A stretch of DNA of 64,000 nucleotides from positions 1 through 64,000 of the IMG/VR virus record IMGVR_UViG_3300029787_000001, one strand, 5' to 3'. Positions 1-64,000 of the stretch are shown here, piece by piece. The DNA is from a virus. The position numbers and the translations under genes were made by a program. How positions within the stretch are numbered: the first letter of the stretch is position 1; every line of letters starts with the position of its first letter. The notes under the pieces were generated by a model. It was given only the letters and a program-made list of their open reading frames with translations. It did not search any database and was not told the DNA's origin.

Positions 1-123
1 CTTCGCACACACGAAGGGGCACAATGGGAGATCCAAAAGGTTGCCGAGGCTTGCTTGGAGATTGCTACGGATCTGTTCCCTGTGACTGTGGGTGCTTATC
101 GTAGGATTAGGAACGAAGAATGA
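1..123 (+). CDS. thyX: Flavin-dependent thymidylate synthase, C-terminal fragment (cut by window edge)
   Basis: Frame 1 reads LRTHEGAQWEIQKVAEACLEIATDLFPVT, matching the ThyX LR..AQ.EI motif; TGA overlaps the next ATG. Confidence 0.7.
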   Translation, partial: LRTHEGAQWEIQKVAEACLEIATDLFPVTVGAYRRIRNEE

Positions 124-308
124 AAGTAGGCGACCTGATCCGTATAAAGGAAGATCCAAAATGCCGTCCCGGTCAGGAGGAGCATTTTGCTATTATTATT
201 GAAGACCTCGACAACGGCGTGTTTTGGACTTGGGCTTACTACCCAACTATAGGCAACAGGATGGCTTTTTCTGATTCCATTGAGGTGTTAAGTGAAAGTC
301 GGCGATAA
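120..308 (+). CDS. Small MKVGD-family (KOW/SH3-like) protein
   Basis: Starts MKVGDLIRIK; coupled ATGA overlap. Confidence 0.7.
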   Translation: MKVGDLIRIKEDPKCRPGQEEHFAIIIEDLDNGVFWTWAYYPTIGNRMAFSDSIEVLSESRR

Positions 309-516
309 GGTTCAGTATTGTGGCTACGGCACCCTTGGCGCAACAGGCGAGATCATAAGAGAAAAAGAAAAAACTCTTTACTATAGTAAGTGGGAACGCG
401 AAGGTGACGATAGATATTGTATGTGTTATCTTGTAAGATACACAATGCCAAACGGCAAGACTATCAACAATGTTGCGCGACCAGAAGACCTAAAACTATT
501 GGAGAACGAAGAATGA
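292..516 (+). CDS. Small MKVGD-family protein
   Basis: GTG start, MKVGDKVQY..G..G.I KOW-like pattern. Confidence 0.7.
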   Translation: MKVGDKVQYCGYGTLGATGEIIREKEKTLYYSKWEREGDDRYCMCYLVRYTMPNGKTINNVARPEDLKLLENEE

Positions 517-764
517 AAGTCGGTGATCTGATAGCTCCACAAGGAGACAACATCTTTGTTGTTTTCCAAAAGAAGTGGATTATGTCGCGCCCCCGTTATG
601 CAAGTATGGGAGCACCACCCAGTGCCGATTTTTATCCACAAAGCACCACCGAACATCGTGTTGCTGAAGTTGTGGAGGACAATCAAATCTTATTCCAAGG
701 ATTGACTTTGGGTGTTTGGCCAAGCGAAGAGTTTAAGATTACAATAATGGAGAACGAAGAATGA
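513..764 (+). CDS. Small MKVGD-family protein
   Basis: ATG at 513 after GGAGAACGAAGA; MKVGDLI (track ORF 417 is over-extended). Confidence 0.7.
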   Translation: MKVGDLIAPQGDNIFVVFQKKWIMSRPRYASMGAPPSADFYPQSTTEHRVAEVVEDNQILFQGLTLGVWPSEEFKITIMENEE

Positions 765-1123
765 AAATCGAAGGACCACTTTGGATTGAATCCAAGCCCG
801 AAGAGGGCGAATTCAGCGGCAGCACAATTTACATCCAGTTTATCTCTTTTAATGACAAAGAGATAGACTATAAAAATCCCCACCACGCAGCAAAGGTTAT
901 GAGTGCCATGCTAACACCGAATGATGTAGAGACGATGGGCGACAAAGACCCAAGCTCTCTTTTCTCCACCGTTGCCACTACTCGCTGGGCAACAATCCCA
1001 GACTATTTACAGAAAAGCATAGCAGCGCTGAAGGTGTTTGGAGAAGACACAGTAGTCGCTAGGCGCCATTGGTCTCTTGAAGGCGACAACCTTGTTCCTA
1101 TTGTTGTGGAGAGGAATAAATGA
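761..1123 (+). CDS. Hypothetical protein
   Basis: 120 aa ORF, GGAG RBS, coupled on both sides. Confidence 0.7.
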   Translation: MKIEGPLWIESKPEEGEFSGSTIYIQFISFNDKEIDYKNPHHAAKVMSAMLTPNDVETMGDKDPSSLFSTVATTRWATIPDYLQKSIAALKVFGEDTVVARRHWSLEGDNLVPIVVERNK

Positions 1124-1314
1124 AAGTCGGTGACAAAATAATCCAAGTTATCCCACAGACATCAACTACCAGAATAGATGGGATAGAGGCAACAATCATA
1201 GAAGTCAAGGAAGATGGGATCATTGTTGAGTTTTTCCATCCCTACGATAAGAAGATAGTCCAGCAGTTTTGGACCAACTCTCACAAAGTAAGACTACTAG
1301 AGGAAAGCGAATGA
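1120..1314 (+). CDS. Small MKVGD-family protein
   Basis: MKVGDKII; ATGA overlap. Confidence 0.7.
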   Translation: MKVGDKIIQVIPQTSTTRIDGIEATIIEVKEDGIIVEFFHPYDKKIVQQFWTNSHKVRLLEESE

Positions 1315-1472
1315 AAGTTAAAATGATAAAAAATGATGATGAGCACTCGATTGTAATCCCCGAAGAGGTTGTCGAAATGCTTGGCTGGAAAGAAGAAACC
1401 ACCTTGAAGATTGAGGTGGGAAGAGACTTTGAATTAAATGCGACAACAATAGTGATCACGAAAAAAGGCTAA
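1311..1472 (+). CDS. AbrB/MazE-like swapped-hairpin DNA-binding protein
   Basis: SIVIPEEVVEMLGWKEETTLKIEV fits the AbrB pattern. Confidence 0.6.
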   Translation: MKVKMIKNDDEHSIVIPEEVVEMLGWKEETTLKIEVGRDFELNATTIVITKKG

Positions 1473-1495
1473 CTATTTATAGCTGGAGAACAAAA

Positions 1496-2128
1496 ATGAA
1501 AAAAGTTATAACAGAATGGAAGGAATTCCTAACAGAAAGCTCAATAAGCCGCTCCTACGAACACATGCTCAGTCACGACACTGCGTTCATTACAGCATTC
1601 CGTGACGACGCGAAGGATGTAACTAAATGCATGCCCGGTCATAGCAAGAAGTTAGAGAACTTCGAGCGCAACAGGCAATTAAAGGCTGTTCTGCTGAATA
1701 AGGGCTACGGCGTAACTGCTGTTGACGGCACTTATGTGGAGGACTTCGGTACAGAAGCAGCAAAGGAGGTCAAAGAAGACTCTTTCTTTGTTGTGAACTT
1801 GAAAGATGACCCGAAGTTCAAAGACACAATAGAGGCATTATCAGAGCATTTCTGCCAAGATTCATTCCTTTTTGTTCCTCGTGGTGGAGAAGAATCATTT
1901 CTCGTTGGCACAAATGAGGCTGACTTTCCTGGCTATGGCAATGAAGAGGCAGCAGGCGAGTTCCTTGGAGGCAAAGAAGGCGAGTTTATGACCCGCGTTG
2001 GCAAGACAAAGCGCCCTATCAGATTTGCCGAAGGTCTTGAAACCAAAGCCAAGATGCAGAACAACACTAAGTTTCTTATCTCAAAGCTTGCTAAGCAAGT
2101 GCTACAGGAGATGAAGGGGGATAGTTGA
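1496..2128 (+). CDS. Phage protein, DUF3293-like, with N-terminal WKEFLTE tag
   Basis: ITAFR...N..RN..L..L...GY..E.SFFV pattern; ACTATTTA at 1472. Confidence 0.55.
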   Translation: MKKVITEWKEFLTESSISRSYEHMLSHDTAFITAFRDDAKDVTKCMPGHSKKLENFERNRQLKAVLLNKGYGVTAVDGTYVEDFGTEAAKEVKEDSFFVVNLKDDPKFKDTIEALSEHFCQDSFLFVPRGGEESFLVGTNEADFPGYGNEEAAGEFLGGKEGEFMTRVGKTKRPIRFAEGLETKAKMQNNTKFLISKLAKQVLQEMKGDS

Positions 2129-3015
2129 ACCCTTACTACGACGAAATCGTAGTTGGCTCCTCCCTCCGCGCCCTTTTGTTTGCTGCTCTCAACGACTTCC
2201 CTGTGTTCTTTACAACACCAGAGAAACCACACCAGTTTGAGCACTTTCCGACATCTGTTGACTTGTCCAGTTGGGGTCTTCACAACGAGCCTCAGCTTTG
2301 GATGACACCCGCCGGAGAAAAGGCGACAGGACAATCTAAGATTGCACTATGGGAGCACTTGTTGTTTGTTCTTGGACTCAAGGGGCTCGCACCTTTCTCT
2401 GATTTATGTAGCTCACTGCGCATTAATGAAAACAAGTTGACAGGTCACACCGACTATGGTAAGCTAAGAACAATAGAATTTGGTGTGTGTCATTATTTTG
2501 ATGAGCGCGCCACTTATAACCTTTTATCTTGCGAGGATAGCCCCAAGACCTACCAAGTCTACGACACGCTTGCCTTCACAAGAGGTGGTAAACACCATCT
2601 TGATTTGTTGGAAAGCAACGACGAATTTTGTAACAAGATTTGGTTTTATCTCTCACCCAGAATCGATGGCAGGGTGCCTGTCAAAGACGCCTGTGTGCTC
2701 TCGATTTTAACAGACGACCAGATAGACGACTTTGATTTTTCGGAGACCATAGTGCGGCTCACAGCCGTCAGCAAGATGAAGGAACTAGGTCTGAGAGGAC
2801 CAAAAAATGGATGGCAAACAGATGGAACGAGAAGATACAGAAGCTTCAAGGTTGAAGCGCTCAATCGTGATAAATTCCTATCATCTCCTCCAGTTTGGCT
2901 GGAGGCAGATTCGATCAAAGTTCCGAAGATTACTGAAGAAGCACTTCTCCTACAACTCCCCGACATAGCAAGAGTGCAAAAAAGAATTCTGGAGCCATTA
3001 TGGCAAAACATTTAG
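2125..3015 (+). CDS. Hypothetical protein, degenerate Rossmann-like N-terminus
   Basis: 296 aa; IVVGSSLRALLFAA resembles an eroded GxGxxG start. Confidence 0.6.
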   Translation: MNPYYDEIVVGSSLRALLFAALNDFPVFFTTPEKPHQFEHFPTSVDLSSWGLHNEPQLWMTPAGEKATGQSKIALWEHLLFVLGLKGLAPFSDLCSSLRINENKLTGHTDYGKLRTIEFGVCHYFDERATYNLLSCEDSPKTYQVYDTLAFTRGGKHHLDLLESNDEFCNKIWFYLSPRIDGRVPVKDACVLSILTDDQIDDFDFSETIVRLTAVSKMKELGLRGPKNGWQTDGTRRYRSFKVEALNRDKFLSSPPVWLEADSIKVPKITEEALLLQLPDIARVQKRILEPLWQNI

Positions 3016-3884
3016 CAGGCGTCATTCCACTGGCAAACTTTGATGACAACTATAAGTTGCCTTATGATTCTTTTATGCTTCCTATTCAAAATGACTTCAC
3101 TCTCATTCAGAAGTCTGTGTTTGAATGTGCGATGGCAGGATGCTCTACTATTTGGATTGTCGCCAATGATGATCTAGCCCCGATAGTCAAGAAACACATA
3201 GGTGAATGGGTTTATGATCCAGTCTATTTTTGGGACAACTACATAAACAATCACATCGTCCAGCGAAGAACCCACATTCCCATTTACTATGTGCCTATCC
3301 TACCAAAAGACCGAGACAAGCGTGATAGTTATGGCTGGTCTGCCCTGTTTGGGATGCACTCCGCGTGGTGGGTTTCTTACAGAATCTCAAAATGGATAGT
3401 TCCAAAGAAATACTTTGTTTCATTTCCTCATAATGCCTATGATTATTGGTGTTTGCGAGAACATAGAAAAGACCTGTTTAACACCACTAAGAACTTTTTC
3501 TTTACTCACGAGGGCAAAACGATTAAGGACAACCTACCTATTCCTTTCACTATGCGCGGCGAAGACTTTATCCAGTGTCGCAGGGAGGTAAACAAGCTGA
3601 CAACTCGTGATCATTACCCGCTCGGTCCCAACGAGACTTGGCGAGACCTGAAGAAGATGCCAAAGGAAGAGCGCTGGTCAGCACAGCACTTTGATCTGGC
3701 AACAATCTTTGACAAGGTGACTGAGAAAAACTGCTTCCGCCAGGAACTCGACTGGTTCTATGATCTCAGAGAGTGGGATGGCTACCGCGCTTACCTCGCG
3801 TCAGATAATGCTGTGAGATCGCCCAACTGGCGCTTGACTAAGCCGCACCAACTGAATAGATTATGTCAGGAGGAAGAGGAATGA
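3000..3884 (+). CDS. Divergent NTP-transferase-like (sugar-phosphate nucleotidyltransferase fold) protein
   Basis: AGVIPLA...MLPI...LIQKSVFECAMAGCSTIWIV; GxGTR motif absent. Confidence 0.55.
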   Translation: MAKHLAGVIPLANFDDNYKLPYDSFMLPIQNDFTLIQKSVFECAMAGCSTIWIVANDDLAPIVKKHIGEWVYDPVYFWDNYINNHIVQRRTHIPIYYVPILPKDRDKRDSYGWSALFGMHSAWWVSYRISKWIVPKKYFVSFPHNAYDYWCLREHRKDLFNTTKNFFFTHEGKTIKDNLPIPFTMRGEDFIQCRREVNKLTTRDHYPLGPNETWRDLKKMPKEERWSAQHFDLATIFDKVTEKNCFRQELDWFYDLREWDGYRAYLASDNAVRSPNWRLTKPHQLNRLCQEEEE

Positions 3885-4057
3885 AAATCGGTGATCTGGT
3901 AAAACACAGAGACTATCCTTGGTGCTTTGGTGTAGTTCTCTCTTATGATGAGTTCGGGACTAACACTATCAGGTGGCTAACCACCGACACCCCCACGAGA
4001 AGAGGTGCGATTAGCAAACACAACTATCGGATCCTCAAACTACTATCGGAGGCATAA
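3881..4057 (+). CDS. Small MKVGD-family protein
   Basis: MKIGDLVKH; ATG 3881. Confidence 0.7.
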   Translation: MKIGDLVKHRDYPWCFGVVLSYDEFGTNTIRWLTTDTPTRRGAISKHNYRILKLLSEA

Positions 4058-4263
4058 TGAAAGTCGGTGATTTGGTGAGAACCAAGAAGATGTATATTAT
4101 AATGGTAACAGGGGACCTACACCAGACTAATAAATCACTCACACCAAAAATAGACGGGTTCGTCATAGAAAGTTACAACAGAGACGCTAAGGTGTCTTTT
4201 CCTAGTTTGGGCCACATCTCAACATTTCAGAAAACAGATCTCAAACTACTATCGGAGGCATAA
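4057..4263 (+). CDS. Small MKVGD-family protein
   Basis: MKVGDLVRT; ends with the same 27 nt as the previous gene. Confidence 0.7.
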   Translation: MKVGDLVRTKKMYIIMVTGDLHQTNKSLTPKIDGFVIESYNRDAKVSFPSLGHISTFQKTDLKLLSEA

Positions 4264-4280
4264 TGACCACAAGAAAGTGC

Positions 4281-4309
4281 TTGCGCCCACCGCCCTGCCG
4301 TGTTACATT
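4281..4309 (+). promoter_or_regulatory. sigma70-type promoter upstream of dnaE
   Basis: TTGCGC-N17-TACATT. Confidence 0.55.
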
Positions 4310-4358
4310 ATGAATGTAAGCAGCGGCACTGACGCCCCCTACCGACGAAGGACACAGA

Positions 4359-7300
4359 ATGACTGAGAGAACACAGAGCAAGATCAAGTTTGTCGGGCTA
4401 CACGCCCACAGCGTAGCGGGGTCTATCTTCGATGGGCTCGGCTTCCCACAAGACCACATGGACTTCGCCTACCAGAATGGGATGGATGCGCTCGCGCTCA
4501 CTGACCACGGCAACCAGAATGGTCTAGCCTATCAGGTGCTACACGCCAAGAAGATGAAGGCAGAAGGAAAGAACTTCAAGCCAATCTTTGGCTGTGAGGC
4601 TTACTTTATTCCCTCAATCGAGGAGTGGAAAGAAGAGTATGAACAGACAATGCTCGATAAGAAGAAGGCACGAGCAGCAAAGAAGGCTGGCGCGTCTGGT
4701 GCCACTGTCGAAGACGAAGGCGCGAGCAAGGGCAAGAGTAACAGCATTCTACGCCGCCGCCGCCATCTCGTGCTTCTAGCACAGAACCAGAAGGGACTCA
4801 ACAATCTTTTCAAGCTTGTGTCCGAGAGCTACAAAGACGAGAACTTCTACCGCTATCCACGAATGGATTACAAGATGCTCAAGGAGCACGGTGAAGGCAT
4901 TATCGCTTCGTCTGCTTGTCTTGGCGGTGTCTACGCTGGCAACTACTGGGAGAATAGAGATGAAGGACCCGAGGCAGTCCTCAACGCTATGCGTGAGACA
5001 ACTGAAAGAATGGTTGATGTGTTTGGTGATCGCTGGCACGGCGAGATCCAGTGGAACAATGTCCCAGAACAGCACGAACTAAACAAGTTTGTTATTCAGG
5101 TTTGTGATGAGTTCGGTGTTAAGGTTATCTCAACCGCAGACTCACACTATCCAAGCCGTGACGCTTGGAAGGACCGCGAACTCTACAAGCGACTTGGTTG
5201 GCTTGGCAAGGGACGCCCCCAGTGGGCTGACACCGAAAGCGAACTGCCCATCTCTGTTGAAGAGATCGGCTATGAGCTTTATCCCAAGAATGGCGACGAG
5301 ATGTGGGAGAGCTACAAGAGTTACTCGGACATGTGCAAGGCAACTTACGACGATGAACTCGTGCTAAACAGCATTGAAGAGACTCACCGCATTGCGTTTG
5401 AGCGCATTGAAGATTTCTTGCCAGACAACACCGTTCGTCTTCCGTCGTTCGTTGTCCCGGCTGGGCACACTGCGACCGAGGCTTTGATCAAGTTCTCTAT
5501 TGAGGGCTTGAGCAAGCTTGGCTTCGCGGACAACAAAGACTATCTAATGAGACTCAAGAGCGAACTAAAGGTTATTGATGACCGAGGCTTCTCTAAGTAT
5601 TTCTTGACAATGAAAGCTATCGTTGATGTCACGGACACGATGATGCTTGCTGGTCCCGGTCGCGGCTCGGCTGCTGGCTCTCTTGTAGCTTATTGTCTTG
5701 GGATTACGCAGGTTGACCCGATCAAGTATGACCTTCTCTTCTCCCGCTTCTTGCGTTCTGATGCGAAGGACTACCCAGACATTGACTATGACATCTCCCG
5801 TCCGATGGAACTCAAGGATAAATTGATTGAGTTGTGGGGCGAGGATTGTGTTGCACCTATTTCTAACTGGAACACCCTTCAGTTGAAGTCGCTCATCAAG
5901 GACATTTCCAAGCTCTACGGTATTCCGTTTGGTGAGGTTAACTTGGTGACCAATGCAATGATCAAGGAGGCAACCCCACTTGCCAAGCAGAAGCACGGCA
6001 TCAAAGCTGGAATGTATAACCCCACTTGGCAGGAGGTGATGGAGTTCTCTGATTCGCTCAAGAACTTTTTGAACACCTACCCTGATGTTAAGACGCACGT
6101 TCAGTCACTTGTCGGGCAGGTTCGCTCTTGTTCTCGCCACGCTGGTGGCGTTGTGATTGCCGAGGACCTAGACAAGTACATGCCTCTCATCAACTCTAAG
6201 GGTGTCCGACAGACGCCCTGGTCAGAGGGGCAGAATGTCAGGCATCTTGAGCCGATGGGTTTCATTAAGTTCGATCTTCTTGGGCTCTCCACTCTTGCTA
6301 TGATGGAGACTGCGATTGAGCAGATTCTAAAGCGCCACCACGGCATTGAAGAGCCCACCTTCTCACAGGTCAAGGACTTCTATGACAAGAGGCTTCATCC
6401 TGATGTGATTGATCTGAATGACCCAAAAGTCTACAAGAATGTTTTTCACAAGGGCAACTTTGTGGGCACTTTCCAGTTCACCGAGGACGGAGCCCAGAGT
6501 TTCGCAGAGAGAGCGACACCAAATAACATTATTGACATCTCTGCCATTACATCAATCTATCGACCCGGTCCCCTTTCGGCGAATGTCCACGAGGACTTTA
6601 TTGAGGCAAAGAACAGTCCGCATCTCATCAAATACTTGACGCCTGAAGTTCAAGAGATCACCGAAGAAACATTTGGTTTCTTGATCTTTCAGGAACAAAT
6701 CGCCAAGATTGCTCACGCACTGGGCAAGGACCTGTCCCTTGATGAGGGCAACTTGCTCCGCAAGCTTCTAACTAAGAAGGGCACCGGCAAGGGCTTCGAG
6801 GTTAAGGATGCTATTCACAAGAAGTTCATTACTGGTTGTGTGGAGAAGGGTATCGCAAACCGCGAAGCACAGGCTCTTTGGGAGAAGTTTGAATACTTCT
6901 CTGGCTATGGTTTCAACAAGTCCCACGCTGTGTCCTATTCTCTCATCTCTTATCAGTGTGCTTGGCTACTAACTTACTATGAAGCCGAATGGACTGCGGC
7001 TTTCCTATCAAGAGAGCCCGAGAGCAAGAAAGAGAACGCAATTAACATCGCCAAATCCCTTGGCTACCACATTCAGCCAGTCGATGTAAATACATCTGGT
7101 CGTGTGTGGGAGATCGGAGAAGACAATAAGACACTGATTCAGCCACTCACCAGCATCAAGGGCTTCGGTGACTCTGCGATGGATCAGGTGTTGAACAATC
7201 GACCATTCACAGACATCGAGGATCTCCTCTTCCGAGAGGAGATTAAATATGCTAAACTAAACAAGAAGGCACTTGATGCTCTTTGTCGAGCAGGCGCTAT

Positions 7301-7802
7301 GGACAGCCTGATGGATGACAGGTTCACAGGTCGTAAGCACTTCTGGTCAGCGTCAGTCGTAGACCGTCCAAAGACTAAGAAGAAGTTTCACGGCAACATC
7401 GATCTCTATCGTCCAGAGGGAGACTTCTCAGAGGAAGAAATCATCCAGTTCAAGACCGATCTGACTGGCGTGTTTCCGATGTCCTTGGTTGTAAGCCCAG
7501 AGATGATTCAGGATCTACGAGACAAATACATCCCACCTATCTCAGAGTTTGATGAAGGGCTACAAATCTGCTGGTTCATTCCACGCAAGATTATTCCGAA
7601 GAAGACGAAGAAGGGTAAAGACTATTGGATTCTAGAAGTGATTGATTCCAATAACGAGACAGAGAAGATTAGATGTTGGGGAGTTGATGTAAAGAAGGAC
7701 AGAATCCACATCAACCGTCCCTATCTATCACGGTTGAGTTACGATCCTAAGTGGGGCTTCTCCACTAGGTCGGTTTACAGAAACTTTAGAATGCTGGGGT
7801 AA
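4359..7802 (+). CDS. dnaE: DNA polymerase III alpha subunit (family C)
   Basis: PHP (LHAH, TDHG, ADSHY), GPGRGSAAGSLV, PDIDYD, GYGFNKSHA, C-terminal OB fold. Confidence 0.97.
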   Translation: MTERTQSKIKFVGLHAHSVAGSIFDGLGFPQDHMDFAYQNGMDALALTDHGNQNGLAYQVLHAKKMKAEGKNFKPIFGCEAYFIPSIEEWKEEYEQTMLDKKKARAAKKAGASGATVEDEGASKGKSNSILRRRRHLVLLAQNQKGLNNLFKLVSESYKDENFYRYPRMDYKMLKEHGEGIIASSACLGGVYAGNYWENRDEGPEAVLNAMRETTERMVDVFGDRWHGEIQWNNVPEQHELNKFVIQVCDEFGVKVISTADSHYPSRDAWKDRELYKRLGWLGKGRPQWADTESELPISVEEIGYELYPKNGDEMWESYKSYSDMCKATYDDELVLNSIEETHRIAFERIEDFLPDNTVRLPSFVVPAGHTATEALIKFSIEGLSKLGFADNKDYLMRLKSELKVIDDRGFSKYFLTMKAIVDVTDTMMLAGPGRGSAAGSLVAYCLGITQVDPIKYDLLFSRFLRSDAKDYPDIDYDISRPMELKDKLIELWGEDCVAPISNWNTLQLKSLIKDISKLYGIPFGEVNLVTNAMIKEATPLAKQKHGIKAGMYNPTWQEVMEFSDSLKNFLNTYPDVKTHVQSLVGQVRSCSRHAGGVVIAEDLDKYMPLINSKGVRQTPWSEGQNVRHLEPMGFIKFDLLGLSTLAMMETAIEQILKRHHGIEEPTFSQVKDFYDKRLHPDVIDLNDPKVYKNVFHKGNFVGTFQFTEDGAQSFAERATPNNIIDISAITSIYRPGPLSANVHEDFIEAKNSPHLIKYLTPEVQEITEETFGFLIFQEQIAKIAHALGKDLSLDEGNLLRKLLTKKGTGKGFEVKDAIHKKFITGCVEKGIANREAQALWEKFEYFSGYGFNKSHAVSYSLISYQCAWLLTYYEAEWTAAFLSREPESKKENAINIAKSLGYHIQPVDVNTSGRVWEIGEDNKTLIQPLTSIKGFGDSAMDQVLNNRPFTDIEDLLFREEIKYAKLNKKALDALCRAGAMDSLMDDRFTGRKHFWSASVVDRPKTKKKFHGNIDLYRPEGDFSEEEIIQFKTDLTGVFPMSLVVSPEMIQDLRDKYIPPISEFDEGLQICWFIPRKIIPKKTKKGKDYWILEVIDSNNETEKIRCWGVDVKKDRIHINRPYLSRLSYDPKWGFSTRSVYRNFRMLG

Positions 7803-7804
7803 GA

Positions 7805-8875
7805 ATGCCTACTGGTTATAAAAAAACGCAACAAGAAGCATTAGCAGAATTTCGCAAGGTTCATGGCAATCGTTATGATTACTCTAGGGTTATTTATAAA
7901 AATAACTCAAGTAAAGTAAAGATTATTTGTCCTGTTCACGGCGAGTTTGAACAGGTCCCCGGTAGTCACATAAAAGGACATGGTTGCCGAAAGTGCAGCA
8001 ATTGCAGCCCGAAAGGAACCCTTGGTGACTTAATTCGTGATTTTAGAAAAACTCACGGCAATCTTTATGATTATTCTAAAGTTAAGCTTGCCAAGTCTTC
8101 ACAAAAAGTTATAATAACTTGTAAAATTCACGGAGATTTCACTCAAAGAGTAAATTCTCACAAAGGCGGTAAAGGATGCGCGCGATGCGCAACTGAAAAA
8201 AACAGCACACTCTCAGAAGAATACAAATCTATCATAAGAGAAACAGAAAAAAGAAATAATTTTATAGAAACGAAAAATCGAGAACAGAAACAACTAAAAA
8301 AAGCCTGTGGCAATAAAAATTGTGAATTTAGAGGGAAAGAACAGCCGTTAACAAACTTTCATTTTGATAGAAGCAAAAAAGACGGACGCTGCTCAAATTG
8401 TAAAACATGCGCCACCAAAAGAACAAGATTATGGGCAAAAAATAATCCTGAAAAAGTTAAAAAGAAACAAGGCGCCCAAGACCAAGCCCGCGCCACCGCC
8501 CGAGTCGGAGCCCGCAGACACATGAAAAAAGAATTAATGTTAAAACACAATGTCTCTTCGCGAGTACGTGGCGCAATCAAAAAAACAGGAGGACACAAAG
8601 GCGGAAAAACCTTTGAAGCCCTGCCTTACACCCCGCAAGAATTGAGAGAACACATTGAGAATCAGTTTGACGAGAAGATGAATTGGGATAACCACGGAGA
8701 CTATTGGCATATAGACCACATAATTCCCCAAGCAGCGCTACCCTACAAATCATTAGAAGATGAAAACTTCCAGAAATGCTGGGATCTTAAAAATCTACGT
8801 CCTCTGGAAGCAAAAGAGAACATTAGAAAAGGCTCTCTTTATGAAGGAGAGCGACACACCTATGCTAACAAATAA
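7805..8875 (+). CDS. Free-standing HNH homing-endonuclease-like protein
   Basis: Two HG.xYDYS.V...C..HG.F.Q....H..G.GC..C repeats, Cys-rich middle, C-terminal HIDHIIP..NLRPL..EN..K; AT-rich. Confidence 0.85.
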   Translation: MPTGYKKTQQEALAEFRKVHGNRYDYSRVIYKNNSSKVKIICPVHGEFEQVPGSHIKGHGCRKCSNCSPKGTLGDLIRDFRKTHGNLYDYSKVKLAKSSQKVIITCKIHGDFTQRVNSHKGGKGCARCATEKNSTLSEEYKSIIRETEKRNNFIETKNREQKQLKKACGNKNCEFRGKEQPLTNFHFDRSKKDGRCSNCKTCATKRTRLWAKNNPEKVKKKQGAQDQARATARVGARRHMKKELMLKHNVSSRVRGAIKKTGGHKGGKTFEALPYTPQELREHIENQFDEKMNWDNHGDYWHIDHIIPQAALPYKSLEDENFQKCWDLKNLRPLEAKENIRKGSLYEGERHTYANK

Positions 8876-8886
8876 AGGAGGTAAGC

Positions 8887-9027
8887 ATGGCTATTAAGAA
8901 AGCACAGAACAACGCACCCAAGAAAAAGACTACTATTGGGAAGAGTCCGCTAACAAAGCGTAAGCAACCGGGTCCGCACGGCGGAAACAAGGGCTACAAG
9001 AAGCGTTATCGCGGTCAAGGTAAGTGA
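8887..9027 (+). CDS. Small basic phage protein (KKRYRGQGK end)
   Basis: GGAGG RBS; 46 aa read by eye. Confidence 0.65.
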   Translation: MAIKKAQNNAPKKKTTIGKSPLTKRKQPGPHGGNKGYKKRYRGQGK

Positions 9028-9033
9028 AATGAA

Positions 9034-9063
9034 GAACCCCCATTCTATTTAGAATGGGGGTTC
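9034..9063. repeat. Perfect 13-bp inverted repeat
   Basis: GAACCCCCATTCT-ATTT-AGAATGGGGGTTC. Confidence 0.9.
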
Positions 9064-9069
9064 CATGTT

Positions 9070-9756
9070 TTGCGAACAAGAGATTTGGTCAAGTGGCACA
9101 GAGCCGTAAATGAAATCCGCTATAAGCACACCGAATTGGAACTGCTTAAAGAGATGGCAGATGAATATAACCCGATTTTTCATGCCCATGTGAGAGACTA
9201 TTGCGAACAAGTCGGTATAGATCTGGAAGCCTTAAAGAAAAGAGCCGGCTTGTCTGTGGTTAGGGAAAAGAGCGAAGAAGAAGCCGAGAAAGAAGAGGAT
9301 GAAGCAAAACTTTTGCAAGATGGGGAAGCCATCGACGAAGCCTCTGAAGAGCCTGACGGCGAAGAGCAGAAAAAGAAACCGAAAGCCGTGGAGCACGAGA
9401 TGCATGATATCTTCAAGAGGCTTTTCAAAAAACTTGCAGTCCACCTGCACCCAGACAAAGTGATGGGCTTGACAGATCAGGAGAGGCACGATAGATTAGA
9501 GATGTTCAAGGATGCCAAGCAAGCCTTAGATGACGAGCGCTATTTCTTTCTTCTAGATCTTTCAGATCGCTTCAACATCACACTGCCCAACAACTACAAG
9601 CAGCAGACGAGGTGGATGAAATCAAGATCAGTAGAACTTGAGTCTGAAATAAAGTCACAGAAATCAAGCTTTAATTATGCTTATGCTGATTGCGACACAG
9701 ACGAGGCGAGAGAAAAACTTGTGGTAATGTTTTTGAAACAATTTTATGGGCTATAG
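9070..9756 (+). CDS. J-domain-containing protein
   Basis: KRLFKKLAVHLHPDK HPD motif with flanking helices. Confidence 0.7.
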   Translation: MRTRDLVKWHRAVNEIRYKHTELELLKEMADEYNPIFHAHVRDYCEQVGIDLEALKKRAGLSVVREKSEEEAEKEEDEAKLLQDGEAIDEASEEPDGEEQKKKPKAVEHEMHDIFKRLFKKLAVHLHPDKVMGLTDQERHDRLEMFKDAKQALDDERYFFLLDLSDRFNITLPNNYKQQTRWMKSRSVELESEIKSQKSSFNYAYADCDTDEAREKLVVMFLKQFYGL

Positions 9757-9825
9757 ATAAAAAAGAAAAAAGCCATAATCGTTAGAAATTTTTTTGAGCC
9801 AAATTTTCCAGATTTAGGAGGCAAA

Positions 9826-9936
9826 TTGGAACATCTATTTAACTGCCACGGCGAATGGGCAGCATTTTTTACTTGCGTTAGTTCGCTGCCAATGTTAAGG
9901 TATTGGTACAAGTCCAAAAACATGGAGGAAACTTGA
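9826..9936 (+). CDS. Small hypothetical protein (36 aa)
   Basis: AGGAGG RBS, TTG start, TGA overlaps the purA TTG. Confidence 0.5.
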   Translation: MEHLFNCHGEWAAFFTCVSSLPMLRYWYKSKNMEET

Positions 9937-10940
9937 TTACAGACATTGTTATAGGTCTTCAGCACGGAGACGAAGGTAAAGGCAAGGTAACCCACCACCT
10001 TCTTAAGAGTGGCGAATACACACATTGCGTTCGCTTCAATGGTGGCTGCAATGCGGGGCACACGATCTTCCATAATGGAAAAAAGTTTGTTACCCATCAC
10101 ATCCCAGCAGGCGTGTTTTTCGGCGTCAAGTCAGTCATTGGCAATGGTTGTGTGATCGATCCAGTGAAGCTAGAAGAAGAGATAGACTACTTAGAATCCC
10201 ACGGAATCTCTGTGAGGGAAAATCTAAGGATTGCATCAAATGCTCATGTTATCACCCCGTTCCATAAAGCCGAAGACAGCACTGAAGAAAAGATTGGAAC
10301 AACTAGAACCGGTAACGGACCTGCTTACCGTGATAAGTATGGTCGTACTGGCGTTCGCGCCAGTGACATACCTGAATTACAGCATTTTCTGATTGACATT
10401 TACGAAGAGCTTTCAGGCGAGACTACCATCTTAATGGAGGGCGCTCAGGGCTTCTGGTTAGACCCTGACTGGGGTGACTACCCCTATGTCACCTCATCGC
10501 ACACAGGAACGGCAGCCGCCATTCAGAACGGCATTAATCCGCGCTCTATCCGCAATGTGTGGGGTGTCGTCAAGGCTTATGAGACCTACGTGGGCGGTCG
10601 AGAATTCCAACCATCTGATGAAGTTTTTAATCTTATCCAACAGGTCGGACAGGAATTTGGAGCCACTACGGGACGTGTCAGGCAGTGTAACTGGCTAAAC
10701 GTGAGAGAGACCCAGCGCGCCATCGCAATGAATGGGGTCAACCGTCTTATCGTAAACAAGATGGATGTGCTACGCAAACTGGATGCGTGGGGCACCACTG
10801 AAGGTCGCGTTCACGGCGAGCGTCATTTCCGCGACCACCTTACGCAGCAGTTCGGCACCAGCACCGGCATTGATAAGATTTATTTTTCTGACAACCCCCG
10901 CACGATTCACGACGAGAGTGGCTTGACAGTAGCCGCCTGA
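9933..10940 (+). CDS. purA: Adenylosuccinate synthetase, short form
   Basis: GDEGKGK, GG.NAGHT, IGTT..G.GP.Y.DK, EGAQG, YPYVTSS, GATTGR. Confidence 0.95.
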   Translation: MITDIVIGLQHGDEGKGKVTHHLLKSGEYTHCVRFNGGCNAGHTIFHNGKKFVTHHIPAGVFFGVKSVIGNGCVIDPVKLEEEIDYLESHGISVRENLRIASNAHVITPFHKAEDSTEEKIGTTRTGNGPAYRDKYGRTGVRASDIPELQHFLIDIYEELSGETTILMEGAQGFWLDPDWGDYPYVTSSHTGTAAAIQNGINPRSIRNVWGVVKAYETYVGGREFQPSDEVFNLIQQVGQEFGATTGRVRQCNWLNVRETQRAIAMNGVNRLIVNKMDVLRKLDAWGTTEGRVHGERHFRDHLTQQFGTSTGIDKIYFSDNPRTIHDESGLTVAA

Positions 10941-10951
10941 CGGGCTATGTT
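10923..10951 (+). promoter_or_regulatory. sigma70-type promoter for uvsE, inside purA 3' end
   Basis: TTGACA-N17-TATGTT. Confidence 0.75.
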
Positions 10952-10972
10952 ATAGGAGTCGATGGAGGACAC

Positions 10973-11929
10973 ATGCCCAAGAACTATGGCTACGCATGCA
11001 TCAACATGCAGCTTTCTAACCCACAAGACTTCGGTGGTCACAAGAATGATAGAATCACCACTAACCGTTCAATGATCAAGAGAACCTTTCAGCAGAAGGG
11101 CATCGAATACGCTTCATCCCTATCTCTCCTGAATGTCCTAGACCTTCAGAAAATCCTTGAGTGGAATGTCAAGCATGGGGTCAACTTCTTCCGCCTGTCC
11201 TCCAATGTCTTCCCCTGGGCGTCGGAGTACCAGCTTCACGATCTTCCAGATTACGAAGCAATTTGGGAAGCATGCGAAAGTGTCGGCAACTATGTCCGCA
11301 AGCATGGCATTCGCCTCACTTCGCATCCCGGTCCTTTCAACAAGCTGGCGTCGCCCAAAGAGCGCGTGTTTGAGAACACCAAGCGCGACTTGGAAATCCA
11401 CGGTGAGTTCTTCGACATGCTGGGCTTGCCCCGAGATCACTATGCAAAGATCAACATTCACGTTGGTGCAGCTTACGATAACAAGCCCGTCGCACTAGAT
11501 ACATTTGTAAGAAACTTTGAGCGCCTACCAGCCTCAGTAACCTCTAGACTAACGGTGGAAAACGATGATCGCCAAAGCCTATACTCGACTCAAGAGCTTT
11601 ACGACGGGGTGTTTAGTCGCACTGGTATTCCTATTGTTTTTGACTATCATCACCATGTTTTCTGCCAAGGAGACCTTACAGAAAAGCAGGCTCTGGAATT
11701 GGCTATCTCGACTTGGGGCGACATCAAGCCGGTAGTCCATTACTCTGAGTCTCGTGCAGAAGAGAAGAAGGACGCCAAGATCCGCGCTCATGCCCACTCA
11801 GATTACGTCAACGGTCCCGTCGATGACTACGGCTACGACCTCGACGTTATGATTGAGGCGAAGGCTAAGGAGCTTGCCTTGTTCAAGCTCAAGAAAAACG
11901 ACGCTGAGCGCTTGACAGCAGCAGCATAA
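10973..11929 (+). CDS. uvsE: UV damage endonuclease
   Basis: GYACIN, FFRLSS, HPGPF, LTVENDD, FDYHHH, HYSES, IEAKAKE. Confidence 0.95.
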   Translation: MPKNYGYACINMQLSNPQDFGGHKNDRITTNRSMIKRTFQQKGIEYASSLSLLNVLDLQKILEWNVKHGVNFFRLSSNVFPWASEYQLHDLPDYEAIWEACESVGNYVRKHGIRLTSHPGPFNKLASPKERVFENTKRDLEIHGEFFDMLGLPRDHYAKINIHVGAAYDNKPVALDTFVRNFERLPASVTSRLTVENDDRQSLYSTQELYDGVFSRTGIPIVFDYHHHVFCQGDLTEKQALELAISTWGDIKPVVHYSESRAEEKKDAKIRAHAHSDYVNGPVDDYGYDLDVMIEAKAKELALFKLKKNDAERLTAAA

Positions 11930-11940
11930 CCCGTTACACT
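11912..11940 (+). promoter_or_regulatory. sigma70-type promoter for nuclease-MTase pair
   Basis: TTGACA-N17-TACACT. Confidence 0.8.
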
Positions 11941-11964
11941 ACAATACATAACAAGGAGGACACT

Positions 11965-12453
11965 ATGTCCATGACTGCGAAAAACCTTTCGGAACGTGAT
12001 AACTGGCAAAAATATGCTAGAATTATTGGAGATGCAGGAGAAGACAATTTTGTTTCTTTTGTTGCCAAATATTTGCCTGGGCACTACAATATTGTCTATA
12101 AGCCACCAAAGCTCGCAATCTATAGTGATGGTCGTGGAATCAAGCTAGATTCTATGATTGTTAACACAAAGACCGGAAAACGACTTTATGTTGAGAACAA
12201 GACAGGCAACAATGGTGGCAATGCACATGAGCGAGCCTATAAGTTCATCTCTGAGCCACTAAAGGATAGAGTGAGGGAGAACCACCACGGCGCCGATGAG
12301 CCATTTTTTCTGATTTTTTCGGGAGAAACTTTTCAAGGTCAGAAATATCAAGATGAGCTTAATCTGTTGCTCGAAGGAAACAACTATGCCATAATAGAGC
12401 CACACTATGCAAATATTGAACAAGTGGCAAAGCAAATCGTGGAGATCGTATGA
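11965..12453 (+). CDS. Putative type II restriction endonuclease, MunI/EcoRI-like
   Basis: LDSMIVN..TGK.LYVENK catalytic-type motif plus GNAHER recognition-type motif. Confidence 0.65.
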   Translation: MSMTAKNLSERDNWQKYARIIGDAGEDNFVSFVAKYLPGHYNIVYKPPKLAIYSDGRGIKLDSMIVNTKTGKRLYVENKTGNNGGNAHERAYKFISEPLKDRVRENHHGADEPFFLIFSGETFQGQKYQDELNLLLEGNNYAIIEPHYANIEQVAKQIVEIV

Positions 12454-13376
12454 AACCCTTGTTTATGTGGGCTGGCGGGAAAAGCAAGATGATCCCCAAA
12501 TACACAGCCGCAGGCGTTCTTCCATCCACGTTTGATAAATACATTGAGCCCTTTATGGGCGGTGGGGCAATGTTTATTTGGGCTTATAGTAAAAACCCAA
12601 ATGCTGAGTTTGTCATCAATGACTTGAACGCCGGAATCATGTCGATTTACACAGCAATCAAGAATGATGTTCAAACATTTATTAAGCATATGGACGAGAT
12701 GTCTGCCGAATATATGCCTTTAGAGAAGGGAGAGACAAACAAAGCATTAGAGAAAAAACTAGAAAAAGATTGGAAACACTTATATAATTTAAGTCCCTGT
12801 AGGAGGTACTATTATTATCGACTGAGAGACCTCCATGCTTTTGAATATCAAAACTGGGATGCCACGAAAGAAGCGGCAGTGCTATACTTTCTCATGAAGA
12901 CGGGCTTCAACGGCATTTGGCAAGAAAACAAAAACACAAATGGAAGATTTGGCACCCCCGCAGGACTCTTAAATCAAAAACACAAGGTGTTTGATAAGGA
13001 AAATATACTTGAATGGCACACCGCACTTCAGGTTACCGAACTTCTGGCTGGTGATTTTAAGGATACACTATCTCACGCCAGCAAGAGTTCATATGTTTTC
13101 TTAGATCCGCCTTATCGTGGTTCATTTACACAATATGGTGTTGATTTTGATGACCAGATTCAAGAATCTGTTATTGAGTTTCTCAACGATTGTGCCGCCA
13201 AAGGAGCCCATGCAATGATGTCGAACAGAGATGTGGGAGATAGCTTTTTTGAGAAAAGGAAAGGCAATAACAAGATTATCCGGTTTGAAGTAACCTACAC
13301 CGCAGGACGTAGGAAGAAGACAGAAGATGGCTTTGAAGCGAAAAAGGCAGTAGAAATTCTAATGCTTCCTGCTTGA
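12450..13376 (+). CDS. N6-adenine DNA methyltransferase, Dam/D12 class
   Basis: WAGGKS, EPFMGGG, DLN, FLDPPY. Confidence 0.93.
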   Translation: MKPLFMWAGGKSKMIPKYTAAGVLPSTFDKYIEPFMGGGAMFIWAYSKNPNAEFVINDLNAGIMSIYTAIKNDVQTFIKHMDEMSAEYMPLEKGETNKALEKKLEKDWKHLYNLSPCRRYYYYRLRDLHAFEYQNWDATKEAAVLYFLMKTGFNGIWQENKNTNGRFGTPAGLLNQKHKVFDKENILEWHTALQVTELLAGDFKDTLSHASKSSYVFLDPPYRGSFTQYGVDFDDQIQESVIEFLNDCAAKGAHAMMSNRDVGDSFFEKRKGNNKIIRFEVTYTAGRRKKTEDGFEAKKAVEILMLPA

Positions 13377-13401
13377 CAGCAGGAGCGTAACCCGTTACAT
13401 T
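13373..13401 (+). promoter_or_regulatory. sigma70-type promoter
   Basis: TTGACA-N17-TACATT; the upstream stop TGA lies in the -35. Confidence 0.8.
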
Positions 13402-13424
13402 ACAAACATAACAAGGAGGACTAA

Positions 13425-13682
13425 ATGTCTACATCAACCGAAGAGAAGAAGCGCTACGTTCTGGAGTACATCCGGTCACTCGTGGCAATCGAAGAGGCTA
13501 TCGAGCCTTACAAGGAGCAGAAGCGAGAGCTACGCACCGAGTACCGAGAGCAGGGCTGGCTTAACACCGACGAGATCCGTGCGGCTGTGAAGGCTTACCG
13601 TCTGTTCAAGGGCAAGGTAGACATCGAGGATGTTTACGACAACTACAAGATGCTCTCCGGCGGCGACGAGGAGGAAGCGTGA
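13425..13682 (+). CDS. Helical DNA-binding-like protein (DUF2312/GapR- or DsbA-like)
   Basis: IRSLVAIEE.IE.YKEQKREL...G helical pattern; weak call. Confidence 0.45.
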   Translation: MSTSTEEKKRYVLEYIRSLVAIEEAIEPYKEQKRELRTEYREQGWLNTDEIRAAVKAYRLFKGKVDIEDVYDNYKMLSGGDEEEA

Positions 13683-14134
13683 TTATAGAGTATCATCGTC
13701 TTAGCGAGCTTGTAGAGCACCCGATCCGCTCTAACTCTTCTGATGCTGGATTAGATGTGTTTGCTCATCTTGAGGAAACAACGATCATCCCGCCAGGAGG
13801 GAGTGCAATTATTCCAACTGGACTTCGATTTGGGGTTCCACATGGCTACATGCTACAAGTCATGAACCGCTCTAGTGTGGCTGCTAAGCGTAGTCTCGTT
13901 GTGGGAGCACATGTGGTTGATTCTGGCTACGATGGAGAAGTGTTTATTAATCTCCACAACATTGGAACTAAGTCACAGCAGATTAAGACCGGACAGAAGA
14001 TTGCACAACTAGTTATGATCCCAGTTGTTCATTTCCGGGCACTTGAAAGGGTCGATGGGCTAATCTATGATGAGTGTTTCCCCATTACAATTTCAGACCG
14101 TGGACAGGGAGCACTAGGCAGCACAGGAGCATAA
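13679..14134 (+). CDS. dut: Trimeric dUTPase
   Basis: AGLDV, RSS, VVDSGYDGE, IAQLV, RGQGALGSTG. Confidence 0.95.
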   Translation: MIIEYHRLSELVEHPIRSNSSDAGLDVFAHLEETTIIPPGGSAIIPTGLRFGVPHGYMLQVMNRSSVAAKRSLVVGAHVVDSGYDGEVFINLHNIGTKSQQIKTGQKIAQLVMIPVVHFRALERVDGLIYDECFPITISDRGQGALGSTGA

Positions 14135-14135
14135 A

Positions 14136-15656
14136 ATGGCACAGACAATCTTGACAGAAGCAGCGCCTCCCGAGAAAGAGGCATTATATGGAGCTTTGGG
14201 TGTTTATCCAGACAAAAACACTGCAATTGCAGAGTTGATTGATAATTCTGGAGAATATGGCAACACTACTACTATCAAGATTGTCTGCAAGCCAGACCGA
14301 ATTGTCATCAGTGACGATGGCGCTGGCTTGAATCCAGAAACCATGGTGTCTATGTTTCGCATCAAGAGAAACGAACACTCCAAAGGCGAGACAGGCAAGT
14401 TCGGCTATGGGTTCAAGTCAGCCACCAGCTTTCTTGGAGAAGGAACGACTGTTCTTTCTTTGCAAAAAGGGACGTTCACTTGGGGCAAGGCTGAGCCAAA
14501 CAACAACTGGCAATACGAAATAAAGTCAATCCCTCCCGACGACTCAGAGTTTGAGAGCTATAAAGAAGATTGGAATAAAGATAAAGCAGTTGATTCCACG
14601 AGCGGGACCGTAATCATCATTCCAAAACTGAAGGAACAGTTTAGTGATGCAGAGGCAGCCCACCTACAGATGTTCATTTCAACAACCTACGCCCTCAACT
14701 TCAAGCAGAAGAACATAAGAGTAAGTTTGAATGGTGCGGACATCAAGTTCTCAAAGCTATTCGGCAAGCCCGCAATTCAAGAGTTTGACAAAAAGATTGT
14801 AAAGTTCAACGACATTGAATTTGCAGTTTCGATCCTGCTTCGTGATAACGAAGACATGCGATCTGGCTTGACCATTGTGAGAAACGATAGGATTATTGCC
14901 AGCGGTTACACGCTAGGTCTCCCAGGCATTTCGGATCCAGCCATGGCTGAATATCAAGTCGTCTTATGGGGCTCAGACCAGCTTGACGATTCTTTAAAGA
15001 TGACACCGATGAAAACAATCAGCCCCAATCAGGCTATCGATAGAGCCTTCCGCCGCTCTTTCTTTTTCCATTCCGGTCTTGTTGCCGAAATAAAAAAGAT
15101 TATTGAACAAGCCCCGCAGGCAGGCGAAGTGTTTGTCCCACTCTCACAGCACACGCGACTGCTTACCGGATTAGAAGGATTACGCGAGAAACTGCCGCAA
15201 AAATTTTCCTCCTACGTCGCGACAAGGGAGACGGATTTGGCTCAAAAGCCACTCCCGCCAGCAGTCCACAAGGAAAGGGACAAAGTTATCAGCATTGTTT
15301 CCGCGCCAAAATTTCCACCCTCACCACAAACGAAGGTTACAACGACATCGGTAACCTTCACGCAAGGTCTCTTCAACATCGACCTAAAGCCGTTGGGGGC
15401 AAACAACTTCATGTGGGACGTAGAAGAGAGAGTCATCAACAACAAACTACAAATCGTCGCAGTGTTCAACTACGATATCCCGTTTGTTCGTGGCATCATC
15501 TCAGGTCCCCGCAACGAAGTAGCAAAAGACTTCATCAATGACGCCATCGCACAGATAATCTATTCCAAGATTCATGTTGACAGTTCAATCCACAATGGTT
15601 ATAAGAATACATATCGCAACATCTCGCGAATCAAAACACAAATTTTTGGAGAATAA
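14136..15656 (+). CDS. GHKL (MORC/HATPase_c_3-like) ATPase
   Basis: AIAELIDNS, ISDDGAG, TGKFGYGFKSAT. Confidence 0.85.
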   Translation: MAQTILTEAAPPEKEALYGALGVYPDKNTAIAELIDNSGEYGNTTTIKIVCKPDRIVISDDGAGLNPETMVSMFRIKRNEHSKGETGKFGYGFKSATSFLGEGTTVLSLQKGTFTWGKAEPNNNWQYEIKSIPPDDSEFESYKEDWNKDKAVDSTSGTVIIIPKLKEQFSDAEAAHLQMFISTTYALNFKQKNIRVSLNGADIKFSKLFGKPAIQEFDKKIVKFNDIEFAVSILLRDNEDMRSGLTIVRNDRIIASGYTLGLPGISDPAMAEYQVVLWGSDQLDDSLKMTPMKTISPNQAIDRAFRRSFFFHSGLVAEIKKIIEQAPQAGEVFVPLSQHTRLLTGLEGLREKLPQKFSSYVATRETDLAQKPLPPAVHKERDKVISIVSAPKFPPSPQTKVTTTSVTFTQGLFNIDLKPLGANNFMWDVEERVINNKLQIVAVFNYDIPFVRGIISGPRNEVAKDFINDAIAQIIYSKIHVDSSIHNGYKNTYRNISRIKTQIFGE

Positions 15657-16136
15657 ATGGACAAGAACACAAAGCAGGTAATGTTTAGCTCAAAGTCAAA
15701 CGAGTGGGCAACACCCCAATCATTCTTTGACAAGCTTGACCGCATCTATGGACCATTCACGCTTGATGCTGCCGCATCGGCTGATAACTACAAGGTTGCC
15801 AACCATTACACCGAAGCAGACGACTCGCTTTCGCAAAATTGGGGAAGCAACACCGTGTTTCTCAACCCGCCCTACGGTCGCAACCTGAAGGATTGGGTAA
15901 AGAAGTCCTACGAAGAAGGACAAAAGGATGGCACGACCGTTGTCATGCTAATTCCCGCGCGAACCGACACAAAATATTGGCATGACTACGTCATGAAAGC
16001 AGATGAAATCCTCTTCGTTCGAGGACGCATCAAGTTTGGTGACGAGACAAACTCCGCACCATTCCCGTCTGCCGTCGTGGTGTTCCGCAAGACTTCATTC
16101 AACGGACCCCGCATCACCGGAATGGAAAGACCGTGA
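15657..16136 (+). CDS. Phage-type N6-adenine DNA methyltransferase
   Basis: EWATPQ, FTLDAAA, VFLNPPY, LIPARTDTKYW. Confidence 0.9.
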   Translation: MDKNTKQVMFSSKSNEWATPQSFFDKLDRIYGPFTLDAAASADNYKVANHYTEADDSLSQNWGSNTVFLNPPYGRNLKDWVKKSYEEGQKDGTTVVMLIPARTDTKYWHDYVMKADEILFVRGRIKFGDETNSAPFPSAVVVFRKTSFNGPRITGMERP

Positions 16137-16384
16137 ATCGTGCGCAGCGCCGTCTTCTAAAGAAGAAGAACAAAGGCAACGAAAAATTAGTGAAAAAAAT
16201 GGAAACTTTCGGGCATAGACCCGATAAGTGCTCCGCATGCGATGAACCATTTGATAAAAAATCAAAAGAACACGCACAAACTTGGCAGGTAGTCGTAAGA
16301 GAGGACCCAATGCGCGTTTCGCTATTCTGCCCGCAATGCATCAAGAAAACACAGGAGGTGATAGATGCCCACACAGACACCTGA
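16133..16384 (+). CDS. Hypothetical Cys-containing protein
   Basis: MNRAQRR start, CSAC and CPQC. Confidence 0.7.
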   Translation: MNRAQRRLLKKKNKGNEKLVKKMETFGHRPDKCSACDEPFDKKSKEHAQTWQVVVREDPMRVSLFCPQCIKKTQEVIDAHTDT

Positions 16385-16670
16385 TGAGAACCCACACACT
16401 GAAGAGGTTGCTCTCGATTATCTAAACAAAGTAAAGCAAGGACTTGAGGACATCGCTCGTCGCGAAGCTGTCAACCACCCCACGCACTACAACCAAGGTC
16501 ACATCGAAGTAATTGATGCTATCGAAGACTGGGGACTTGACTTTAACTCCGGCAATGTAGTAAAATATGTAGCGAGGCACCAACACAAGGCAGAAGCTCT
16601 TGAGGACCTAAAGAAGGCACGTTGGTATCTTGACCGCATCATAGAGGGGTACGAAAATGACGGTAGCTAG
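16365..16670 (+). CDS. DUF3310 (T7 gp1.7-like) protein
   Basis: VNHPTHY..G.IEVIDAI...GNVVKYV.R...EDLKKARWYL. Confidence 0.9.
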   Translation: MPTQTPDENPHTEEVALDYLNKVKQGLEDIARREAVNHPTHYNQGHIEVIDAIEDWGLDFNSGNVVKYVARHQHKAEALEDLKKARWYLDRIIEGYENDGS

Positions 16671-17019
16671 AATAAATAGAAAAAACCTAGACCAAATTCT
16701 AGGCGGAAAAGTTGACGGCGAACATGAAGTGGTAATCAAGCTCTATGGCTCCAACTGCCACCTATGTCATGCACTAAAGCCACGCTTTGTGGACATCTCC
16801 GATGAATACGACGGCATCCATTTCTATGCTTTCAACATGGAAGATGGCAACGGGCTTGAGAAAAAATATGGCTTTGAAGGTGTCCCTTCAATCTGTTATG
16901 TAAACACTGGTGGAGTTAGACCAAAGGTTCGCTTCATGGATGACCCAAAAAAGCCGCATAAGGAAACTTGGTTTGATCCCACCGGCATTAGAATCTTTAT
17001 TGATAAGAACAGGAACTAA
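16657..17019 (+). CDS. Thioredoxin-like protein
   Basis: CHLC...LKP..., GVPS cis-Pro motif. Confidence 0.8.
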   Translation: MTVARINRKNLDQILGGKVDGEHEVVIKLYGSNCHLCHALKPRFVDISDEYDGIHFYAFNMEDGNGLEKKYGFEGVPSICYVNTGGVRPKVRFMDDPKKPHKETWFDPTGIRIFIDKNRN

Positions 17020-17020
17020 C

Positions 17021-18058
17021 ATGCAAGAGGCTTTGACATATGATGACATTCTCCTCCTTCCACAGTATTCCGATATCCGCAGTCGATCTGAAGTGGATAT
17101 CTCAACTGATTTGGGGAAAGGACTAGAAATAGAACTGCCGATTCTTTCATCTCCGATGGACACGATTACTGGACTCCACATGGCTTCCAGCATCTCCCAT
17201 CAGGGTGCAGGCGCAATTATTCATCGATACAACACGTTCCAAGAACAAGCCGCCATAATTGGCAAGGCTGTTTCTATTGCCGAGCAACACGACAAGCCTC
17301 ATAACATTGGCTTTGCTGTTGGTCTGGGTTCTGATGCTCTTGACAGGGTCCATGCTTGTCTGGATGCGGGTGCAACGTTCGTTTGTGTCGATGTCGCTCA
17401 CGGGCATCATGTTATGATGAAAGAAGGTCTCCAGAACCTAAGAGCTATTTTTGGTGAAAAGCTTCACATTATGGCAGGCAATGTTGCAACCCTTCAGGCA
17501 ATCAACGATCTTGCAGATTGGGGAGCAGATTCTGTTCGTTGCAACATTGGTGGTGGCTCGATTTGCTCTACCCGTGTACAAACAGGACACGGACACCCAG
17601 GGCTTCAAACTATCATTGATTGCGCTAAGACCGACCGTGATGTAACAATCATTGCAGACGGTGGCATACGCAACTCTGGTGACATTGTGAAAGCCCTCGC
17701 GGCAGGAGCCGACGCAGTTATGTTAGGCTCTTTACTTGCTGGAACACGAGAGTCGCCCGGAGAAGTCTTTGTAGACGCCAAGGGCAGCAAGTATAAAACT
17801 TATCGAGGAATGGCGTCGAAAGAAGCCCAGATAAACTGGCGTGGTAAGTATTCTTCTTTTGAAGGAGTCTCCAGCACTGTTCCCTATCGGGGCAAAGTCC
17901 GCAACGTGCTTGTAGATCTTGAGAAGGGCATTCGTTCTGGGCTATCTTATTCTGGCGCTCGTTCAATTGAAGCGCTTCAGAATAACGCCAAGTTTGTTCG
18001 TCAGACCTCCGCAGGTCTGGGTGAGAGCAGGACGCACATTACAAGTCGGAAGTGGTAA
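17021..18058 (+). CDS. guaB: IMP dehydrogenase / GMP reductase family, no CBS domains
   Basis: [48 protein letters not shown]. Confidence 0.9.
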
Positions 18059-18399
18059 TGCCAGACGGTCCAAATTATGGCGAAGATGTAAAGTCTATCC
18101 GCTTTTGGGTTTATGACGATGACCACGCACGACTCTTGATAAGACTAAGACACAGCAACCTTGCAGCATCACAATTCTTTCGTGCTGTTATCGACGGGGT
18201 TCTTCAGGAAGATCCAAACATCATCTCTTTTCTGGATGATTACGCGATTGAACACAAGAAGCTTTCTATGAATAGATTTAAAAAGTCCCTGAAGTTAAGA
18301 AAGAGAGGAAAAGAAGTCCTAGAAGATTATGGGCTACTTGACGATTCAGAAAAACAAAAGCTATTTGATTTAATAGCAGAGGAGTTTCCAGACCTATGA
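18058..18399 (+). CDS. Hypothetical protein (possible ribbon-helix-helix)
   Basis: Short beta then helix-helix pattern; coupled. Confidence 0.6.
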   Translation: MPDGPNYGEDVKSIRFWVYDDDHARLLIRLRHSNLAASQFFRAVIDGVLQEDPNIISFLDDYAIEHKKLSMNRFKKSLKLRKRGKEVLEDYGLLDDSEKQKLFDLIAEEFPDL

Positions 18400-18686
18400 A
18401 TAAAAAAGACCTAATGGTGTGCGCGCAGCAATGCTTAAAAGACAAAGAGTGCTGTGACGCCAAGAAGTGTAGATTTCACATAGACTATGAAGACGAGTTC
18501 AATTGTTCTATGATTTCGATTTATGAGAATGGAACATTGTCTTTGCGGGAAATCGCAAAGCGCGAGGGACTGTCTTTTGCTCGTATAAAACAAATTCAAG
18601 ACAAAGCACTAATTAAGTTAAAGAAAAGATTACCAGACGGCTCAGAATTATTGGCAAGTTCGAGTAAGTCAGACTATTTATTTTGA
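18396..18686 (+). CDS. Cys-rich protein with sigma70 region-4-like HTH
   Basis: LSLREIAKREGLSFARIKQIQDKALIKLK. Confidence 0.75.
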   Translation: MNKKDLMVCAQQCLKDKECCDAKKCRFHIDYEDEFNCSMISIYENGTLSLREIAKREGLSFARIKQIQDKALIKLKKRLPDGSELLASSSKSDYLF

Positions 18687-18710
18687 GTTTTATAAAGGAG
18701 ATTTAAAACT

Positions 18711-19400
18711 ATGGCCCGCAAAACACTATTAACAGAATCCGAGATTCGCCAGTTTATGAAGCTAGCGAACATCCAGCCCCTACAAGAAATGGGTGGCGAA
18801 CTACCAGTTCCCGGCATGAGAGATGACGAGGACGAAGACGAACCCGGCATGCGTGACATGCGCGAAGAAGAGAAAGATGAAGATCCTCCCGGCATGAGAG
18901 ACATGCGTGAAGAGGAAGAGGACGAAGATCCTCCCGGTATGCGCGACATGCGCGAGGAAGAAGAGGAAATGGAAATGGACGCCGAAATGGATGCACCTGC
19001 ACCCGAAGGCGACATGGAAATGGACATGGGCGCTGACATGGACATGGGAGCCGATGGCGGGAAAGAAGAGCAGTTTGCAGACATCGTAGACAAGCTCGCA
19101 GATCTACTCGGTCTCGACGCCGACGTAGAGGTCGGTGAAGGTGAGATGGAAATGGGGGGTGATGCTGAAGACGTAGAAGGTGGTGAACTAAAGGTCGATG
19201 CCGCTCCCGAAGGTGAAGACGAAGAGCCAATGATGGAAGTTGAAGACGACGTGATGAACGAAGACGAAGAGATGAATGAAGAAGAAATTGTACAAGAAGT
19301 TGCTCGTCGTGTTGCAGCCCGCCTTCTTCGTGAACAGAAGCAAGATGCTATGGCGACCAAGCTAGCCGAGAGCATTTTCGCGAGACTCACTTCAAAATAA
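18711..19400 (+). CDS. Highly acidic prohead core/scaffold-like protein
   Basis: D/E/M-rich, repeated MRE and LxE sites, ACTATTTA at 18673. Confidence 0.55.
   Translation: MARKTLLTESEIRQFMKLANIQPLQEMGGELPVPGMRDDEDEDEPGMRDMREEEKDEDPPGMRDMREEEEDEDPPGMRDMREEEEEMEMDAEMDAPAPEGDMEMDMGADMDMGADGGKEEQFADIVDKLADLLGLDADVEVGEGEMEMGGDAEDVEGGELKVDAAPEGEDEEPMMEVEDDVMNEDEEMNEEEIVQEVARRVAARLLREQKQDAMATKLAESIFARLTSK
18810..18960 (+). repeat. In-frame tandem repeat PGMRDMREEEEDEDP
   Basis: CCCGG(C/T)ATG at 18810, 18843, 18888, 18933 (33/45/45 nt spacing). Confidence 0.9.
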
Positions 19401-19404
19401 TAGC

Positions 19405-19433
19405 TTGACAAAAATCTCCTGAGCCGCTATAAT
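19405..19433 (+). promoter_or_regulatory. Consensus sigma70 promoter
   Basis: TTGACA-N17-TATAAT followed by a 10-bp hairpin (19435-19462). Confidence 0.85.
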
Positions 19434-19481
19434 AACCATCTAGGTAACCATGCCTAGGTGGTTATTTTATTTGGAGAGACA

Positions 19482-19904
19482 ATGGAAATTATCGTTAGCA
19501 TAGTAATAGCAGGCAGTTCGTTCTTACTTGGGTGGCTTACTTGTTCTGGCTTATACTTTTTCAAAGCCACAAGACTTACAGCACTTATTGTAAAAATGTC
19601 TTATGCTTTCTACTTGACAATTATTAACAAAGGGTTAGAATATCTACACTATGCACACACAAACAGGCTAGAAGCTCTTCGTAAAAACGGCAAGTCCTAT
19701 GGGCATGAAGAGTATGAGTCTCTTAAAAGAGACAACGATAAAGTCACCGAACGCTACAAAGATAATTCAATCACCTATTTACTCCAGGCACACCCAGATT
19801 TGTTTAAAGACTTTATCGAGTTTGATGATTGGAGGGGGTCACAAAGATTCCTAAACAACAACAAGATGGCAGCCATTATGTTTTCAAAGGAGACAAACAA
19901 ATGA
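19482..19904 (+). CDS. Membrane-anchored hypothetical protein
   Basis: N-terminal hydrophobic segment; GGAG RBS. Confidence 0.7.
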   Translation: MEIIVSIVIAGSSFLLGWLTCSGLYFFKATRLTALIVKMSYAFYLTIINKGLEYLHYAHTNRLEALRKNGKSYGHEEYESLKRDNDKVTERYKDNSITYLLQAHPDLFKDFIEFDDWRGSQRFLNNNKMAAIMFSKETNK

Positions 19905-20590
19905 TGCGTAAGATTATTGGAAAGATTATTGACATGGTGCTCCCTCCTGTAAAGGCAGAAGAAGCATCCAAGGAAGCCAATGGAGAAGCAGAGTCCAAGT
20001 CTGAACTTAAAACAATCAGTCTTGAACAACTACTCGGCGGCGATGCCCCCAAAGAGCCCGACCTTCGAGTTATTGGTCTCTACTCCGCAGTTGAAGACGA
20101 GAAGGTAGCCGAGCTTACACAAGCCCTGATTTACCTAAATGAAGTGAATCGCCTGCTTCCTGAAGACAAAGAAAAGAAGCCTGTTGAATTCTATATCAAC
20201 ACTTATGGCGGCAGCGCAGATGATATGTTTGCTCTTTACGATGTCATGCAAACTGTTATGGAAGAGACAGAAATCCACACCATCGGTGTTGGAAAGGTTA
20301 TGTCCGCTGGAACCCTGCTCCTCGCAGCAGGAACTAAGGGCAAGCGCAAGATTGGCAAGAACTGTCGAATCATGATTCACAATGTCTCTTCAGGAAACTT
20401 TGGCATACTTCCAAACTTAGCAAATGAACTTGAAGCCATACAGCGCTTGCAAGAAGACTACATCGTCGCTATGGTTGAGAACACAAAGTTTACACGCAAG
20501 AAGCTAGAGAAACTACTTAATGAAAAAGTAAACATCTACCTTGATGCTGAAGAAGCGATCAAGTATGGTCTTGCCGACGAAATAATGTAA
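19901..20590 (+). CDS. clpP: ClpP-like protease subunit
   Basis: YINTYGG, GKVMSAGTLLLAAG, IMIH, AEEAIKYGLAD. Confidence 0.92.
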   Translation: MMRKIIGKIIDMVLPPVKAEEASKEANGEAESKSELKTISLEQLLGGDAPKEPDLRVIGLYSAVEDEKVAELTQALIYLNEVNRLLPEDKEKKPVEFYINTYGGSADDMFALYDVMQTVMEETEIHTIGVGKVMSAGTLLLAAGTKGKRKIGKNCRIMIHNVSSGNFGILPNLANELEAIQRLQEDYIVAMVENTKFTRKKLEKLLNEKVNIYLDAEEAIKYGLADEIM

Positions 20591-20599
20591 GGGGTTGTT

Positions 20600-21496
20600 A
20601 TGTCTGATAGTTTGTTGATGCTTCTCGAAATGATCGAGGAGGCTTTAAAAGAAGCCAAAAGAGATGCTGTTCCTGACACACTCGCAAGGCTTGTCCCAAT
20701 TGAGAAAGCCTCGGAGGCAGAGCGTGCAGTCTATGACACAGAGCTACAGACAATTCAAGACCCTGATGGTACGTCTAGAGAGATAGAGGTTGTTAGGATT
20801 CCAATTACGTTGAAAACCAACACTGGTCTTGGCGCCGAGAAGCACCTCAAAGTCTCTTTGGAAACTCATTTCAAATCAAGGGGGCAGCGATTTTCTGACT
20901 ACAAAGTGGGAGATCCTCAGGGATCAGGTCCAAACCCTGACATTGTGGTTTCCGCGCCTACAGAATCTATAGCATTTGAGGTTAAGAACTCTCCAGGCGG
21001 TCTCGTAGATTACGGACAATCTGATTTGTTTTTTAATGGTCAGGAATGGGTTTTGGTTAGCGATAACCCCGAGCTTAGGCGGTCATTTGATTATTTGAAG
21101 AATAAAATTCCAGTCAACCTCGACATTCCCACAAACACCGTTTCTGTCTCAATAGAACAAGCAAAAAGATTAGCTAATGAAGGTCTCAGGGCTTCTGTTA
21201 AGGTTCCTGTTACCAACATAGCAAATTATTACGCACCCAAAAATCGGTTTATCTTTATTAGAAACACTGATTCGGTTTATTGCCTTCGGAAAGACGACCC
21301 GCTAATCAAAGAAGGGATTCCCTATTTTGCAAATAGCGTAAGTGGTGCCATAACATCGTTTAGGATCAAGAATCAAGGTAAAAAAGCATCACCCAACAGA
21401 AGGTTCAGGTTCAAACTAACCCAGAGGATTGCAAGTGATAAAGATATAGAGGCTGGGATGGGTTTGGATGACGCCCTCCCCCTTATCTTCCCTTGA
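20600..21496 (+). CDS. PD-(D/E)XK nuclease-like protein with helical N-terminal extension
   Basis: PDIVV....IAFEVKN; paralog of 21544. Confidence 0.6.
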   Translation: MSDSLLMLLEMIEEALKEAKRDAVPDTLARLVPIEKASEAERAVYDTELQTIQDPDGTSREIEVVRIPITLKTNTGLGAEKHLKVSLETHFKSRGQRFSDYKVGDPQGSGPNPDIVVSAPTESIAFEVKNSPGGLVDYGQSDLFFNGQEWVLVSDNPELRRSFDYLKNKIPVNLDIPTNTVSVSIEQAKRLANEGLRASVKVPVTNIANYYAPKNRFIFIRNTDSVYCLRKDDPLIKEGIPYFANSVSGAITSFRIKNQGKKASPNRRFRFKLTQRIASDKDIEAGMGLDDALPLIFP

Positions 21497-21521
21497 CAGC
21501 ACCCAACAACTCGGTTACACT
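21493..21521 (+). promoter_or_regulatory. sigma70-type promoter
   Basis: TTGACA-N17-TACACT. Confidence 0.8.
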
Positions 21522-21543
21522 ATAAACATAACATGGAGGACTC

Positions 21544-22275
21544 ATGCCCGCAGGACAAGGCGGACGCCACTACGAGCGATTGCTCGTGTCAAAAATCAAC
21601 TACTTCGCTCTACAGCATGGACTAGATCTGGAGTGTTCAGACCCAGCCGGAGCAAACAAGAATGAGAAAGACATCAAGATCACTGGTGTCAAGTCACTCA
21701 CGATTGAGGCAAAGAACACCATCGGCAAGCGTGGTGAGTTTGGACAGTTCCAGCTAAAGTGGGCTGATGGAGAGTGGAAGCTAAAGAAAAGCAAGAACTC
21801 GGACCTGACAAAGAGGATCTTTGATGCTGTTGTCTCAAAACTCCCATCAGTTGAGGGCTATGATGCTCTTAGCTACACCAATCTAAACTTTGAGATTGCA
21901 GATAACCTGCGCAATGCTTGGCTTGGCTCTCGTTTTGAAGATGGCAAGTATGCTGGCTTTGACATTATCGATGTTGATGCCTCCGAGATTGGTCTATCTG
22001 CTTCCGGCATCATCGAAGAATACTATGCCGGTAACGATGCAATCCAGATCGATGGCTATGGGCTATACGGCTTGAGCGAAAAGATTCCAACCAAGTTTTC
22101 AGACGCAGATCCTTGGGTAAAGGTAAAGTTCCGTGTAAAGTATCACGGCGGATTCAAGAAGGGTAAGCCCCGCTACTCCTTCACGGTTGTTCCATTTGTG
22201 GAAGACCTTGCGGCATCTGACCTAGATCTTGAGGATGACGAGACACTAAAGCAAATCTTCATGGAGGAAACTTGA
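21544..22275 (+). CDS. PD-(D/E)XK nuclease-like protein (putative REase)
   Basis: G..YE, KDIKI...LTIEAKN; coupled to an MTase. Confidence 0.6.
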   Translation: MPAGQGGRHYERLLVSKINYFALQHGLDLECSDPAGANKNEKDIKITGVKSLTIEAKNTIGKRGEFGQFQLKWADGEWKLKKSKNSDLTKRIFDAVVSKLPSVEGYDALSYTNLNFEIADNLRNAWLGSRFEDGKYAGFDIIDVDASEIGLSASGIIEEYYAGNDAIQIDGYGLYGLSEKIPTKFSDADPWVKVKFRVKYHGGFKKGKPRYSFTVVPFVEDLAASDLDLEDDETLKQIFMEET

Positions 22276-23033
22276 AATCACCACTACGTTATCCCGGTGG
22301 CAAGACACGAGCAATCAAGCACCTGCTGCCTCACATTCCAGAGGGAGACATCTGCGCCCCATTCATGGGCGGTGGATCGCTGGAACTAAGATTGGCTGAA
22401 GATAGGAAGGTCTATGCTTATGATGCTTTCTACCCTCTCTACAACTTTTGGAATTGCTTGCTCACCGACAAAGAAGAACTAGTAAAAGAAGTTCGTGCGC
22501 TACATCCGGTAGATAAGACTGGCTTCAAGACGCTGCGAGAGCTACTCAAGTCTTACAACAGCAAGCATCTACAGTCTTATGTTGCGGCTGCCGCTTACTT
22601 TGCAATCAATCGCTCTTCGTTTTCAGGCGCAACATTGTCAGGTGGTTATTCAAAGCAAGCAGCCGATGGGCGCTTCAACGAGAATAGCATCAAGAGGTTG
22701 GAGAACTTCGACGCACCCAACTTAACAGTAGGCTTTAAGAGCTTTGAGGAGTCGATAGAGCTTCACAAAAAAGAGTTCTTATACTTGGACCCTCCCTATT
22801 TTCTAGAAGAAAAGAGCAAGCTTTATGGCAAGAACGGAGACATGCATGAAGATTTTGATCATAAATTGTTGCATTCCCTCTTGACAAATCGTCAGAACTG
22901 GTTATTATGTTACAATGATTGTGACTTCATTCGTCAGCATTACTCGGACTGCGAAATAATCCCAGCCGAATGGGCTTACGGAATGAACAAAAGCAAGAAG
23001 TCAAACGAAGTTTTCATTATTTCACGAGGTTAA
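22272..23033 (+). CDS. N6-adenine DNA methyltransferase, Dam/D12 class
   Basis: LRYPGGKT, PFMGGGS, NRSSFSG, YLDPPY. Confidence 0.93.
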   Translation: MKSPLRYPGGKTRAIKHLLPHIPEGDICAPFMGGGSLELRLAEDRKVYAYDAFYPLYNFWNCLLTDKEELVKEVRALHPVDKTGFKTLRELLKSYNSKHLQSYVAAAAYFAINRSSFSGATLSGGYSKQAADGRFNENSIKRLENFDAPNLTVGFKSFEESIELHKKEFLYLDPPYFLEEKSKLYGKNGDMHEDFDHKLLHSLLTNRQNWLLCYNDCDFIRQHYSDCEIIPAEWAYGMNKSKKSNEVFIISRG

Positions 23034-23035
23034 AA

Positions 23036-24616
23036 ATGACAAACAAGATGGTGTTCGCAAACAACGAAGAACTACGGCAGAAGATTCTAAACGGAGCCAA
23101 TAAGCTGGCTGACTATGTTTCTTCTACTCTCGGACCAAAGGGCAGGACCGTTCTCCTCAAAGAGCAGGACAAGTCTGCATTCGCGACCAAAGATGGTGTC
23201 ACGGTCGCCCAGTTCGTTCAGTTGGACGATGAGTTTGAAAACGCTGGCGCGCAGATTATTCGCCAAGCTGCAAACGAAACCAACACAAGCGCAGGCGACG
23301 GGACCACAACGGCTACTGTTCTTGCGAGAGCAATTCTGAACGAAGCACAACGGCACATAGTTGCCGGCGTTTCGCCAATCGAACTACAAAGAGGTATAGA
23401 TGCAACTGTTTCAGAGATCTGCAAGAATTTATCAGAAATGTCGAGACCGGTTACTAGCATTGACGACATCAAGCACATTGCCACGATTTCTGCCAATAAC
23501 GACTCCACTATTGGGGATCTTATTGCTTTGGCTGTGGACAAAGTTGGACAAGATGGTTCTATAACAATCGAAGAGTCTCGCTCAATGGAAACTTCCATCG
23601 ATGTCACAGAAGGCTTCCGCTTTTCCGCTGGCTATTGTGCGTCTGCGTTTGTTAATGATGAACGCAGAAATGTAATGAGCTATGAAGAGCCACTTGTCAT
23701 GGTCACAGACTACAAGATTACACAAGTAGAACAGATACTACCAATTCTTGAGTTGGTTGCAAGAGAGGCGCGTCCCCTTGTTATTATTGCAGAGGACATT
23801 GAAGGTCAAGCCCTCGCAGCGATGATTATGAATGCTATGCGTGGATCTCTGAAGATTGCAGGAATCAAGGCTCCCTTCTATGGAGAAGAGCGCCGACACC
23901 TGCTCTCAGACCTCGCAATGTCTACGGGTGCAACCTTTATTACTAGAGAGTCTGGGCAAAAACTACAGACCACAACCCTTGATCAGCTTGGTTCAGCAAA
24001 ATCTGTTGAGAGCACAAAGGTTGGCACTATTCTTGTCGGAGGAAACTGCGACTATGAGGGAGTAGAGACTCGCATTGAAAGCCTAAAGAACGAAATTGCT
24101 AACACAGATGACTTTGCAGAATGCGAGCGCATCCAGGGACGCATCGTTCGACTATCATCAGGCGTGGCGGTTATTCATGTTGGTGGCGCGACTCAAGTAG
24201 AGATGACAGAACGCAAGCATCGCATTGAAGACGCGCTTGAAGCAGTCCGATCCGCCCAGGAAGAGGGAGTGATTGGTGGCGGTGGCACTGCCTTGTTGCG
24301 TGCGAGCAATTCTATTACAATTGTAACTGACCACAATGAACAGGCAATCGGCATGACTATCGTCAAGGCTGCTTGTCAAGCACCCTTCCGCCAAATGTGC
24401 AGAAACGGAGGCAACAGCGAAGACCTCCTTCTGGCACACGTTCTCGACCAGCCCAATGACATGGGTTATGATTTCCGCACTGGGGGTTTGATTGATCTCT
24501 ATCAGCGTGGTATCCTAGATCCTGTGAGAGTAACTAAGTCCGCGCTAAAGAACGCAGCTTCTTGTGCTGGCACGCTCATCACAACAAACTATGGGATTAT
24601 TGAAGTGCCATCATGA
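23036..24616 (+). CDS. groEL: Chaperonin GroEL-like, no GGM tail
   Basis: TLGPKGR, TKDGVTVA, AGDGTTTATVLA, GGGTAL, ILDP. Confidence 0.96.
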   Translation: MTNKMVFANNEELRQKILNGANKLADYVSSTLGPKGRTVLLKEQDKSAFATKDGVTVAQFVQLDDEFENAGAQIIRQAANETNTSAGDGTTTATVLARAILNEAQRHIVAGVSPIELQRGIDATVSEICKNLSEMSRPVTSIDDIKHIATISANNDSTIGDLIALAVDKVGQDGSITIEESRSMETSIDVTEGFRFSAGYCASAFVNDERRNVMSYEEPLVMVTDYKITQVEQILPILELVAREARPLVIIAEDIEGQALAAMIMNAMRGSLKIAGIKAPFYGEERRHLLSDLAMSTGATFITRESGQKLQTTTLDQLGSAKSVESTKVGTILVGGNCDYEGVETRIESLKNEIANTDDFAECERIQGRIVRLSSGVAVIHVGGATQVEMTERKHRIEDALEAVRSAQEEGVIGGGGTALLRASNSITIVTDHNEQAIGMTIVKAACQAPFRQMCRNGGNSEDLLLAHVLDQPNDMGYDFRTGGLIDLYQRGILDPVRVTKSALKNAASCAGTLITTNYGIIEVPS

Positions 24617-24849
24617 TAAAAGGAGACTTGGTTCATATCCCGCAGGGAACGCTCTTGCTGAGAGAAAGAAACAAGACTTTATGGGATGGCACAGCTTACA
24701 TCAAGTGCGAGAAGCCGATTCGTGCTCTTTTTTGGGAGCGAGATCCAAAAGAACCTCGTTGGGGTTTTATTTACTACAAAGAGACCGTTTGGTCTGTTAA
24801 GATGAGAGAGATTTACCCAATAATACAGGAGATTGGAAATGCTAGTTAG
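24613..24849 (+). CDS. Small KOW-like hypothetical protein
   Basis: MIKGDLVHIP. Confidence 0.65.
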   Translation: MIKGDLVHIPQGTLLLRERNKTLWDGTAYIKCEKPIRALFWERDPKEPRWGFIYYKETVWSVKMREIYPIIQEIGNAS

Positions 24850-25129
24850 ACTAACAGAGATTTGTGGAACCGGCGCCGTTACAACTGGTCGTAAGTATGC
24901 GCTGCGTGAAGTGTTTGTAAATCCAGAGCACGTTGTAATGGTGAGGGAAGAGCACCAACTTAGGCAACTAAACGAGCATGGAATGCTCACCGAGGGGCTC
25001 AATAAAGAGCACCGCTTTTCAAAGATCACTATTGACAAAGGCACGACAGGAACAGAGATCACGGTTGTTGGAGACCCCGACACTGTGGAGAATGCCTTGA
25101 ATAGTCGCAGCCATGTGTTGAAGGGATGA
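24839..25129 (+). CDS. Hypothetical protein
   Basis: AGGAG RBS; VFVNPEHVV.VRE (FlbD-like pattern, weak). Confidence 0.65.
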   Translation: MLVRLTEICGTGAVTTGRKYALREVFVNPEHVVMVREEHQLRQLNEHGMLTEGLNKEHRFSKITIDKGTTGTEITVVGDPDTVENALNSRSHVLKG

Positions 25130-25133
25130 AAAG

Positions 25134-25517
25134 ATGGGACAAAGAGTAAACATTCAGTATTCTGTCGATCTTGGTGATCTAGATGCAGAGGTCAACCGGC
25201 TTTTTGACAATGCAGTCAAACAATTGGCAACGCTTGCTCCCCCTTCTTTCGACTATGTTTCTATGGATCTTAGTGGAATTGAGAGGATTGATGGACTGCG
25301 ACAGAAGTTGGCAAAAATAGACATAGCTCTTGGAGATGTTCAGAACATTGTCGAGGGTTACGTTCACTATAAGACGGCACCACAACAAAAAGTTGAGCCC
25401 GAAGTGACTAATAACTCAGAAGAGTTGGAGATGGAACAACTAGAAGACAGGATAGCTAAGTTTAAGGAGTTGCTTGATGCGCAGTCCAATCAAGAATCTG
25501 AAGAAGCGAACGAATAG
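25134..25517 (+). CDS. Coiled-coil hypothetical protein
   Basis: 127 aa helical ORF in operon. Confidence 0.65.
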   Translation: MGQRVNIQYSVDLGDLDAEVNRLFDNAVKQLATLAPPSFDYVSMDLSGIERIDGLRQKLAKIDIALGDVQNIVEGYVHYKTAPQQKVEPEVTNNSEELEMEQLEDRIAKFKELLDAQSNQESEEANE

Positions 25518-26235
25518 CCTTTCGATAATCAAAGAATTGATGCCAAAAGGCTCAATTATAGAGAGCCATCTGTTCTATGATGGCTCTCTTGAGTTGAATC
25601 TTGCTGAAGATGACAGGTTTGTGGTGGCGAATGCTTCAAAGTATGTTGTCTATGAGTTTTGGGCTTGTGCAATGGAAAACCCAAAGAGAATAGCCGACAT
25701 GGCAAGCCACCTGTTCCCCTCTTTAAACGAACAAACTTTCGACATTCTACAGAAAGATTGGGCTCGTTACAAAGATCCCTATGTTCGATCCGCCTTCTTC
25801 TTCCTTCTCAATAGGTGCAGTGCTCTTGGGATGATTACCCACGGAGAGTTTGACACCAAGAACTATAACCCTTTCGCAACTAACGATTTGCGTCAGTTTG
25901 CTCCAAAAAACTTCCACCTGATTGGGAGTCCAAATAAAAAAATGGAGGAAACCATAGGCGTTGTAGAGGAAGCAACGCACATCTTTATCCACGCTGGCAA
26001 GTTCTCGTTCAACCTATTCGAGCACGGCACAACAGAGTCGTTAGAAGAAACAAAATTTAATCATAATAAACTTCTCGAATCTCTATCTATAAGCGATAAG
26101 AAAGCCGCAGTGGTTTACGATTTTCACCCGAGACTCAAGACTTATAAAAATAAATTTAATTTGACTTTTTTGGATGAATCGGGTAAGATAACAACTGAAC
26201 AAAATGCAAAGGAAATAGTCTTACACAATGCTTAA
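25477..26235 (+). CDS. Catalytically degenerate Dam-like paralog
   Basis: Colinear with 22272 (MRSP/MKSP, GSLEL.LAED, F..NR.S) but GGK, FxGxG and DPPY motifs are lost. Confidence 0.7.
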   Translation: MRSPIKNLKKRTNSLSIIKELMPKGSIIESHLFYDGSLELNLAEDDRFVVANASKYVVYEFWACAMENPKRIADMASHLFPSLNEQTFDILQKDWARYKDPYVRSAFFFLLNRCSALGMITHGEFDTKNYNPFATNDLRQFAPKNFHLIGSPNKKMEETIGVVEEATHIFIHAGKFSFNLFEHGTTESLEETKFNHNKLLESLSISDKKAAVVYDFHPRLKTYKNKFNLTFLDESGKITTEQNAKEIVLHNA

Positions 26236-26575
26236 CAAGCTCCTATTCGCTACCATCCTTTTTGTCATTGGTCAGACCATAACTTGGTTTTCGTCTTATG
26301 GGCAGTTCGTGTGGGTCTGGGCAAAGCAAAATCCCCTGATGATTGCCCTCATAACGGCAATCCCGGCACAATTGTGTTTCATTTACGGCGTTAAGTACGC
26401 TTACAGCTTTTTTGAGAATGGGTGGGGACCAAGGTTCTACATCTTTTCTCTATCATTTGTTGTAATGCCAGTTCTTTTTTGGCATTTTATGGGTGAACAG
26501 TTCTTCACAACAAAAAACATCTTATCGGTTGCTCTTGCAACTGCTATTGTCTACATCCAAATGAGGTTCAAATGA
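26228..26575 (+). CDS. Small multi-pass membrane protein
   Basis: About four hydrophobic segments. Confidence 0.75.
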   Translation: MLNKLLFATILFVIGQTITWFSSYGQFVWVWAKQNPLMIALITAIPAQLCFIYGVKYAYSFFENGWGPRFYIFSLSFVVMPVLFWHFMGEQFFTTKNILSVALATAIVYIQMRFK

Positions 26576-26904
26576 GAAAAGTCGAAAAGAATTGGGGCTA
26601 CGAGATAATCTGGGCTGAAACTAAAGATTATGTCGGTAAGCTACTTCACATCAACGCTGGTCACAGGCTGTCCCTTCAGTACCATGAGGTAAAAGAAGAG
26701 ACGGTTTATGTTGTTTCTGGCACGCTTTACATTTATGATGGCGAAGGCAACATCACCAAACTAAACCCCGGCGAGAGCTTCCATGTAACCCCGCTTCAGG
26801 TCCATCGCTTTGGTGCGAATGAAAGTGCTGTTGAGATTATGGAAGTAAGCACTCCGCATCTTGATGACGTAGTTAGACTAGAAGACGACTATGGCAGGAA
26901 ATAG
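26572..26904 (+). CDS. Cupin (mannose-6-P-isomerase-like)
   Basis: VEKNWGYE, LSLQYH..KEET, PLQVHRF, EVST. Confidence 0.85.
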   Translation: MRKVEKNWGYEIIWAETKDYVGKLLHINAGHRLSLQYHEVKEETVYVVSGTLYIYDGEGNITKLNPGESFHVTPLQVHRFGANESAVEIMEVSTPHLDDVVRLEDDYGRK

Positions 26905-26942
26905 AAAAAACAAAACTATTTATAGCGTAATAGGAGAATAGA

Positions 26943-29891
26943 ATGTCTTTTGCGACTGATAAATGGTTTAAGCACCTACACGAAGAGTTACTAACAGAGG
27001 GTCTTGGAGACATCGGGTTATCCGAGTTGATGATAAACTTGATACGTGCGGCAATGCCTGATGCTTCCGAGAAAGGCAGGGTATGGGTTGGCAACGCTTG
27101 GAAGTCAGAAGACCCCGTAATGCTTAGGAGAAGCGGACCGCAGTTTTGGGTAGACGCTATGGAAATGTTGGAGAAAATCTCTAAGTCCGATGCCTTTGCA
27201 CAGTCAAGGTATGATGACGACCGAAACCCAGACGAAATCCCACCAAATGAGGCTGATAAAAATAACATCTTGGACAACGCCATAGAGACTTACAGACGCA
27301 GGGGCATGAGCAATTGGTCTAAAGCCCGCCGTAAGTTTATAAAGAAGGCAAGTCAAGCAAATATTCCAGATGAAGTGGTGATCAAAGCTGTCGCAGCACT
27401 TGATGATCTTGAGAGAGGCACTTGGGAAGACTTCAGTAACAGAAAAATAAGTAATGTCATCACGACTCTCAACCAAAACCCTAACAATTACGACATGATT
27501 AAGTCAATCCCGCCCGATGACTGGGATGAAGCTGAGATGGATTGTTATCAATTTCAGCAAGAACAAGAAGACCCGGATCAAATTATGCACACATTTGACG
27601 ATGGGTCTTATTGGTATGATCTTCAGTCTAGTAACTGCTCGGTCGAAGGGGACAGAATGGGGCATTGCGGCTCAGACCAACGAGGTACACTATACTCTCT
27701 ACGCAAGAAAGATGAGAATAAAAAGTTCTCAAGTTCCTATGTTACGATTGCTTATAACTCCTACGACAAGACCATTTACCAAATTAAAGGAAGAGCCAAC
27801 GAGGCTCCTCCCGAATCCGTTTGGGGACACATTGCTTGGTTTATCGACAAGACGGAGACCGTGAGGGTCGAAGAAAGAGGTGAATACTCTAACGACCAAG
27901 GAGGCTTCGATAGGATGACCGCTGGACTGATAGAGCGCACACGCGGAGTAGAGTTCCCAAACAGCCCTGAAGAAAGAGCCAAAGAATTACTCGAAGAGTG
28001 CGAAAACGTCCGAGAAAGATATTACAACACTGACAGACTAGAGGGCGTCAACTTGAACGGAGTTTGGGTCGATGACGACGACGGCGAAGAATACATGTTC
28101 TGGTACGACCAAGTTCGTGAGATTATAGTCCCGTTCATAGACATTGAGATGACGGAGGTGCTGGCTGCCAAGATCAACAAAAACGAAGGGGGCATCAAAG
28201 AGGCAATCATAGACATTATCAACGAAGAAGACCGGAACGACATCTTCGATCAACGGCAGTGGGAAGTAGAAATTGTTTCTGCGGTCGGTGCCGAGCCTTG
28301 GCTTGATGGGTTGGAAGATGCTCAGCGCCCCGATGAAGCAAGCTACTATTATGCCTTTTATGATCTTAGTGGAATTCAGGACTACTTTATGTATAGCAAC
28401 GGGAACAACATGGAGCCCGCTGGCTACGAAGAATTTTTAGACATAGCTTCAGAATTTGTCCAAGATATTTACGACGCGCAGGACGACATCCAAAGTCTCT
28501 TGATAGAAAGAAAGCTACTGAACCGATCGGGCGTAATGGACTACGCTGACAAAGTTAAACAAGAATTCAACAACTTCCGAGTCGTAGAGGGTGTTCGGAG
28601 CAATGAAATTGATGTTGTGTCTTCGGGTGTTCTGTTTAACACCACATTAGACGAGATGGACACCATTCTCTTCGCACTCAACTTCGCAGATCACCCTACA
28701 ATAAGAGGGGGCTTGAAACTCAATCGCTACGCATCAACTCCTGTTTTCAGGAAAGAGATAATAAAAGAGTTAGCCAAATCAGAAAAGGCTGCCGCAGATT
28801 TTGCCAAAAAGCAAATGAAGCTGAACTATGGTCCAGAATACGAGAAAAAGATCGACAGCATATGGGACACAGCAAGACTTTCAGAATTCTTTGAGTCTAA
28901 TTTGTTTGCTGGCATCAGAATTATTCGCAGCAAAACTGCTGATAACCCACGCCCCGCTCAAAAATTAGACTCTACCGTAAACCGATTTGACTACAAGTTC
29001 TCACTGAAGATCACAGGCGGCACATTGCCAGCCTTTGGTCCCTTTATGGAATATTATGACAACAATTTTGAGTTAATCACAAATGCCTTTTCAAAAGTAG
29101 TCAAGACAATGATTGCCGATAGGCTGAAAGACTTCAAAGCTAAGACAGGCAGCGACACAAACTTGCCTCTACAAGAGGCGCGCCCCAATCCAATTGATGT
29201 GCGAGTCTACGAAATTGATTTTGTTATGTCTTACCCCCTCGGTCAGGGCTTTGAAATCACCGACATCCACAACATCATTCGTGCGATTCCAGATGTGACA
29301 ACCGTTCGTTCAGTTGGCAACGCCAAGAAGTCCCAAGGCAACAGAACTATCACCTTACAGAAACTAAAGTTTGCTTTACGAGGACAGAAAAACAGAATGG
29401 AGTGGGTCAGGCAGATTTTGCTCCCACAGATCCACAAGATTAACAGCAGCATTCGCATCCACAAAGTTGATCGTGCTGATTTGGTTACTTCAAGCAAAGC
29501 TAGACTTGAGGAAACTTACTACAATTCAACCATGCGACAGTCGCCCGGCAGAACAACTCCCGTCCCTTCTATTCAAAGCTTGATTGATGATTGGGTAGAG
29601 GGCGGTGTCATGTACGATCAGCCAGTAAACCAAAACCTAACTCGCTACAGCGTGATGATGCCAGTGAAAGATCTGGAGCACCTTTGCGGTCGCGAAGCTC
29701 GCAAACATGGAAATCATTTTGATGCTGGTTACGAAAACTTTATTCAGAATGGTCCACGCGACCCTATTTACTTAGCGATTGGCAAAAATGGGAGAGCGAA
29801 GATTACTGGAAATGAAGACGATTTGCGTTATGCAATCAAAGCAGGAGTAGAAGAGGTCCCAGTGTTTATCTCTTATCAGCGCCAAGTTTAG
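26943..29891 (+). CDS. Large multi-domain probable virion protein (982 aa), C-terminal ParB/Srx-like segment
   Basis: ACTATTTA at 26915; W..L.EELLTE start; PIYL..G...ITGNE...A...G..EVPV end. Confidence 0.7.
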   Translation: MSFATDKWFKHLHEELLTEGLGDIGLSELMINLIRAAMPDASEKGRVWVGNAWKSEDPVMLRRSGPQFWVDAMEMLEKISKSDAFAQSRYDDDRNPDEIPPNEADKNNILDNAIETYRRRGMSNWSKARRKFIKKASQANIPDEVVIKAVAALDDLERGTWEDFSNRKISNVITTLNQNPNNYDMIKSIPPDDWDEAEMDCYQFQQEQEDPDQIMHTFDDGSYWYDLQSSNCSVEGDRMGHCGSDQRGTLYSLRKKDENKKFSSSYVTIAYNSYDKTIYQIKGRANEAPPESVWGHIAWFIDKTETVRVEERGEYSNDQGGFDRMTAGLIERTRGVEFPNSPEERAKELLEECENVRERYYNTDRLEGVNLNGVWVDDDDGEEYMFWYDQVREIIVPFIDIEMTEVLAAKINKNEGGIKEAIIDIINEEDRNDIFDQRQWEVEIVSAVGAEPWLDGLEDAQRPDEASYYYAFYDLSGIQDYFMYSNGNNMEPAGYEEFLDIASEFVQDIYDAQDDIQSLLIERKLLNRSGVMDYADKVKQEFNNFRVVEGVRSNEIDVVSSGVLFNTTLDEMDTILFALNFADHPTIRGGLKLNRYASTPVFRKEIIKELAKSEKAAADFAKKQMKLNYGPEYEKKIDSIWDTARLSEFFESNLFAGIRIIRSKTADNPRPAQKLDSTVNRFDYKFSLKITGGTLPAFGPFMEYYDNNFELITNAFSKVVKTMIADRLKDFKAKTGSDTNLPLQEARPNPIDVRVYEIDFVMSYPLGQGFEITDIHNIIRAIPDVTTVRSVGNAKKSQGNRTITLQKLKFALRGQKNRMEWVRQILLPQIHKINSSIRIHKVDRADLVTSSKARLEETYYNSTMRQSPGRTTPVPSIQSLIDDWVEGGVMYDQPVNQNLTRYSVMMPVKDLEHLCGREARKHGNHFDAGYENFIQNGPRDPIYLAIGKNGRAKITGNEDDLRYAIKAGVEEVPVFISYQRQV

Positions 29892-29899
29892 GAGAACAA

Positions 29900-30634
29900 A
29901 TGAAGAAATCAATCCGTAGCATAGGGTCTATATTATTTGGAGTCATCTTCGGGTTGTTTCTTGTGACGTTGCTGACATTGCATCCACAGCCTGAGAACCC
30001 TCATAGTTATGAGACGACTTCTAAACACTACGACATAAGCCAGAAGCAGGCAATCAAGAGATCTGTGAATTCAGCAGTTCGTGTAATCTCAATGAATCTC
30101 AAGAGTGGCAATGTGTCCTCCCTAAGCGGCACCTACTTTGCTTTCGAGGGTAAGTTTTATGTTTTAACTTCTGCCCACGGGATTATTAGCGAATGCGATA
30201 GTTTAGTAATCTTTCACATACAAGAGCACAAAAGTTGCATAAAACTTGTTAAAATTGATCGTAATTCTGACTATGCCATCTTTGAGGTTGAAGAGATGCC
30301 ATCGAGAACAGCAATTAAGATCCCCAAGGCTCTTGGAACTTGGAAAAAGAGTTACAACCTACTTGACAAGACATACTACACAGGTTATCCTAATAGCATA
30401 GGACCCACCACTTGGACCGGAAACATCTCTGGCTTTACTGGAGACTACTTAGTGGTGCAGACTTACGCTTGGTCCGGGGCATCCGGCTCAGGTGTATTTG
30501 ACGAAAGAGGAGAACTAATCGGAATTATCATGGCACTTGATGTGGGGGCAAATGAGTATGGTTACCAAGTATTGAACAACTTTGTGATTGTAGTTCCTAT
30601 CTGGCAAATTGATTTCGGTTCCCTATTGGAGTAA
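29900..30634 (+). CDS. Trypsin-like serine protease with N-terminal TM/signal
   Basis: LTSAH, DYAI, GASGSGVF triad motifs. Confidence 0.85.
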   Translation: MKKSIRSIGSILFGVIFGLFLVTLLTLHPQPENPHSYETTSKHYDISQKQAIKRSVNSAVRVISMNLKSGNVSSLSGTYFAFEGKFYVLTSAHGIISECDSLVIFHIQEHKSCIKLVKIDRNSDYAIFEVEEMPSRTAIKIPKALGTWKKSYNLLDKTYYTGYPNSIGPTTWTGNISGFTGDYLVVQTYAWSGASGSGVFDERGELIGIIMALDVGANEYGYQVLNNFVIVVPIWQIDFGSLLE

Positions 30635-30639
30635 AAAAA

Positions 30640-30873
30640 ATGTCAGATAAAGATGATAAAAATAGCCCCTATGAACAGGTGGCATGCAAACTAGATACTA
30701 TTGACTTTTGCTTGCACAAAGCGCAGCAAGAGATAGCCGAACTAGTTAAAAGAATGAGAGAGGACCCTGAGATTTGTCCTGACGAAGAAGAATCCGATCA
30801 GGCACTCCAAGATGCACTCGACAGTTATTTCGTCAACGACTTACTAAAGCAAAAACCCGTAGGAGAAGCTTAA
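30640..30873 (+). CDS. Hypothetical protein
   Basis: ORF in operon. Confidence 0.6.
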   Translation: MSDKDDKNSPYEQVACKLDTIDFCLHKAQQEIAELVKRMREDPEICPDEEESDQALQDALDSYFVNDLLKQKPVGEA

Positions 30874-31235
30874 TGTCAGAAGCCATAGCGGCTGTCAGCA
30901 CCGAGGTAGAAGACCTCAAGCCTAAGAAGCTGACCAACAAAGCCCCGCAGGGCATGACTACCTTTACTGTGTGTCGTCAAAGCGACGAGACAGGGATTTC
31001 TGGTGAAGGCGTTGTTATTGAAGGCTGCCTGTTCGCGACAGGACACACGGTGATACACTGGCTTACGCCAGCACCCCGTGGCTCAATCGCTTTCTTTGAT
31101 AATTTTGATGACTTTATCAAGATTCATGTTAGTTCTCACCCCACAAATGGGACAATTATCACCTATGATGATGGGCGACAGACTATTTACACTGCTACAG
31201 GAGAGGTAAAAAAGAATGAGCCAGAAGAAAGTTGA
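30873..31235 (+). CDS. Hypothetical phage protein
   Basis: R..DETGISG.G.V.EG..F.TG motif. Confidence 0.7.
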   Translation: MSEAIAAVSTEVEDLKPKKLTNKAPQGMTTFTVCRQSDETGISGEGVVIEGCLFATGHTVIHWLTPAPRGSIAFFDNFDDFIKIHVSSHPTNGTIITYDDGRQTIYTATGEVKKNEPEES

Positions 31236-32139
31236 TCAACGCAAGAGCCCAGAGCCATCACAAATAACTGGTAACGCTGCACAAAGAGCTTATAGAGATC
31301 AACGCCGTGCTAACGGTAAAATGTATACCCAAGCAGGCGGACTTAAAAACAAAGCAAGCGGCAGCCCATACAGCACTAATGTCAAGCCTTTTGGCACTGA
31401 CAAGTATCGATTTGAAGAGGTTTTAGAAGTAGATCCCGAGGGCTTTCAAATTAATGACCAATTGGAGCCTCGCATCTGGAAAGATGAGAAGCTTCGCCCA
31501 TTCATTAAAAAGAAGCTAATGGAAATCGTAAATGACTTCATCGATGGGCTTCCCTTTCCCGCAACCGTTCAAGATGTTCGTTTCACCGGTTCTCTTGCCA
31601 ACTATAACTGGTCTAAATACTCTGACATCGATCTACACATCGTGATAGACTTTACAGAGTTGGACGACAACAAAGAGTTGGTTAAAGAAATGTTTGATGC
31701 AAAACGTCTGCGCTGGAATGAACACCATGACATAACCATCAAAGGCTATGAAGTTGAGTTGTATGTTGAAGACGAAGGTGAGGAGCACTCTTCCTCCGGC
31801 ATTTACTCTGTCATGGAAGATGAATGGGTGAATCATCCTGAACGCATAGACCGCACCGTCGATCTCGACACGGCAAAAAAGAAGGCATCCGACATAGAAC
31901 AGCAGATAGCCTCTATTGACGCCATGTTTGACCGTGGTCAGTTTGAAAAAGTAATCAAGCATGTTGACCGCTTGAAGAAAAAGATTCGCTCTATGAGGCA
32001 AGCAGGGCTTGACACGGAGGCTATGGAATTCAGCCCCGAGAACATTGCATTCAAACTCTTGCGCCGTAACGATCTCCTTGATACACTAACCAAGCTCAAG
32101 TACAAGGCTTACGACCAATCTATGACTTTGGATGATTGA
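31216..32139 (+). CDS. Pol-beta-superfamily nucleotidyltransferase
   Basis: FTGSLANYNW..YSDIDLHI and VELYVED. Confidence 0.85.
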   Translation: MSQKKVDQRKSPEPSQITGNAAQRAYRDQRRANGKMYTQAGGLKNKASGSPYSTNVKPFGTDKYRFEEVLEVDPEGFQINDQLEPRIWKDEKLRPFIKKKLMEIVNDFIDGLPFPATVQDVRFTGSLANYNWSKYSDIDLHIVIDFTELDDNKELVKEMFDAKRLRWNEHHDITIKGYEVELYVEDEGEEHSSSGIYSVMEDEWVNHPERIDRTVDLDTAKKKASDIEQQIASIDAMFDRGQFEKVIKHVDRLKKKIRSMRQAGLDTEAMEFSPENIAFKLLRRNDLLDTLTKLKYKAYDQSMTLDD

Positions 32140-32369
32140 TGGAATTCTACGAAATCACTGAGGATGTCTTTCCTCACCCCGGAGAGTACATCCTTTATGT
32201 TCCAGCACAATCGATTGTGTTGTGTGGTGCCTACACTGGCGACCGGATTAAAGCCTTGCACAACGGACGTGTTCTTGAGGATAAAGTTGAGAACTTCAAG
32301 AAGATAAAGGTTGGCACGAAAGAAAGGAAGCAGAAGTTTGTGTCAAGGTGCAAAGCGTGTGGTAAATGA
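32136..32369 (+). CDS. Hypothetical protein
   Basis: Coupled ORF. Confidence 0.6.
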   Translation: MMEFYEITEDVFPHPGEYILYVPAQSIVLCGAYTGDRIKALHNGRVLEDKVENFKKIKVGTKERKQKFVSRCKACGK

Positions 32370-32629
32370 CCAAAATCTACACCTATTGCCTTTTCGATGG
32401 CGATGACACATTCCATGGCGTTTACTCATCACTCGCCGCAGTTTATCGTGATGCGATTAAGATTGCCAACCAGGGGCAAAGCCGCGTGGTGCTTCAGACA
32501 GAAAACGGATGGGTCGATCCTGACTTGACAACGCTCCGCAACGTGTTATATTCAAAGTGCGATGTGGTGGTGCTCCTACAAGGGGGACGCCATAAAGCAA
32601 AAATACTCAAAACAAGACTAAAGGAGTGA
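32366..32629 (+). CDS. Hypothetical protein
   Basis: Coupled ORF. Confidence 0.6.
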   Translation: MTKIYTYCLFDGDDTFHGVYSSLAAVYRDAIKIANQGQSRVVLQTENGWVDPDLTTLRNVLYSKCDVVVLLQGGRHKAKILKTRLKE

Positions 32630-32783
32630 CTATGACCGACAATGACCACAATGCTTTCCTCTCTATGCACAATGATACAGATTGTGAAAATCCGTTTGAA
32701 GAAAACTTCTCATGGGATCCAGACGATTGGGAAGACTGGAACGATTGGCAAGAAGAAACAAACTCTCGTTACTGGTGGGTCTG

Positions 32784-33032
32784 ATGTATGAGATCTATGG
32801 CGTAACAGATTGCCCTCATTGCCTACGCGCACAAGCGTTATGTATGGAAAAGGACGTTGACTACGCTTGGGTGATGATGGATTGGTCCAAGGACTATCGC
32901 GAAAAGGTAAAGAAAGAGTTTGGCTGGGAAACCTACCCAATTATTGTCAAGATTGATTTCGACTCTTTAGAGGAAAAGTTGATCGGAGGTTTCAACGAAC
33001 TCATGCGCGAACTGCTTTCAGCCAAAGAGTAG
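32784..33032 (+). CDS. Glutaredoxin
   Basis: YGVTDCPHC, TYPII, IGGFNEL. Confidence 0.88.
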   Translation: MYEIYGVTDCPHCLRAQALCMEKDVDYAWVMMDWSKDYREKVKKEFGWETYPIIVKIDFDSLEEKLIGGFNELMRELLSAKE

Positions 33033-33044
33033 CATAGTTACTAT

Positions 33045-33284
33045 GTGGAAGAACTATCACCCGGCGACCTCGTAAGATGGATCATAGATTATAAAGTCTT
33101 TGAGGCACAAGAGAATGGTGAAGTGTTCCCCATAGATGCTGTTTGGGCATACGGAATCATCATTGAGGTTTCCTATGAAGACCCAATGTCAGTCGTGTTG
33201 GTGAGACTGGACACAAAAACACATCAAATTTTACACATGATACACGACGGCTTCGTTGTCGTCAGCAAAGCCACCGGAGGATAA
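33045..33284 (+). CDS. Small KOW-like protein
   Basis: LSPGDLVRW...YGIIIEV. Confidence 0.6.
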   Translation: MEELSPGDLVRWIIDYKVFEAQENGEVFPIDAVWAYGIIIEVSYEDPMSVVLVRLDTKTHQILHMIHDGFVVVSKATGG

Positions 33285-33746
33285 ATGGCAAAAAGAATCA
33301 CAGAAGGCTCACTCGTCTGCACTAATCGCAATGTAGAGGGCTTAGGTTTGGTCTTGAAAAGAATAAGAGACATCAATCAGTACACCGAGTTTGATCTTTC
33401 AGAGTCTTTTGCTAAGCTTTTTGATGACGATCACCCAGAATATTTATTCAAAAGCATGGAAAGTTACATTCTTGTCAGCCTACGAGGCGACGCAATTGAA
33501 AGCATTAACGAACAAATTGTCAGGAACAAGCCGGATGTAGAACTTGACGCCCTTCAGGTCTTCTGGAATCACAACAGGGCTTATTCTGTCACCTACTCTC
33601 CAAGAAAGAGAGTAAAAAAAGCCAAGGTTGATTTTTGCCTTGTTCACTGGACAAAAGCACCATCAGACTACGGTAGTAGACCATCAAGCTGGTACCAAAG
33701 AAAGAAGGCAGTTTGGATGACAACGAGTTCTGTTAAGAACAAATAA
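33285..33746 (+). CDS. Hypothetical protein
   Basis: GGAGG RBS, 153 aa. Confidence 0.7.
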   Translation: MAKRITEGSLVCTNRNVEGLGLVLKRIRDINQYTEFDLSESFAKLFDDDHPEYLFKSMESYILVSLRGDAIESINEQIVRNKPDVELDALQVFWNHNRAYSVTYSPRKRVKKAKVDFCLVHWTKAPSDYGSRPSSWYQRKKAVWMTTSSVKNK

Positions 33747-33804
33747 CGCCCAGCCCTTGACAGCAGGCGATCACCCGGATAGTCTATCTATACAGGGAGA
33801 GACA

Positions 33805-34251
33805 ATGTGTAGCCTACCCAAAGAGTATGACACGGGACCATTCGCCGAGAGGACGATGGTTTATCGAGGACGCAACTCGCGCTACTTCAACATCGCTCGC
33901 AAGGCTGCACTCTGCTCTGAGCAGACTGATTACAAGCACGGCGCCGTGTTGGTGAAGGGGGGCTCCGTAATCAACACAAGTTGCAATAAGAATCGGCTTG
34001 TCTCCTTTGGCTCCCGTTTCTGCACTGAGCACGAGGGAACACCAACTCTGCATGCGGAGTTGGGAGCTATTCTCGGACTTGACCGGAGCATCACAGAAGG
34101 CGCTTCTATCTATGTCTGCCGTGTTGGGAAAGATAATGGCTTTCGCCTTTCAAAGCCCTGCTCCATGTGTCACCAAGCAATGATTCATGTTGGGATCAAA
34201 AGGGTGTTTTGGTCTATTGATAACTACTCTTGCGCCATGGGGAAACTATGA
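33805..34251 (+). CDS. Zn-dependent cytidine/dCMP deaminase-like protein
   Basis: HGAVLV, HAE, KPCSMC. Confidence 0.85.
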   Translation: MCSLPKEYDTGPFAERTMVYRGRNSRYFNIARKAALCSEQTDYKHGAVLVKGGSVINTSCNKNRLVSFGSRFCTEHEGTPTLHAELGAILGLDRSITEGASIYVCRVGKDNGFRLSKPCSMCHQAMIHVGIKRVFWSIDNYSCAMGKL

Positions 34252-34646
34252 GACGTTGCGGCATTTGCGGCGAGCCCGGTCATTACCGAAGCACCTGCAC
34301 CAATAAAAGCACGGCAGGCAGCAAGCCCTCGATCAAGAAGGCAAAGTCTGTCAAGCCCATTGCTGACGAGTTTGAAGAGGACGACGGAGATTACGAAGAG
34401 ACTCTTTGTGATGAGTTTTGGCGTCCACTCAAGAAGGAAAAGAAGAAGAAAGTCATCCTCTGTTCTGTTTGTGGAGATGAAGGGCACAATGCGGCAACCT
34501 GCTATTACAGCAAGCCACCGCCTGATGTTCTTGGACCCACGATTATGGAATGTGGACACTTTACTTGGTGGATGGAAGACGGTGAATGCTCTCGCTGCAA
34601 CCAACGCCAGAAGCTAAGAGAACAATCCTATGAAGCAGCAGCATAA
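34248..34646 (+). CDS. Protein with two CCHC zinc knuckles
   Basis: CGICGEPGHYRSTC and CSVCGDEGHNAATC. Confidence 0.8.
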   Translation: MRRCGICGEPGHYRSTCTNKSTAGSKPSIKKAKSVKPIADEFEEDDGDYEETLCDEFWRPLKKEKKKKVILCSVCGDEGHNAATCYYSKPPPDVLGPTIMECGHFTWWMEDGECSRCNQRQKLREQSYEAAA

Positions 34647-34759
34647 GGAGAACTAACAATGAGCTTTTGTAAAAATTGCCAATTGAAAACAATCCACATT
34701 GTTGGAATTGTATTTGCTCTTGGTGTTATGTTGCTTGAATTTATTTAGGAGAACGAAGA

Positions 34760-34951
34760 ATGAAAGTCGGTGACCTTGTTAAACTTTCTCACATTGACTA
34801 CCCTCAGTACGTGAACCTGAAGGGGATTTTGATGGAAGAGGTTTTTCCACAAAAGTGGAAGGTTTACATCAAGGGCAAGATGCATCCTTACCTCGTCCAT
34901 CAAGTAAGCTTCGCCAACCACTGGAGAACGAATGATTCACATCACAGGTAA
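34760..34951 (+). CDS. Small MKVGD-family protein
   Basis: MKVGDLVKL after GGAGAACGAAGA. Confidence 0.7.
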   Translation: MKVGDLVKLSHIDYPQYVNLKGILMEEVFPQKWKVYIKGKMHPYLVHQVSFANHWRTNDSHHR

Positions 34952-35528
34952 GATCCCAAGAAGAGTTGCTGTCGCTGTAAGTGGCGGCATTGACTCTATG
35001 GCAGCCCTCGACTTTCTTCGCAGGGCTCATGATGTTGTTGTGTTGCACTACAACCACGGCACACCTTATGCTCCAAAGGCAGAGGCTCTTGTTCGTGCCT
35101 ATTGCATGAAGCACAAACTAACCATCGTCATCGGAAGATGCGAGGAAGAGATGCCCGATGGCGTTTCCCCTGAAGCGTGGTGGCGAGAAAAACGTTACAA
35201 GTTCTTTGAAGAAGCAACAACTTCGCCCATTGTCACGGCACACCACCTTGACGATCAGGTTGAGAACTGGATCTTCACAAGTCTCAATGGTAACCCATTC
35301 TTGATCCCGCACAAGCGCGATCAGTTCATCCGACCTTTCTTGACCACAGAGAAGCGAGACTTTACGATGTGGTGCATTCGCAAAGAAGTGCCAACGATCA
35401 GCGATCCCAGCAATGGAGACTATCGCTACAGGCGCAACTACATTCGCAATGTAATGATGCCGCACGTCACACACATCAATCCCGGCATCAAGAAAGTAGT
35501 GAAGAAGAAAGTCCTTGACAGCATGTGA
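34932..35528 (+). CDS. tilS: tRNA(Ile)-lysidine synthase-like, PP-loop domain only
   Basis: AVSGGIDS, HHLDDQVE, RPFL, DPSN...RRNYIR; 198 aa. Confidence 0.85.
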   Translation: MIHITGKIPRRVAVAVSGGIDSMAALDFLRRAHDVVVLHYNHGTPYAPKAEALVRAYCMKHKLTIVIGRCEEEMPDGVSPEAWWREKRYKFFEEATTSPIVTAHHLDDQVENWIFTSLNGNPFLIPHKRDQFIRPFLTTEKRDFTMWCIRKEVPTISDPSNGDYRYRRNYIRNVMMPHVTHINPGIKKVVKKKVLDSM

Positions 35529-35565
35529 TCGCCCGGTTAAGTTACAAGAGTAAGGAGAGAGACAC

Positions 35566-35736
35566 ATGACCACTGACGAACTGCGACACAACTATGCCGA
35601 CGCCTTCATCGCCCTTGTGATGGATGGTGCTGAGGGAAGCGCCCTCGATGTTCATCACCGCGATGCGATCATTCTCGCACTACAGGATGCGATCGAGTTC
35701 TTCTCGGCGGCTGAATACGGCACCGAGATTTCTTAA
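35566..35736 (+). CDS. Small early protein
   Basis: Own promoter and AAGGAG RBS; 56 aa. Confidence 0.65.
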   Translation: MTTDELRHNYADAFIALVMDGAEGSALDVHHRDAIILALQDAIEFFSAAEYGTEIS

Positions 35737-35807
35737 ATAAATCCTTGACAGCAGACGACCACCCGGTTAGATTAACAGAGTCCCAAGAGGACAAGGAGAC
35801 AAAGCAA

Positions 35808-35957
35808 ATGAGCATCGAACTTATGCAGCAGATTTCTAACATTCTCACCACCACTATCCTTTTCTATGCCACCCTGATTGGCATGTGCTCCCTTGTCATT
35901 GTGCATGAGGCGCGGAAGTTCATCAATGGACTCCCGACTCCCCGTCAGATTTCTTAA
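35808..35957 (+). CDS. Small single-TM early protein
   Basis: Own promoter, AAGGAG RBS. Confidence 0.6.
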   Translation: MSIELMQQISNILTTTILFYATLIGMCSLVIVHEARKFINGLPTPRQIS

Positions 35958-36086
35958 AAAAACACTTGACAGCCGCTACCCTGTCGGTTAGATTACAGGG
36001 GTAAGGAGGAAGACAGCGACCTCCCGACGCAAAAAAAACGCACTTGACAAGCCGCGCCCTCCCGGTTACAATAGGAGGGACACCAC

Positions 36087-36163
36087 GGGGAGATAGCTCA
36101 ATTGGTCAGAGCATCAGTCTCATAAACTGCCGGTTCCGAGTTCAAGTCTCGGTCTCCCTACCA
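36087..36163 (+). tRNA. tRNA-CAT (Ile2 or elongator Met; not initiator)
   Basis: Cloverleaf, loop CTCATAA, encoded CCA, no GGG/CCC anticodon stem. Confidence 0.92.
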
Positions 36164-36225
36164 TCTTAACACTATAGGTGTTGTCCCTACCTTAAAAGGG
36201 GCGCTCATAACTACAAGGAGAAAAT

Positions 36226-36429
36226 ATGAGTACCACTATCACCAGCAGCCTTATCCGCGAGGCAACCTTCGACGCCAACAGCCGCACGCTTACGGTCGTC
36301 CTCAACAGCGGTCGCGAGTACACCTATCAGGGTGTCGATCAGTCAGTCTACCAGGGTCTCGTCTCTGCTGACTCTGCCGGTCGCTTCTTCAACAAGAACA
36401 TTGTTGGTAAGTTCACGACCTCTTCCTGA
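36226..36429 (+). CDS. KTSC domain protein
   Basis: SS.I...FD....L.V....G..Y.Y.GV....Y..L..A.S.G.FFN..I. Confidence 0.9.
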   Translation: MSTTITSSLIREATFDANSRTLTVVLNSGREYTYQGVDQSVYQGLVSADSAGRFFNKNIVGKFTTSS

Positions 36430-36468
36430 TAAAGGAAAGCCCCGCCCCCGGCTTTGTAGGGGGCTCAC

Positions 36469-36544
36469 GCACCTATAGCTCAATTGGAAGAGCATCGGTT
36501 TTCTACACCGAGGGTTGAGGGTTCGAGTCCTTCTGGGTGTACCA
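36469..36544 (+). tRNA. tRNA-Arg(TCT)
   Basis: TCGGT-TTTCTAC-ACCGA, GTTCGAG T-loop, CCA. Confidence 0.93.
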
Positions 36545-36597
36545 TTTAGCCGACTCTGGGCTTTATCAGAGAACAAATAAAAAGGAAACAGAAAGTA

Positions 36598-36750
36598 ATG
36601 CGTAACATTATGATTCTCGCAGCCGCCATCATGGTAGGTTGTGGAGACAAGGACGAGGACACTGGCAGCGACACTGCCGAGGCTCAGGACACCGACGATG
36701 GTGGAGAGCCAGAAGACACTGGTGGGGAAGACACCGCTGTCGTAGAGTAA
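36598..36750 (+). CDS. Small acidic lipoprotein-like protein
   Basis: MRNIMILAAAIMVG-C lipobox, then DT(G/A/D) repeats. Confidence 0.7.
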   Translation: MRNIMILAAAIMVGCGDKDEDTGSDTAEAQDTDDGGEPEDTGGEDTAVVE

Positions 36751-36758
36751 GTAAGAAG

Positions 36759-36787
36759 CCGCTGGCACACCGGTTAAAGTGTGCCAC
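36759..36787 (+). repeat. Hairpin repeat copy 1
   Basis: CCGCTGGCACACCGGTTAAAGTGTGCCAC, 8-bp stem. Confidence 0.95.
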
Positions 36788-36990
36788 ACATGCTCACCAC
36801 CAACATAGGGTCCGAGTAGGTACAGGGAACTGGCTTCAGCGCTAATGCTGACTAAGATGATCCAGTAACGGAAACAACGCTCACCCGTGAGCGGGTCATG
36901 CTAATGATGTTGGAAACAATGTATAGGACAAGTTGATCACTTGTCCGAAAAGACGCCTAACAGAGATTAGGAGTGTCCCTGACATTGCAA
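36788..36990 (+). ncRNA. Candidate structured RNA between two hairpin repeats
   Basis: At least six complementary stems, no RBS/ORF. Confidence 0.5.
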
Positions 36991-37019
36991 CCGCTGGCAC
37001 ACCGGTTAAAGTGTGCCAC
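36991..37019 (+). repeat. Hairpin repeat copy 2
   Basis: Identical 29-mer, 5 nt before tRNA-Gln. Confidence 0.95.
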
Positions 37020-37024
37020 TTTAT

Positions 37025-37100
37025 TGGGACGTGGCGCAATTGGTAGCGCATCGGTTTTTGGCACCGAGGGTTGTAGGTTCGAGTCCTACCGTCCCAGCCA
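37025..37100 (+). tRNA. tRNA-Gln(TTG)
   Basis: U1-A72, G73, loop TTTTGGC, CCA. Confidence 0.9.
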
Positions 37101-37266
37101 CTTAAGAGGAAATAACATGAGCACAGTAGAGTTATGTTTTGGAATTTTGATTTCTGCAACGGTCATTATTGCCGTGATTCAGTACAAACTTTCAGAGTCT
37201 CCCGATCGTCGTAAATAAAAACACTTGACACCCGCACCTCTCCGGGTTACAATAGAGAGGACACAA

Positions 37267-37352
37267 GCCAGCGTGGTGGAATGGTATACACAGCAGACTC
37301 AAAATCTGCCGGTCTTATGACCTTGCGAGTTCGAGTCTCGCCGCTGGTACCA
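37267..37352 (+). tRNA. tRNA-Leu(CAA)
   Basis: GCAGA-CTCAAAA-TCTGC, long variable arm, CCA. Confidence 0.94.
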
Positions 37353-37375
37353 CTTTTCAAACAGGATAAAGCAAA

Positions 37376-37768
37376 ATGGGCATTTTTATCGTAACAGCAA
37401 CTCACACGGACGACGATTATAAGCGTCCCCACGTAAGCAGTGAAACTGCGATGGCCACTTCTCACGAAGACGCTGTTGTGCGTGCAGTAGAGTTCTATCT
37501 TGAAAGGCTCGATGGTGGCTATTCTTTCGATTACCACAATCCATCAGGGTTCAATAAGGTAATCGAGCAGCACCGAAACAGCCCACAGACTCTATTCTCA
37601 GCACTTTACGATTACTTTGAGAGCAACCCAGAAGGAATGTTTACTGGCGAGTTTGTCCCAGAAACCCTAAATGTGACCATTAGCGAAAACGAACACGTCC
37701 CGCTTGATACAAAGCCAATCCTATCTATGGTTGACGAGGTTTCTCGTTACATCAGAGAGGAAATGTAA
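37376..37768 (+). CDS. Hypothetical protein
   Basis: 130 aa ORF between tRNAs. Confidence 0.7.
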   Translation: MGIFIVTATHTDDDYKRPHVSSETAMATSHEDAVVRAVEFYLERLDGGYSFDYHNPSGFNKVIEQHRNSPQTLFSALYDYFESNPEGMFTGEFVPETLNVTISENEHVPLDTKPILSMVDEVSRYIREEM

Positions 37769-37782
37769 CAATAGAATATTTT

Positions 37783-37858
37783 GGGTCTATAGCTCAATTG
37801 GCAGAGCATCGGACTTTTAATCCGCAGGTTCTGGGTTCGATTCCCAGTGGACCCACCA
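37783..37858 (+). tRNA. tRNA-Lys(TTT)
   Basis: Loop CTTTTAA, CCA. Confidence 0.94.
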
Positions 37859-37877
37859 TTTAAAATAAGGAGAAGAG

Positions 37878-38402
37878 ATGTTTAAGAAAGTTTTGGCATG
37901 CATATTGTGCCTGGGGTTGTCAACAGCCGCATACGCTCAGGCGCCCGTAGCCGAGGATGCAGACGCATCTAAGATGGACTGGAATACTCGCAAGGGCATC
38001 CGGTTTGGATACAACTATGCAAACAAGGCAGATGAGTCAGACAAGCTTCAGAGCCCACACATGTTTGTGATTGGCTTTGAGATGCAGCAGACAATGGACG
38101 GCGATTCGTGGCTCGACTTGCTTTTTATTCAGAACTTGACCATCAGTGGTTTGGACCAAAGTGTTGTTCTTCCATCTGGAAACGCGCTTGTCGGATTTGA
38201 AATCAAAGATGCACTACAGTTGGCAGTGGGCGCTAACGCCACTATCGTTGATCCTTCTGATGAGGACCACTATGTACATCTTGTTACTGCGGTCGGGTGG
38301 ACGCAGGATGCGGGAATCTTCAGCGTCCCAGTTCATCTTATCTTTGTCCCAGATGTCAATGACTATTATAGGGTTGCAGTTACTACCGGGATTAACTGGT
38401 AG
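37878..38402 (+). CDS. Secreted/outer-membrane beta-rich protein
   Basis: Signal peptide ending AYA, alternating beta strands, aromatic C-terminal W. Confidence 0.7.
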   Translation: MFKKVLACILCLGLSTAAYAQAPVAEDADASKMDWNTRKGIRFGYNYANKADESDKLQSPHMFVIGFEMQQTMDGDSWLDLLFIQNLTISGLDQSVVLPSGNALVGFEIKDALQLAVGANATIVDPSDEDHYVHLVTAVGWTQDAGIFSVPVHLIFVPDVNDYYRVAVTTGINW

Positions 38403-38422
38403 TCATTGTAAATAACCGCAGG

Positions 38423-38446
38423 GAGGCACGGGTTTACAGGTGCCTC
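38423..38446 (+). repeat. Variant of the GGCAC..GTGCC hairpin
   Basis: GAGGCAC-GGGTTTACAG-GTGCCTC, 7 nt before tRNA-Glu. Confidence 0.65.
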
Positions 38447-38453
38447 AACTTTT

Positions 38454-38528
38454 GCTCCCATAGTTTAGCGGTTAGAATGCCGGCTTTTCACGCCGGAGGT
38501 CGGGGTTCGATTCCCCGTGGGAGTACCA
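38454..38528 (+). tRNA. tRNA-Glu(TTC)
   Basis: CCGGC-TTTTCAC-GCCGG, CCA. Confidence 0.92.
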
Positions 38529-38533
38529 TTTTT

Positions 38534-38609
<76 letters not shown>

Positions 38610-38670
38610 CTTTCCACTTGACACCGTCAGCCCCTCCGGTTACAATAGAGGGGAGGCACAGAACACTTAT

Positions 38671-38745
38671 CGAGAACAACGCGCGGGGTGTGCGGCCAGT
38701 TTTGGGTACTGGAAGTGCCGGGTTCAACTCCCGGGTTCTCGACCA
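38671..38745 (+). tRNA. Atypical tRNA-Pro(TGG)
   Basis: C1-G72, A73, CCA, CCAGT-TTTGGGT-ACTGG, T-arm intact; non-canonical positions 8/14 and D-loop. Confidence 0.75.
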
Positions 38746-38774
38746 TTTAACCTTTATTGAGATTGAGATAACAA

Positions 38775-38996
38775 ATGAGCAAGATTAGTATCCCACTCAC
38801 ATCACTGCTCCTGGCAGGATGCCCAGTAGCAATGGCTTTCGATCAGCCCACACTACCAGAATGCGTAATCGATCGGTGTGAAGAAAAAGTTTGCACAGTC
38901 GAGACACCAGAGGGCACAGTCGAGATTGCCAAGAAGAGGCACTATCAAGAGGGCACGCCAGTTGTGTGTCCGCTTTGGCTGATTGACCCCCGGTGA
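38775..38996 (+). CDS. Small Cys-rich exported/lipoprotein-like protein
   Basis: LLLAGC, five more Cys. Confidence 0.6.
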   Translation: MSKISIPLTSLLLAGCPVAMAFDQPTLPECVIDRCEEKVCTVETPEGTVEIAKKRHYQEGTPVVCPLWLIDPR

Positions 38997-39058
38997 CATT
39001 CCGTGACTTGACAGGCGCCCTCCAACGAGCTACATTACAAGAGTAACAGGGAGACAGA

Positions 39059-39265
39059 ATGTTTAAGGTCGGCGATGTCGTAAGAGGCAACACAGTTGAC
39101 ACCAGTCTATCAACTGCGTCCCAGAGAGCCTCCACTGGAATCATCACCAAGATCGATGAATGTGGTGCGATTTCGCTGTGTTGGCTTTTTGGTAAAGTCA
39201 AGTGCAAGGGCAAAGAGTTTGGCGGCTTTAGGAAACAAGAACTTGAACTGGTGAGCGAAGCATGA
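39059..39265 (+). CDS. Small MKVGD-family protein
   Basis: MFKVGDVVRG. Confidence 0.7.
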   Translation: MFKVGDVVRGNTVDTSLSTASQRASTGIITKIDECGAISLCWLFGKVKCKGKEFGGFRKQELELVSEA

Positions 39266-39444
39266 AAGTCGGTGACCTTGTGAAGTTTACTGCCGGGTTC
39301 GCTGGCGCTGAGCGCCGGCAACGCGGCATTGTCGTTTGTTTTGATAATGACAATGACCCAGTGGTTTTGTGGCTTGGTTCAGGGTGGAACGGCTACCGTG
39401 AGGCAAATTTTCGCAATCACATTGCAGTGCTTTCTGAGGCGTAG
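39262..39444 (+). CDS. Small MKVGD-family protein
   Basis: MKVGDLVKF. Confidence 0.7.
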   Translation: MKVGDLVKFTAGFAGAERRQRGIVVCFDNDNDPVVLWLGSGWNGYREANFRNHIAVLSEA

Positions 39445-39580
39445 CGAACTACTTATTGCCTCAAAGTAGGAGAGTAAAATGGACAGAGACCTCATGGCTG
39501 ATATCGGCGTAGTAGCCACAGTAATCAGCATGTTTTTCATTGTAACAATCTTTATGTGCTGATTGAAAACTATTTAGGTT

Positions 39581-40405
39581 ATGTGGCGCTCTGTTGTTTT
39601 AACCTTACTACTACAATCACAACCAAGTTGGCTGGAAATAGGCGACGCTCAATCGCGCTGTAGCCTCCAAGGTTGTCTTGTTGAGGCAACAACAACAAAG
39701 CCAATCCCACAAACAATCGAGAACATAGTAAAAGAACAAACATCGGTTTTCTATGAAGAAGACCGATTTTTTCTACATTATGATCTCCGCAAAAGGATTA
39801 GAGATTTCTTACAGGAACACCCAAACCAAACAAGATTCATCATTACAGGCTGGACTGATGGCTGCGGAGAACACGATTACAACAAAGAGCTATCCAGAAA
39901 GAGAGCAGATGAAGTTGCACGTTACATAATGCAACTTAGAAGGGGTGCTCTTGTAGAGTTGCGCTGGGTTGGAGAAGCAACTGGAAAACACACGATTAGA
40001 GCCCGTAGAGTGGATGTCGCTGTGCTGAAAAAAGCACAACAAACAATCACACCCCCCAAGATTATTTATGATTATTATTTGATCGATGCAAGTGGCTCTA
40101 TGTCCGGTCCTAAATGGAATAAGTGGACTAACGCTATCGCTTATTGGCGAAAGCCGACCTCCAAAGTTTATGTTTCTTCTTCTGGCTACATTCCTGCTTG
40201 GAGCATTCTACAAAACATTGGACCTTATGGTTCTACCGAGATTTGGCTGTCCTTGTGGAGCGTTCTTGATGAAATGAGCGCTGGGCAGACTTTGGTTGTG
40301 ATCAGCGACTTTAACTCTGAAGTTCCGCTTTCTGGACGAGAGCGTGAAAGGATCAGCCAGAAGGCACGCACCAGAGGGGTGAGGATCGACTACGTGAGAC
40401 TGTGA
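39581..40405 (+). CDS. Exported OmpA-like peptidoglycan-binding domain fused to vWA-like domain
   Basis: ITGWTD..G...YN..LS..RA..V and LIDASGSMS. Confidence 0.8.
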   Translation: MWRSVVLTLLLQSQPSWLEIGDAQSRCSLQGCLVEATTTKPIPQTIENIVKEQTSVFYEEDRFFLHYDLRKRIRDFLQEHPNQTRFIITGWTDGCGEHDYNKELSRKRADEVARYIMQLRRGALVELRWVGEATGKHTIRARRVDVAVLKKAQQTITPPKIIYDYYLIDASGSMSGPKWNKWTNAIAYWRKPTSKVYVSSSGYIPAWSILQNIGPYGSTEIWLSLWSVLDEMSAGQTLVVISDFNSEVPLSGRERERISQKARTRGVRIDYVRL

Positions 40406-40470
40406 CAAAGATCGTAGCGATTAGCCCTTGACAGACTCGACCCGGTCGGTTACATTATGAGGGAGGAGCA

Positions 40471-40665
40471 GTGGTGGAGCAGATTTCGTTTGTTATCCCC
40501 TTTGGCGACACCAGCGACCCCGAACAGATCGCCGCCCGCATCGCCAAAGAGCTACAGTTTCTCTCTTGGTTTGTGAAACAAGAAGAAAAGAATAATGACG
40601 ACGATGGCGTCGCAGCAACAACATTTACTTTGTCCGGCTGGACTACAAAATGGCAGGTAGAATGA
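40471..40665 (+). CDS. Small early protein
   Basis: Own promoter, GGAGG RBS, GTG start. Confidence 0.55.
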   Translation: MVEQISFVIPFGDTSDPEQIAARIAKELQFLSWFVKQEEKNNDDDGVAATTFTLSGWTTKWQVE

Positions 40666-40925
40666 AAGTAGCAGAACTAAAGGTCGGAGAACTTTACAAG
40701 ATTCGCTCAGATCGAGAGACACATGTCGCTATTCGGCGTGGATTTCTTGATGTTCATTTGGGCAGTGGGCTTTTCCAAACCGAAGGCGCAAAGATTCGCC
40801 CAATGGACCATCTTATCTATCTTGGACAAGATCGCCACAACACACGCTGGGTCAACTATCGTGGCAAGAAGCTGCGCGCCTATCCCAACATCTGGCAACA
40901 CATTACGCTACTGGAAGAGGGATGA
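40662..40925 (+). CDS. Small MKVGD-family protein
   Basis: MKVAELKVGELY. Confidence 0.65.
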   Translation: MKVAELKVGELYKIRSDRETHVAIRRGFLDVHLGSGLFQTEGAKIRPMDHLIYLGQDRHNTRWVNYRGKKLRAYPNIWQHITLLEEG

Positions 40926-41098
40926 AGACGGGCGACTTGGTAAAAGATGAGCACTATGGTGTTGGGATTGTTATCGAAGACTGGAAAGAAGACACTACCC
41001 ACTTAAACTGGCGAATCTACTTTATGCAAGATAGTACGTTGCTGCATGTGTGCGAAACTACAAAGTGTTTTATCGAGGTGCTCAGTGAAAGTAGGTGA
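40922..41098 (+). CDS. Small MKVGD-family protein
   Basis: MKTGDLVKD...VLSESR; 58 aa read by eye. Confidence 0.65.
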   Translation: MKTGDLVKDEHYGVGIVIEDWKEDTTHLNWRIYFMQDSTLLHVCETTKCFIEVLSESR

Positions 41099-41318
41099 TT
41101 TTATCCAGTCCTCAGCGTTTGTTGATCAGAACGGAATCATTCTGGAAACTGATGTTATCTCAAACCACCCGGATAATGAAACTTGGTTTCTTGTCCATTG
41201 GTTTACGACGATGTCCGGTCTCTCAATGAAAAAGGGTCGTCAAGAATGGCTGAGATCTTGGGAAATCGAACTGCGTGACTTGACAGATGCCTCCCAGCGA
41301 GCTACATTCCAAGAGTAA
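41085..41318 (+). CDS. Small MKVGD-family protein
   Basis: GTG start MKVGDFIQ. Confidence 0.65.
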   Translation: MKVGDFIQSSAFVDQNGIILETDVISNHPDNETWFLVHWFTTMSGLSMKKGRQEWLRSWEIELRDLTDASQRATFQE

Positions 41319-41329
41319 GAGGAGACAGA

Positions 41330-41575
41330 ATGGCTAACGGCTATGCCCTTTTTAAGAGCCTTCATCCTGTCGGCGGTCTCTATCGCTACAAGGCGCCGTA
41401 TGCTCCACAGGGCTTAAACCCTTGGAGTGACGGCAAGGTCTATCTCCTAACAAAGTGGGAAAGACCAGAGGGCATAGACAAAAAGTCCCCTCTTCTCAAC
41501 GCTTTCTTCCTTGTTAATGGAACGGAGCATTGTGTTGACATTTCTTTCTTCAAGTATCTTAAGGCAGTAGAATGA
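41330..41575 (+). CDS. Small early protein
   Basis: Own promoter (41280), AGGAG RBS. Confidence 0.7.
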   Translation: MANGYALFKSLHPVGGLYRYKAPYAPQGLNPWSDGKVYLLTKWERPEGIDKKSPLLNAFFLVNGTEHCVDISFFKYLKAVE

Positions 41576-41757
41576 AAGTCGGTGATCTGGTAAAGTATGC
41601 TTCAAATGATTCACCACTGGGTCTCTTTAGACGGAGCGGCGGCATTGTCACTGCCCAAAATAACAATCTTTTTGGTACTATTGTTTACTGGTTCAGAGAT
41701 AAACAGCGTACAGAAGAACAGGAAAAATACTTGGTGGTGATCAGTGAAAGTAGGTGA
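41572..41757 (+). CDS. Small MKVGD-family protein
   Basis: MKVGDLVKY...VISESR. Confidence 0.7.
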   Translation: MKVGDLVKYASNDSPLGLFRRSGGIVTAQNNNLFGTIVYWFRDKQRTEEQEKYLVVISESR

Positions 41758-41926
41758 TTTGGTAAAGCGGAAGACCCCTCCACCTCCAATGGGCTCCATC
41801 TGGAAAGGAATCATTATTGGAATGGGAGAAGAAAGCAACTTTGAGTGGATGGTTTACGACTTCTACGAGTCTTTTATTTGGTACGCCGATGCCGACGAGT
41901 TGGAGGTGATCAGTGAATGTGGGTGA
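41744..41926 (+). CDS. Small MKVGD-family protein
   Basis: MKVGDLVKR...VISECG. Confidence 0.7.
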   Translation: MKVGDLVKRKTPPPPMGSIWKGIIIGMGEESNFEWMVYDFYESFIWYADADELEVISECG

Positions 41927-42143
41927 TTTGGTAATGTGGAGGCATCCAGGCGATCGCAGCAAGCCAGAGTTTGGAATGATTATTGCGTTGCGTCCTTATC
42001 TGAAGCCACGCTTGGAGATCAAAGTTGTTGATCTTTGTGGAGAGCGCCAAGGCGGCACAGACTGGTGGGATGCGGGAGACTGGGAGGTAATCTCAGAAAT
42101 AGACTTGACAGATGACGCTGAACCGGCTACATTAAAAGAATAA
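41913..42143 (+). CDS. Small MKVGD-family protein
   Basis: MNVGDLVMW. Confidence 0.7.
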   Translation: MNVGDLVMWRHPGDRSKPEFGMIIALRPYLKPRLEIKVVDLCGERQGGTDWWDAGDWEVISEIDLTDDAEPATLKE

Positions 42144-42152
42144 GGAGACACG

Positions 42153-42836
42153 ATGGACTTGACCGATGAACAGATCGTCACGCGCTTGGGTGCTGTCAAG
42201 AGCCTGCCGACTTGCACTCAGTGGGCTACTGGTTTCGCTGAATCGATCATCGAACAGAGCAGCAAGGGTCGGATGCTCTCCGACCGACAGAAGGTGATCT
42301 GCTATAAGATCCTGAAGGAAAACAACGAAGAAGCACAGCAGTCGCTTGCTAACTGGGAGACCGAGTACAAGACAAAGCACGAGAAACAAGCTAAGCAGAT
42401 TGCAAACTATTACAGCGCCCAGGCTGCTGGCTACTTTGGTGATGTGGTCAAGGTTGTCTTGGCTGACGAAGTTCCCCCACGCGCCAAGTACCTTAAAATG
42501 CGTAACAACAAGTACGCAAAGAAGGTTCTTTCTGAGCTTGAGCGCAAGCCGCGCTTTAGCACAGATGATCACATCGTCCCAAATAGCAAGTTTCTTGCTG
42601 GCTATTCCCATAGCATGTCTATGATGGAGACTCGTGAAGGAAGGGCTCCAGCCAGCGCAGTTCGAGCGGACTTCAAGAGGCGCGGGGGAATCATTCTTTT
42701 TGTGGACGACAAGATTAAGTCTGCTGCCAAAGGTTCTAAGCGTTACCTTGTGTTGCCTTTTGGTTCTGCTGAGACTTACTGGTGTGAGGAGAGGTACCTC
42801 AAAATCAAGCCAAAGGCAAAGAAGGTGAAAAAGTGA
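42153..42836 (+). CDS. Hypothetical early protein
   Basis: Own promoter, AAGGAG RBS, 227 aa. Confidence 0.8.
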   Translation: MDLTDEQIVTRLGAVKSLPTCTQWATGFAESIIEQSSKGRMLSDRQKVICYKILKENNEEAQQSLANWETEYKTKHEKQAKQIANYYSAQAAGYFGDVVKVVLADEVPPRAKYLKMRNNKYAKKVLSELERKPRFSTDDHIVPNSKFLAGYSHSMSMMETREGRAPASAVRADFKRRGGIILFVDDKIKSAAKGSKRYLVLPFGSAETYWCEERYLKIKPKAKKVKK

Positions 42837-43018
42837 GAGTTTTGCCTGTTCCGCCTGTCGTGTTTGTTCCAAAAAAGACGGATAAGGTCCAAAATGACCC
42901 TGAACGTCGCAAGATCAAGAAGAAAAAGGCTTGACGGCTGACGATCGGTAGGTTATGTTATTGGAAAGGGAGCGAGCCGCGTTCCTTGCGAGAACACAAA
43001 AACAAAAAGAGGTGAATC

Positions 43019-43195
43019 TTGTGCTGGACCGCTATTGTTGTTAATGAAGAAGGAGGCTTCAGCCATTCTTTCTCTTTTATTGGCTCTCACGACAAGAGAG
43101 TAGCTTTTGAAGACGCACAGAGTCAGACCCCTTTATTGGTGGTCGCGATCGTCGCTGGCGATCATCCCGTCTACAACCCTGTTCTCGACTCGTGA
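43019..43195 (+). CDS. Small protein ending AIVAGDHPVYNPVLDS
   Basis: GAGGTG RBS, TTG start, 58 aa read by eye. Confidence 0.55.
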   Translation: MCWTAIVVNEEGGFSHSFSFIGSHDKRVAFEDAQSQTPLLVVAIVAGDHPVYNPVLDS

Positions 43196-43256
43196 CATTT
43201 GGTGACTTGATCTTCTGACGCAACCGGTTACATTATAGAAGAACCAAGGAGAGCAC

Positions 43257-44096
43257 ATGCGGTGCGGATATTGTTATCAGGAGGGACACAACAAGCGGAC
43301 GTGTCCCGCCCTTACCAAACGACTGAAGGAGCGCCACGATCACGACATCGAGGCGGGTCATACAAATACTTGGGCGATTCAACGATACAAAGATCGGATC
43401 GCCCCCAAGGGCAAGAAGGTCAGCAGCCAGCAGTGTGGCTATTGTGGAGAATATGGCCATACTCGACGCAAGTGCGAAATGCTCCGAAAGGACAAGGAGT
43501 GGTTTGTTGTTCATCACAATGCTCACCTGCGCGTAGCACATGATTACATTGTGCAAAGCCCCGTTGGTATTGGGTCACTTTTCGGGTGGAAGAAGCAAGA
43601 ATACAACTACAATACTGGCGAGTATGATACCAGCCACGAAATGTTGGTGCTTACTGGCTTCTCGGTGGCTCCAGTTATCAAGCAGGATGGTTTCAAGATT
43701 CTTGCTACTTTGCAGCACCCGAACAAAGGTTGGAAGCAGACGATCGATGTCCGTCAATATGTCCGCAACCCCGAATACGCGACAAGTTGGCGTTCTGAAC
43801 CGACCCTCCTGTCTCCTTCTCGTGGCGTTGTTCCCTCAGACTGGATTGGGGGCCAAAGTATCACACTTGATGCTGCAAGCAAACTTGACTACTTCAAGCG
43901 CATTGGCAGAAAGAACGACGATCGTCGTGACTGGGCTTTCAACAACATTGATCGCACCCGCGAGATCATCAAAAAGTATCCTCCTTCTGCTGATGACCGA
44001 TACGACCATCATGGTCGCGCCAAGGCAGAGTTGGCAGGATACACGCCCGAACACAATCGTGTCAAGTTGTTCGAGGACTTCAAAAGTGGGGAGTAA
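43257..44096 (+). CDS. Double CCHC zinc-knuckle protein, paralog 1
   Basis: CGYCYQEGHNKRTC and CGYCGEYGHTRRKC. Confidence 0.85.
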   Translation: MRCGYCYQEGHNKRTCPALTKRLKERHDHDIEAGHTNTWAIQRYKDRIAPKGKKVSSQQCGYCGEYGHTRRKCEMLRKDKEWFVVHHNAHLRVAHDYIVQSPVGIGSLFGWKKQEYNYNTGEYDTSHEMLVLTGFSVAPVIKQDGFKILATLQHPNKGWKQTIDVRQYVRNPEYATSWRSEPTLLSPSRGVVPSDWIGGQSITLDAASKLDYFKRIGRKNDDRRDWAFNNIDRTREIIKKYPPSADDRYDHHGRAKAELAGYTPEHNRVKLFEDFKSGE

Positions 44097-44187
44097 GATC
44101 CGCACGCTGGCTTTCGCCCCCCTGTATGTAGCAGGGTGGGCGATCGTCGCTGGCGATCATCCCGTCTACAACCCAGACATCTCGTGA
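44086..44187 (+). CDS. Chimeric 33-aa ORF (possible duplication scar)
   Basis: N-half resembles 45069 ORF; C-half has 35 nt identical to the 43019 ORF end. Confidence 0.45.
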   Translation: MGSKIRTLAFAPLYVAGWAIVAGDHPVYNPDIS

Positions 44188-44260
44188 CAAAGATCGTAGC
44201 CGATCAGCCTTGACAGATTGAATGTGAGCGGTTACATTATCTGAGTAATGAGGAGGAAGC

Positions 44261-45076
44261 ATGGCACGCTGTAGTTACTGTTACCAACATGGGCACAACA
44301 AGCGCACCTGTCCGAAGTTGACCGCCAAGCTGAAGGAGCGTGCGGACGCAGCAATCGCTGCTGGCGACCCTGACGCATGGGTGGTCGAGAAGTACAAAGA
44401 GCGTATCGCGCCAAAGAAGAAGAAGGGGCAGAAGCTCAGCAACATGGTTTGTGGCTATTGCTTTGACGTAGGGCACACTCGCCGCAAGTGTGATGCCATG
44501 GAGAGAGATAAGGTCATTTACGAAAAGCACCATAACATGGTCTTGCGGGTCGTCCGCGATTACATCTCTTCGTGTCCGATTGGCATCGGATCTCTCTTCA
44601 GCCAGAGTCGCGATGTTTGGACAGACACGGGATATGAGAGAAAAGAACGAAAGCTGGTAGTGGTGGGCTTTGACATTAGCAGTGATCTAATGATTTTCAA
44701 CCCGCGCCCTTGGCTGGAAATGATTGACTTTGTCACAGGTGAGAAAGTTCCCAAGAGCCTGCGAGCCTTTACTTCTGGACGTGGCGACACTTCCTACTAC
44801 AACCCAGTAAGATTGATTTCCGCAGAAGCGAGTCCGATCCCTGATGATTGGGTTGAAAAGAAGATGGTAAGAATCGAAATGCTTGCAAAGCACAGGTACT
44901 TTAAACGCTCTGGAAACAAGTCAGATGATTGCCGTGAGTGGGCTTTTAACACCATAGAGCGGTACGAGAAGTGTACTCCCGATAGCCCCACCTATGCTGA
45001 AGCCCAGCGCAACCTCGCGGCGTGGTCTGAGAAGTCTATCCGTGAAAACATTATCAAGATTCATGCCCATGCGTAG
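44261..45076 (+). CDS. Double CCHC zinc-knuckle protein, paralog 2
   Basis: CSYCYQHGHNKRTC and CGYCFDVGHTRRKC. Confidence 0.85.
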   Translation: MARCSYCYQHGHNKRTCPKLTAKLKERADAAIAAGDPDAWVVEKYKERIAPKKKKGQKLSNMVCGYCFDVGHTRRKCDAMERDKVIYEKHHNMVLRVVRDYISSCPIGIGSLFSQSRDVWTDTGYERKERKLVVVGFDISSDLMIFNPRPWLEMIDFVTGEKVPKSLRAFTSGRGDTSYYNPVRLISAEASPIPDDWVEKKMVRIEMLAKHRYFKRSGNKSDDCREWAFNTIERYEKCTPDSPTYAEAQRNLAAWSEKSIRENIIKIHAHA

Positions 45077-45278
45077 CAAGATCCGCTCTGCCTTGATCGC
45101 CCCCCTGTTTATCGCAGGGTGGGCACTCGTCGCGGGTGTCGTCGTGGTCTGCTCTTTCGCCAAGTGCGACAAGTCGAGACAAAAAAAGAGTGGCAAAGAT
45201 CCGCCAGACGGTTACATTACAAGAGCAACAGGGAGAGAGCATGGGAGCGAAGTTTACACTTGTCCTCGACACGGATGA
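45069..45278 (+). CDS. Small single-TM protein
   Basis: MRSKIRSALIAPLFIAGWALVAGVVVV. Confidence 0.45.
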   Translation: MRSKIRSALIAPLFIAGWALVAGVVVVCSFAKCDKSRQKKSGKDPPDGYITRATGREHGSEVYTCPRHG

Positions 45279-45504
45279 CCCACAGGGTCTTCGCGATGCG
45301 CTGGACATCGCCTTACTGCTCAACAAGAACCACGGCACCGGCTACGAGTCGAGGATGCCGAAGGCAAAGATTGGAAAGATCGCCCTGATCAAGCTGGTTC
45401 GCACCGTCGCGAAGCGGGTTGAAGAGGGAAAGCAGAACGCCTCCCTCCACTCTTCCAAGAACTTTGTGGATGAAAGGTGGGATCATTTGGTTCACAACTC
45501 TTAG
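45241..45504 (+). CDS. Protein with bL12 C-terminal-domain-like segment
   Basis: KIALIKLVR.....SLHSSKNFVD resembles KI.VIK.VR....GL.EAK.LV. Confidence 0.5.
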   Translation: MGAKFTLVLDTDDPQGLRDALDIALLLNKNHGTGYESRMPKAKIGKIALIKLVRTVAKRVEEGKQNASLHSSKNFVDERWDHLVHNS

Positions 45505-45512
45505 GAGAAAGA

Positions 45513-45722
45513 ATGGCTCGCATCACTATTGGATCACTTGTCCGTCACCGAGTTTTCGGAGAACTTGGAATCGTCATCGAGCACACGATGTACGATGGCG
45601 ACTGGGGCGGTTTCCGCGTCAAGTTCAACAGACCCGTGAACCGTGGCGCTACCAAGAATCTGAAGATGCTCTTCGATCGTGCCGATCGTTGGGAACTCGT
45701 CTCAGGTTCCGACAACCAGTAA
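45513..45722 (+). CDS. Small SH3/KOW-like protein
   Basis: ITIGSLVRHRVFGELGIV. Confidence 0.7.
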   Translation: MARITIGSLVRHRVFGELGIVIEHTMYDGDWGGFRVKFNRPVNRGATKNLKMLFDRADRWELVSGSDNQ

Positions 45723-45922
45723 CAAAGATCGTAGCAGAAAGTGCTTGACAGATCGAGCCCGTCAGGTTACATTACAAGGGTGAGGGAGACGATAGTCGTT
45801 TCCTCCGAGAACTGAAAAAGATAAATAAAAAAACTGCTTGACAAACATCGGCAGAGTAGTTACATTATAGGGGTGAGAGGGATAGACCTTCTCACCAAAT
45901 AACAAGAGAAAGAGAGTTCAGC

Positions 45923-47005
45923 ATGGCGTTCGACTTCGCAACCTTCCTGACCACCGTTCCCTGCATCCTCGATGCCAAGCTCCCCGTGCTGGTCCGTGGT
46001 CGCCACGGCGTCGGCAAGTCCGAGGTGGTGTACAGCATCGCCAAGGAGCGCGGGCTGCCTGTTGTGGAGCGCCGCGCAAGCCAGATGACCGAGGGCGACC
46101 TCCTTGGTCTGCCTGACACTGCCGACCTCTCCGATGGTCGCAAGGCTACGACGTGGAACGCCCCAGACTGGCTGGTGACGGCTTGCACTGAGCCTGTGGT
46201 CCTCTTTCTCGACGAGGTTGACCGCGCTACGATGGAGGTCCGTCAGGGTCTCTTCGAGCTTACTGACAGTCGCAAGATCAACGGGTGGCACCTGCACCCT
46301 GAGACCCTGATCGTCGCTGCCGTCAATGGTGGTGAGCACGGGTCGCAGTACCAAGTCGGTGAGATGGACCCGGCTGAGTTGGATCGCTGGACTGTGTTTG
46401 ACGTGGAGCCCTCCGTCGAGGATTGGCTCTCATGGTCCTCCGGCAAGGTCGATGGTGTCCTGTGGGACTTCATTAACGGCAACCGCCAGCACCTTGAGCA
46501 CACCGACGACTACGAGCCCAACAAGGTTTACCCGTCTCGTCGTTCTTGGGTTAGGTTTGCTCGCACTGTCGAGCCTCTCGCCCTGTTCGCTGAAGAAGCC
46601 GACCGAGACCTGCTTCTCAACCTTGCCACTGGCTTCGTTGGCTTTGAGGCTGCCGTGTCTCTTCGTGATTTCGTGCAGAAGTACGAATATCAGGTCAGCA
46701 TCGCAGACCTCCTCGATGATGGCTCTTTCGACAAGATCGAGAAGTGGGGCATCAACGACCACGCTGCTATGGTTGAGAAGATGGAGCACGCCTCCACTTT
46801 CAGCGAGACCCTGAGTGACTCGCAGGTTACCAACCTTGCAACGTGGTTTGTCTCCATGCCTTCCGAGATCTGCATGAAGCTCTGGTCAGCGATCGGCGAT
46901 TGTGAGGACGAGAACGGCACTAACGCCATTCGTCTCCACAAGGCTACCGCCGCAGACGGCACCCGTGTGAGTGAGCACATGGTCACAATCCTTCGCGGGT
47001 CGTGA
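45923..47005 (+). CDS. MoxR/dynein-related AAA+ ATPase
   Basis: GRHGVGKS Walker A, LFLDEVDRA Walker B, MDPAELDRW. Confidence 0.92.
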   Translation: MAFDFATFLTTVPCILDAKLPVLVRGRHGVGKSEVVYSIAKERGLPVVERRASQMTEGDLLGLPDTADLSDGRKATTWNAPDWLVTACTEPVVLFLDEVDRATMEVRQGLFELTDSRKINGWHLHPETLIVAAVNGGEHGSQYQVGEMDPAELDRWTVFDVEPSVEDWLSWSSGKVDGVLWDFINGNRQHLEHTDDYEPNKVYPSRRSWVRFARTVEPLALFAEEADRDLLLNLATGFVGFEAAVSLRDFVQKYEYQVSIADLLDDGSFDKIEKWGINDHAAMVEKMEHASTFSETLSDSQVTNLATWFVSMPSEICMKLWSAIGDCEDENGTNAIRLHKATAADGTRVSEHMVTILRGS

Positions 47006-47008
47006 TTC

Positions 47009-47209
47009 ATGGAGCCTGCCCTCCGGGTCGGTGATCTGGTCACCCCTGCCAGTGCTACAAGTCCTGCCTTCAAGCAGAAGCACGGGTTCGGGGTGATCAT
47101 CGAGATCGATCGCAAGGATTCCTGGGATGTTATCGTCTACGTTGTAAAGTTCACCAAGTCGCAGCGCATCTATAGGTTTAGTTTCGATGGTGTGAGGCGT
47201 TATGAATAG
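47009..47209 (+). CDS. Small KOW-like protein
   Basis: LRVGDLV. Confidence 0.65.
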   Translation: MEPALRVGDLVTPASATSPAFKQKHGFGVIIEIDRKDSWDVIVYVVKFTKSQRIYRFSFDGVRRYE

Positions 47210-47444
47210 GACCGACAACATTAAAGAAGGTGACCTTGTTGTCCGCAGAGGAGACAAAAAGCCCTACATTGTGTTGGAGGTCAAGAGATATCAAAGAAAA
47301 GTCTACGGAGCAGGACCATCGGGAAATCGCAGAAAGAAGTTCTTACTACTTTCTCCTGACGGGCGGCAAAGTTGGAAGATTGACACAGCGATGAAAGTTG
47401 AGTTTTATCTGCCCGGTAGCCCCTACTTCGATGACATCCGTTGA
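47202..47444 (+). CDS. Small KOW-like protein
   Basis: IKEGDLVV. Confidence 0.65.
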   Translation: MNRTDNIKEGDLVVRRGDKKPYIVLEVKRYQRKVYGAGPSGNRRKKFLLLSPDGRQSWKIDTAMKVEFYLPGSPYFDDIR

Positions 47445-47514
47445 CAAAGATCGTAGCCGTCCAGCCTTGACAAACAGGGCTGGGCGTGTTACATTATAGA
47501 AGTAAGGAGGCACC

Positions 47515-48747
47515 ATGCCTGACAACAAGAAGCCATTTGACCTAAACCTGCACACAGCGCGGCTTCTCATGAGGGAACCATTTTTTGCTGCACTCTCACG
47601 GCGCATCGACAAGATCCGCACTGACAGTGTGCCGACTGCCGGTGTGCGGGTCAACCCTGACACCGCTCAGTTTGAGCTTTTCTACAACCCAGACTTCATG
47701 AGTTCTTTGTCTGACGACCACAAGATGGGCGTGCTCATGCACGAGTTCTATCATCTTGTTTTCGAGCATGTGACGACTCGCAAGCCAGAAGGCGGCATTC
47801 GCCAGATCGATAACATTGCCATGGATCTCTCGATCAACGGCATCTCCGAGATGCGTGGAAAGTTGCCCTGTGAGGCTTCTCCCGGTCCCGTCGTCACTCC
47901 CGGCGGTGAGCCGATGAAGGCGTGTCTGCCCGGCGAGGGCAAGTTTGCTGACCTGCCCGCCAATCAGACCTATGAGTGGTACCTCGCTGCTCTTGAGAAG
48001 ATGCAGGAAGAGGCAGAGAAGAACGGCGAGGGCAATCCTTTCGGTGACGCTGACTCGTTCGATGACCACGACGGCTTCGGCGAGGGCGGTGGCAATCAGG
48101 CAGCCAACGAGATCGCGAAGGAGCGCATGAAGGATGCGATCCGCAAGGCAGCAGAAGAAGCCGACAAGGCGGGCTCCTGGGGCTCCGTGTCCTCCTCGAT
48201 GCGGAAGTCTATCAAGGAGCGTCTCGCCACGAAGGTAGATTGGAAGAAGATGCTTCGCTACTTTGTACGCACAAGTCAGCGCGCCGACAAGCGGTCTACT
48301 CCGCGTCGTCTCAACAAGCGGTTCCCAAAGATTCACCCCGGCAAGCGGGTGCGTCGTCAGGCAAAGATCGCCATCTCCATCGACCAGTCCGGTTCTGTGG
48401 ATGATGGGATGCTCGCTGCGTTCTACTCTGAGTTGGACAACCTCGCACAGTTTGCCGAGTTTACTGTCATCCCGTTTGACACGGAAGTTGCGACCGACAA
48501 GGTTTATGTGTGGAAGAAGGGCGAGCGCCGGAAGGCTGAGCGTGTCCTGCATGGCGGAACCTGCTTCGATGCCCCCACACGGTTCGTCAATGATGGCAAG
48601 TTCGACGGACACATCGTGCTCACCGACATGATGGCTCCCAAGCCAATCGCCAGCAAGTGTCAGAGGATGTGGATGACGACCAGCGAGTACGCCCACAACC
48701 CCTACTTTTCCACAAGAGAGGTCGTGGTGGCGATTGACCGCAAGTGA
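47515..48747 (+). CDS. HExxH metallopeptidase-like plus vWA domain protein (DUF2201-type)
   Basis: HEFYH, NIAMDLSIN, IDQSGSV, GGT.F, LTD. Confidence 0.9.
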   Translation: MPDNKKPFDLNLHTARLLMREPFFAALSRRIDKIRTDSVPTAGVRVNPDTAQFELFYNPDFMSSLSDDHKMGVLMHEFYHLVFEHVTTRKPEGGIRQIDNIAMDLSINGISEMRGKLPCEASPGPVVTPGGEPMKACLPGEGKFADLPANQTYEWYLAALEKMQEEAEKNGEGNPFGDADSFDDHDGFGEGGGNQAANEIAKERMKDAIRKAAEEADKAGSWGSVSSSMRKSIKERLATKVDWKKMLRYFVRTSQRADKRSTPRRLNKRFPKIHPGKRVRRQAKIAISIDQSGSVDDGMLAAFYSELDNLAQFAEFTVIPFDTEVATDKVYVWKKGERRKAERVLHGGTCFDAPTRFVNDGKFDGHIVLTDMMAPKPIASKCQRMWMTTSEYAHNPYFSTREVVVAIDRK

Positions 48748-48832
48748 GACATCTGAAGACAAAGATCGTAGCGATTGACACTTGACAGACTCACCCCAGC
48801 AGGTTACATTACAAGAGTAACAGGGAGAGATA

Positions 48833-49018
48833 ATGTTTCTCAACATCCACCACCGCCACCTCCGTCCCCCGCCAGAGCCGGTGGTGTTCTTCTGCCGCCA
48901 CTGCGGGCACGGCTCCAAGAGGGACGGCGAGCGCATTCGCAAGGGCTCGTGGGCTGCTCACTGGGGCGGCGAGGGTTGCCCTGATTGCGGTACCTCCACT
49001 CCCCCCAAGAAGTGGTAA
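48833..49018 (+). CDS. Small Zn-ribbon protein
   Basis: CRHC...CPDC; own promoter. Confidence 0.7.
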   Translation: MFLNIHHRHLRPPPEPVVFFCRHCGHGSKRDGERIRKGSWAAHWGGEGCPDCGTSTPPKKW

Positions 49019-49022
49019 GCAA

Positions 49023-49223
49023 GTGACTGACGATGAAAGGATTGTAAATGCGTTTGTCAATCACTGGGGACTCACTTTAGAGGAAGCCCGCAAGGAGTTG
49101 ACAAAGGCAAAGGCGGACGCCAAGAAGAAGGCATGCCGACGAGAGGCTGAAAAGCAGTCACTCTGGAACAACGACAAGGATTGGGACTACTACCCAACCT
49201 TCCCAGAAAAGAAGGAACAATGA
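49023..49223 (+). CDS. Small hypothetical protein
   Basis: Operon ORF. Confidence 0.6.
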   Translation: MTDDERIVNAFVNHWGLTLEEARKELTKAKADAKKKACRREAEKQSLWNNDKDWDYYPTFPEKKEQ

Positions 49224-49405
49224 AGCATCCTTTCAAAGTTGGTGATCTTTTGCGAAGCAGGATGAACCGAGAAAACCTCGCCATCGTTTTGCAAGTTTAC
49301 ACAATGGACGGGCGCCCTTATTTGGATGTGAAATATCTCCGTGGCGATGTAGTCCCTTGTGTGCCTCTCCAGCGTTTTACCCTTATTTCGAGAGCAGAAC
49401 AATGA
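49220..49405 (+). CDS. Small MKVGD-family protein
   Basis: MKHPFKVGDLL. Confidence 0.65.
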   Translation: MKHPFKVGDLLRSRMNRENLAIVLQVYTMDGRPYLDVKYLRGDVVPCVPLQRFTLISRAEQ

Positions 49406-49593
49406 AGCCCATTCTCAAGACAATCGCCAAGGACATCATCGTCCTGTCCGCCCAGGCTCTCGCCTTTCGACTGGCAGCGCCCCAGGATCAGCAGCAGGAC
49501 ATCGTTTTCGCTGCTGTCCCAACGAAGGGCTCCACCGCGCTCAAGGCACTTCCCGCCGATGATGAGCCACAGGCACGCAAGGTCGGCTTCTGA
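49402..49593 (+). CDS. Small hypothetical protein
   Basis: Coupled ATGA. Confidence 0.6.
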   Translation: MKPILKTIAKDIIVLSAQALAFRLAAPQDQQQDIVFAAVPTKGSTALKALPADDEPQARKVGF

Positions 49594-50150
49594 GACATTC
49601 CAAGACAAAGATCGTAGCAGAAACACCTTGACAGATTGGCTCTAACAGATTACATTACAAGAGTAACAGAGACGGAGAAAGAACATGGAAGACCTGACCC
49701 CCCTGGACATCGCGCTTGAGACCACTGACCGAGTGATCGCAGCCATCACGACGCAGGCGACAGCAGCCCTGATTCCAGAGAACTCCGAGACGTTCCTGAT
49801 CGCCTACTGTGCCATGCTCGCTCCGGCAGAAGCATGAGCCAGGATCTCCGATTCCAGTGCGACGTGATTATGCTCTGCGCTGCTGGGATCTTGATCTGTG
49901 TCCTGCTCGCCTCAATCTTCCAAGAGTTCGGATGGACACTGTAGGCTGCCCCAGCCCGGACTATTTACTTTCGAGGTCCACCATGGCAAAGCGCAAGAAC
50001 AAGACCCCCAAGGGTCGCAACGTGATCGCCGTCGCTGCGATCACCCGTTCAGGCTGCAAGAAGCTCTGAGACGCTCAAAAAAAAGATAACAGAAAGACCT
50101 TGACAGATAAGACATAGCAGGTTACTTTGTAGAAGTAACAAGGAGAGCGA

Positions 50151-50357
50151 ATGTTCACTATCGGCAATCACATCCAGTTCACCTCCACCGGCTGTCGCGG
50201 TCTGGTGGTCAAGATCACCAAGCACGAGGGCGGCTGCGATGGTCGCGGCACTGAGTTCGTTCACGTCCTCTGCGGACCTGACGCTGACGGCGAGCACGGA
50301 GGTGAGACCATCGGCTTCCCGCGCCTGCATCTCGAAATGGTCGCAGAGGTCCTGTAG
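50151..50357 (+). CDS. Small KOW-like early protein
   Basis: Own promoter; FTIGNHI...G.RG.V. Confidence 0.7.
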   Translation: MFTIGNHIQFTSTGCRGLVVKITKHEGGCDGRGTEFVHVLCGPDADGEHGGETIGFPRLHLEMVAEVL

Positions 50358-50552
50358 ACCAGAGATTTCAGAAACAATCAAAAAAGCCCTTGACAGAAAC
50401 CCCCTGCCGCATTACATTACAAGAGTAACAAGGAGAGTGAGAGATGACCACCAGACAGAAGATGGCTGCTGCCGTAGTTGTTGACTATGCCTGCTGGTTC
50501 TCGCTTGGCTTTGTTGTTGGCTACTTCGTACTCTGAACACAAAGAGGATAAT

Positions 50553-50825
50553 ATGACTCGCAATGATTCCGTCGTCTCCGCTTTCGCCTCCGGTCGCCCT
50601 GCTCGTGCAGGAGCACTCCGCACCGATGGTCGCTCCCTCTACTCCTACGATCTGAAGATCGCCGAGAAGACCCTCGCCGGTGTGGTCGTCAGTGACTACA
50701 CCTCTGGTGGTGGACTGTTCGTCTCGCAGACCACGAGCCGCCACGTCGGGCTCGCAAGGCGCGTCGCAGACACAGTGATGCTCCCAGAGCAGTTCAAGGC
50801 ACTCTTCGTCAAGATGCCCTTCTGA
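50553..50825 (+). CDS. Small early protein
   Basis: GAGG RBS; LYSYDLKIA, TTSRHV. Confidence 0.7.
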   Translation: MTRNDSVVSAFASGRPARAGALRTDGRSLYSYDLKIAEKTLAGVVVSDYTSGGGLFVSQTTSRHVGLARRVADTVMLPEQFKALFVKMPF

Positions 50826-51007
50826 TGGGCGTTCTCGTCTCACTCTGCGAACACCGCGCCAAGCTCCGGCAGGAGGAGCAGGCGAAAACGCAGGAAGAAC
50901 TTGATCAGTTGAAGATTCTGGTGCGTGCCTGGGCGAATGCCATGGGAGATCCAGAGGTCAAGCCCTACTTCCTTCCCCTTGACGATCACCTGACAGAAAG
51001 TCCTTGA
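50825..51007 (+). CDS. Small early protein
   Basis: TGATG coupling; stop lies in next -35. Confidence 0.6.
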   Translation: MGVLVSLCEHRAKLRQEEQAKTQEELDQLKILVRAWANAMGDPEVKPYFLPLDDHLTESP

Positions 51008-51051
51008 CAGATTAGGCTCCTCAGGTTACATTACATGCATAAGAAGGAGAG

Positions 51052-51276
51052 ATGATGCTTCGCACTTCGCTGCCGCCCGGCACACTTGTCGAGATTCCTA
51101 CCGCGCATGGTCGTGGGTGGTTCCGCGCCCTCGTTCTCTCTGACTGGTTTCCGCGCGGTGGGGCTCACTGGTTCACGATCAGCGCCCTTGAAGCCGTCCC
51201 CGCCGCCTTTATTGAAAAGGGCGCGGTGCTCGACATCATGGACGACCCGCTCGATTTTCGTGTAGTTTCTGCTTGA
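51052..51276 (+). CDS. Small early protein
   Basis: Own promoter and RBS. Confidence 0.7.
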   Translation: MMLRTSLPPGTLVEIPTAHGRGWFRALVLSDWFPRGGAHWFTISALEAVPAAFIEKGAVLDIMDDPLDFRVVSA

Positions 51277-51323
51277 CAGAACACGATCACCGGACTACAC
51301 TACACGCACAAGAGGGAGAGAGA

Positions 51324-51557
51324 ATGAAGAAGAAGAAGCTGACCCCAAGCCTCCACGGCGACATTGGAATCGACACCCGCTCCAACCGCCAGCCCCGCAA
51401 CGTGATCGGCTACGCAGCCGAGCCCGCTGGAATCAGCGGCGGTCGCGTGTGGCGCCTGCACAAGGGGCAGCGCAAGTCCTGGCTGTGTGACACGGTGTTG
51501 CTCTCGACTGCCGAGAACATGGCAGCAGACGGCAATCTCGCCATCACGGAGAAGTAG
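51324..51557 (+). CDS. Small early protein
   Basis: Own promoter and RBS. Confidence 0.65.
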   Translation: MKKKKLTPSLHGDIGIDTRSNRQPRNVIGYAAEPAGISGGRVWRLHKGQRKSWLCDTVLLSTAENMAADGNLAITEK

Positions 51558-51633
51558 AAATAAAAGATCGCAGCAGAAAGTGCTTGACAACTCGCCCTGA
51601 GCGAGTTACATTACATGCAAGAAAGGAGAGCAC

Positions 51634-51864
51634 ATGAACGACCCCCGTGCGCAGTTCCGCGCACTTCGCCCGCCCACTGTTGGTTCGATGGTTATGCTGC
51701 CGGACCCGGACGAGACTGGCGAGACCCTCCACACTGTCATCCGTCGCGTTCGCGGCTCTGTGTACCGACTGGAGCACGATGACACCGGTGAGGAGGTCAC
51801 CGCCGACCTCGCCCAGAAGGGCACTGTCTGGACGGTCGGCTCGACCACCTACCGAATCGACTGA
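51634..51864 (+). CDS. Small SH3-like early protein
   Basis: Own promoter and RBS. Confidence 0.7.
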   Translation: MNDPRAQFRALRPPTVGSMVMLPDPDETGETLHTVIRRVRGSVYRLEHDDTGEEVTADLAQKGTVWTVGSTTYRID

Positions 51865-51942
51865 ACATTCTTTCCCGTTTCCCCTTGACAAGTGGAGCGG
51901 GACAGGTTACATTACAAGAGTAACAAGAAAGGAGAGATAACA

Positions 51943-52092
51943 ATGTTCCCCTACTTCCACCACTTCGCCGCTGTCATCTTCAACGATGTCCTCCTGAACC
52001 GCAACGATGCGGGTCTGCGGCAGAATCTCCGGTACCTCGCGCAGGACCTCGGCATCATCCCCGTCGATGACTGGGCGAGCAGCACCGACTGA
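51943..52092 (+). CDS. Small early protein
   Basis: Own promoter and RBS. Confidence 0.6.
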   Translation: MFPYFHHFAAVIFNDVLLNRNDAGLRQNLRYLAQDLGIIPVDDWASSTD

Positions 52093-52173
52093 GCGAACTT
52101 TCCTTCCACTTTCCCCTTGACAGAAGAACCCAGACAGGTTACATTACAAGAGTAACAAGAAGGGAGAGAAAAG

Positions 52174-52392
52174 ATGAACCAGATCGAAGCCCTCGACGTG
52201 CTCACGATGCACGATCTCTTCGGAGACGGCAGGCGCGACACCCTCACCGCCGCCATCGCGGTGATCGAGCCCATCGCCACCCGCCGCGCCCACAACGGGA
52301 CCGGCGACAGCATCGACTTCATGCTGGAGATGGTGCAGGGCGCCCGCGAGGATCTGTCTCGCATGGCTCCGTGCCCGTCCGGTCGCTGGTAG
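52174..52392 (+). CDS. Small early protein
   Basis: Own promoter and RBS. Confidence 0.7.
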   Translation: MNQIEALDVLTMHDLFGDGRRDTLTAAIAVIEPIATRRAHNGTGDSIDFMLEMVQGAREDLSRMAPCPSGRW

Positions 52393-52490
52393 CGCACACT
52401 GCTGAGAGGGCAGCGGGTTCGACTCCCGCACGGGTTAGCATCTGGCCGGCTGGTTGCTTCATGGGTTCGAGTCCCATGACCGGTAGCTCT
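52372..52490 (+). ncRNA. Tandem tRNA-like T-arm elements
   Basis: GCGGG-TTCGACT-CCCGC (52413-52429) and ATGGG-TTCGAGT-CCCAT (52461-52477); no full cloverleaf or CCA. Confidence 0.5.
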
Positions 52491-52627
52491 GCACGGACCC
52501 GTAGGGCGGCGACTCCCTCTCACTTTCCTTCCACTTTCCCCTTGACAGACTGACCCTAACGGGTTACATTACAAGAGTGAGAGGGAGACAGACTCCCCTC
52601 CAATCCCCAAGCAAGTGAGTTGACACC

Positions 52628-53038
52628 ATGGCTAACCTCTTCGTCCTGAACCTCGTCGGAACCACCGCCCCCCTCGCCGCAGACAAGAACGCCAACCGCC
52701 TGATCGCTCTCGCGGTCGATATGCTCGCAGGCGACAGTGCCCCGGAGCCGGTCGAGGTCCCCGACACCGACGCCCTCCGCGCTGCCCTGTTCACCCGCGT
52801 CGCCACTGGTGAGGTCTCCCCGGCAGACTGCGCCGCCGAACTGAAGGCAATCGATCAGCAGGTCGCTGACGCTGCGAAGGCTGCGAAGGCTGACCCGCCC
52901 GTGCTCTCGCTCGCTGGCACGCCGGCGTCCGCTGCGATGATTAAGAGGGCGTTTCGCGGAGCGGAGTCCGGCACGAGCGTGGAGGTCGCAAGCCTCGACG
53001 GCGAGCGCGTCGGTTCGATCACAATGTTTCGTTGTTAG
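52628..53038 (+). CDS. Ala-rich early protein
   Basis: Own promoter, 136 aa. Confidence 0.7.
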   Translation: MANLFVLNLVGTTAPLAADKNANRLIALAVDMLAGDSAPEPVEVPDTDALRAALFTRVATGEVSPADCAAELKAIDQQVADAAKAAKADPPVLSLAGTPASAAMIKRAFRGAESGTSVEVASLDGERVGSITMFRC

Positions 53039-53118
53039 GAATGTTCCGGGTCTGAGACTCCAAAAAAAGATAACAGAAAGCCCTTGACAGGTGAGCCCAT
53101 CCGGGTTACATTATAAGG

Positions 53119-53289
53119 GTAACAAGCGACAAGAGGTCCGCGACATGAAAGGTCCGAACTGAACATTCATGCATAGGCTGGGAGGCGTCCCACCTGTGAG
53201 CAGTAGCAAGAGCGACGCACAGAGGTGAACCTGACCCGAACGGGAGGGAACCTGCCTCTTCAAACACGACAGCAATAGTCCAACCCAGC
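53119..53289 (+). ncRNA. Candidate structured RNA from promoter 53084
   Basis: No RBS/ORF; nested stems GGCTGGG/CCCAGCC, GCGTC/GACGC, AGAGG/CCTCT, CATGAA/TTCATG. Confidence 0.55.
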
Positions 53290-53315
53290 CCGCTGGCACA
53301 CCGGTTAAAGTGTGC
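53290..53315 (+). repeat. Hairpin repeat copy 3
   Basis: CCGCTGGCACACCGGTTAAAGTGTGC. Confidence 0.95.
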
Positions 53316-53325
53316 TCCCCTTTCT

Positions 53326-53511
53326 ACGAGAGCCGATCACCTCGCGCCAACGAGAAGCATCGGAGACATTGCACAGGTTTGGCGACCTGTGACGTGTGGG
53401 GCATAAGGTGCCCCGATGGCTTGACCGAACCTCGCAACCCACGCCACCAACGAAGGCGCAGGAGCGACAAGTAGCCGGTCATCTCTGCGGGTTCAACTCC
53501 CGCCTCTCGTT
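53326..53511 (+). ncRNA. About 185-nt RNA closed by tRNA-like acceptor stem and T-arm
   Basis: ACGAGAG/CTCTCGT 7-bp stem stacked on GCGGG-TTCAACT-CCCGC; at least five internal stems. Confidence 0.65.
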
Positions 53512-53604
53512 TCCTTTACAGTCCGAGACAGCAAAAAAAGATAACCCTAACCCCTTGACAGACTAACGGCAGCGCGTTACATTACATGTAAGAAGGGAGA
53601 GACA

Positions 53605-53766
53605 ATGTTCGCACTGATTACCTGGGAAAGCATCACTGGTCCCTGGACCGTCCGCGAGGGTCTGCCCTTCGCCTTCGCAATGTCGATGGCAAGGAATGGC
53701 GGCTTCGCCCGTGCGCAGGTCATCGACGAGCACGATCAGATCATGGCAGAGTTCAAGGCTGCCTGA
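53605..53766 (+). CDS. Small early protein
   Basis: Own promoter and RBS, 53 aa. Confidence 0.6.
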   Translation: MFALITWESITGPWTVREGLPFAFAMSMARNGGFARAQVIDEHDQIMAEFKAA

Positions 53767-54056
53767 GCCTTCCTTCCGAGAACTCATAAAAAGATAAACA
53801 CTATCCCCTTGACAAGAAGAAGAGGATAGGTTACATTACCAGTAAGAAGAGAGATAGACAATGGAAGACATGATTCACATGCTCATTTTGATTGTCCTTG
53901 TCCTTCTGACTATGTTGGTGGTAGAGGTAGCTAAGAGCACTGACACCATTTGACCCCTGCATGACCCTTGTGATCCACTAAGTGTCACAGGTTAATGAAA
54001 GTTATTTGACATTCTTTACTATTGGTGTTATGCGGTGTCATAGAGCCGCGCTGGCA

Positions 54057-54094
54057 TGTGAGGGGGTTGGGCGTTGTGATCTGGCCCCCTCACA
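54057..54094. terminator. GC-rich hairpin (terminator-like or structural)
   Basis: TGTGAGGGGG / CCCCCTCACA 10-bp stem; no clear U-tract. Confidence 0.45.
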
Positions 54095-54191
54095 CGCAAA
54101 CTGTCAAGGACAATAATCGTCCGCATTACCGTGCAGCACGGCATTGACAGCAAGTCCGCCACGTGTTACATTACACACCAGAGGAGCCCCC

Positions 54192-54356
54192 ATGTGGATT
54201 ATGACCTACGACTGTGCAGACCGCGACCGGCAGACGATGCGCTTCGCATCGCTCCAGGCAGCAACCGACGCTGCCCTGCGTGCCCAGTGCGGTGGATGGA
54301 CCGTCTACAGCATCCATCAGGCAGAAATGCCCAAAAACAAGAATGCCCACCAGTAG
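54192..54356 (+). CDS. Small early protein
   Basis: Own promoter, GAGGAG RBS. Confidence 0.65.
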   Translation: MWIMTYDCADRDRQTMRFASLQAATDAALRAQCGGWTVYSIHQAEMPKNKNAHQ

Positions 54357-54457
54357 CGCATTCATATAGGCACTTTGCTTATACGAGAGATAAAAATAAA
54401 ACAGCTTGACAAGCACCCGCTTTCAGGTTACATTACTTGTGTAATGAGGGAGAACTA

Positions 54458-54670
54458 ATGAGCTACAACCGCGTCCTCGAAACCCGTGAGCACCCCGTGT
54501 GGGACTGCGTCCAGAAGGACTACCCCGAGGCTAAGCTCATCGCAGTGCGGACGGACGCCATCAACTTCGCAGTCGGTCGCCGCATCTGGCTGGCACACTT
54601 CGACTACAATCAGACGGATGTCGAGTGGTACGAGGACGTGACCCGGTTCGTGCCAGACGCTCTCCGATAG
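54458..54670 (+). CDS. Small early protein
   Basis: Own promoter and RBS. Confidence 0.7.
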   Translation: MSYNRVLETREHPVWDCVQKDYPEAKLIAVRTDAINFAVGRRIWLAHFDYNQTDVEWYEDVTRFVPDALR

Positions 54671-54739
54671 TTAGCACTTTCCCCTTGACAGCAACAGCAT
54701 AACAGGTTACATTAGTTGGGTAGCCAGCAAGGAGCCCAC

Positions 54740-54997
54740 ATGACCATTCGCCACCACCTCGGCATGCCCCTCGTCGCCCGCAACGTCAAGCGCCTGGGAG
54801 AGTTCGCCATGTGGGACGAGCACACCTGCGAGCTTCGCACCACCACCGGCACCTTCGTGCTCTGGTTCCCGATCGGCAAGGACACGACGGACGATGAGAT
54901 GATCGCCATGTGCCGTGACGCCCTGAGCGGTCACGTCTACGAGGGCAACCGGATCGTCACGAGGACTGCGCCCCCCATGATCAAGCGCGCACGATAG
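54740..54997 (+). CDS. Small early protein
   Basis: Own promoter and RBS. Confidence 0.7.
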   Translation: MTIRHHLGMPLVARNVKRLGEFAMWDEHTCELRTTTGTFVLWFPIGKDTTDDEMIAMCRDALSGHVYEGNRIVTRTAPPMIKRAR

Positions 54998-55055
54998 CCC
55001 TTGACAGCAAGGGCAGAACAGGTTACATTAGTTGGGTAATCAGAAAGGAGCCGAT

Positions 55056-55256
55056 ATGCCGACGACGAAGCTGAAGTACGATGTCGAGATTGTCTACTCA
55101 ATCCTCGGTGACGGCACTACGGGTGTTCACCGTCTGCGTTGCCGCTTGGAGGAGCTGGACAGTGCCCACACTTGGGGGGCTCTCCAGCGCGCCGGGAAGT
55201 CCCGCGCGGAGGTCCACTGTGTGCGCTGGCTCAACCGCCCGCGTCCACAGGGATAG
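55056..55256 (+). CDS. Small early protein
   Basis: Own promoter and RBS. Confidence 0.65.
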   Translation: MPTTKLKYDVEIVYSILGDGTTGVHRLRCRLEELDSAHTWGALQRAGKSRAEVHCVRWLNRPRPQG

Positions 55257-55325
55257 GGCGAAGAAGCCGCTTGACAGCCCGCCTCTGGCGGGTTACATTA
55301 CTTGTGTAATCAGACAGGAGAACTC

Positions 55326-55514
55326 ATGAAGCACCCCTTCGATGTCACCATCGCATTCCGCAAGAACATTGGTCGCCACAACGGTCCTGCCGTGTGGGAG
55401 CAGCGCGAGCGTGTCGAGCGCGTGTTCGCCGACAGCATCTGCGAAGCCCTCCACCTCGGAGAAGTTCGCTCCGGTGGTCGTGCCATTGCGTGCAAGTGTT
55501 TGTGGGATCGTTAG
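55326..55514 (+). CDS. Small early protein
   Basis: Own promoter and RBS. Confidence 0.65.
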   Translation: MKHPFDVTIAFRKNIGRHNGPAVWEQRERVERVFADSICEALHLGEVRSGGRAIACKCLWDR

Positions 55515-55522
55515 TTTGCATA

Positions 55523-55550
55523 GGGGGGCACCCCCCCCCTCCCCCCCCGG
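55523..55550. other. G6-CA-C9-T-C8 tract at a compositional boundary
   Basis: GGGGGGCACCCCCCCCCTCCCCCCCCGG; GC-rich to the left, AT-rich to the right. Confidence 0.8.
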
Positions 55551-55650
55551 AGGATAAGTCCCTTAGAACCTGGGTTATCGAGCAGGTTGCGCAAGTACAT
55601 TCACAATCACCGCCAAAAATTTCCAGAATTAAAAAACCCGGAGTAAAAAA

Positions 55651-55839
55651 ATGCCAGATATACAAATAGGAGACCTCGTGAAAGTAGAGAACAAACACTT
55701 AGAAGCGAGTCATAAATTGAGATCGAAGAATTGTTGGCTAGTTGTGGAAACAAAAGTAACCTACCAGATAGATGTGGCGTTATGCATACAAGGAAGCAGA
55801 AAGGAATGGATTAGCTTTGGCATATTGGAGAAAGTATGA
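55651..55839 (+). CDS. Small KOW-like protein
   Basis: IQIGDLVKV. Confidence 0.65.
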   Translation: MPDIQIGDLVKVENKHLEASHKLRSKNCWLVVETKVTYQIDVALCIQGSRKEWISFGILEKV

Positions 55840-55958
55840 TACAAATAGGAGACCTTGTAAGAGTAGATAAAAACTCCGGTAAAAAATTTCCCACATTTGC
55901 ACCCGAGAACAAAATAAAAACTAGTTACATCGTAAGCCAACAAAGGCAGGAGACAATT

Positions 55959-56327
55959 ATGAAGATTACAAAGGCAAGATTGAAGGAAATAATCAAGGAA
56001 GAACTTGAGAATCTAAACGAAAGCCTAACCGGCACTATGGATGCAGAACGCAGATTGGCTATGGACCAAGGTCCCCGCGCATCAATGGCTAGAAAGAGCC
56101 AAGGCGCAGAGCTAAGAAGACTAGCTAGAAGCAAAGGAGAAGAGTCTCCCGAAGTTGCAGCCGCTAGACAACAATTGGTAGACAAGGGCATGCTCGACGC
56201 TCGCACGGGCAGATCTTTAACGCGCGGCAATAGCATAAATGACGTAGAAGACGCTCTTAAGGCTATGAACACCGATGCGGCTACTATGGATGCTATCATA
56301 CGCAAGCTAGAAGCCCTCTACAGGTAG
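55959..56327 (+). CDS. MKITK-tagged protein
   Basis: AGGAG RBS; MKITKARLKEIIKEELENLNE; ACTAGTTA at 55920. Confidence 0.75.
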   Translation: MKITKARLKEIIKEELENLNESLTGTMDAERRLAMDQGPRASMARKSQGAELRRLARSKGEESPEVAAARQQLVDKGMLDARTGRSLTRGNSINDVEDALKAMNTDAATMDAIIRKLEALYR

Positions 56328-56357
56328 TGTAAAAAAACAAGTAGCACACTTTACCGC

Positions 56358-56600
56358 ATGCCAAGAATTCCATCATCCCCGCTCCGTTACAAGGTCGGGG
56401 ATTTGGTTTGTCTATCGTATGACGAGTTTAAGTTGTATGGCTACGGCATAGTGATGGAAGGTCTGCCGAATAGCCTCTATAGAGTCTACTGGTTTAAAGA
56501 AAAATCCACTGAAATAGAGACGACCTTCGACATTCTGCCCGCTGAGTTGCCGGAAGGCTGGATGCAAAGCTCACACGAGACACATGTCGAGAACACGTGA
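56358..56600 (+). CDS. Small KOW-like protein
   Basis: YKVGDLV...GYGIV. Confidence 0.65.
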   Translation: MPRIPSSPLRYKVGDLVCLSYDEFKLYGYGIVMEGLPNSLYRVYWFKEKSTEIETTFDILPAELPEGWMQSSHETHVENT

Positions 56601-56802
56601 ATCTTCAGCATCGATAGCAGTCGGTGATTTAGTCGTGTTAAAACACGATTATTTCCGGCAAGTAGGCTACGGAATAGTATTGCATCCCAGCATTATGCCC
56701 CACAGGTGCTCGGTGTACTGGATAGGGCTGGACATGACCCTGGTAGAATTCTACAACGATTTAGAAAAGCCACCTTGCGGTCCCCACGCGCGGGCGTTAT
56801 AA
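56584..56802 (+). CDS. Small KOW-like protein
   Basis: IAVGDLV...GYGIV. Confidence 0.65.
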   Translation: MSRTRESSASIAVGDLVVLKHDYFRQVGYGIVLHPSIMPHRCSVYWIGLDMTLVEFYNDLEKPPCGPHARAL

Positions 56803-56838
56803 TACGGGTGTAAGCCAAATAATTTCTTTGGAGGCACT

Positions 56839-57162
56839 GTGACGTGGAAAACTTTTTTAATTGCATTCTCGGTAGGCTGTGCGGGCGACATTGCCCATTA
56901 TGATAGTGCAGAACCGCTGTATCCTATCGAGGAATGGACGTGTTCTCACAATGAGTCCCGTTTTTCCGCCCATGTGGAGGCATCTACCATTGATTTGGAA
57001 GAGTGGTCGGCAATAGACTTCTTTATTCATGACCATGATAGCAGCTATAGCTTGCCAATGAAGAAGCACGAAGATGGCTCCTGGCGAACCTACGGGAATA
57101 TCTATGAGCTTGACTGCAATTCTGATAACTTGGGTACCTCCTGGGTCTACTACGAATTGTAA
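56839..57162 (+). CDS. Lipoprotein-like protein
   Basis: GGAGG RBS; FLIAFSVG-C lipobox. Confidence 0.65.
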   Translation: MTWKTFLIAFSVGCAGDIAHYDSAEPLYPIEEWTCSHNESRFSAHVEASTIDLEEWSAIDFFIHDHDSSYSLPMKKHEDGSWRTYGNIYELDCNSDNLGTSWVYYEL

Positions 57163-57372
57163 TGTTTAATGTGTTTTGAGAATGCGCCTGTAGTGGTGGT
57201 TTTGACGATGCGGAGGTGGAAACTTTTAGCGCAAGAAAAAGTTGCGGAAAAATAGGCGGCAAAGCAAGATAATTTTTTTGCGCGTTTTGGTTACGGGCAT
57301 AGGGGTTTGCGGACTATTTAAGTGTGCTCCCGTTGTTATGTGTGTGGGAGTTTATAAAGGAACTCTCACAAC

Positions 57373-58134
57373 ATGTTTAAACTAAAATCTATTTTATTCG
57401 CTCTCGTTTTTGCCTTGGGTGGTGTCGCTTATGCTAAAGACGCCAACTCTGGACCGCTCACTAACCAAACTGTGTCCATAATCGTATCCGACGCAAGCAT
57501 GTCCATGACTGAACGCAAGGTTCGTGATGCGGCTGTTCGTGTGTTTACTGCGGGGGGCGGACATGGTTCTGGCTCTTACATCAAGCATAAGGACTTTTAT
57601 TTTGTTTTGACGGCTCAGCACGTAGCAGATGGTGCTCTTTATTCTGATTACAGAGTGAAGAAGGGCTCAGAAATCAAGAAGGCAATCCTTGTTTGGTCTG
57701 ATAAAACAGCCGACATCGCTGTTCTTGCTCTAACAAGCGAGTTTGAGACCATTTCTCCAATGGCTTTCAAGACAACATCTGACATTCCTGAGGTAGGAAC
57801 GGAGATTTCTTACTCTGGTTACCCCTCAAGGCACCAATTGATGTCTATTCGTGGTAGAGTTGCTGGTTATGAGCAGAAAATTGGGGCGGGGACGCAGATA
57901 ATGCTTCACACCTACGGGTGGTTTGGCTGCTCTGGTTCTGTGATCTACAATAAAAAAGAAGAAATCATTGGAGTTTTGTGGGGAGTTGATGTAGAATACT
58001 ACCCTGGCATGGCTGTTGTCGAAGAGATGGTCTGGGTTATCCCAGTTCAGAAACTAAAAGTAGACGAAGTTGTGGAAAACACATGCAAAATAAAAGGAAT
58101 GAAGCAACAATTGTCCCGCTTCTGTAGGAAGTGA
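57373..58134 (+). CDS. Exported trypsin-like serine protease
   Basis: Signal peptide, LTAQH, DIAVL, GCSGS. Confidence 0.85.
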   Translation: MFKLKSILFALVFALGGVAYAKDANSGPLTNQTVSIIVSDASMSMTERKVRDAAVRVFTAGGGHGSGSYIKHKDFYFVLTAQHVADGALYSDYRVKKGSEIKKAILVWSDKTADIAVLALTSEFETISPMAFKTTSDIPEVGTEISYSGYPSRHQLMSIRGRVAGYEQKIGAGTQIMLHTYGWFGCSGSVIYNKKEEIIGVLWGVDVEYYPGMAVVEEMVWVIPVQKLKVDEVVENTCKIKGMKQQLSRFCRK

Positions 58135-58135
58135 A

Positions 58136-58825
58136 TTGAAGCTACTAATTGAAAATTGGAGAAAGTTTGTCAACGAAGGCGTGAATTCTAATTTCACTGT
58201 CTCGATGGACCCTCAAGACTTTTTGACCCTAACTTATCAGGACGATGCCGACATTGAAGGCAGATCCGACTACATTCTTGGAATGCCGGGCGGATTTGAT
58301 AAGACAAAAGCCGGCAAATTGTCTCTTGTTATCAAGAAATGCTGGGATGATGGCGTAGATAAGGTTATTTCCCACGCTGGACGTGCTCGCTCTATGGCTG
58401 CTATGAAGTCTGGGGTGAAGCAGATGCCAGTAATCTTGACTTTTGTTAACTGCGACGAGAAGCCCGTGCGCGGAATGCCAAGTCTGAATTTTATTTCTGA
58501 TAGATTGGAAGGTCAATTTGATAATTCTTCTATCTCAGTAGATAAGATAGGCAAATACGAATCCCAAAGGGCTCTTGATCTTGGCACAAGAACAGAAATG
58601 TCAACAGGAGAACTGTTAAAAACCCTACGAATCACTTTTCTAGAGAAAGCTACAAATGATTATAGAATGGCTGATTTTGTTTCGGACCTAAATAAAGAAT
58701 ATAATTTTATGCTCTCAGGCGAACCCGAACAGGTGAAGGTTATGGTAAAAGATGGACTGCGCTTTCCGGGGTTTGAGTCGGATCCTCCCGAAGATTCCAA
58801 TGTAAAGGTGTTAAATAAAGAATAA
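58136..58825 (+). CDS. MKLLxENW-tagged protein with ParB/Srx-like segment
   Basis: MKLLIENWRKFVNE; SHAGRAR.MAA...G....PV. Confidence 0.75.
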   Translation: MKLLIENWRKFVNEGVNSNFTVSMDPQDFLTLTYQDDADIEGRSDYILGMPGGFDKTKAGKLSLVIKKCWDDGVDKVISHAGRARSMAAMKSGVKQMPVILTFVNCDEKPVRGMPSLNFISDRLEGQFDNSSISVDKIGKYESQRALDLGTRTEMSTGELLKTLRITFLEKATNDYRMADFVSDLNKEYNFMLSGEPEQVKVMVKDGLRFPGFESDPPEDSNVKVLNKE

Positions 58826-58827
58826 CA

Positions 58828-59469
58828 ATGAAACTACTGCTTGAAAATTGGCGCGCTTATCTGGATGAAGAGCAGATAAACGAAAAAATGATGCTGAAAC
58901 CCGGTCCGCAGGGCTGGGATCTCTACGCACAGTTGGTTGGCGATGCCTATTTGGCTGCTCCCAAGTTTGAACAGAGGGCAGTCCCGCATTTTCAAGCTAT
59001 GACACCCTTTCTGGAAAAAATGTTTAAGAGGATCTCAAGCAGAGTAGACATAGAATTCGTTGATTACCACCCCTATAACACAGCAGCAGAGCTAAGAGAT
59101 GCAGTAAACAGCACTGGAAAGATGAAAGTTGCTACAATTGACGCCGAACATGATGTGTTTGACGAAATTACGAACGCAAAATTCAGAGCGGTCCACGATT
59201 ACATGTCCCACATTCAGGCAATCGGCTCACGAGGAACCGAATTTGATTTGAGAGGGGAACTTGCCTCTTATAATGCTCACCTCAAAACAATGCCACAGGA
59301 GTCTATTCCTGCCTTATTTACCGAGATTGTCGGACAGACTTGTGCTTACCACGCTGGTGGCGGCACTTTCGCAGAACAGAAGATCTGTCTATTAGATGGC
59401 TTTGATTACATCAATCTTGGTGTTGTCGAAGGCTATGACATAGTTAATAAGGAATTGGTAAAGAAATGA
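58828..59469 (+). CDS. MKLLxENW-tagged protein
   Basis: MKLLLENWRAYLDE; FRAVHDYMSH. Confidence 0.8.
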   Translation: MKLLLENWRAYLDEEQINEKMMLKPGPQGWDLYAQLVGDAYLAAPKFEQRAVPHFQAMTPFLEKMFKRISSRVDIEFVDYHPYNTAAELRDAVNSTGKMKVATIDAEHDVFDEITNAKFRAVHDYMSHIQAIGSRGTEFDLRGELASYNAHLKTMPQESIPALFTEIVGQTCAYHAGGGTFAEQKICLLDGFDYINLGVVEGYDIVNKELVKK

Positions 59470-60119
59470 AACTACTACTTGAAAATTGGCGAAAGTTCTT
59501 GACTGAAAATGAGGCGGCTTACTTCCCTTGGCTAGAAGAATTAGAAGCGCAAGGTGGAGAAGCCCTTATGGGTCCTGATTTTCAACAAGCAGGCTCAGGA
59601 GCATTCCGTGTTGTCTTCAAGCCAAAAGGAGATGAGGACCATGTCATCAAGCTATCGAAAGATCCTCGCAACAATTGGATGAACAAGATAGAGTCCGAAA
59701 CAGCCAATTCTTACCCCGATTTGTTTCCAAAGACATTTGCTCATGCTGATGATTGGGAATGGATTGTCCAAGAGGCTGTCGAAGTGCTGACCCGAAGAAA
59801 CGAGCAGCAAATGCGTGTTATGTTGCAGAAGACTTTTCCAAACATCTATGTTGTCTTCAAGGGTGCAACTCTAAAAGATCATGAGCTTTCTGGCTTATGG
59901 AGCGACATTGTTGATGCAGCAAGGGGTCCTTACGCAACAAAAGACCAGAAGATTTTTGATTTTGGAATAAAGAACGAAAAAGCCTTCATCCAGCTTGCTT
60001 CAGCTATCTCTAAATTTAAGATAGACAGCGAAGATCTGGGTTATGGCAACATAGGAATAAATGAACAAGGACAATTAAGGATCTTAGATGCCTCTGTGCT
60101 TCTCAGACCAAAGGAATAA
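59466..60119 (+). CDS. MKLLxENW-tagged kinase-like (PK/APH fold) protein
   Basis: GSGAFRVVF, VIKL, ED.GYGNIG, ILDAS. Confidence 0.7.
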   Translation: MKLLLENWRKFLTENEAAYFPWLEELEAQGGEALMGPDFQQAGSGAFRVVFKPKGDEDHVIKLSKDPRNNWMNKIESETANSYPDLFPKTFAHADDWEWIVQEAVEVLTRRNEQQMRVMLQKTFPNIYVVFKGATLKDHELSGLWSDIVDAARGPYATKDQKIFDFGIKNEKAFIQLASAISKFKIDSEDLGYGNIGINEQGQLRILDASVLLRPKE

Positions 60120-60121
60120 TT

Positions 60122-60601
60122 ATGAAACTACTACTTGAAAATTGGCGTCAATTTATGAATGAGGATGTGCGAGTCACATTTAAAAAAGCAATTGATTTGG
60201 TCTGCCCCCCAGCAACACAGGACTTGGAACTTAACACGAAGAACCGTGATTCCGCAATTCATGCTGAACACATTCAGTACGGTCCTCTGAATGTCGGAAT
60301 GCCCGGTGACTACTGGGAAGAAATCGCCGACTACTGGAACACAACTGAAGAGGCAGCCGAAGCTTCTAACTGTGGGGTTTGCACTGCTTTTGACATTTCT
60401 CCTAGAATGTTGGAATGCATGCCCGGCGAAACATCCGATGAAGACGGTGTTCTCGGCTATTGCTGGATGCATAACTTCAAGTGTCACTCTGCGCGTGCTT
60501 GTAGAACTTGGGCAAAGGGTGGACCCATAGAGGAAGATTCAGTTTCTGCTGATTGGCAGGAGCGCTCAAACATAGGTAAAGAGAATGAAACTACTGATTG
60601 A
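60122..60601 (+). CDS. MKLLxENW-tagged Cys-rich protein
   Basis: CGVC...F, GYCWMHNFKCHSARACRTW. Confidence 0.8.
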   Translation: MKLLLENWRQFMNEDVRVTFKKAIDLVCPPATQDLELNTKNRDSAIHAEHIQYGPLNVGMPGDYWEEIADYWNTTEEAAEASNCGVCTAFDISPRMLECMPGETSDEDGVLGYCWMHNFKCHSARACRTWAKGGPIEEDSVSADWQERSNIGKENETTD

Positions 60602-61271
60602 AAACTGGCGTAAGTTCTTGGCTGAAGAAGAAGTTCTAGTTGAGAAATGCTGGGACGGCTACAGACAAGCTGGGCTTAAAAAGAAAGGTGACCGAATGGT
60701 CCCCAACTGTGTCCCAATTGGTGGAAAGAAAGACGAAGCAATGGAGATAAATGAAGAGCAAGGTCAATACATCGGCACTATTGACGATGTGGGCTCTGAC
60801 CTTTATCGCATCTCCAAGCGCTATGGAGACAAGGGCGACAATTATGAACGATTTCAGAAGGGAGCCAAGGTCATAAGGTCCCGTAACACGTCCGCAGATG
60901 ACCAGCAGCCCTATCTAAATTCTGATGGAGACCCAGAGCATAGGATTTATTTTTTCGGCTCTGGAGACGACGCTAAGGCTGCTATGATGTCCGACACACA
61001 AGAGTTGGAAGCAATCGTCGGCGACTTTTCTGACGCAGACAAGGAAAAAGGCATCAATGAGAATTTGTTGTTAGTCCGCATTTCGATGAACCAAGTTCCA
61101 AAAGAGGTTGAATTCTTCACCGATTACGAATTGGAAGGAACTCCCTACGATGCTATTTATGGTGCGTACCCAGATGGTCGGGCTTGGACTCTCGCCCCCA
61201 AATCAAATGACATTCAGTTAGCGACCGATCTACTTAACTATGAAGAGGACGATTACTATGAAGATTACTAA
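60585..61271 (+). CDS. MKLLxENW-tagged protein with CWDGY..VPNCVP module
   Basis: MKLLIENWRKFLAE; CWDGYRQAGLKKKGDRMVPNCVP. Confidence 0.8.
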   Translation: MKLLIENWRKFLAEEEVLVEKCWDGYRQAGLKKKGDRMVPNCVPIGGKKDEAMEINEEQGQYIGTIDDVGSDLYRISKRYGDKGDNYERFQKGAKVIRSRNTSADDQQPYLNSDGDPEHRIYFFGSGDDAKAAMMSDTQELEAIVGDFSDADKEKGINENLLLVRISMNQVPKEVEFFTDYELEGTPYDAIYGAYPDGRAWTLAPKSNDIQLATDLLNYEEDDYYEDY

Positions 61272-61482
61272 AGAAAGACTAAAGCAAATTATCAAGGAAG
61301 AGCTTGAGAATGTTATGGAAGTTGAGCGCGCGTGGTGCGTTGGCTTTGAAAAAGACGGCAAAATGCACCACGAACAGGTCAATGCTGACGCTGGTGGAGT
61401 TGCCGAGAGAAAAATAAAAAAGAAGCACGATGTGGGCGATGCCGCAATCAAGAGCACCAAAGAAGGTAAGTGTCCTCGATGA
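61258..61482 (+). CDS. MKITK-tagged small protein
   Basis: MKITKERLKQIIKEEL; TCTACTTA at 61229. Confidence 0.75.
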   Translation: MKITKERLKQIIKEELENVMEVERAWCVGFEKDGKMHHEQVNADAGGVAERKIKKKHDVGDAAIKSTKEGKCPR

Positions 61483-61700
61483 AAATTACAAAGACAAGAC
61501 TAAGGCAGATCATCAAGGAAGAACTCACCCGTCAAGACAAAGCCGATGTTAAGAAGATGGTCCAAGACGAACTTGGCAAGCTCCTTAAGAAGAAGGATGC
61601 TAAGGACCAAGTGGGCGAGATCGTAAAGAAGATTATGAAGAAGCTTTACAAGGATCTGTCACTAGAACACCCCTACATCATTGACAGGATTAAGATCTGA
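61479..61700 (+). CDS. MKITK-tagged small protein
   Basis: MKITKTRLRQIIKEEL. Confidence 0.75.
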   Translation: MKITKTRLRQIIKEELTRQDKADVKKMVQDELGKLLKKKDAKDQVGEIVKKIMKKLYKDLSLEHPYIIDRIKI

Positions 61701-61715
61701 GGTTAAATTAAGGCT

Positions 61716-61919
61716 GTGAGAGAGGACAACATCGATCCCTTCGCAGCCCAGTTTCCACAGGCAACTGTTGATGAGTGGGTTTATTATCCTAAAACCAAAT
61801 TATGTGGACTAGTTATTGGTGTTGACAACCAAACTGGTTTCATGCAGGTTCATTGTTTCGAAACTATGGATCTAAGATGGCTAACCATTTATAATTTTGG
61901 TCAATATTTGGTTTTATGA
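61716..61919 (+). CDS. Small SH3-like protein
   Basis: G.VIGVD pattern; GTG start. Confidence 0.55.
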   Translation: MREDNIDPFAAQFPQATVDEWVYYPKTKLCGLVIGVDNQTGFMQVHCFETMDLRWLTIYNFGQYLVL

Positions 61920-62098
61920 ATGAAGGTGATCTAGTTAGACTCAAAACACGGTATCCAATTTGGTTATATTCTTATGGTCTCTCTGACGGAGACTTCGGAA
62001 TTATAACCAAAATTGGCGAAGAAGAGGTGGTGGTCTACTGGCTAAAAATCAGAAGACTGTGTTCTGTAAAACCAAATCTCATTGAAGTTGTTCAATAG
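61916..62098 (+). CDS. Small KOW-like protein
   Basis: MNEGDLVRL...FGII. Confidence 0.65.
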   Translation: MNEGDLVRLKTRYPIWLYSYGLSDGDFGIITKIGEEEVVVYWLKIRRLCSVKPNLIEVVQ

Positions 62099-62107
62099 GA
62101 GAACATA

Positions 62108-62410
62108 ATGAAAGACAAATTTATTATTGGATTGTTTATGGTGAGTGCCTGCTTGACAGCGCTCTCGCTCCACTACAGGCTTAACTCAATCAACACAGAA
62201 GTGAAAAGAGTTCACGTAGAATCAATTGTTTCTTCTGGAAAGGCAATTTATTTGCCTGGAAGTGTGTGCGTGTTAAAAGCCACTTCTGAGATCGATGTAA
62301 GCAAAATGCGCGAATTTGCGGCTGCCTGCATCAACTCACATCAAGAATGGTTGCTAATCAACAACGGCAAAACTAATTACAGTGATGCCACTGAGAAAAC
62401 ACAGCCCTAG
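62108..62410 (+). CDS. Exported/TM hypothetical protein
   Basis: AGGAG RBS, hydrophobic N-terminus. Confidence 0.65.
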   Translation: MKDKFIIGLFMVSACLTALSLHYRLNSINTEVKRVHVESIVSSGKAIYLPGSVCVLKATSEIDVSKMREFAAACINSHQEWLLINNGKTNYSDATEKTQP

Positions 62411-62648
62411 TGATTTAAAAGCTGGAATTTTAATCCAAGATATCCAAACAGGAGATCTCGCCCTGTTAATCAAAAGGGTTGACTTATTTGAGTTTGTCGA
62501 AGACGAACAGCCTTTGTGGATTTGGGAAATAACTTGGACAGGTCCAGCCACAGATTCCTATAATCGACACATGCCTTTTATTGAAGAGGCGGTGCTGGGT
62601 CTCCTAGACGGTGGTGTCTGGGAAATAAAAGGCGATGACGGACATTAG
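62382..62648 (+). CDS. Small SH3-like protein
   Basis: Resembles the next ORF (WxITW); ACTAATTA at 62372. Confidence 0.6.
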   Translation: MMPLRKHSPSDLKAGILIQDIQTGDLALLIKRVDLFEFVEDEQPLWIWEITWTGPATDSYNRHMPFIEEAVLGLLDGGVWEIKGDDGH

Positions 62649-62913
62649 TGACTTGCGTGATGCCGCTTCACATGTTATCTTACGTGTGGGTGACATGATT
62701 TATGATGTCCGCACTAAATCACGAGGGTTTCTACGCAAACGAGAAAGAAGAATAGACATCGTGGAAGATGACATCTTCATTTGGTGGATCACTTGGTTTT
62801 CTCAGGACCAAGACACCGGGTTCAACAACGTTGAATACATTGAAGAAGAAGGTCTCAAGATGTCGATTATAATAGGACTCGTAGAAATCAACAGCATCAA
62901 ACAAGGAGAATAA
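62635..62913 (+). CDS. Small KOW-like protein
   Basis: LRVGDMI...WWITW. Confidence 0.65.
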   Translation: MTDISDLRDAASHVILRVGDMIYDVRTKSRGFLRKRERRIDIVEDDIFIWWITWFSQDQDTGFNNVEYIEEEGLKMSIIIGLVEINSIKQGE

Positions 62914-62914
62914 G

Positions 62915-63349
62915 ATGCCCAACTGGAATGTTTACAAGGTGTTTGCTAGCGGCAAAAGGGCTAAAAGTCCTTACACAACTTTCGAAGCTGACAAGGCTCA
63001 GCATTTTTTTGAAAACATTCTTCCCACGCTCACACCAAAGCTGAAGAAGTCTAGCTGGGTCATTCTTGATGTAGAGGCATCACAGGAGCGCCCAGAAGGT
63101 GGCACGATGACCGAAGAGGACTTGGTTACAAAAAAGCGTAATCGCTTTCTAACTGGCATCGCCGTAGAAAAATTCCCAGACATCGCTGATAAGGGCGTCT
63201 CCACCTGTCTTATGATGAATGAGGGGACAGATTGGAAATGGGCTTGGTGCTTGGCTGAAGGGGCTACCCATAAGTTTATTGGCTTCTTGTCTGAAAAGTT
63301 TGACACTAGAAAGGAGGCTGTTGCGTGGATAGAGGAGGTTGGCACTTAG
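62915..63349 (+). CDS. Hypothetical protein
   Basis: AAGGAG RBS, 144 aa. Confidence 0.7.
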   Translation: MPNWNVYKVFASGKRAKSPYTTFEADKAQHFFENILPTLTPKLKKSSWVILDVEASQERPEGGTMTEEDLVTKKRNRFLTGIAVEKFPDIADKGVSTCLMMNEGTDWKWAWCLAEGATHKFIGFLSEKFDTRKEAVAWIEEVGT

Positions 63350-63561
63350 CCCACAAAATAGGAGACCTAATAAAAGTGGTGGAAAGAACTACAATAAACC
63401 TTCATAATGTAACCACAGAAATTGGTGATTTGGGAGTTGTTGTAAGTTGCCCAAAAGAAACAAGAGGAATCTTGTTTGTTGAAGTCTACATGGTTAGGAC
63501 AGGCACAGTGCGATGGTTCTCGCCACAAGAAATAGATATAATTTCCAACATAGACGAGTAG
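63325..63561 (+). CDS. Small KOW-like protein
   Basis: KIGDLIKV...IGDLGVV; start uncertain. Confidence 0.55.
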   Translation: MDRGGWHLAHKIGDLIKVVERTTINLHNVTTEIGDLGVVVSCPKETRGILFVEVYMVRTGTVRWFSPQEIDIISNIDE

Positions 63562-63591
63562 CTCTCTATTTATTAATAGAGGGTTTTCGCA

Positions 63592-63759
63592 ATGAAGCAG
63601 ACCAATAGTTTTGTCGATTCCATGTCTCTGACATGTGTTTTGATAAACATTGGTCTGTTCTTATTTGCGTGCTGGTCTGGCTATTTACAAATACAACTAC
63701 TAGCACTATTTAATGTTGCTTGTTTTTTATTGTATTTTCTTATACTGGGGCGTAAATAA
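63592..63759 (+). CDS. Small two-TM protein
   Basis: TCTATTTA at 63565; 55 aa hydrophobic. Confidence 0.6.
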   Translation: MKQTNSFVDSMSLTCVLINIGLFLFACWSGYLQIQLLALFNVACFLLYFLILGRK

Positions 63760-64000
63760 TGTATCAAAAATTTTGGAACCAGTTCTTGGTTGAGCAAGAT
63801 GAGCTTGCTAGACCCACATTTAATGTAAGTGATGTCGCGTCTACAAGACCAGAGCCCGCACCAACACGTTCTTATCCATCTCCCTACACCACAGGTGTTG
63901 GGGCTTATTTGCTTTCCAAGGGTTATGATCTAGACAGCAAACTTGGTGGTGGCTTCGATGGAGAGGTCTACGCAGCGATAAATAAAAAAACAGGACAGAA
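63759..64000 (+). CDS. Ser/Thr protein kinase-like, N-terminal part (cut by window edge)
   Basis: MYQKFWNQFLVE tag, then YDLDSKLGGGFDGEVYAAINKKTG (subdomain I). Confidence 0.7.
   Translation, partial: MYQKFWNQFLVEQDELARPTFNVSDVASTRPEPAPTRSYPSPYTTGVGAYLLSKGYDLDSKLGGGFDGEVYAAINKKTGQ

Follow-up and report, generated by a model that had tools for sequence, protein, structure and literature searches.

Two recurrent N-terminal tags on unrelated proteins of a marine T4-like phage as putative prohead-targeting propeptides

Tagged genes in the source genome

The window (the whole 64,000-nucleotide stretch analyzed) belongs to the complete 191-kb genome of an uncultured, marine, T4-like phage, and all genes described here with coordinates inside the window lie on the plus strand. 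A tightly packed run spans 57373-61700. Its first gene, given for context only, encodes a trypsin-like serine protease that has a signal peptide but no tag (57373..58134; PF13365, 6.8e-13) and starts 59 nt after a CTATTTA late-type promoter motif (57314..57320, plus strand). Five genes then begin with MKLL(L/I)ENWRxFxxE or a close variant, a tag termed ENW that heads 10 genes of the phage. The first (58136..58825, 229 aa, TTG start, MKLLIENWRKFVNE) carries a rare cargo with three homologues and a GRARS motif; the cargo of the second (58828..59469, 213 aa, MKLLLENWRAYLDE) is a conserved marine family with 354 homologues. The third (59466..60119, 217 aa, MKLLLENWRKFLTE) matches phrog_4301. The fourth (60122..60601, 159 aa, 7 Cys, MKLLLENWRQFMNE) has the sole cargo of the five with DNA-level conservation, seen in 5 of 9 complete relatives. 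In the fifth (60585..61271, 228 aa, MKLLIENWRKFLAE), a CWDGY...PNCVP mini-module sits between the tag and an uncharacterized body.

A second tag, MKITKxxLKxIIKEE (KIT), heads at least six genes of the phage. Three small proteins in the window start with MKITK(A/E/T)RL(K/R)(E/Q)IIKEEL: one of 74 aa (61258..61482; KIT HMM, 42 bits), a Lys-rich one of 73 aa (61479..61700; 38 bits), and one of 122 aa (55959..56327, MKITKARLKEIIKEELENLNE; 37 bits at Met1, with AGGAG 8 nt upstream). The 41 in-frame codons upstream of 55959 resemble the remnant of an MxxGDLV gene. The original prediction had listed these five ENW and three KIT starts; all eight were confirmed, and the set is larger than first listed. 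Further KIT copies occur elsewhere in the genome at 139602, 142844, and 148906, with weaker KIT-like copies at 140051, 149272, and 133976, and extra ENW-like copies were found at 64898, 71049, and 148102.

Three variant starts had also been proposed, two of which are real. The tag MKKVITEWKEFLTE precedes a SAM lyase domain (residues 50-156) at 1496..2128, with CTATTTATAG 23 nt upstream, and MYQKFWNQFLVE heads a 380-aa protein with a weak protein-kinase N-lobe (63759..64000 in the window, ending at genome position 64901). The third, a 982-aa protein starting with MSFATDKWFKHLHEE (26943..29891), is a weak and doubtful member: CTATTTATAG precedes it, but His replaces the second aromatic residue, and the protein fails the tag pattern and both HMMs. 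CTATTTA itself occurs 48 times on the plus strand versus 6 times on the minus strand. It precedes sheath, scaffold, and baseplate-type genes as well as the tagged operon, 1496, and 63759 (motifs at 63566, 63681, and 63706); we call it "late" solely because it precedes structural genes, so late timing is putative.

Tag anatomy and selection on the peptide

The N-terminal recurrence of the tag in the source phage is not due to chance. The pattern W-x-x-[FYW]-[LIVM]-x-E begins at 8 of the 5,340 positions that make up the first 20 residues of the proteins it encodes, versus 1 of 56,021 internal positions. A genome-wide search with tag HMMs, suggested in the original prediction, returned matches at Met1 only, with true copies scoring 26-42 bits and all else below 10 bits. 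Beyond the source phage, both tags stand at the heads of hundreds of mutually unrelated proteins on uncultured viral contigs. For ENW cores, the pattern used in an IMG/VR scan did not impose a start codon; Met nevertheless lies exactly three codons upstream in 162 of 185 cores, marking a protein start in at least 88%, and the remainder mostly have GTG or TTG there. Neither tag occurs in four cultured phages (S-RIM8, Mel-JY01, immuto, and T4) in a pattern search allowing up to 3 mismatches, and tblastn of one tag and one KIT protein against cultured phages gave no meaningful match. Neither the tag strings nor a capsid-targeting sequence (CTS) in cyanophages or marine phages turned up in a search of the literature. 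Pfam and PHROG searches of the head-module and tagged proteins were almost empty.

The first ENW scan imposed W8 and F/Y11 and left positions 12 and 14 free. Even so, Leu, Ile, Val, or Met occupies position 12 in 96% of the 167 unique tags, and Glu occupies position 14 in 85%; past position 14 the information drops to about 0.3 bit. The W8 and F/Y11 pair recurs in the own-genome variants and in homologues retrieved by cargo, 120 for the SAM lyase and 120 for the 58828 family. Judged by its residues, the ENW end corresponds to a prohead-protease-type motif, aliphatic-x-Glu, a putative cleavage site. A point against T4-type cleavage is that Glu or Asp frequently follows E14, where the T4 sites compared have Ala, Ser, or Gly. 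KIT tags conserve E14 (99%) and E15 (89%), fade at about residue 22, and lack aromatic targeting determinants, so the T4-type aromatic pair is absent from this class.

At the tag positions of 163 unique tags, Leu and Arg are each encoded by all six of their codons, and upstream DNA shows a Shine-Dalgarno signal but is otherwise not conserved. This free codon choice, together with the unconserved upstream DNA, shows that selection acts on the peptide. This bears on whether the tags set protein amount, as a translation-initiation enhancer, repressor target, or N-terminal degron for late accessory proteins. Their location at the very start of the frame, with an A-rich ATG AAA, would suit such a role; wide synonymous variation, unconserved upstream RNA, and conserved hydrophobic or aromatic residues 8-14 codons into the frame make it improbable. 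On the same codon variation and unconserved upstream DNA, we rejected its narrower form, a translation-initiation region or RNA motif; the original prediction had named the former among its refutations.

Cargo and modularity

After the tag, the proteins diverge. The 171 ENW proteins fall into 91 cargo clusters and the 182 KIT proteins into 158, and because the cargo parts lie in separate BLAST clusters, the cargo is unrelated, as had been proposed. ENW-tagged proteins are mostly enzyme-sized (median 203 aa) and KIT-tagged proteins mostly small (median 104 aa), with one body each in both classes; cargo is predominantly acidic (median pI 4.9). ENW cargo includes a SAM lyase, a NUDIX hydrolase, and kinase-like proteins, with nucleases in relatives.

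Of the labels initially attached to the cargo, the kinase-like one holds weakly for 63759. Kinase-like motifs in 59466 were seen by eye only; it has no sequence relative in the PDB and no similarity to 63759. The ParB-like label of 58136, based on ParB_N similarity, stays a weak lead because its fold, built from 4 sequences, was unusable (pLDDT 35); a PDB profile search with this protein was empty. For 58828, the DUF3293-like label gained no support, with no Pfam match to DUF3293 even at E up to 1. Its AlphaFold model has an overall pLDDT of 88.8, in which the tag (residues 1-16, pLDDT <50) is detached from the confident domain. Comparison with solved structures by sequence, Foldseek, or VIA-align (best Z 3.0) gave no match. 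The domain matches (E 1e-11 to 1e-7) a domain within proteins annotated "head morphogenesis (MuF)", "ART-PolyVal", and "large polyvalent protein associated", a class predicted to be packaged and injected (PMC5512222).

The cargo also argues against the tag being a leader for a modifying enzyme of the radical-SAM/RiPP type, which we regard as very improbable: the cargo proteins are folded enzymes and do not look like precursors of peptides. This candidate was rejected when the cognate enzyme proved to be missing, since no PF04055 radical-SAM domain is encoded in the complete 191-kb genome, while the control search matched 14 of 14 genomes.

Both the 58828 cargo and the SAM lyase have some orthologues with ENW and others with KIT. 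The proposed two-address system, read as two distinct destinations, is therefore not supported. The junction LNE is retained in both tag versions of the 58828 family, and in one orthologue a mini-module separates the tag from the cargo. Tagged genes often stand in tandem arrays of 3-5. At the DNA level, the tags form near-identical repeats of 30-50 nt; when the source phage is compared with 9 complete relatives, tag segments of 33-50 nt (81-97% identity), at several places per genome, are the most widely shared DNA of the region. Such repeats across genes and genomes would permit cargo genes to be swapped by recombination. The wide sharing of tag DNA and the frequent arrays could favor tags that are mainly recombination linkers, allowing cassette exchange like the mobile regulatory cassettes of T4-type phages, with a peptide devoid of its own function. 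We find this quite improbable, as codons are free while residues are kept (163 unique tags), the aromatic and Glu positions are conserved as protein, and one and the same cargo can be headed by either tag, although the two are unrelated. Recombination probably comes as an extra advantage and is less likely to be all that the tags are for.

The prohead protease and the preferred reading

The phage encodes its own Peptidase_S77 gene (149754-150353; 5.6e-30, above cut-off). An S77 protease is also encoded by every tag-bearing record at least 90% complete (7 of 7 with ENW, 6 of 6 with KIT), a co-occurrence of only weak discriminating power, since large marine viral contigs probably come mostly from T4-like phages. 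The protease itself starts with an ENW-like MKLLREFYEL, and the phage's gp23 contains ...KELLRE|STT, like LLRE|STT of T4 gp24. Tagged genes flank the protease gene, namely 148102 (ENW-like), 148906, and 149272 (both KIT), and the same is true in relatives. T4 has gp67 and gp68 at its prohead-protease locus; in the source phage, KIT- and ENW-like genes take the corresponding slot between portal and protease. Because the KIT set includes genes in the gp67/gp68 position, many KIT proteins may act in the core or as internal proteins and not as enzymes.

Taken together, the most likely reading, which we consider reasonably probable, is that the tags are propeptides that target proteins to the prohead core, as in the T4 system but on a far larger scale. 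In the mechanism we infer, the tags would anchor freshly synthesized proteins to the scaffolding core while the prohead assembles, and the T4-type prohead protease would remove the tag after a conserved Glu (E14 in ENW, a Glu within residues 14-22 in KIT). The mature proteins would remain packaged in the head and be carried into the host along with the DNA, where ENW enzymes would act at DNA entry, for example against restriction or signaling defenses. The tags are built and placed like the T4 head-loading signal; by this analogy, tag-bearing phages probably pre-pack a variable enzyme kit for injection. The acidic cargo counts against this reading, as T4 internal proteins are basic.

Acidic cargo, unfavorable beside packed DNA, is also one reason to ask whether the tags dock to another machine or compartment, such as the GroEL-type chaperonin that the source phage encodes, a tail or baseplate site, a membrane, or a common partner protein. 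What the data present is a conserved, helix-prone N-terminal peptide on diverse proteins, no more, which would fit any of these. We regard such docking as unlikely. It leaves unexplained the conserved aliphatic-x-Glu tag end, the tagged genes on both sides of the protease gene, the ENW-like start of the protease, and the cargo domain common to MuF-linked proteins, and the amphipathicity of the tags as helices was not significant versus shuffles.

With prohead-core targeting as the preferred reading, we tentatively extend the picture, with somewhat less conviction, to a large, uncultured marine T4-like branch (145-293 kb) that would use two interchangeable head tags on hundreds of swappable, separately encoded enzymes (SAM lyase, NUDIX, kinases, and nucleases among them), with the tag DNA as a recombination joint for moving cargo genes from phage to phage. 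If packaging is true, many marine viral genes of unassigned function would gain a location and a timing, the head and DNA entry, and some would become candidate pre-packed counter-defense enzymes, e.g., an injected SAM lyase. A simple rule, tag plus S77 protease, would then predict virion cargo from metagenomes, and the tags would offer new means of loading proteins into engineered phage heads. If the swappable-tag reading is true, the system would be a virion-borne counterpart of polymorphic toxin/effector systems. The biology of these ocean phages is otherwise inaccessible.

Comparison with known head-loading systems

The known carriers of the T4 CTS are three internal proteins, IPI, IPII, and IPIII, of a few coliphages; their CTS was described by Mullaney and Black (1996), as relayed in reviews (PMC9026906, PMC3012670). 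The T-even internal proteins form a diverse set with the CTS as their sole common feature (PMC9026906, PMC3012670), in which residues 4 and 7 are mapped targeting determinants and residues 8 and 10 processing determinants (PMC9026906). W8, F/Y11, L12, and E14 of ENW are spaced as Y4, F7, I8, and E10 of MKTYQEFIAE (T4 record); the general pattern, aromatic-x-x-aromatic-aliphatic-x-Glu, occurs at only 12 of 56,021 internal positions of the phage's own proteome. As in T4, a short N-terminal peptide on unrelated proteins ends in a gp21-type cleavage motif in a genome with an S77 protease, and, like T4 ipII and ipIII, tagged genes lie downstream of a tRNA/small-RNA island.

The original prediction had likened the tags to the T4 CTS. 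The functional side of that likeness is partly supported, by the N-terminal position, the aliphatic-x-Glu end, the S77 protease, the gp67/gp68 slot, and the putative late motif, with further support from the detached tag in the 58828 model and the MuF-linked domain. Homology is not: none to the T4 CTS was detectable, with the ENW HMM at -3.9 to -5.9 bits against IPI, IPII, and IPIII, and the tag HMMs overall at about 0 bits against T4 internal proteins and 3.6 bits against gp67. Given these scores, the tags are classed as CTS-like in working, not as a homologue, and the likeness of ENW to the T4 CTS is a four-position sequence pattern, not demonstrable homology. The tags also differ in length (14 residues for ENW and about 22 for KIT versus 10-19 in T4), in comprising two classes, and in number, with at least 16 clear tagged genes in the source genome versus three in T4. 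Across relatives, hundreds of cargo families, many enzyme-sized and acidic, stand against the small, basic T4 internal proteins.

Alt of T4 is a precedent for a packaged, injected enzyme. Among T4 core proteins, gp67 contains LIKEEK...NFLIE, and the gp22 start, MLKEQLIAEA, resembles that of the phage's own scaffold candidate, ...LLEQAIVDAK; comparison with gp67, gp68, and gp22 gave no significant alignment, and Pfam and PHROG were empty. In marine cyanomyoviruses, gp67 and gp68 have been reported absent (PMC2984593, PMC1079782).

Polyvalent/MuF-fused effectors (Iyer et al. 2017, PMC5512222) likewise send diverse enzymatic domains along with the DNA, which in the source phage is a prediction. 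One of the domains within polyvalent/MuF proteins has the same structure as the 58828 cargo domain, and both sets contain NUDIX, kinase, GNAT, and ParB-type domains. Polyvalent proteins, however, fuse 2 to 15 disparate domains per polypeptide, anchored by MuF or portal, whereas each tagged gene encodes one body with a short address tag. The giant phages phiKZ, 201phi2-1, and SPN3US also carry a large injected protein cargo and use a gp21-related protease to cleave many head-internal proteins after Glu (PMC5694885, PMC7411985, PMC9026906); their propeptides are long, with no single shared short tag, and belong to a different phage lineage. The design set out here is that of the T4 CTS, with new sequences, two tag classes, and hundreds of cargo families, in ocean phages that are abundant.

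Two N-terminal tags and their carriers

All start sequences reported in the original prediction were present in the genome at their positions. Five adjacent genes, named here by start coordinate (58136, with a TTG start, 58828, 59466, 60122 and 60585), begin MKLL(L/I)ENWRx(F/Y)xxE (ENW tag), and three (55959, 61258 and 61479) begin MKITKxRLxxIIKEEL (KIT tag). With moderate confidence, we interpret the tags as propeptides that target proteins to the prohead core, as in T4, with new sequences, in two classes and on a very large, exchangeable set of cargo. In this model, the tags would dock proteins on the prohead core and the T4-type prohead protease (149754–150353) would cut after Glu.

A whole-genome search yielded further ENW-like starts at 1496 (MKKVITEWKEFLTE), 63759 (MYQKFWNQFLVE), 64898 (GTG start, KEIINEWRQFMTE), 71049 (MMKLIIESFRKFLTE) and 148102 (MSKKMKVIMESWDKFVLQE), additional KIT starts at 139602, 142844 and 148906, and weaker KIT look-alikes at 140051, 149272 and 133976. 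The pattern W-x-x-[FYW]-[LIVM]-x-E occurs at 8 starts within the first 20 residues versus 1 of 56,021 internal positions (267 ORFs). Genome-wide tag HMMs, a check proposed with the original prediction, matched only at the initiator Met, with true copies scoring 26–42 bits and everything else below 10 bits. The tag observation is confirmed and extended beyond the genes first listed; 26943, formerly counted as a variant, is doubtful because it fails both the pattern test and the HMM test with either tag.

Other small ORFs lie among or near these genes. An 80-aa ORF at 68884–69126 starts MMSKWRDFLDG, tag-like except for the missing Glu; a T4 tag with Asp at the cleavage position is no longer processed but is still targeted (PMC9026906). 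Approximately 20 ORFs of 60–115 aa open with M(K)VGDLV, and VISE(A) is a frequent ending; in the window they lie at 120–308, 3863–4263, 34760–34951, 39059–39444, 41572–42143, 55651–55839, 56358–56802 and 63325–63561, among others. By sequence, these ORFs resemble paralogues along their whole length, forming a family interspersed among the tagged genes, and the 41 in-frame codons preceding the KIT start at 55959 appear to be what is left of one such ORF.

Degenerate DNA patterns for ENW and for KIT each matched at least 120 stretches in IMG/VR, the ENW copies often in tandems of 2–5. Among the matches listed, ENW proteins (n = 183) have a median length of 203 aa and their bodies, the parts after the tag, form 91 BLAST clusters from 171 proteins; KIT proteins (n = 201) have a median of 104 aa, with 158 clusters from 182 proteins. 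In the logos of these listed matches, ENW positions 12 and 14, which the search pattern did not force, are L/I/V/M in 96% and Glu in 85%, and information is ~0.3 bit from position 15 onward. The residue following E14 is often acidic, which counts against docking and cleavage after Glu. Among the KIT positions left free by the search, Glu stands at 14 in 99% and at 15 in 89%, and position 16 is aliphatic; L20 and E22 belong to a less strictly conserved stretch beyond these, and conservation stops near residue 22. When a second ENW scan was run without forcing the start codon, Met stood exactly three codons before the core in 162 of 185 cases and GTG or TTG in most others, leaving ~3 truly internal cores. 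No carrier was found among cultured phages by tblastn with the tag and a KIT protein or, for S-RIM8, Mel-JY01, immuto and T4, by pattern, and the tag system is not described in the literature searched.

A peptide signal on exchangeable cargo

The 163 unique ENW tags drawn from public viral contigs (matches listed) use six codons for Leu3 and six for Arg9, with Leu and Ile codons alternating at position 12; their upstream DNA shares only a Shine–Dalgarno-like purine run. Upstream of this phage's own tagged genes, which abut or overlap their neighbors, the DNA is not conserved. Given this codon variation and lack of upstream conservation, selection acts on the peptide; a conserved translation-initiation region, the alternative named in the original prediction, was rejected on the same grounds. 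The tag DNA likely has a recombination role as well, as an extra and not as its sole function: compared with nine complete relatives, the most widely shared DNA of the region consists of 33–50-nt tag segments (81–97% identity, several sites per genome), and 60122 is the one cargo gene also widely shared at the DNA level. A radical-SAM leader tag is excluded, as the complete genome encodes no radical-SAM enzyme.

Pfam searches with 87 representatives of the ENW clusters returned AAA_33/zeta-toxin-type kinases, NUDIX, protein kinase, RNase_T, HAD, GNAT and others, with no match for the majority. In this genome, 1496 encodes a SAM lyase (PF23780, 8.2e-11) and 64898 a NUDIX hydrolase (3.8e-18); 63759 is a weak match to a protein-kinase N-lobe. 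Nearly all of the best 120 of 354 homologues of the 58828 cargo keep the ENW tag. The orthologue P0085 (69% identical) starts MKLTKSRLRHIIREEL...PLNE, with the same body joined at the same point, and SAM-lyase orthologues among the matches listed mostly start MKKI(I/L)NEWNxFLNE, some MNINELRALVKQTIKE. Since one cargo can carry either tag, these sequences fit two variants of a single kind of signal better than the two destinations originally proposed. In a 58136 orthologue, a 33-residue CWDGY...PNCVP mini-module is inserted exactly between tag and body; a copy (CWDGY...(13 aa)...PNCVP) follows the ENW tag inside 60585 at 60642–60715. The mini-module DNA has a 74-nt match (80%) to gp114, structural module of cyanophage S-RIM8.

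An AlphaFold model of 58828, built on a 47-sequence alignment, has a mean pLDDT of 88.8; residues 1–16 form a separate helix below 50, and the body from approximately residue 21 exceeds 90. No solved structure was matched by sequence, Foldseek or VIA-align. In a viral model library, it matches a domain of long phage proteins (E 8.5e-12 to 1e-7, TM 0.6–0.73), with named matches 'phage head morphogenesis domain', 'ART-PolyVal-like' and 'large polyvalent protein associated domain'. Polyvalent-type proteins have been argued to be packaged and injected alongside DNA (Iyer et al., PMC5512222), and the shared domain is a hint, independent of the tag, that the 58828 cargo may belong to an injected-effector repertoire.

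Phage genome and late-type motif

The window is the first 64 kb of one viral record, 191,359 bp long and rated complete, in which nearly all genes are on the + strand. Judged by its proteins, the source is a distant T4-like phage. Searching T4 proteins against the genome (tblastn) located counterparts of the large terminase (143.1 kb), portal (144.7 kb), prohead protease gp21 (149.8 kb), major capsid protein gp23 (161.2 kb) and tail sheath (168.8 kb), and the protease scores above the Pfam cut-off for Peptidase_S77 (5.6e-30). A candidate scaffold gene spans 159871–161202. Judged by the capsid protein, its closest relatives in culture are Microcystis phage Mel-JY01 (36% identity) and Flavobacterium phage immuto (47%, part of the protein). 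The window also encodes a DnaE-type Pol III alpha polymerase (4359–7802), a GroEL-type chaperonin (22970–24616) and a PurZ-like adenylosuccinate synthetase homologue (9903–10940); the last of these is a hint of 2-aminoadenine DNA.

Across the whole genome there are 48 + strand and 6 − strand copies of the motif CTATTTA. They usually lie 20–40 nt 5' of a start codon and precede most structural genes, including sheath, scaffold-like and baseplate-type genes. Copies lie at 57314 (+), ahead of a packed run (57373–61700) with five ENW and two KIT genes; at 1473, ahead of the SAM lyase gene; at 26916; at 63566, 63681 and 63706, ahead of 63759; and at 9045, 18674 and 31183. CTATTTA is a candidate late promoter of the lineage, replacing T4's TATAAATA, which has only 4 copies per strand genome-wide; the label 'late' derives from the genes downstream. 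The first gene after the 57314 copy (57373–58134), immediately 5' of the five ENW genes, encodes a serine protease of the trypsin type (PF13365, 6.8e-13) that has a signal peptide. Outside the window, at 184954–185499 and 185529, a late-motif gene carries two internal KIT-like stretches, ...HLLQVIKEEYAAVLAE and MKLTESHVRQVIKEEYEALLEE.

Comparison with T4 head proteins

Peptidase_S77 is encoded in 7/7 ENW-bearing and 6/6 KIT-bearing records at least 90% complete, which is consistent with docking and cleavage and is not discriminating, since only tag-bearing records were counted. Fragment sizes and completeness estimates give genomes of ~180–200 kb (ENW) and 145–293 kb (KIT). Relatives have tagged genes at most 1.5 kb from the protease gene (e.g., MKLLLEHWNRYLQE, MTSKMKIILERWDSYL, MKLSREDLERMIKEE). 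MKLLREFYELC opens the protease, and directly downstream a conserved gene (150350–150781) opens with MNKSQLKKLIKPVVKE. Cultured immuto lacks exact ENW and KIT tags by pattern search; two of its head-module genes have ...KEHFIAEA and ...HKWQAKFLKE near their starts, which, as sequences, bridge the T4 and marine tags in style.

The capsid-targeting claim survives in part. The N-terminal position of the tag, its aliphatic-x-Glu ending and the encoded S77 protease support it; T4 homology, like the two destinations, is unsupported. The tag HMMs score ~0 bits on T4 internal proteins and 3.6 bits on gp67, so the likeness is one of pattern only. According to the T4 record, IPII and IPIII begin MKTYQEFIAE and IPI MKTFKEFTSTTTPVSTITE; gp23 is cut (slash) at ...GSFLTE/A, and gp24 begins MAKINELLRE/STT. 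In the IPIII capsid targeting sequence (CTS), residues 4 and 7 (Y, F) mainly govern targeting and 8 and 10 (I, E) processing (PMC9026906). ENW residues W8, F/Y11, L12 and E14 are spaced identically, four residues farther from Met. This spacing pattern, set a priori, occurs at only 12 of 56,021 internal positions of the phage proteome, and its presence at the tag end is therefore unlikely to be due to chance. One difference counts against docking and cleavage: the cargo is acidic (median pI 4.9), whereas T4 internal proteins are basic.

Gene order offers further likenesses. T4 core genes 67 and 68 lie between portal and protease, a slot held here by 148102 (ENW-like), 148906 (KIT) and 149272 (KIT-like); papers on cyanomyoviruses report the absence of gp67 and gp68 from that group. 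The phage's own gp23 has KELLRE/STT, the same as the T4 gp24 site. Eight tRNA genes (36087–38745) precede the tagged-gene region, which runs from 55959 on, and the T4 ip genes flank the tRNA/rnaC/rnaD island. In T-even phages, diverse internal proteins with the CTS alone in common are an established concept (PMC3012670).
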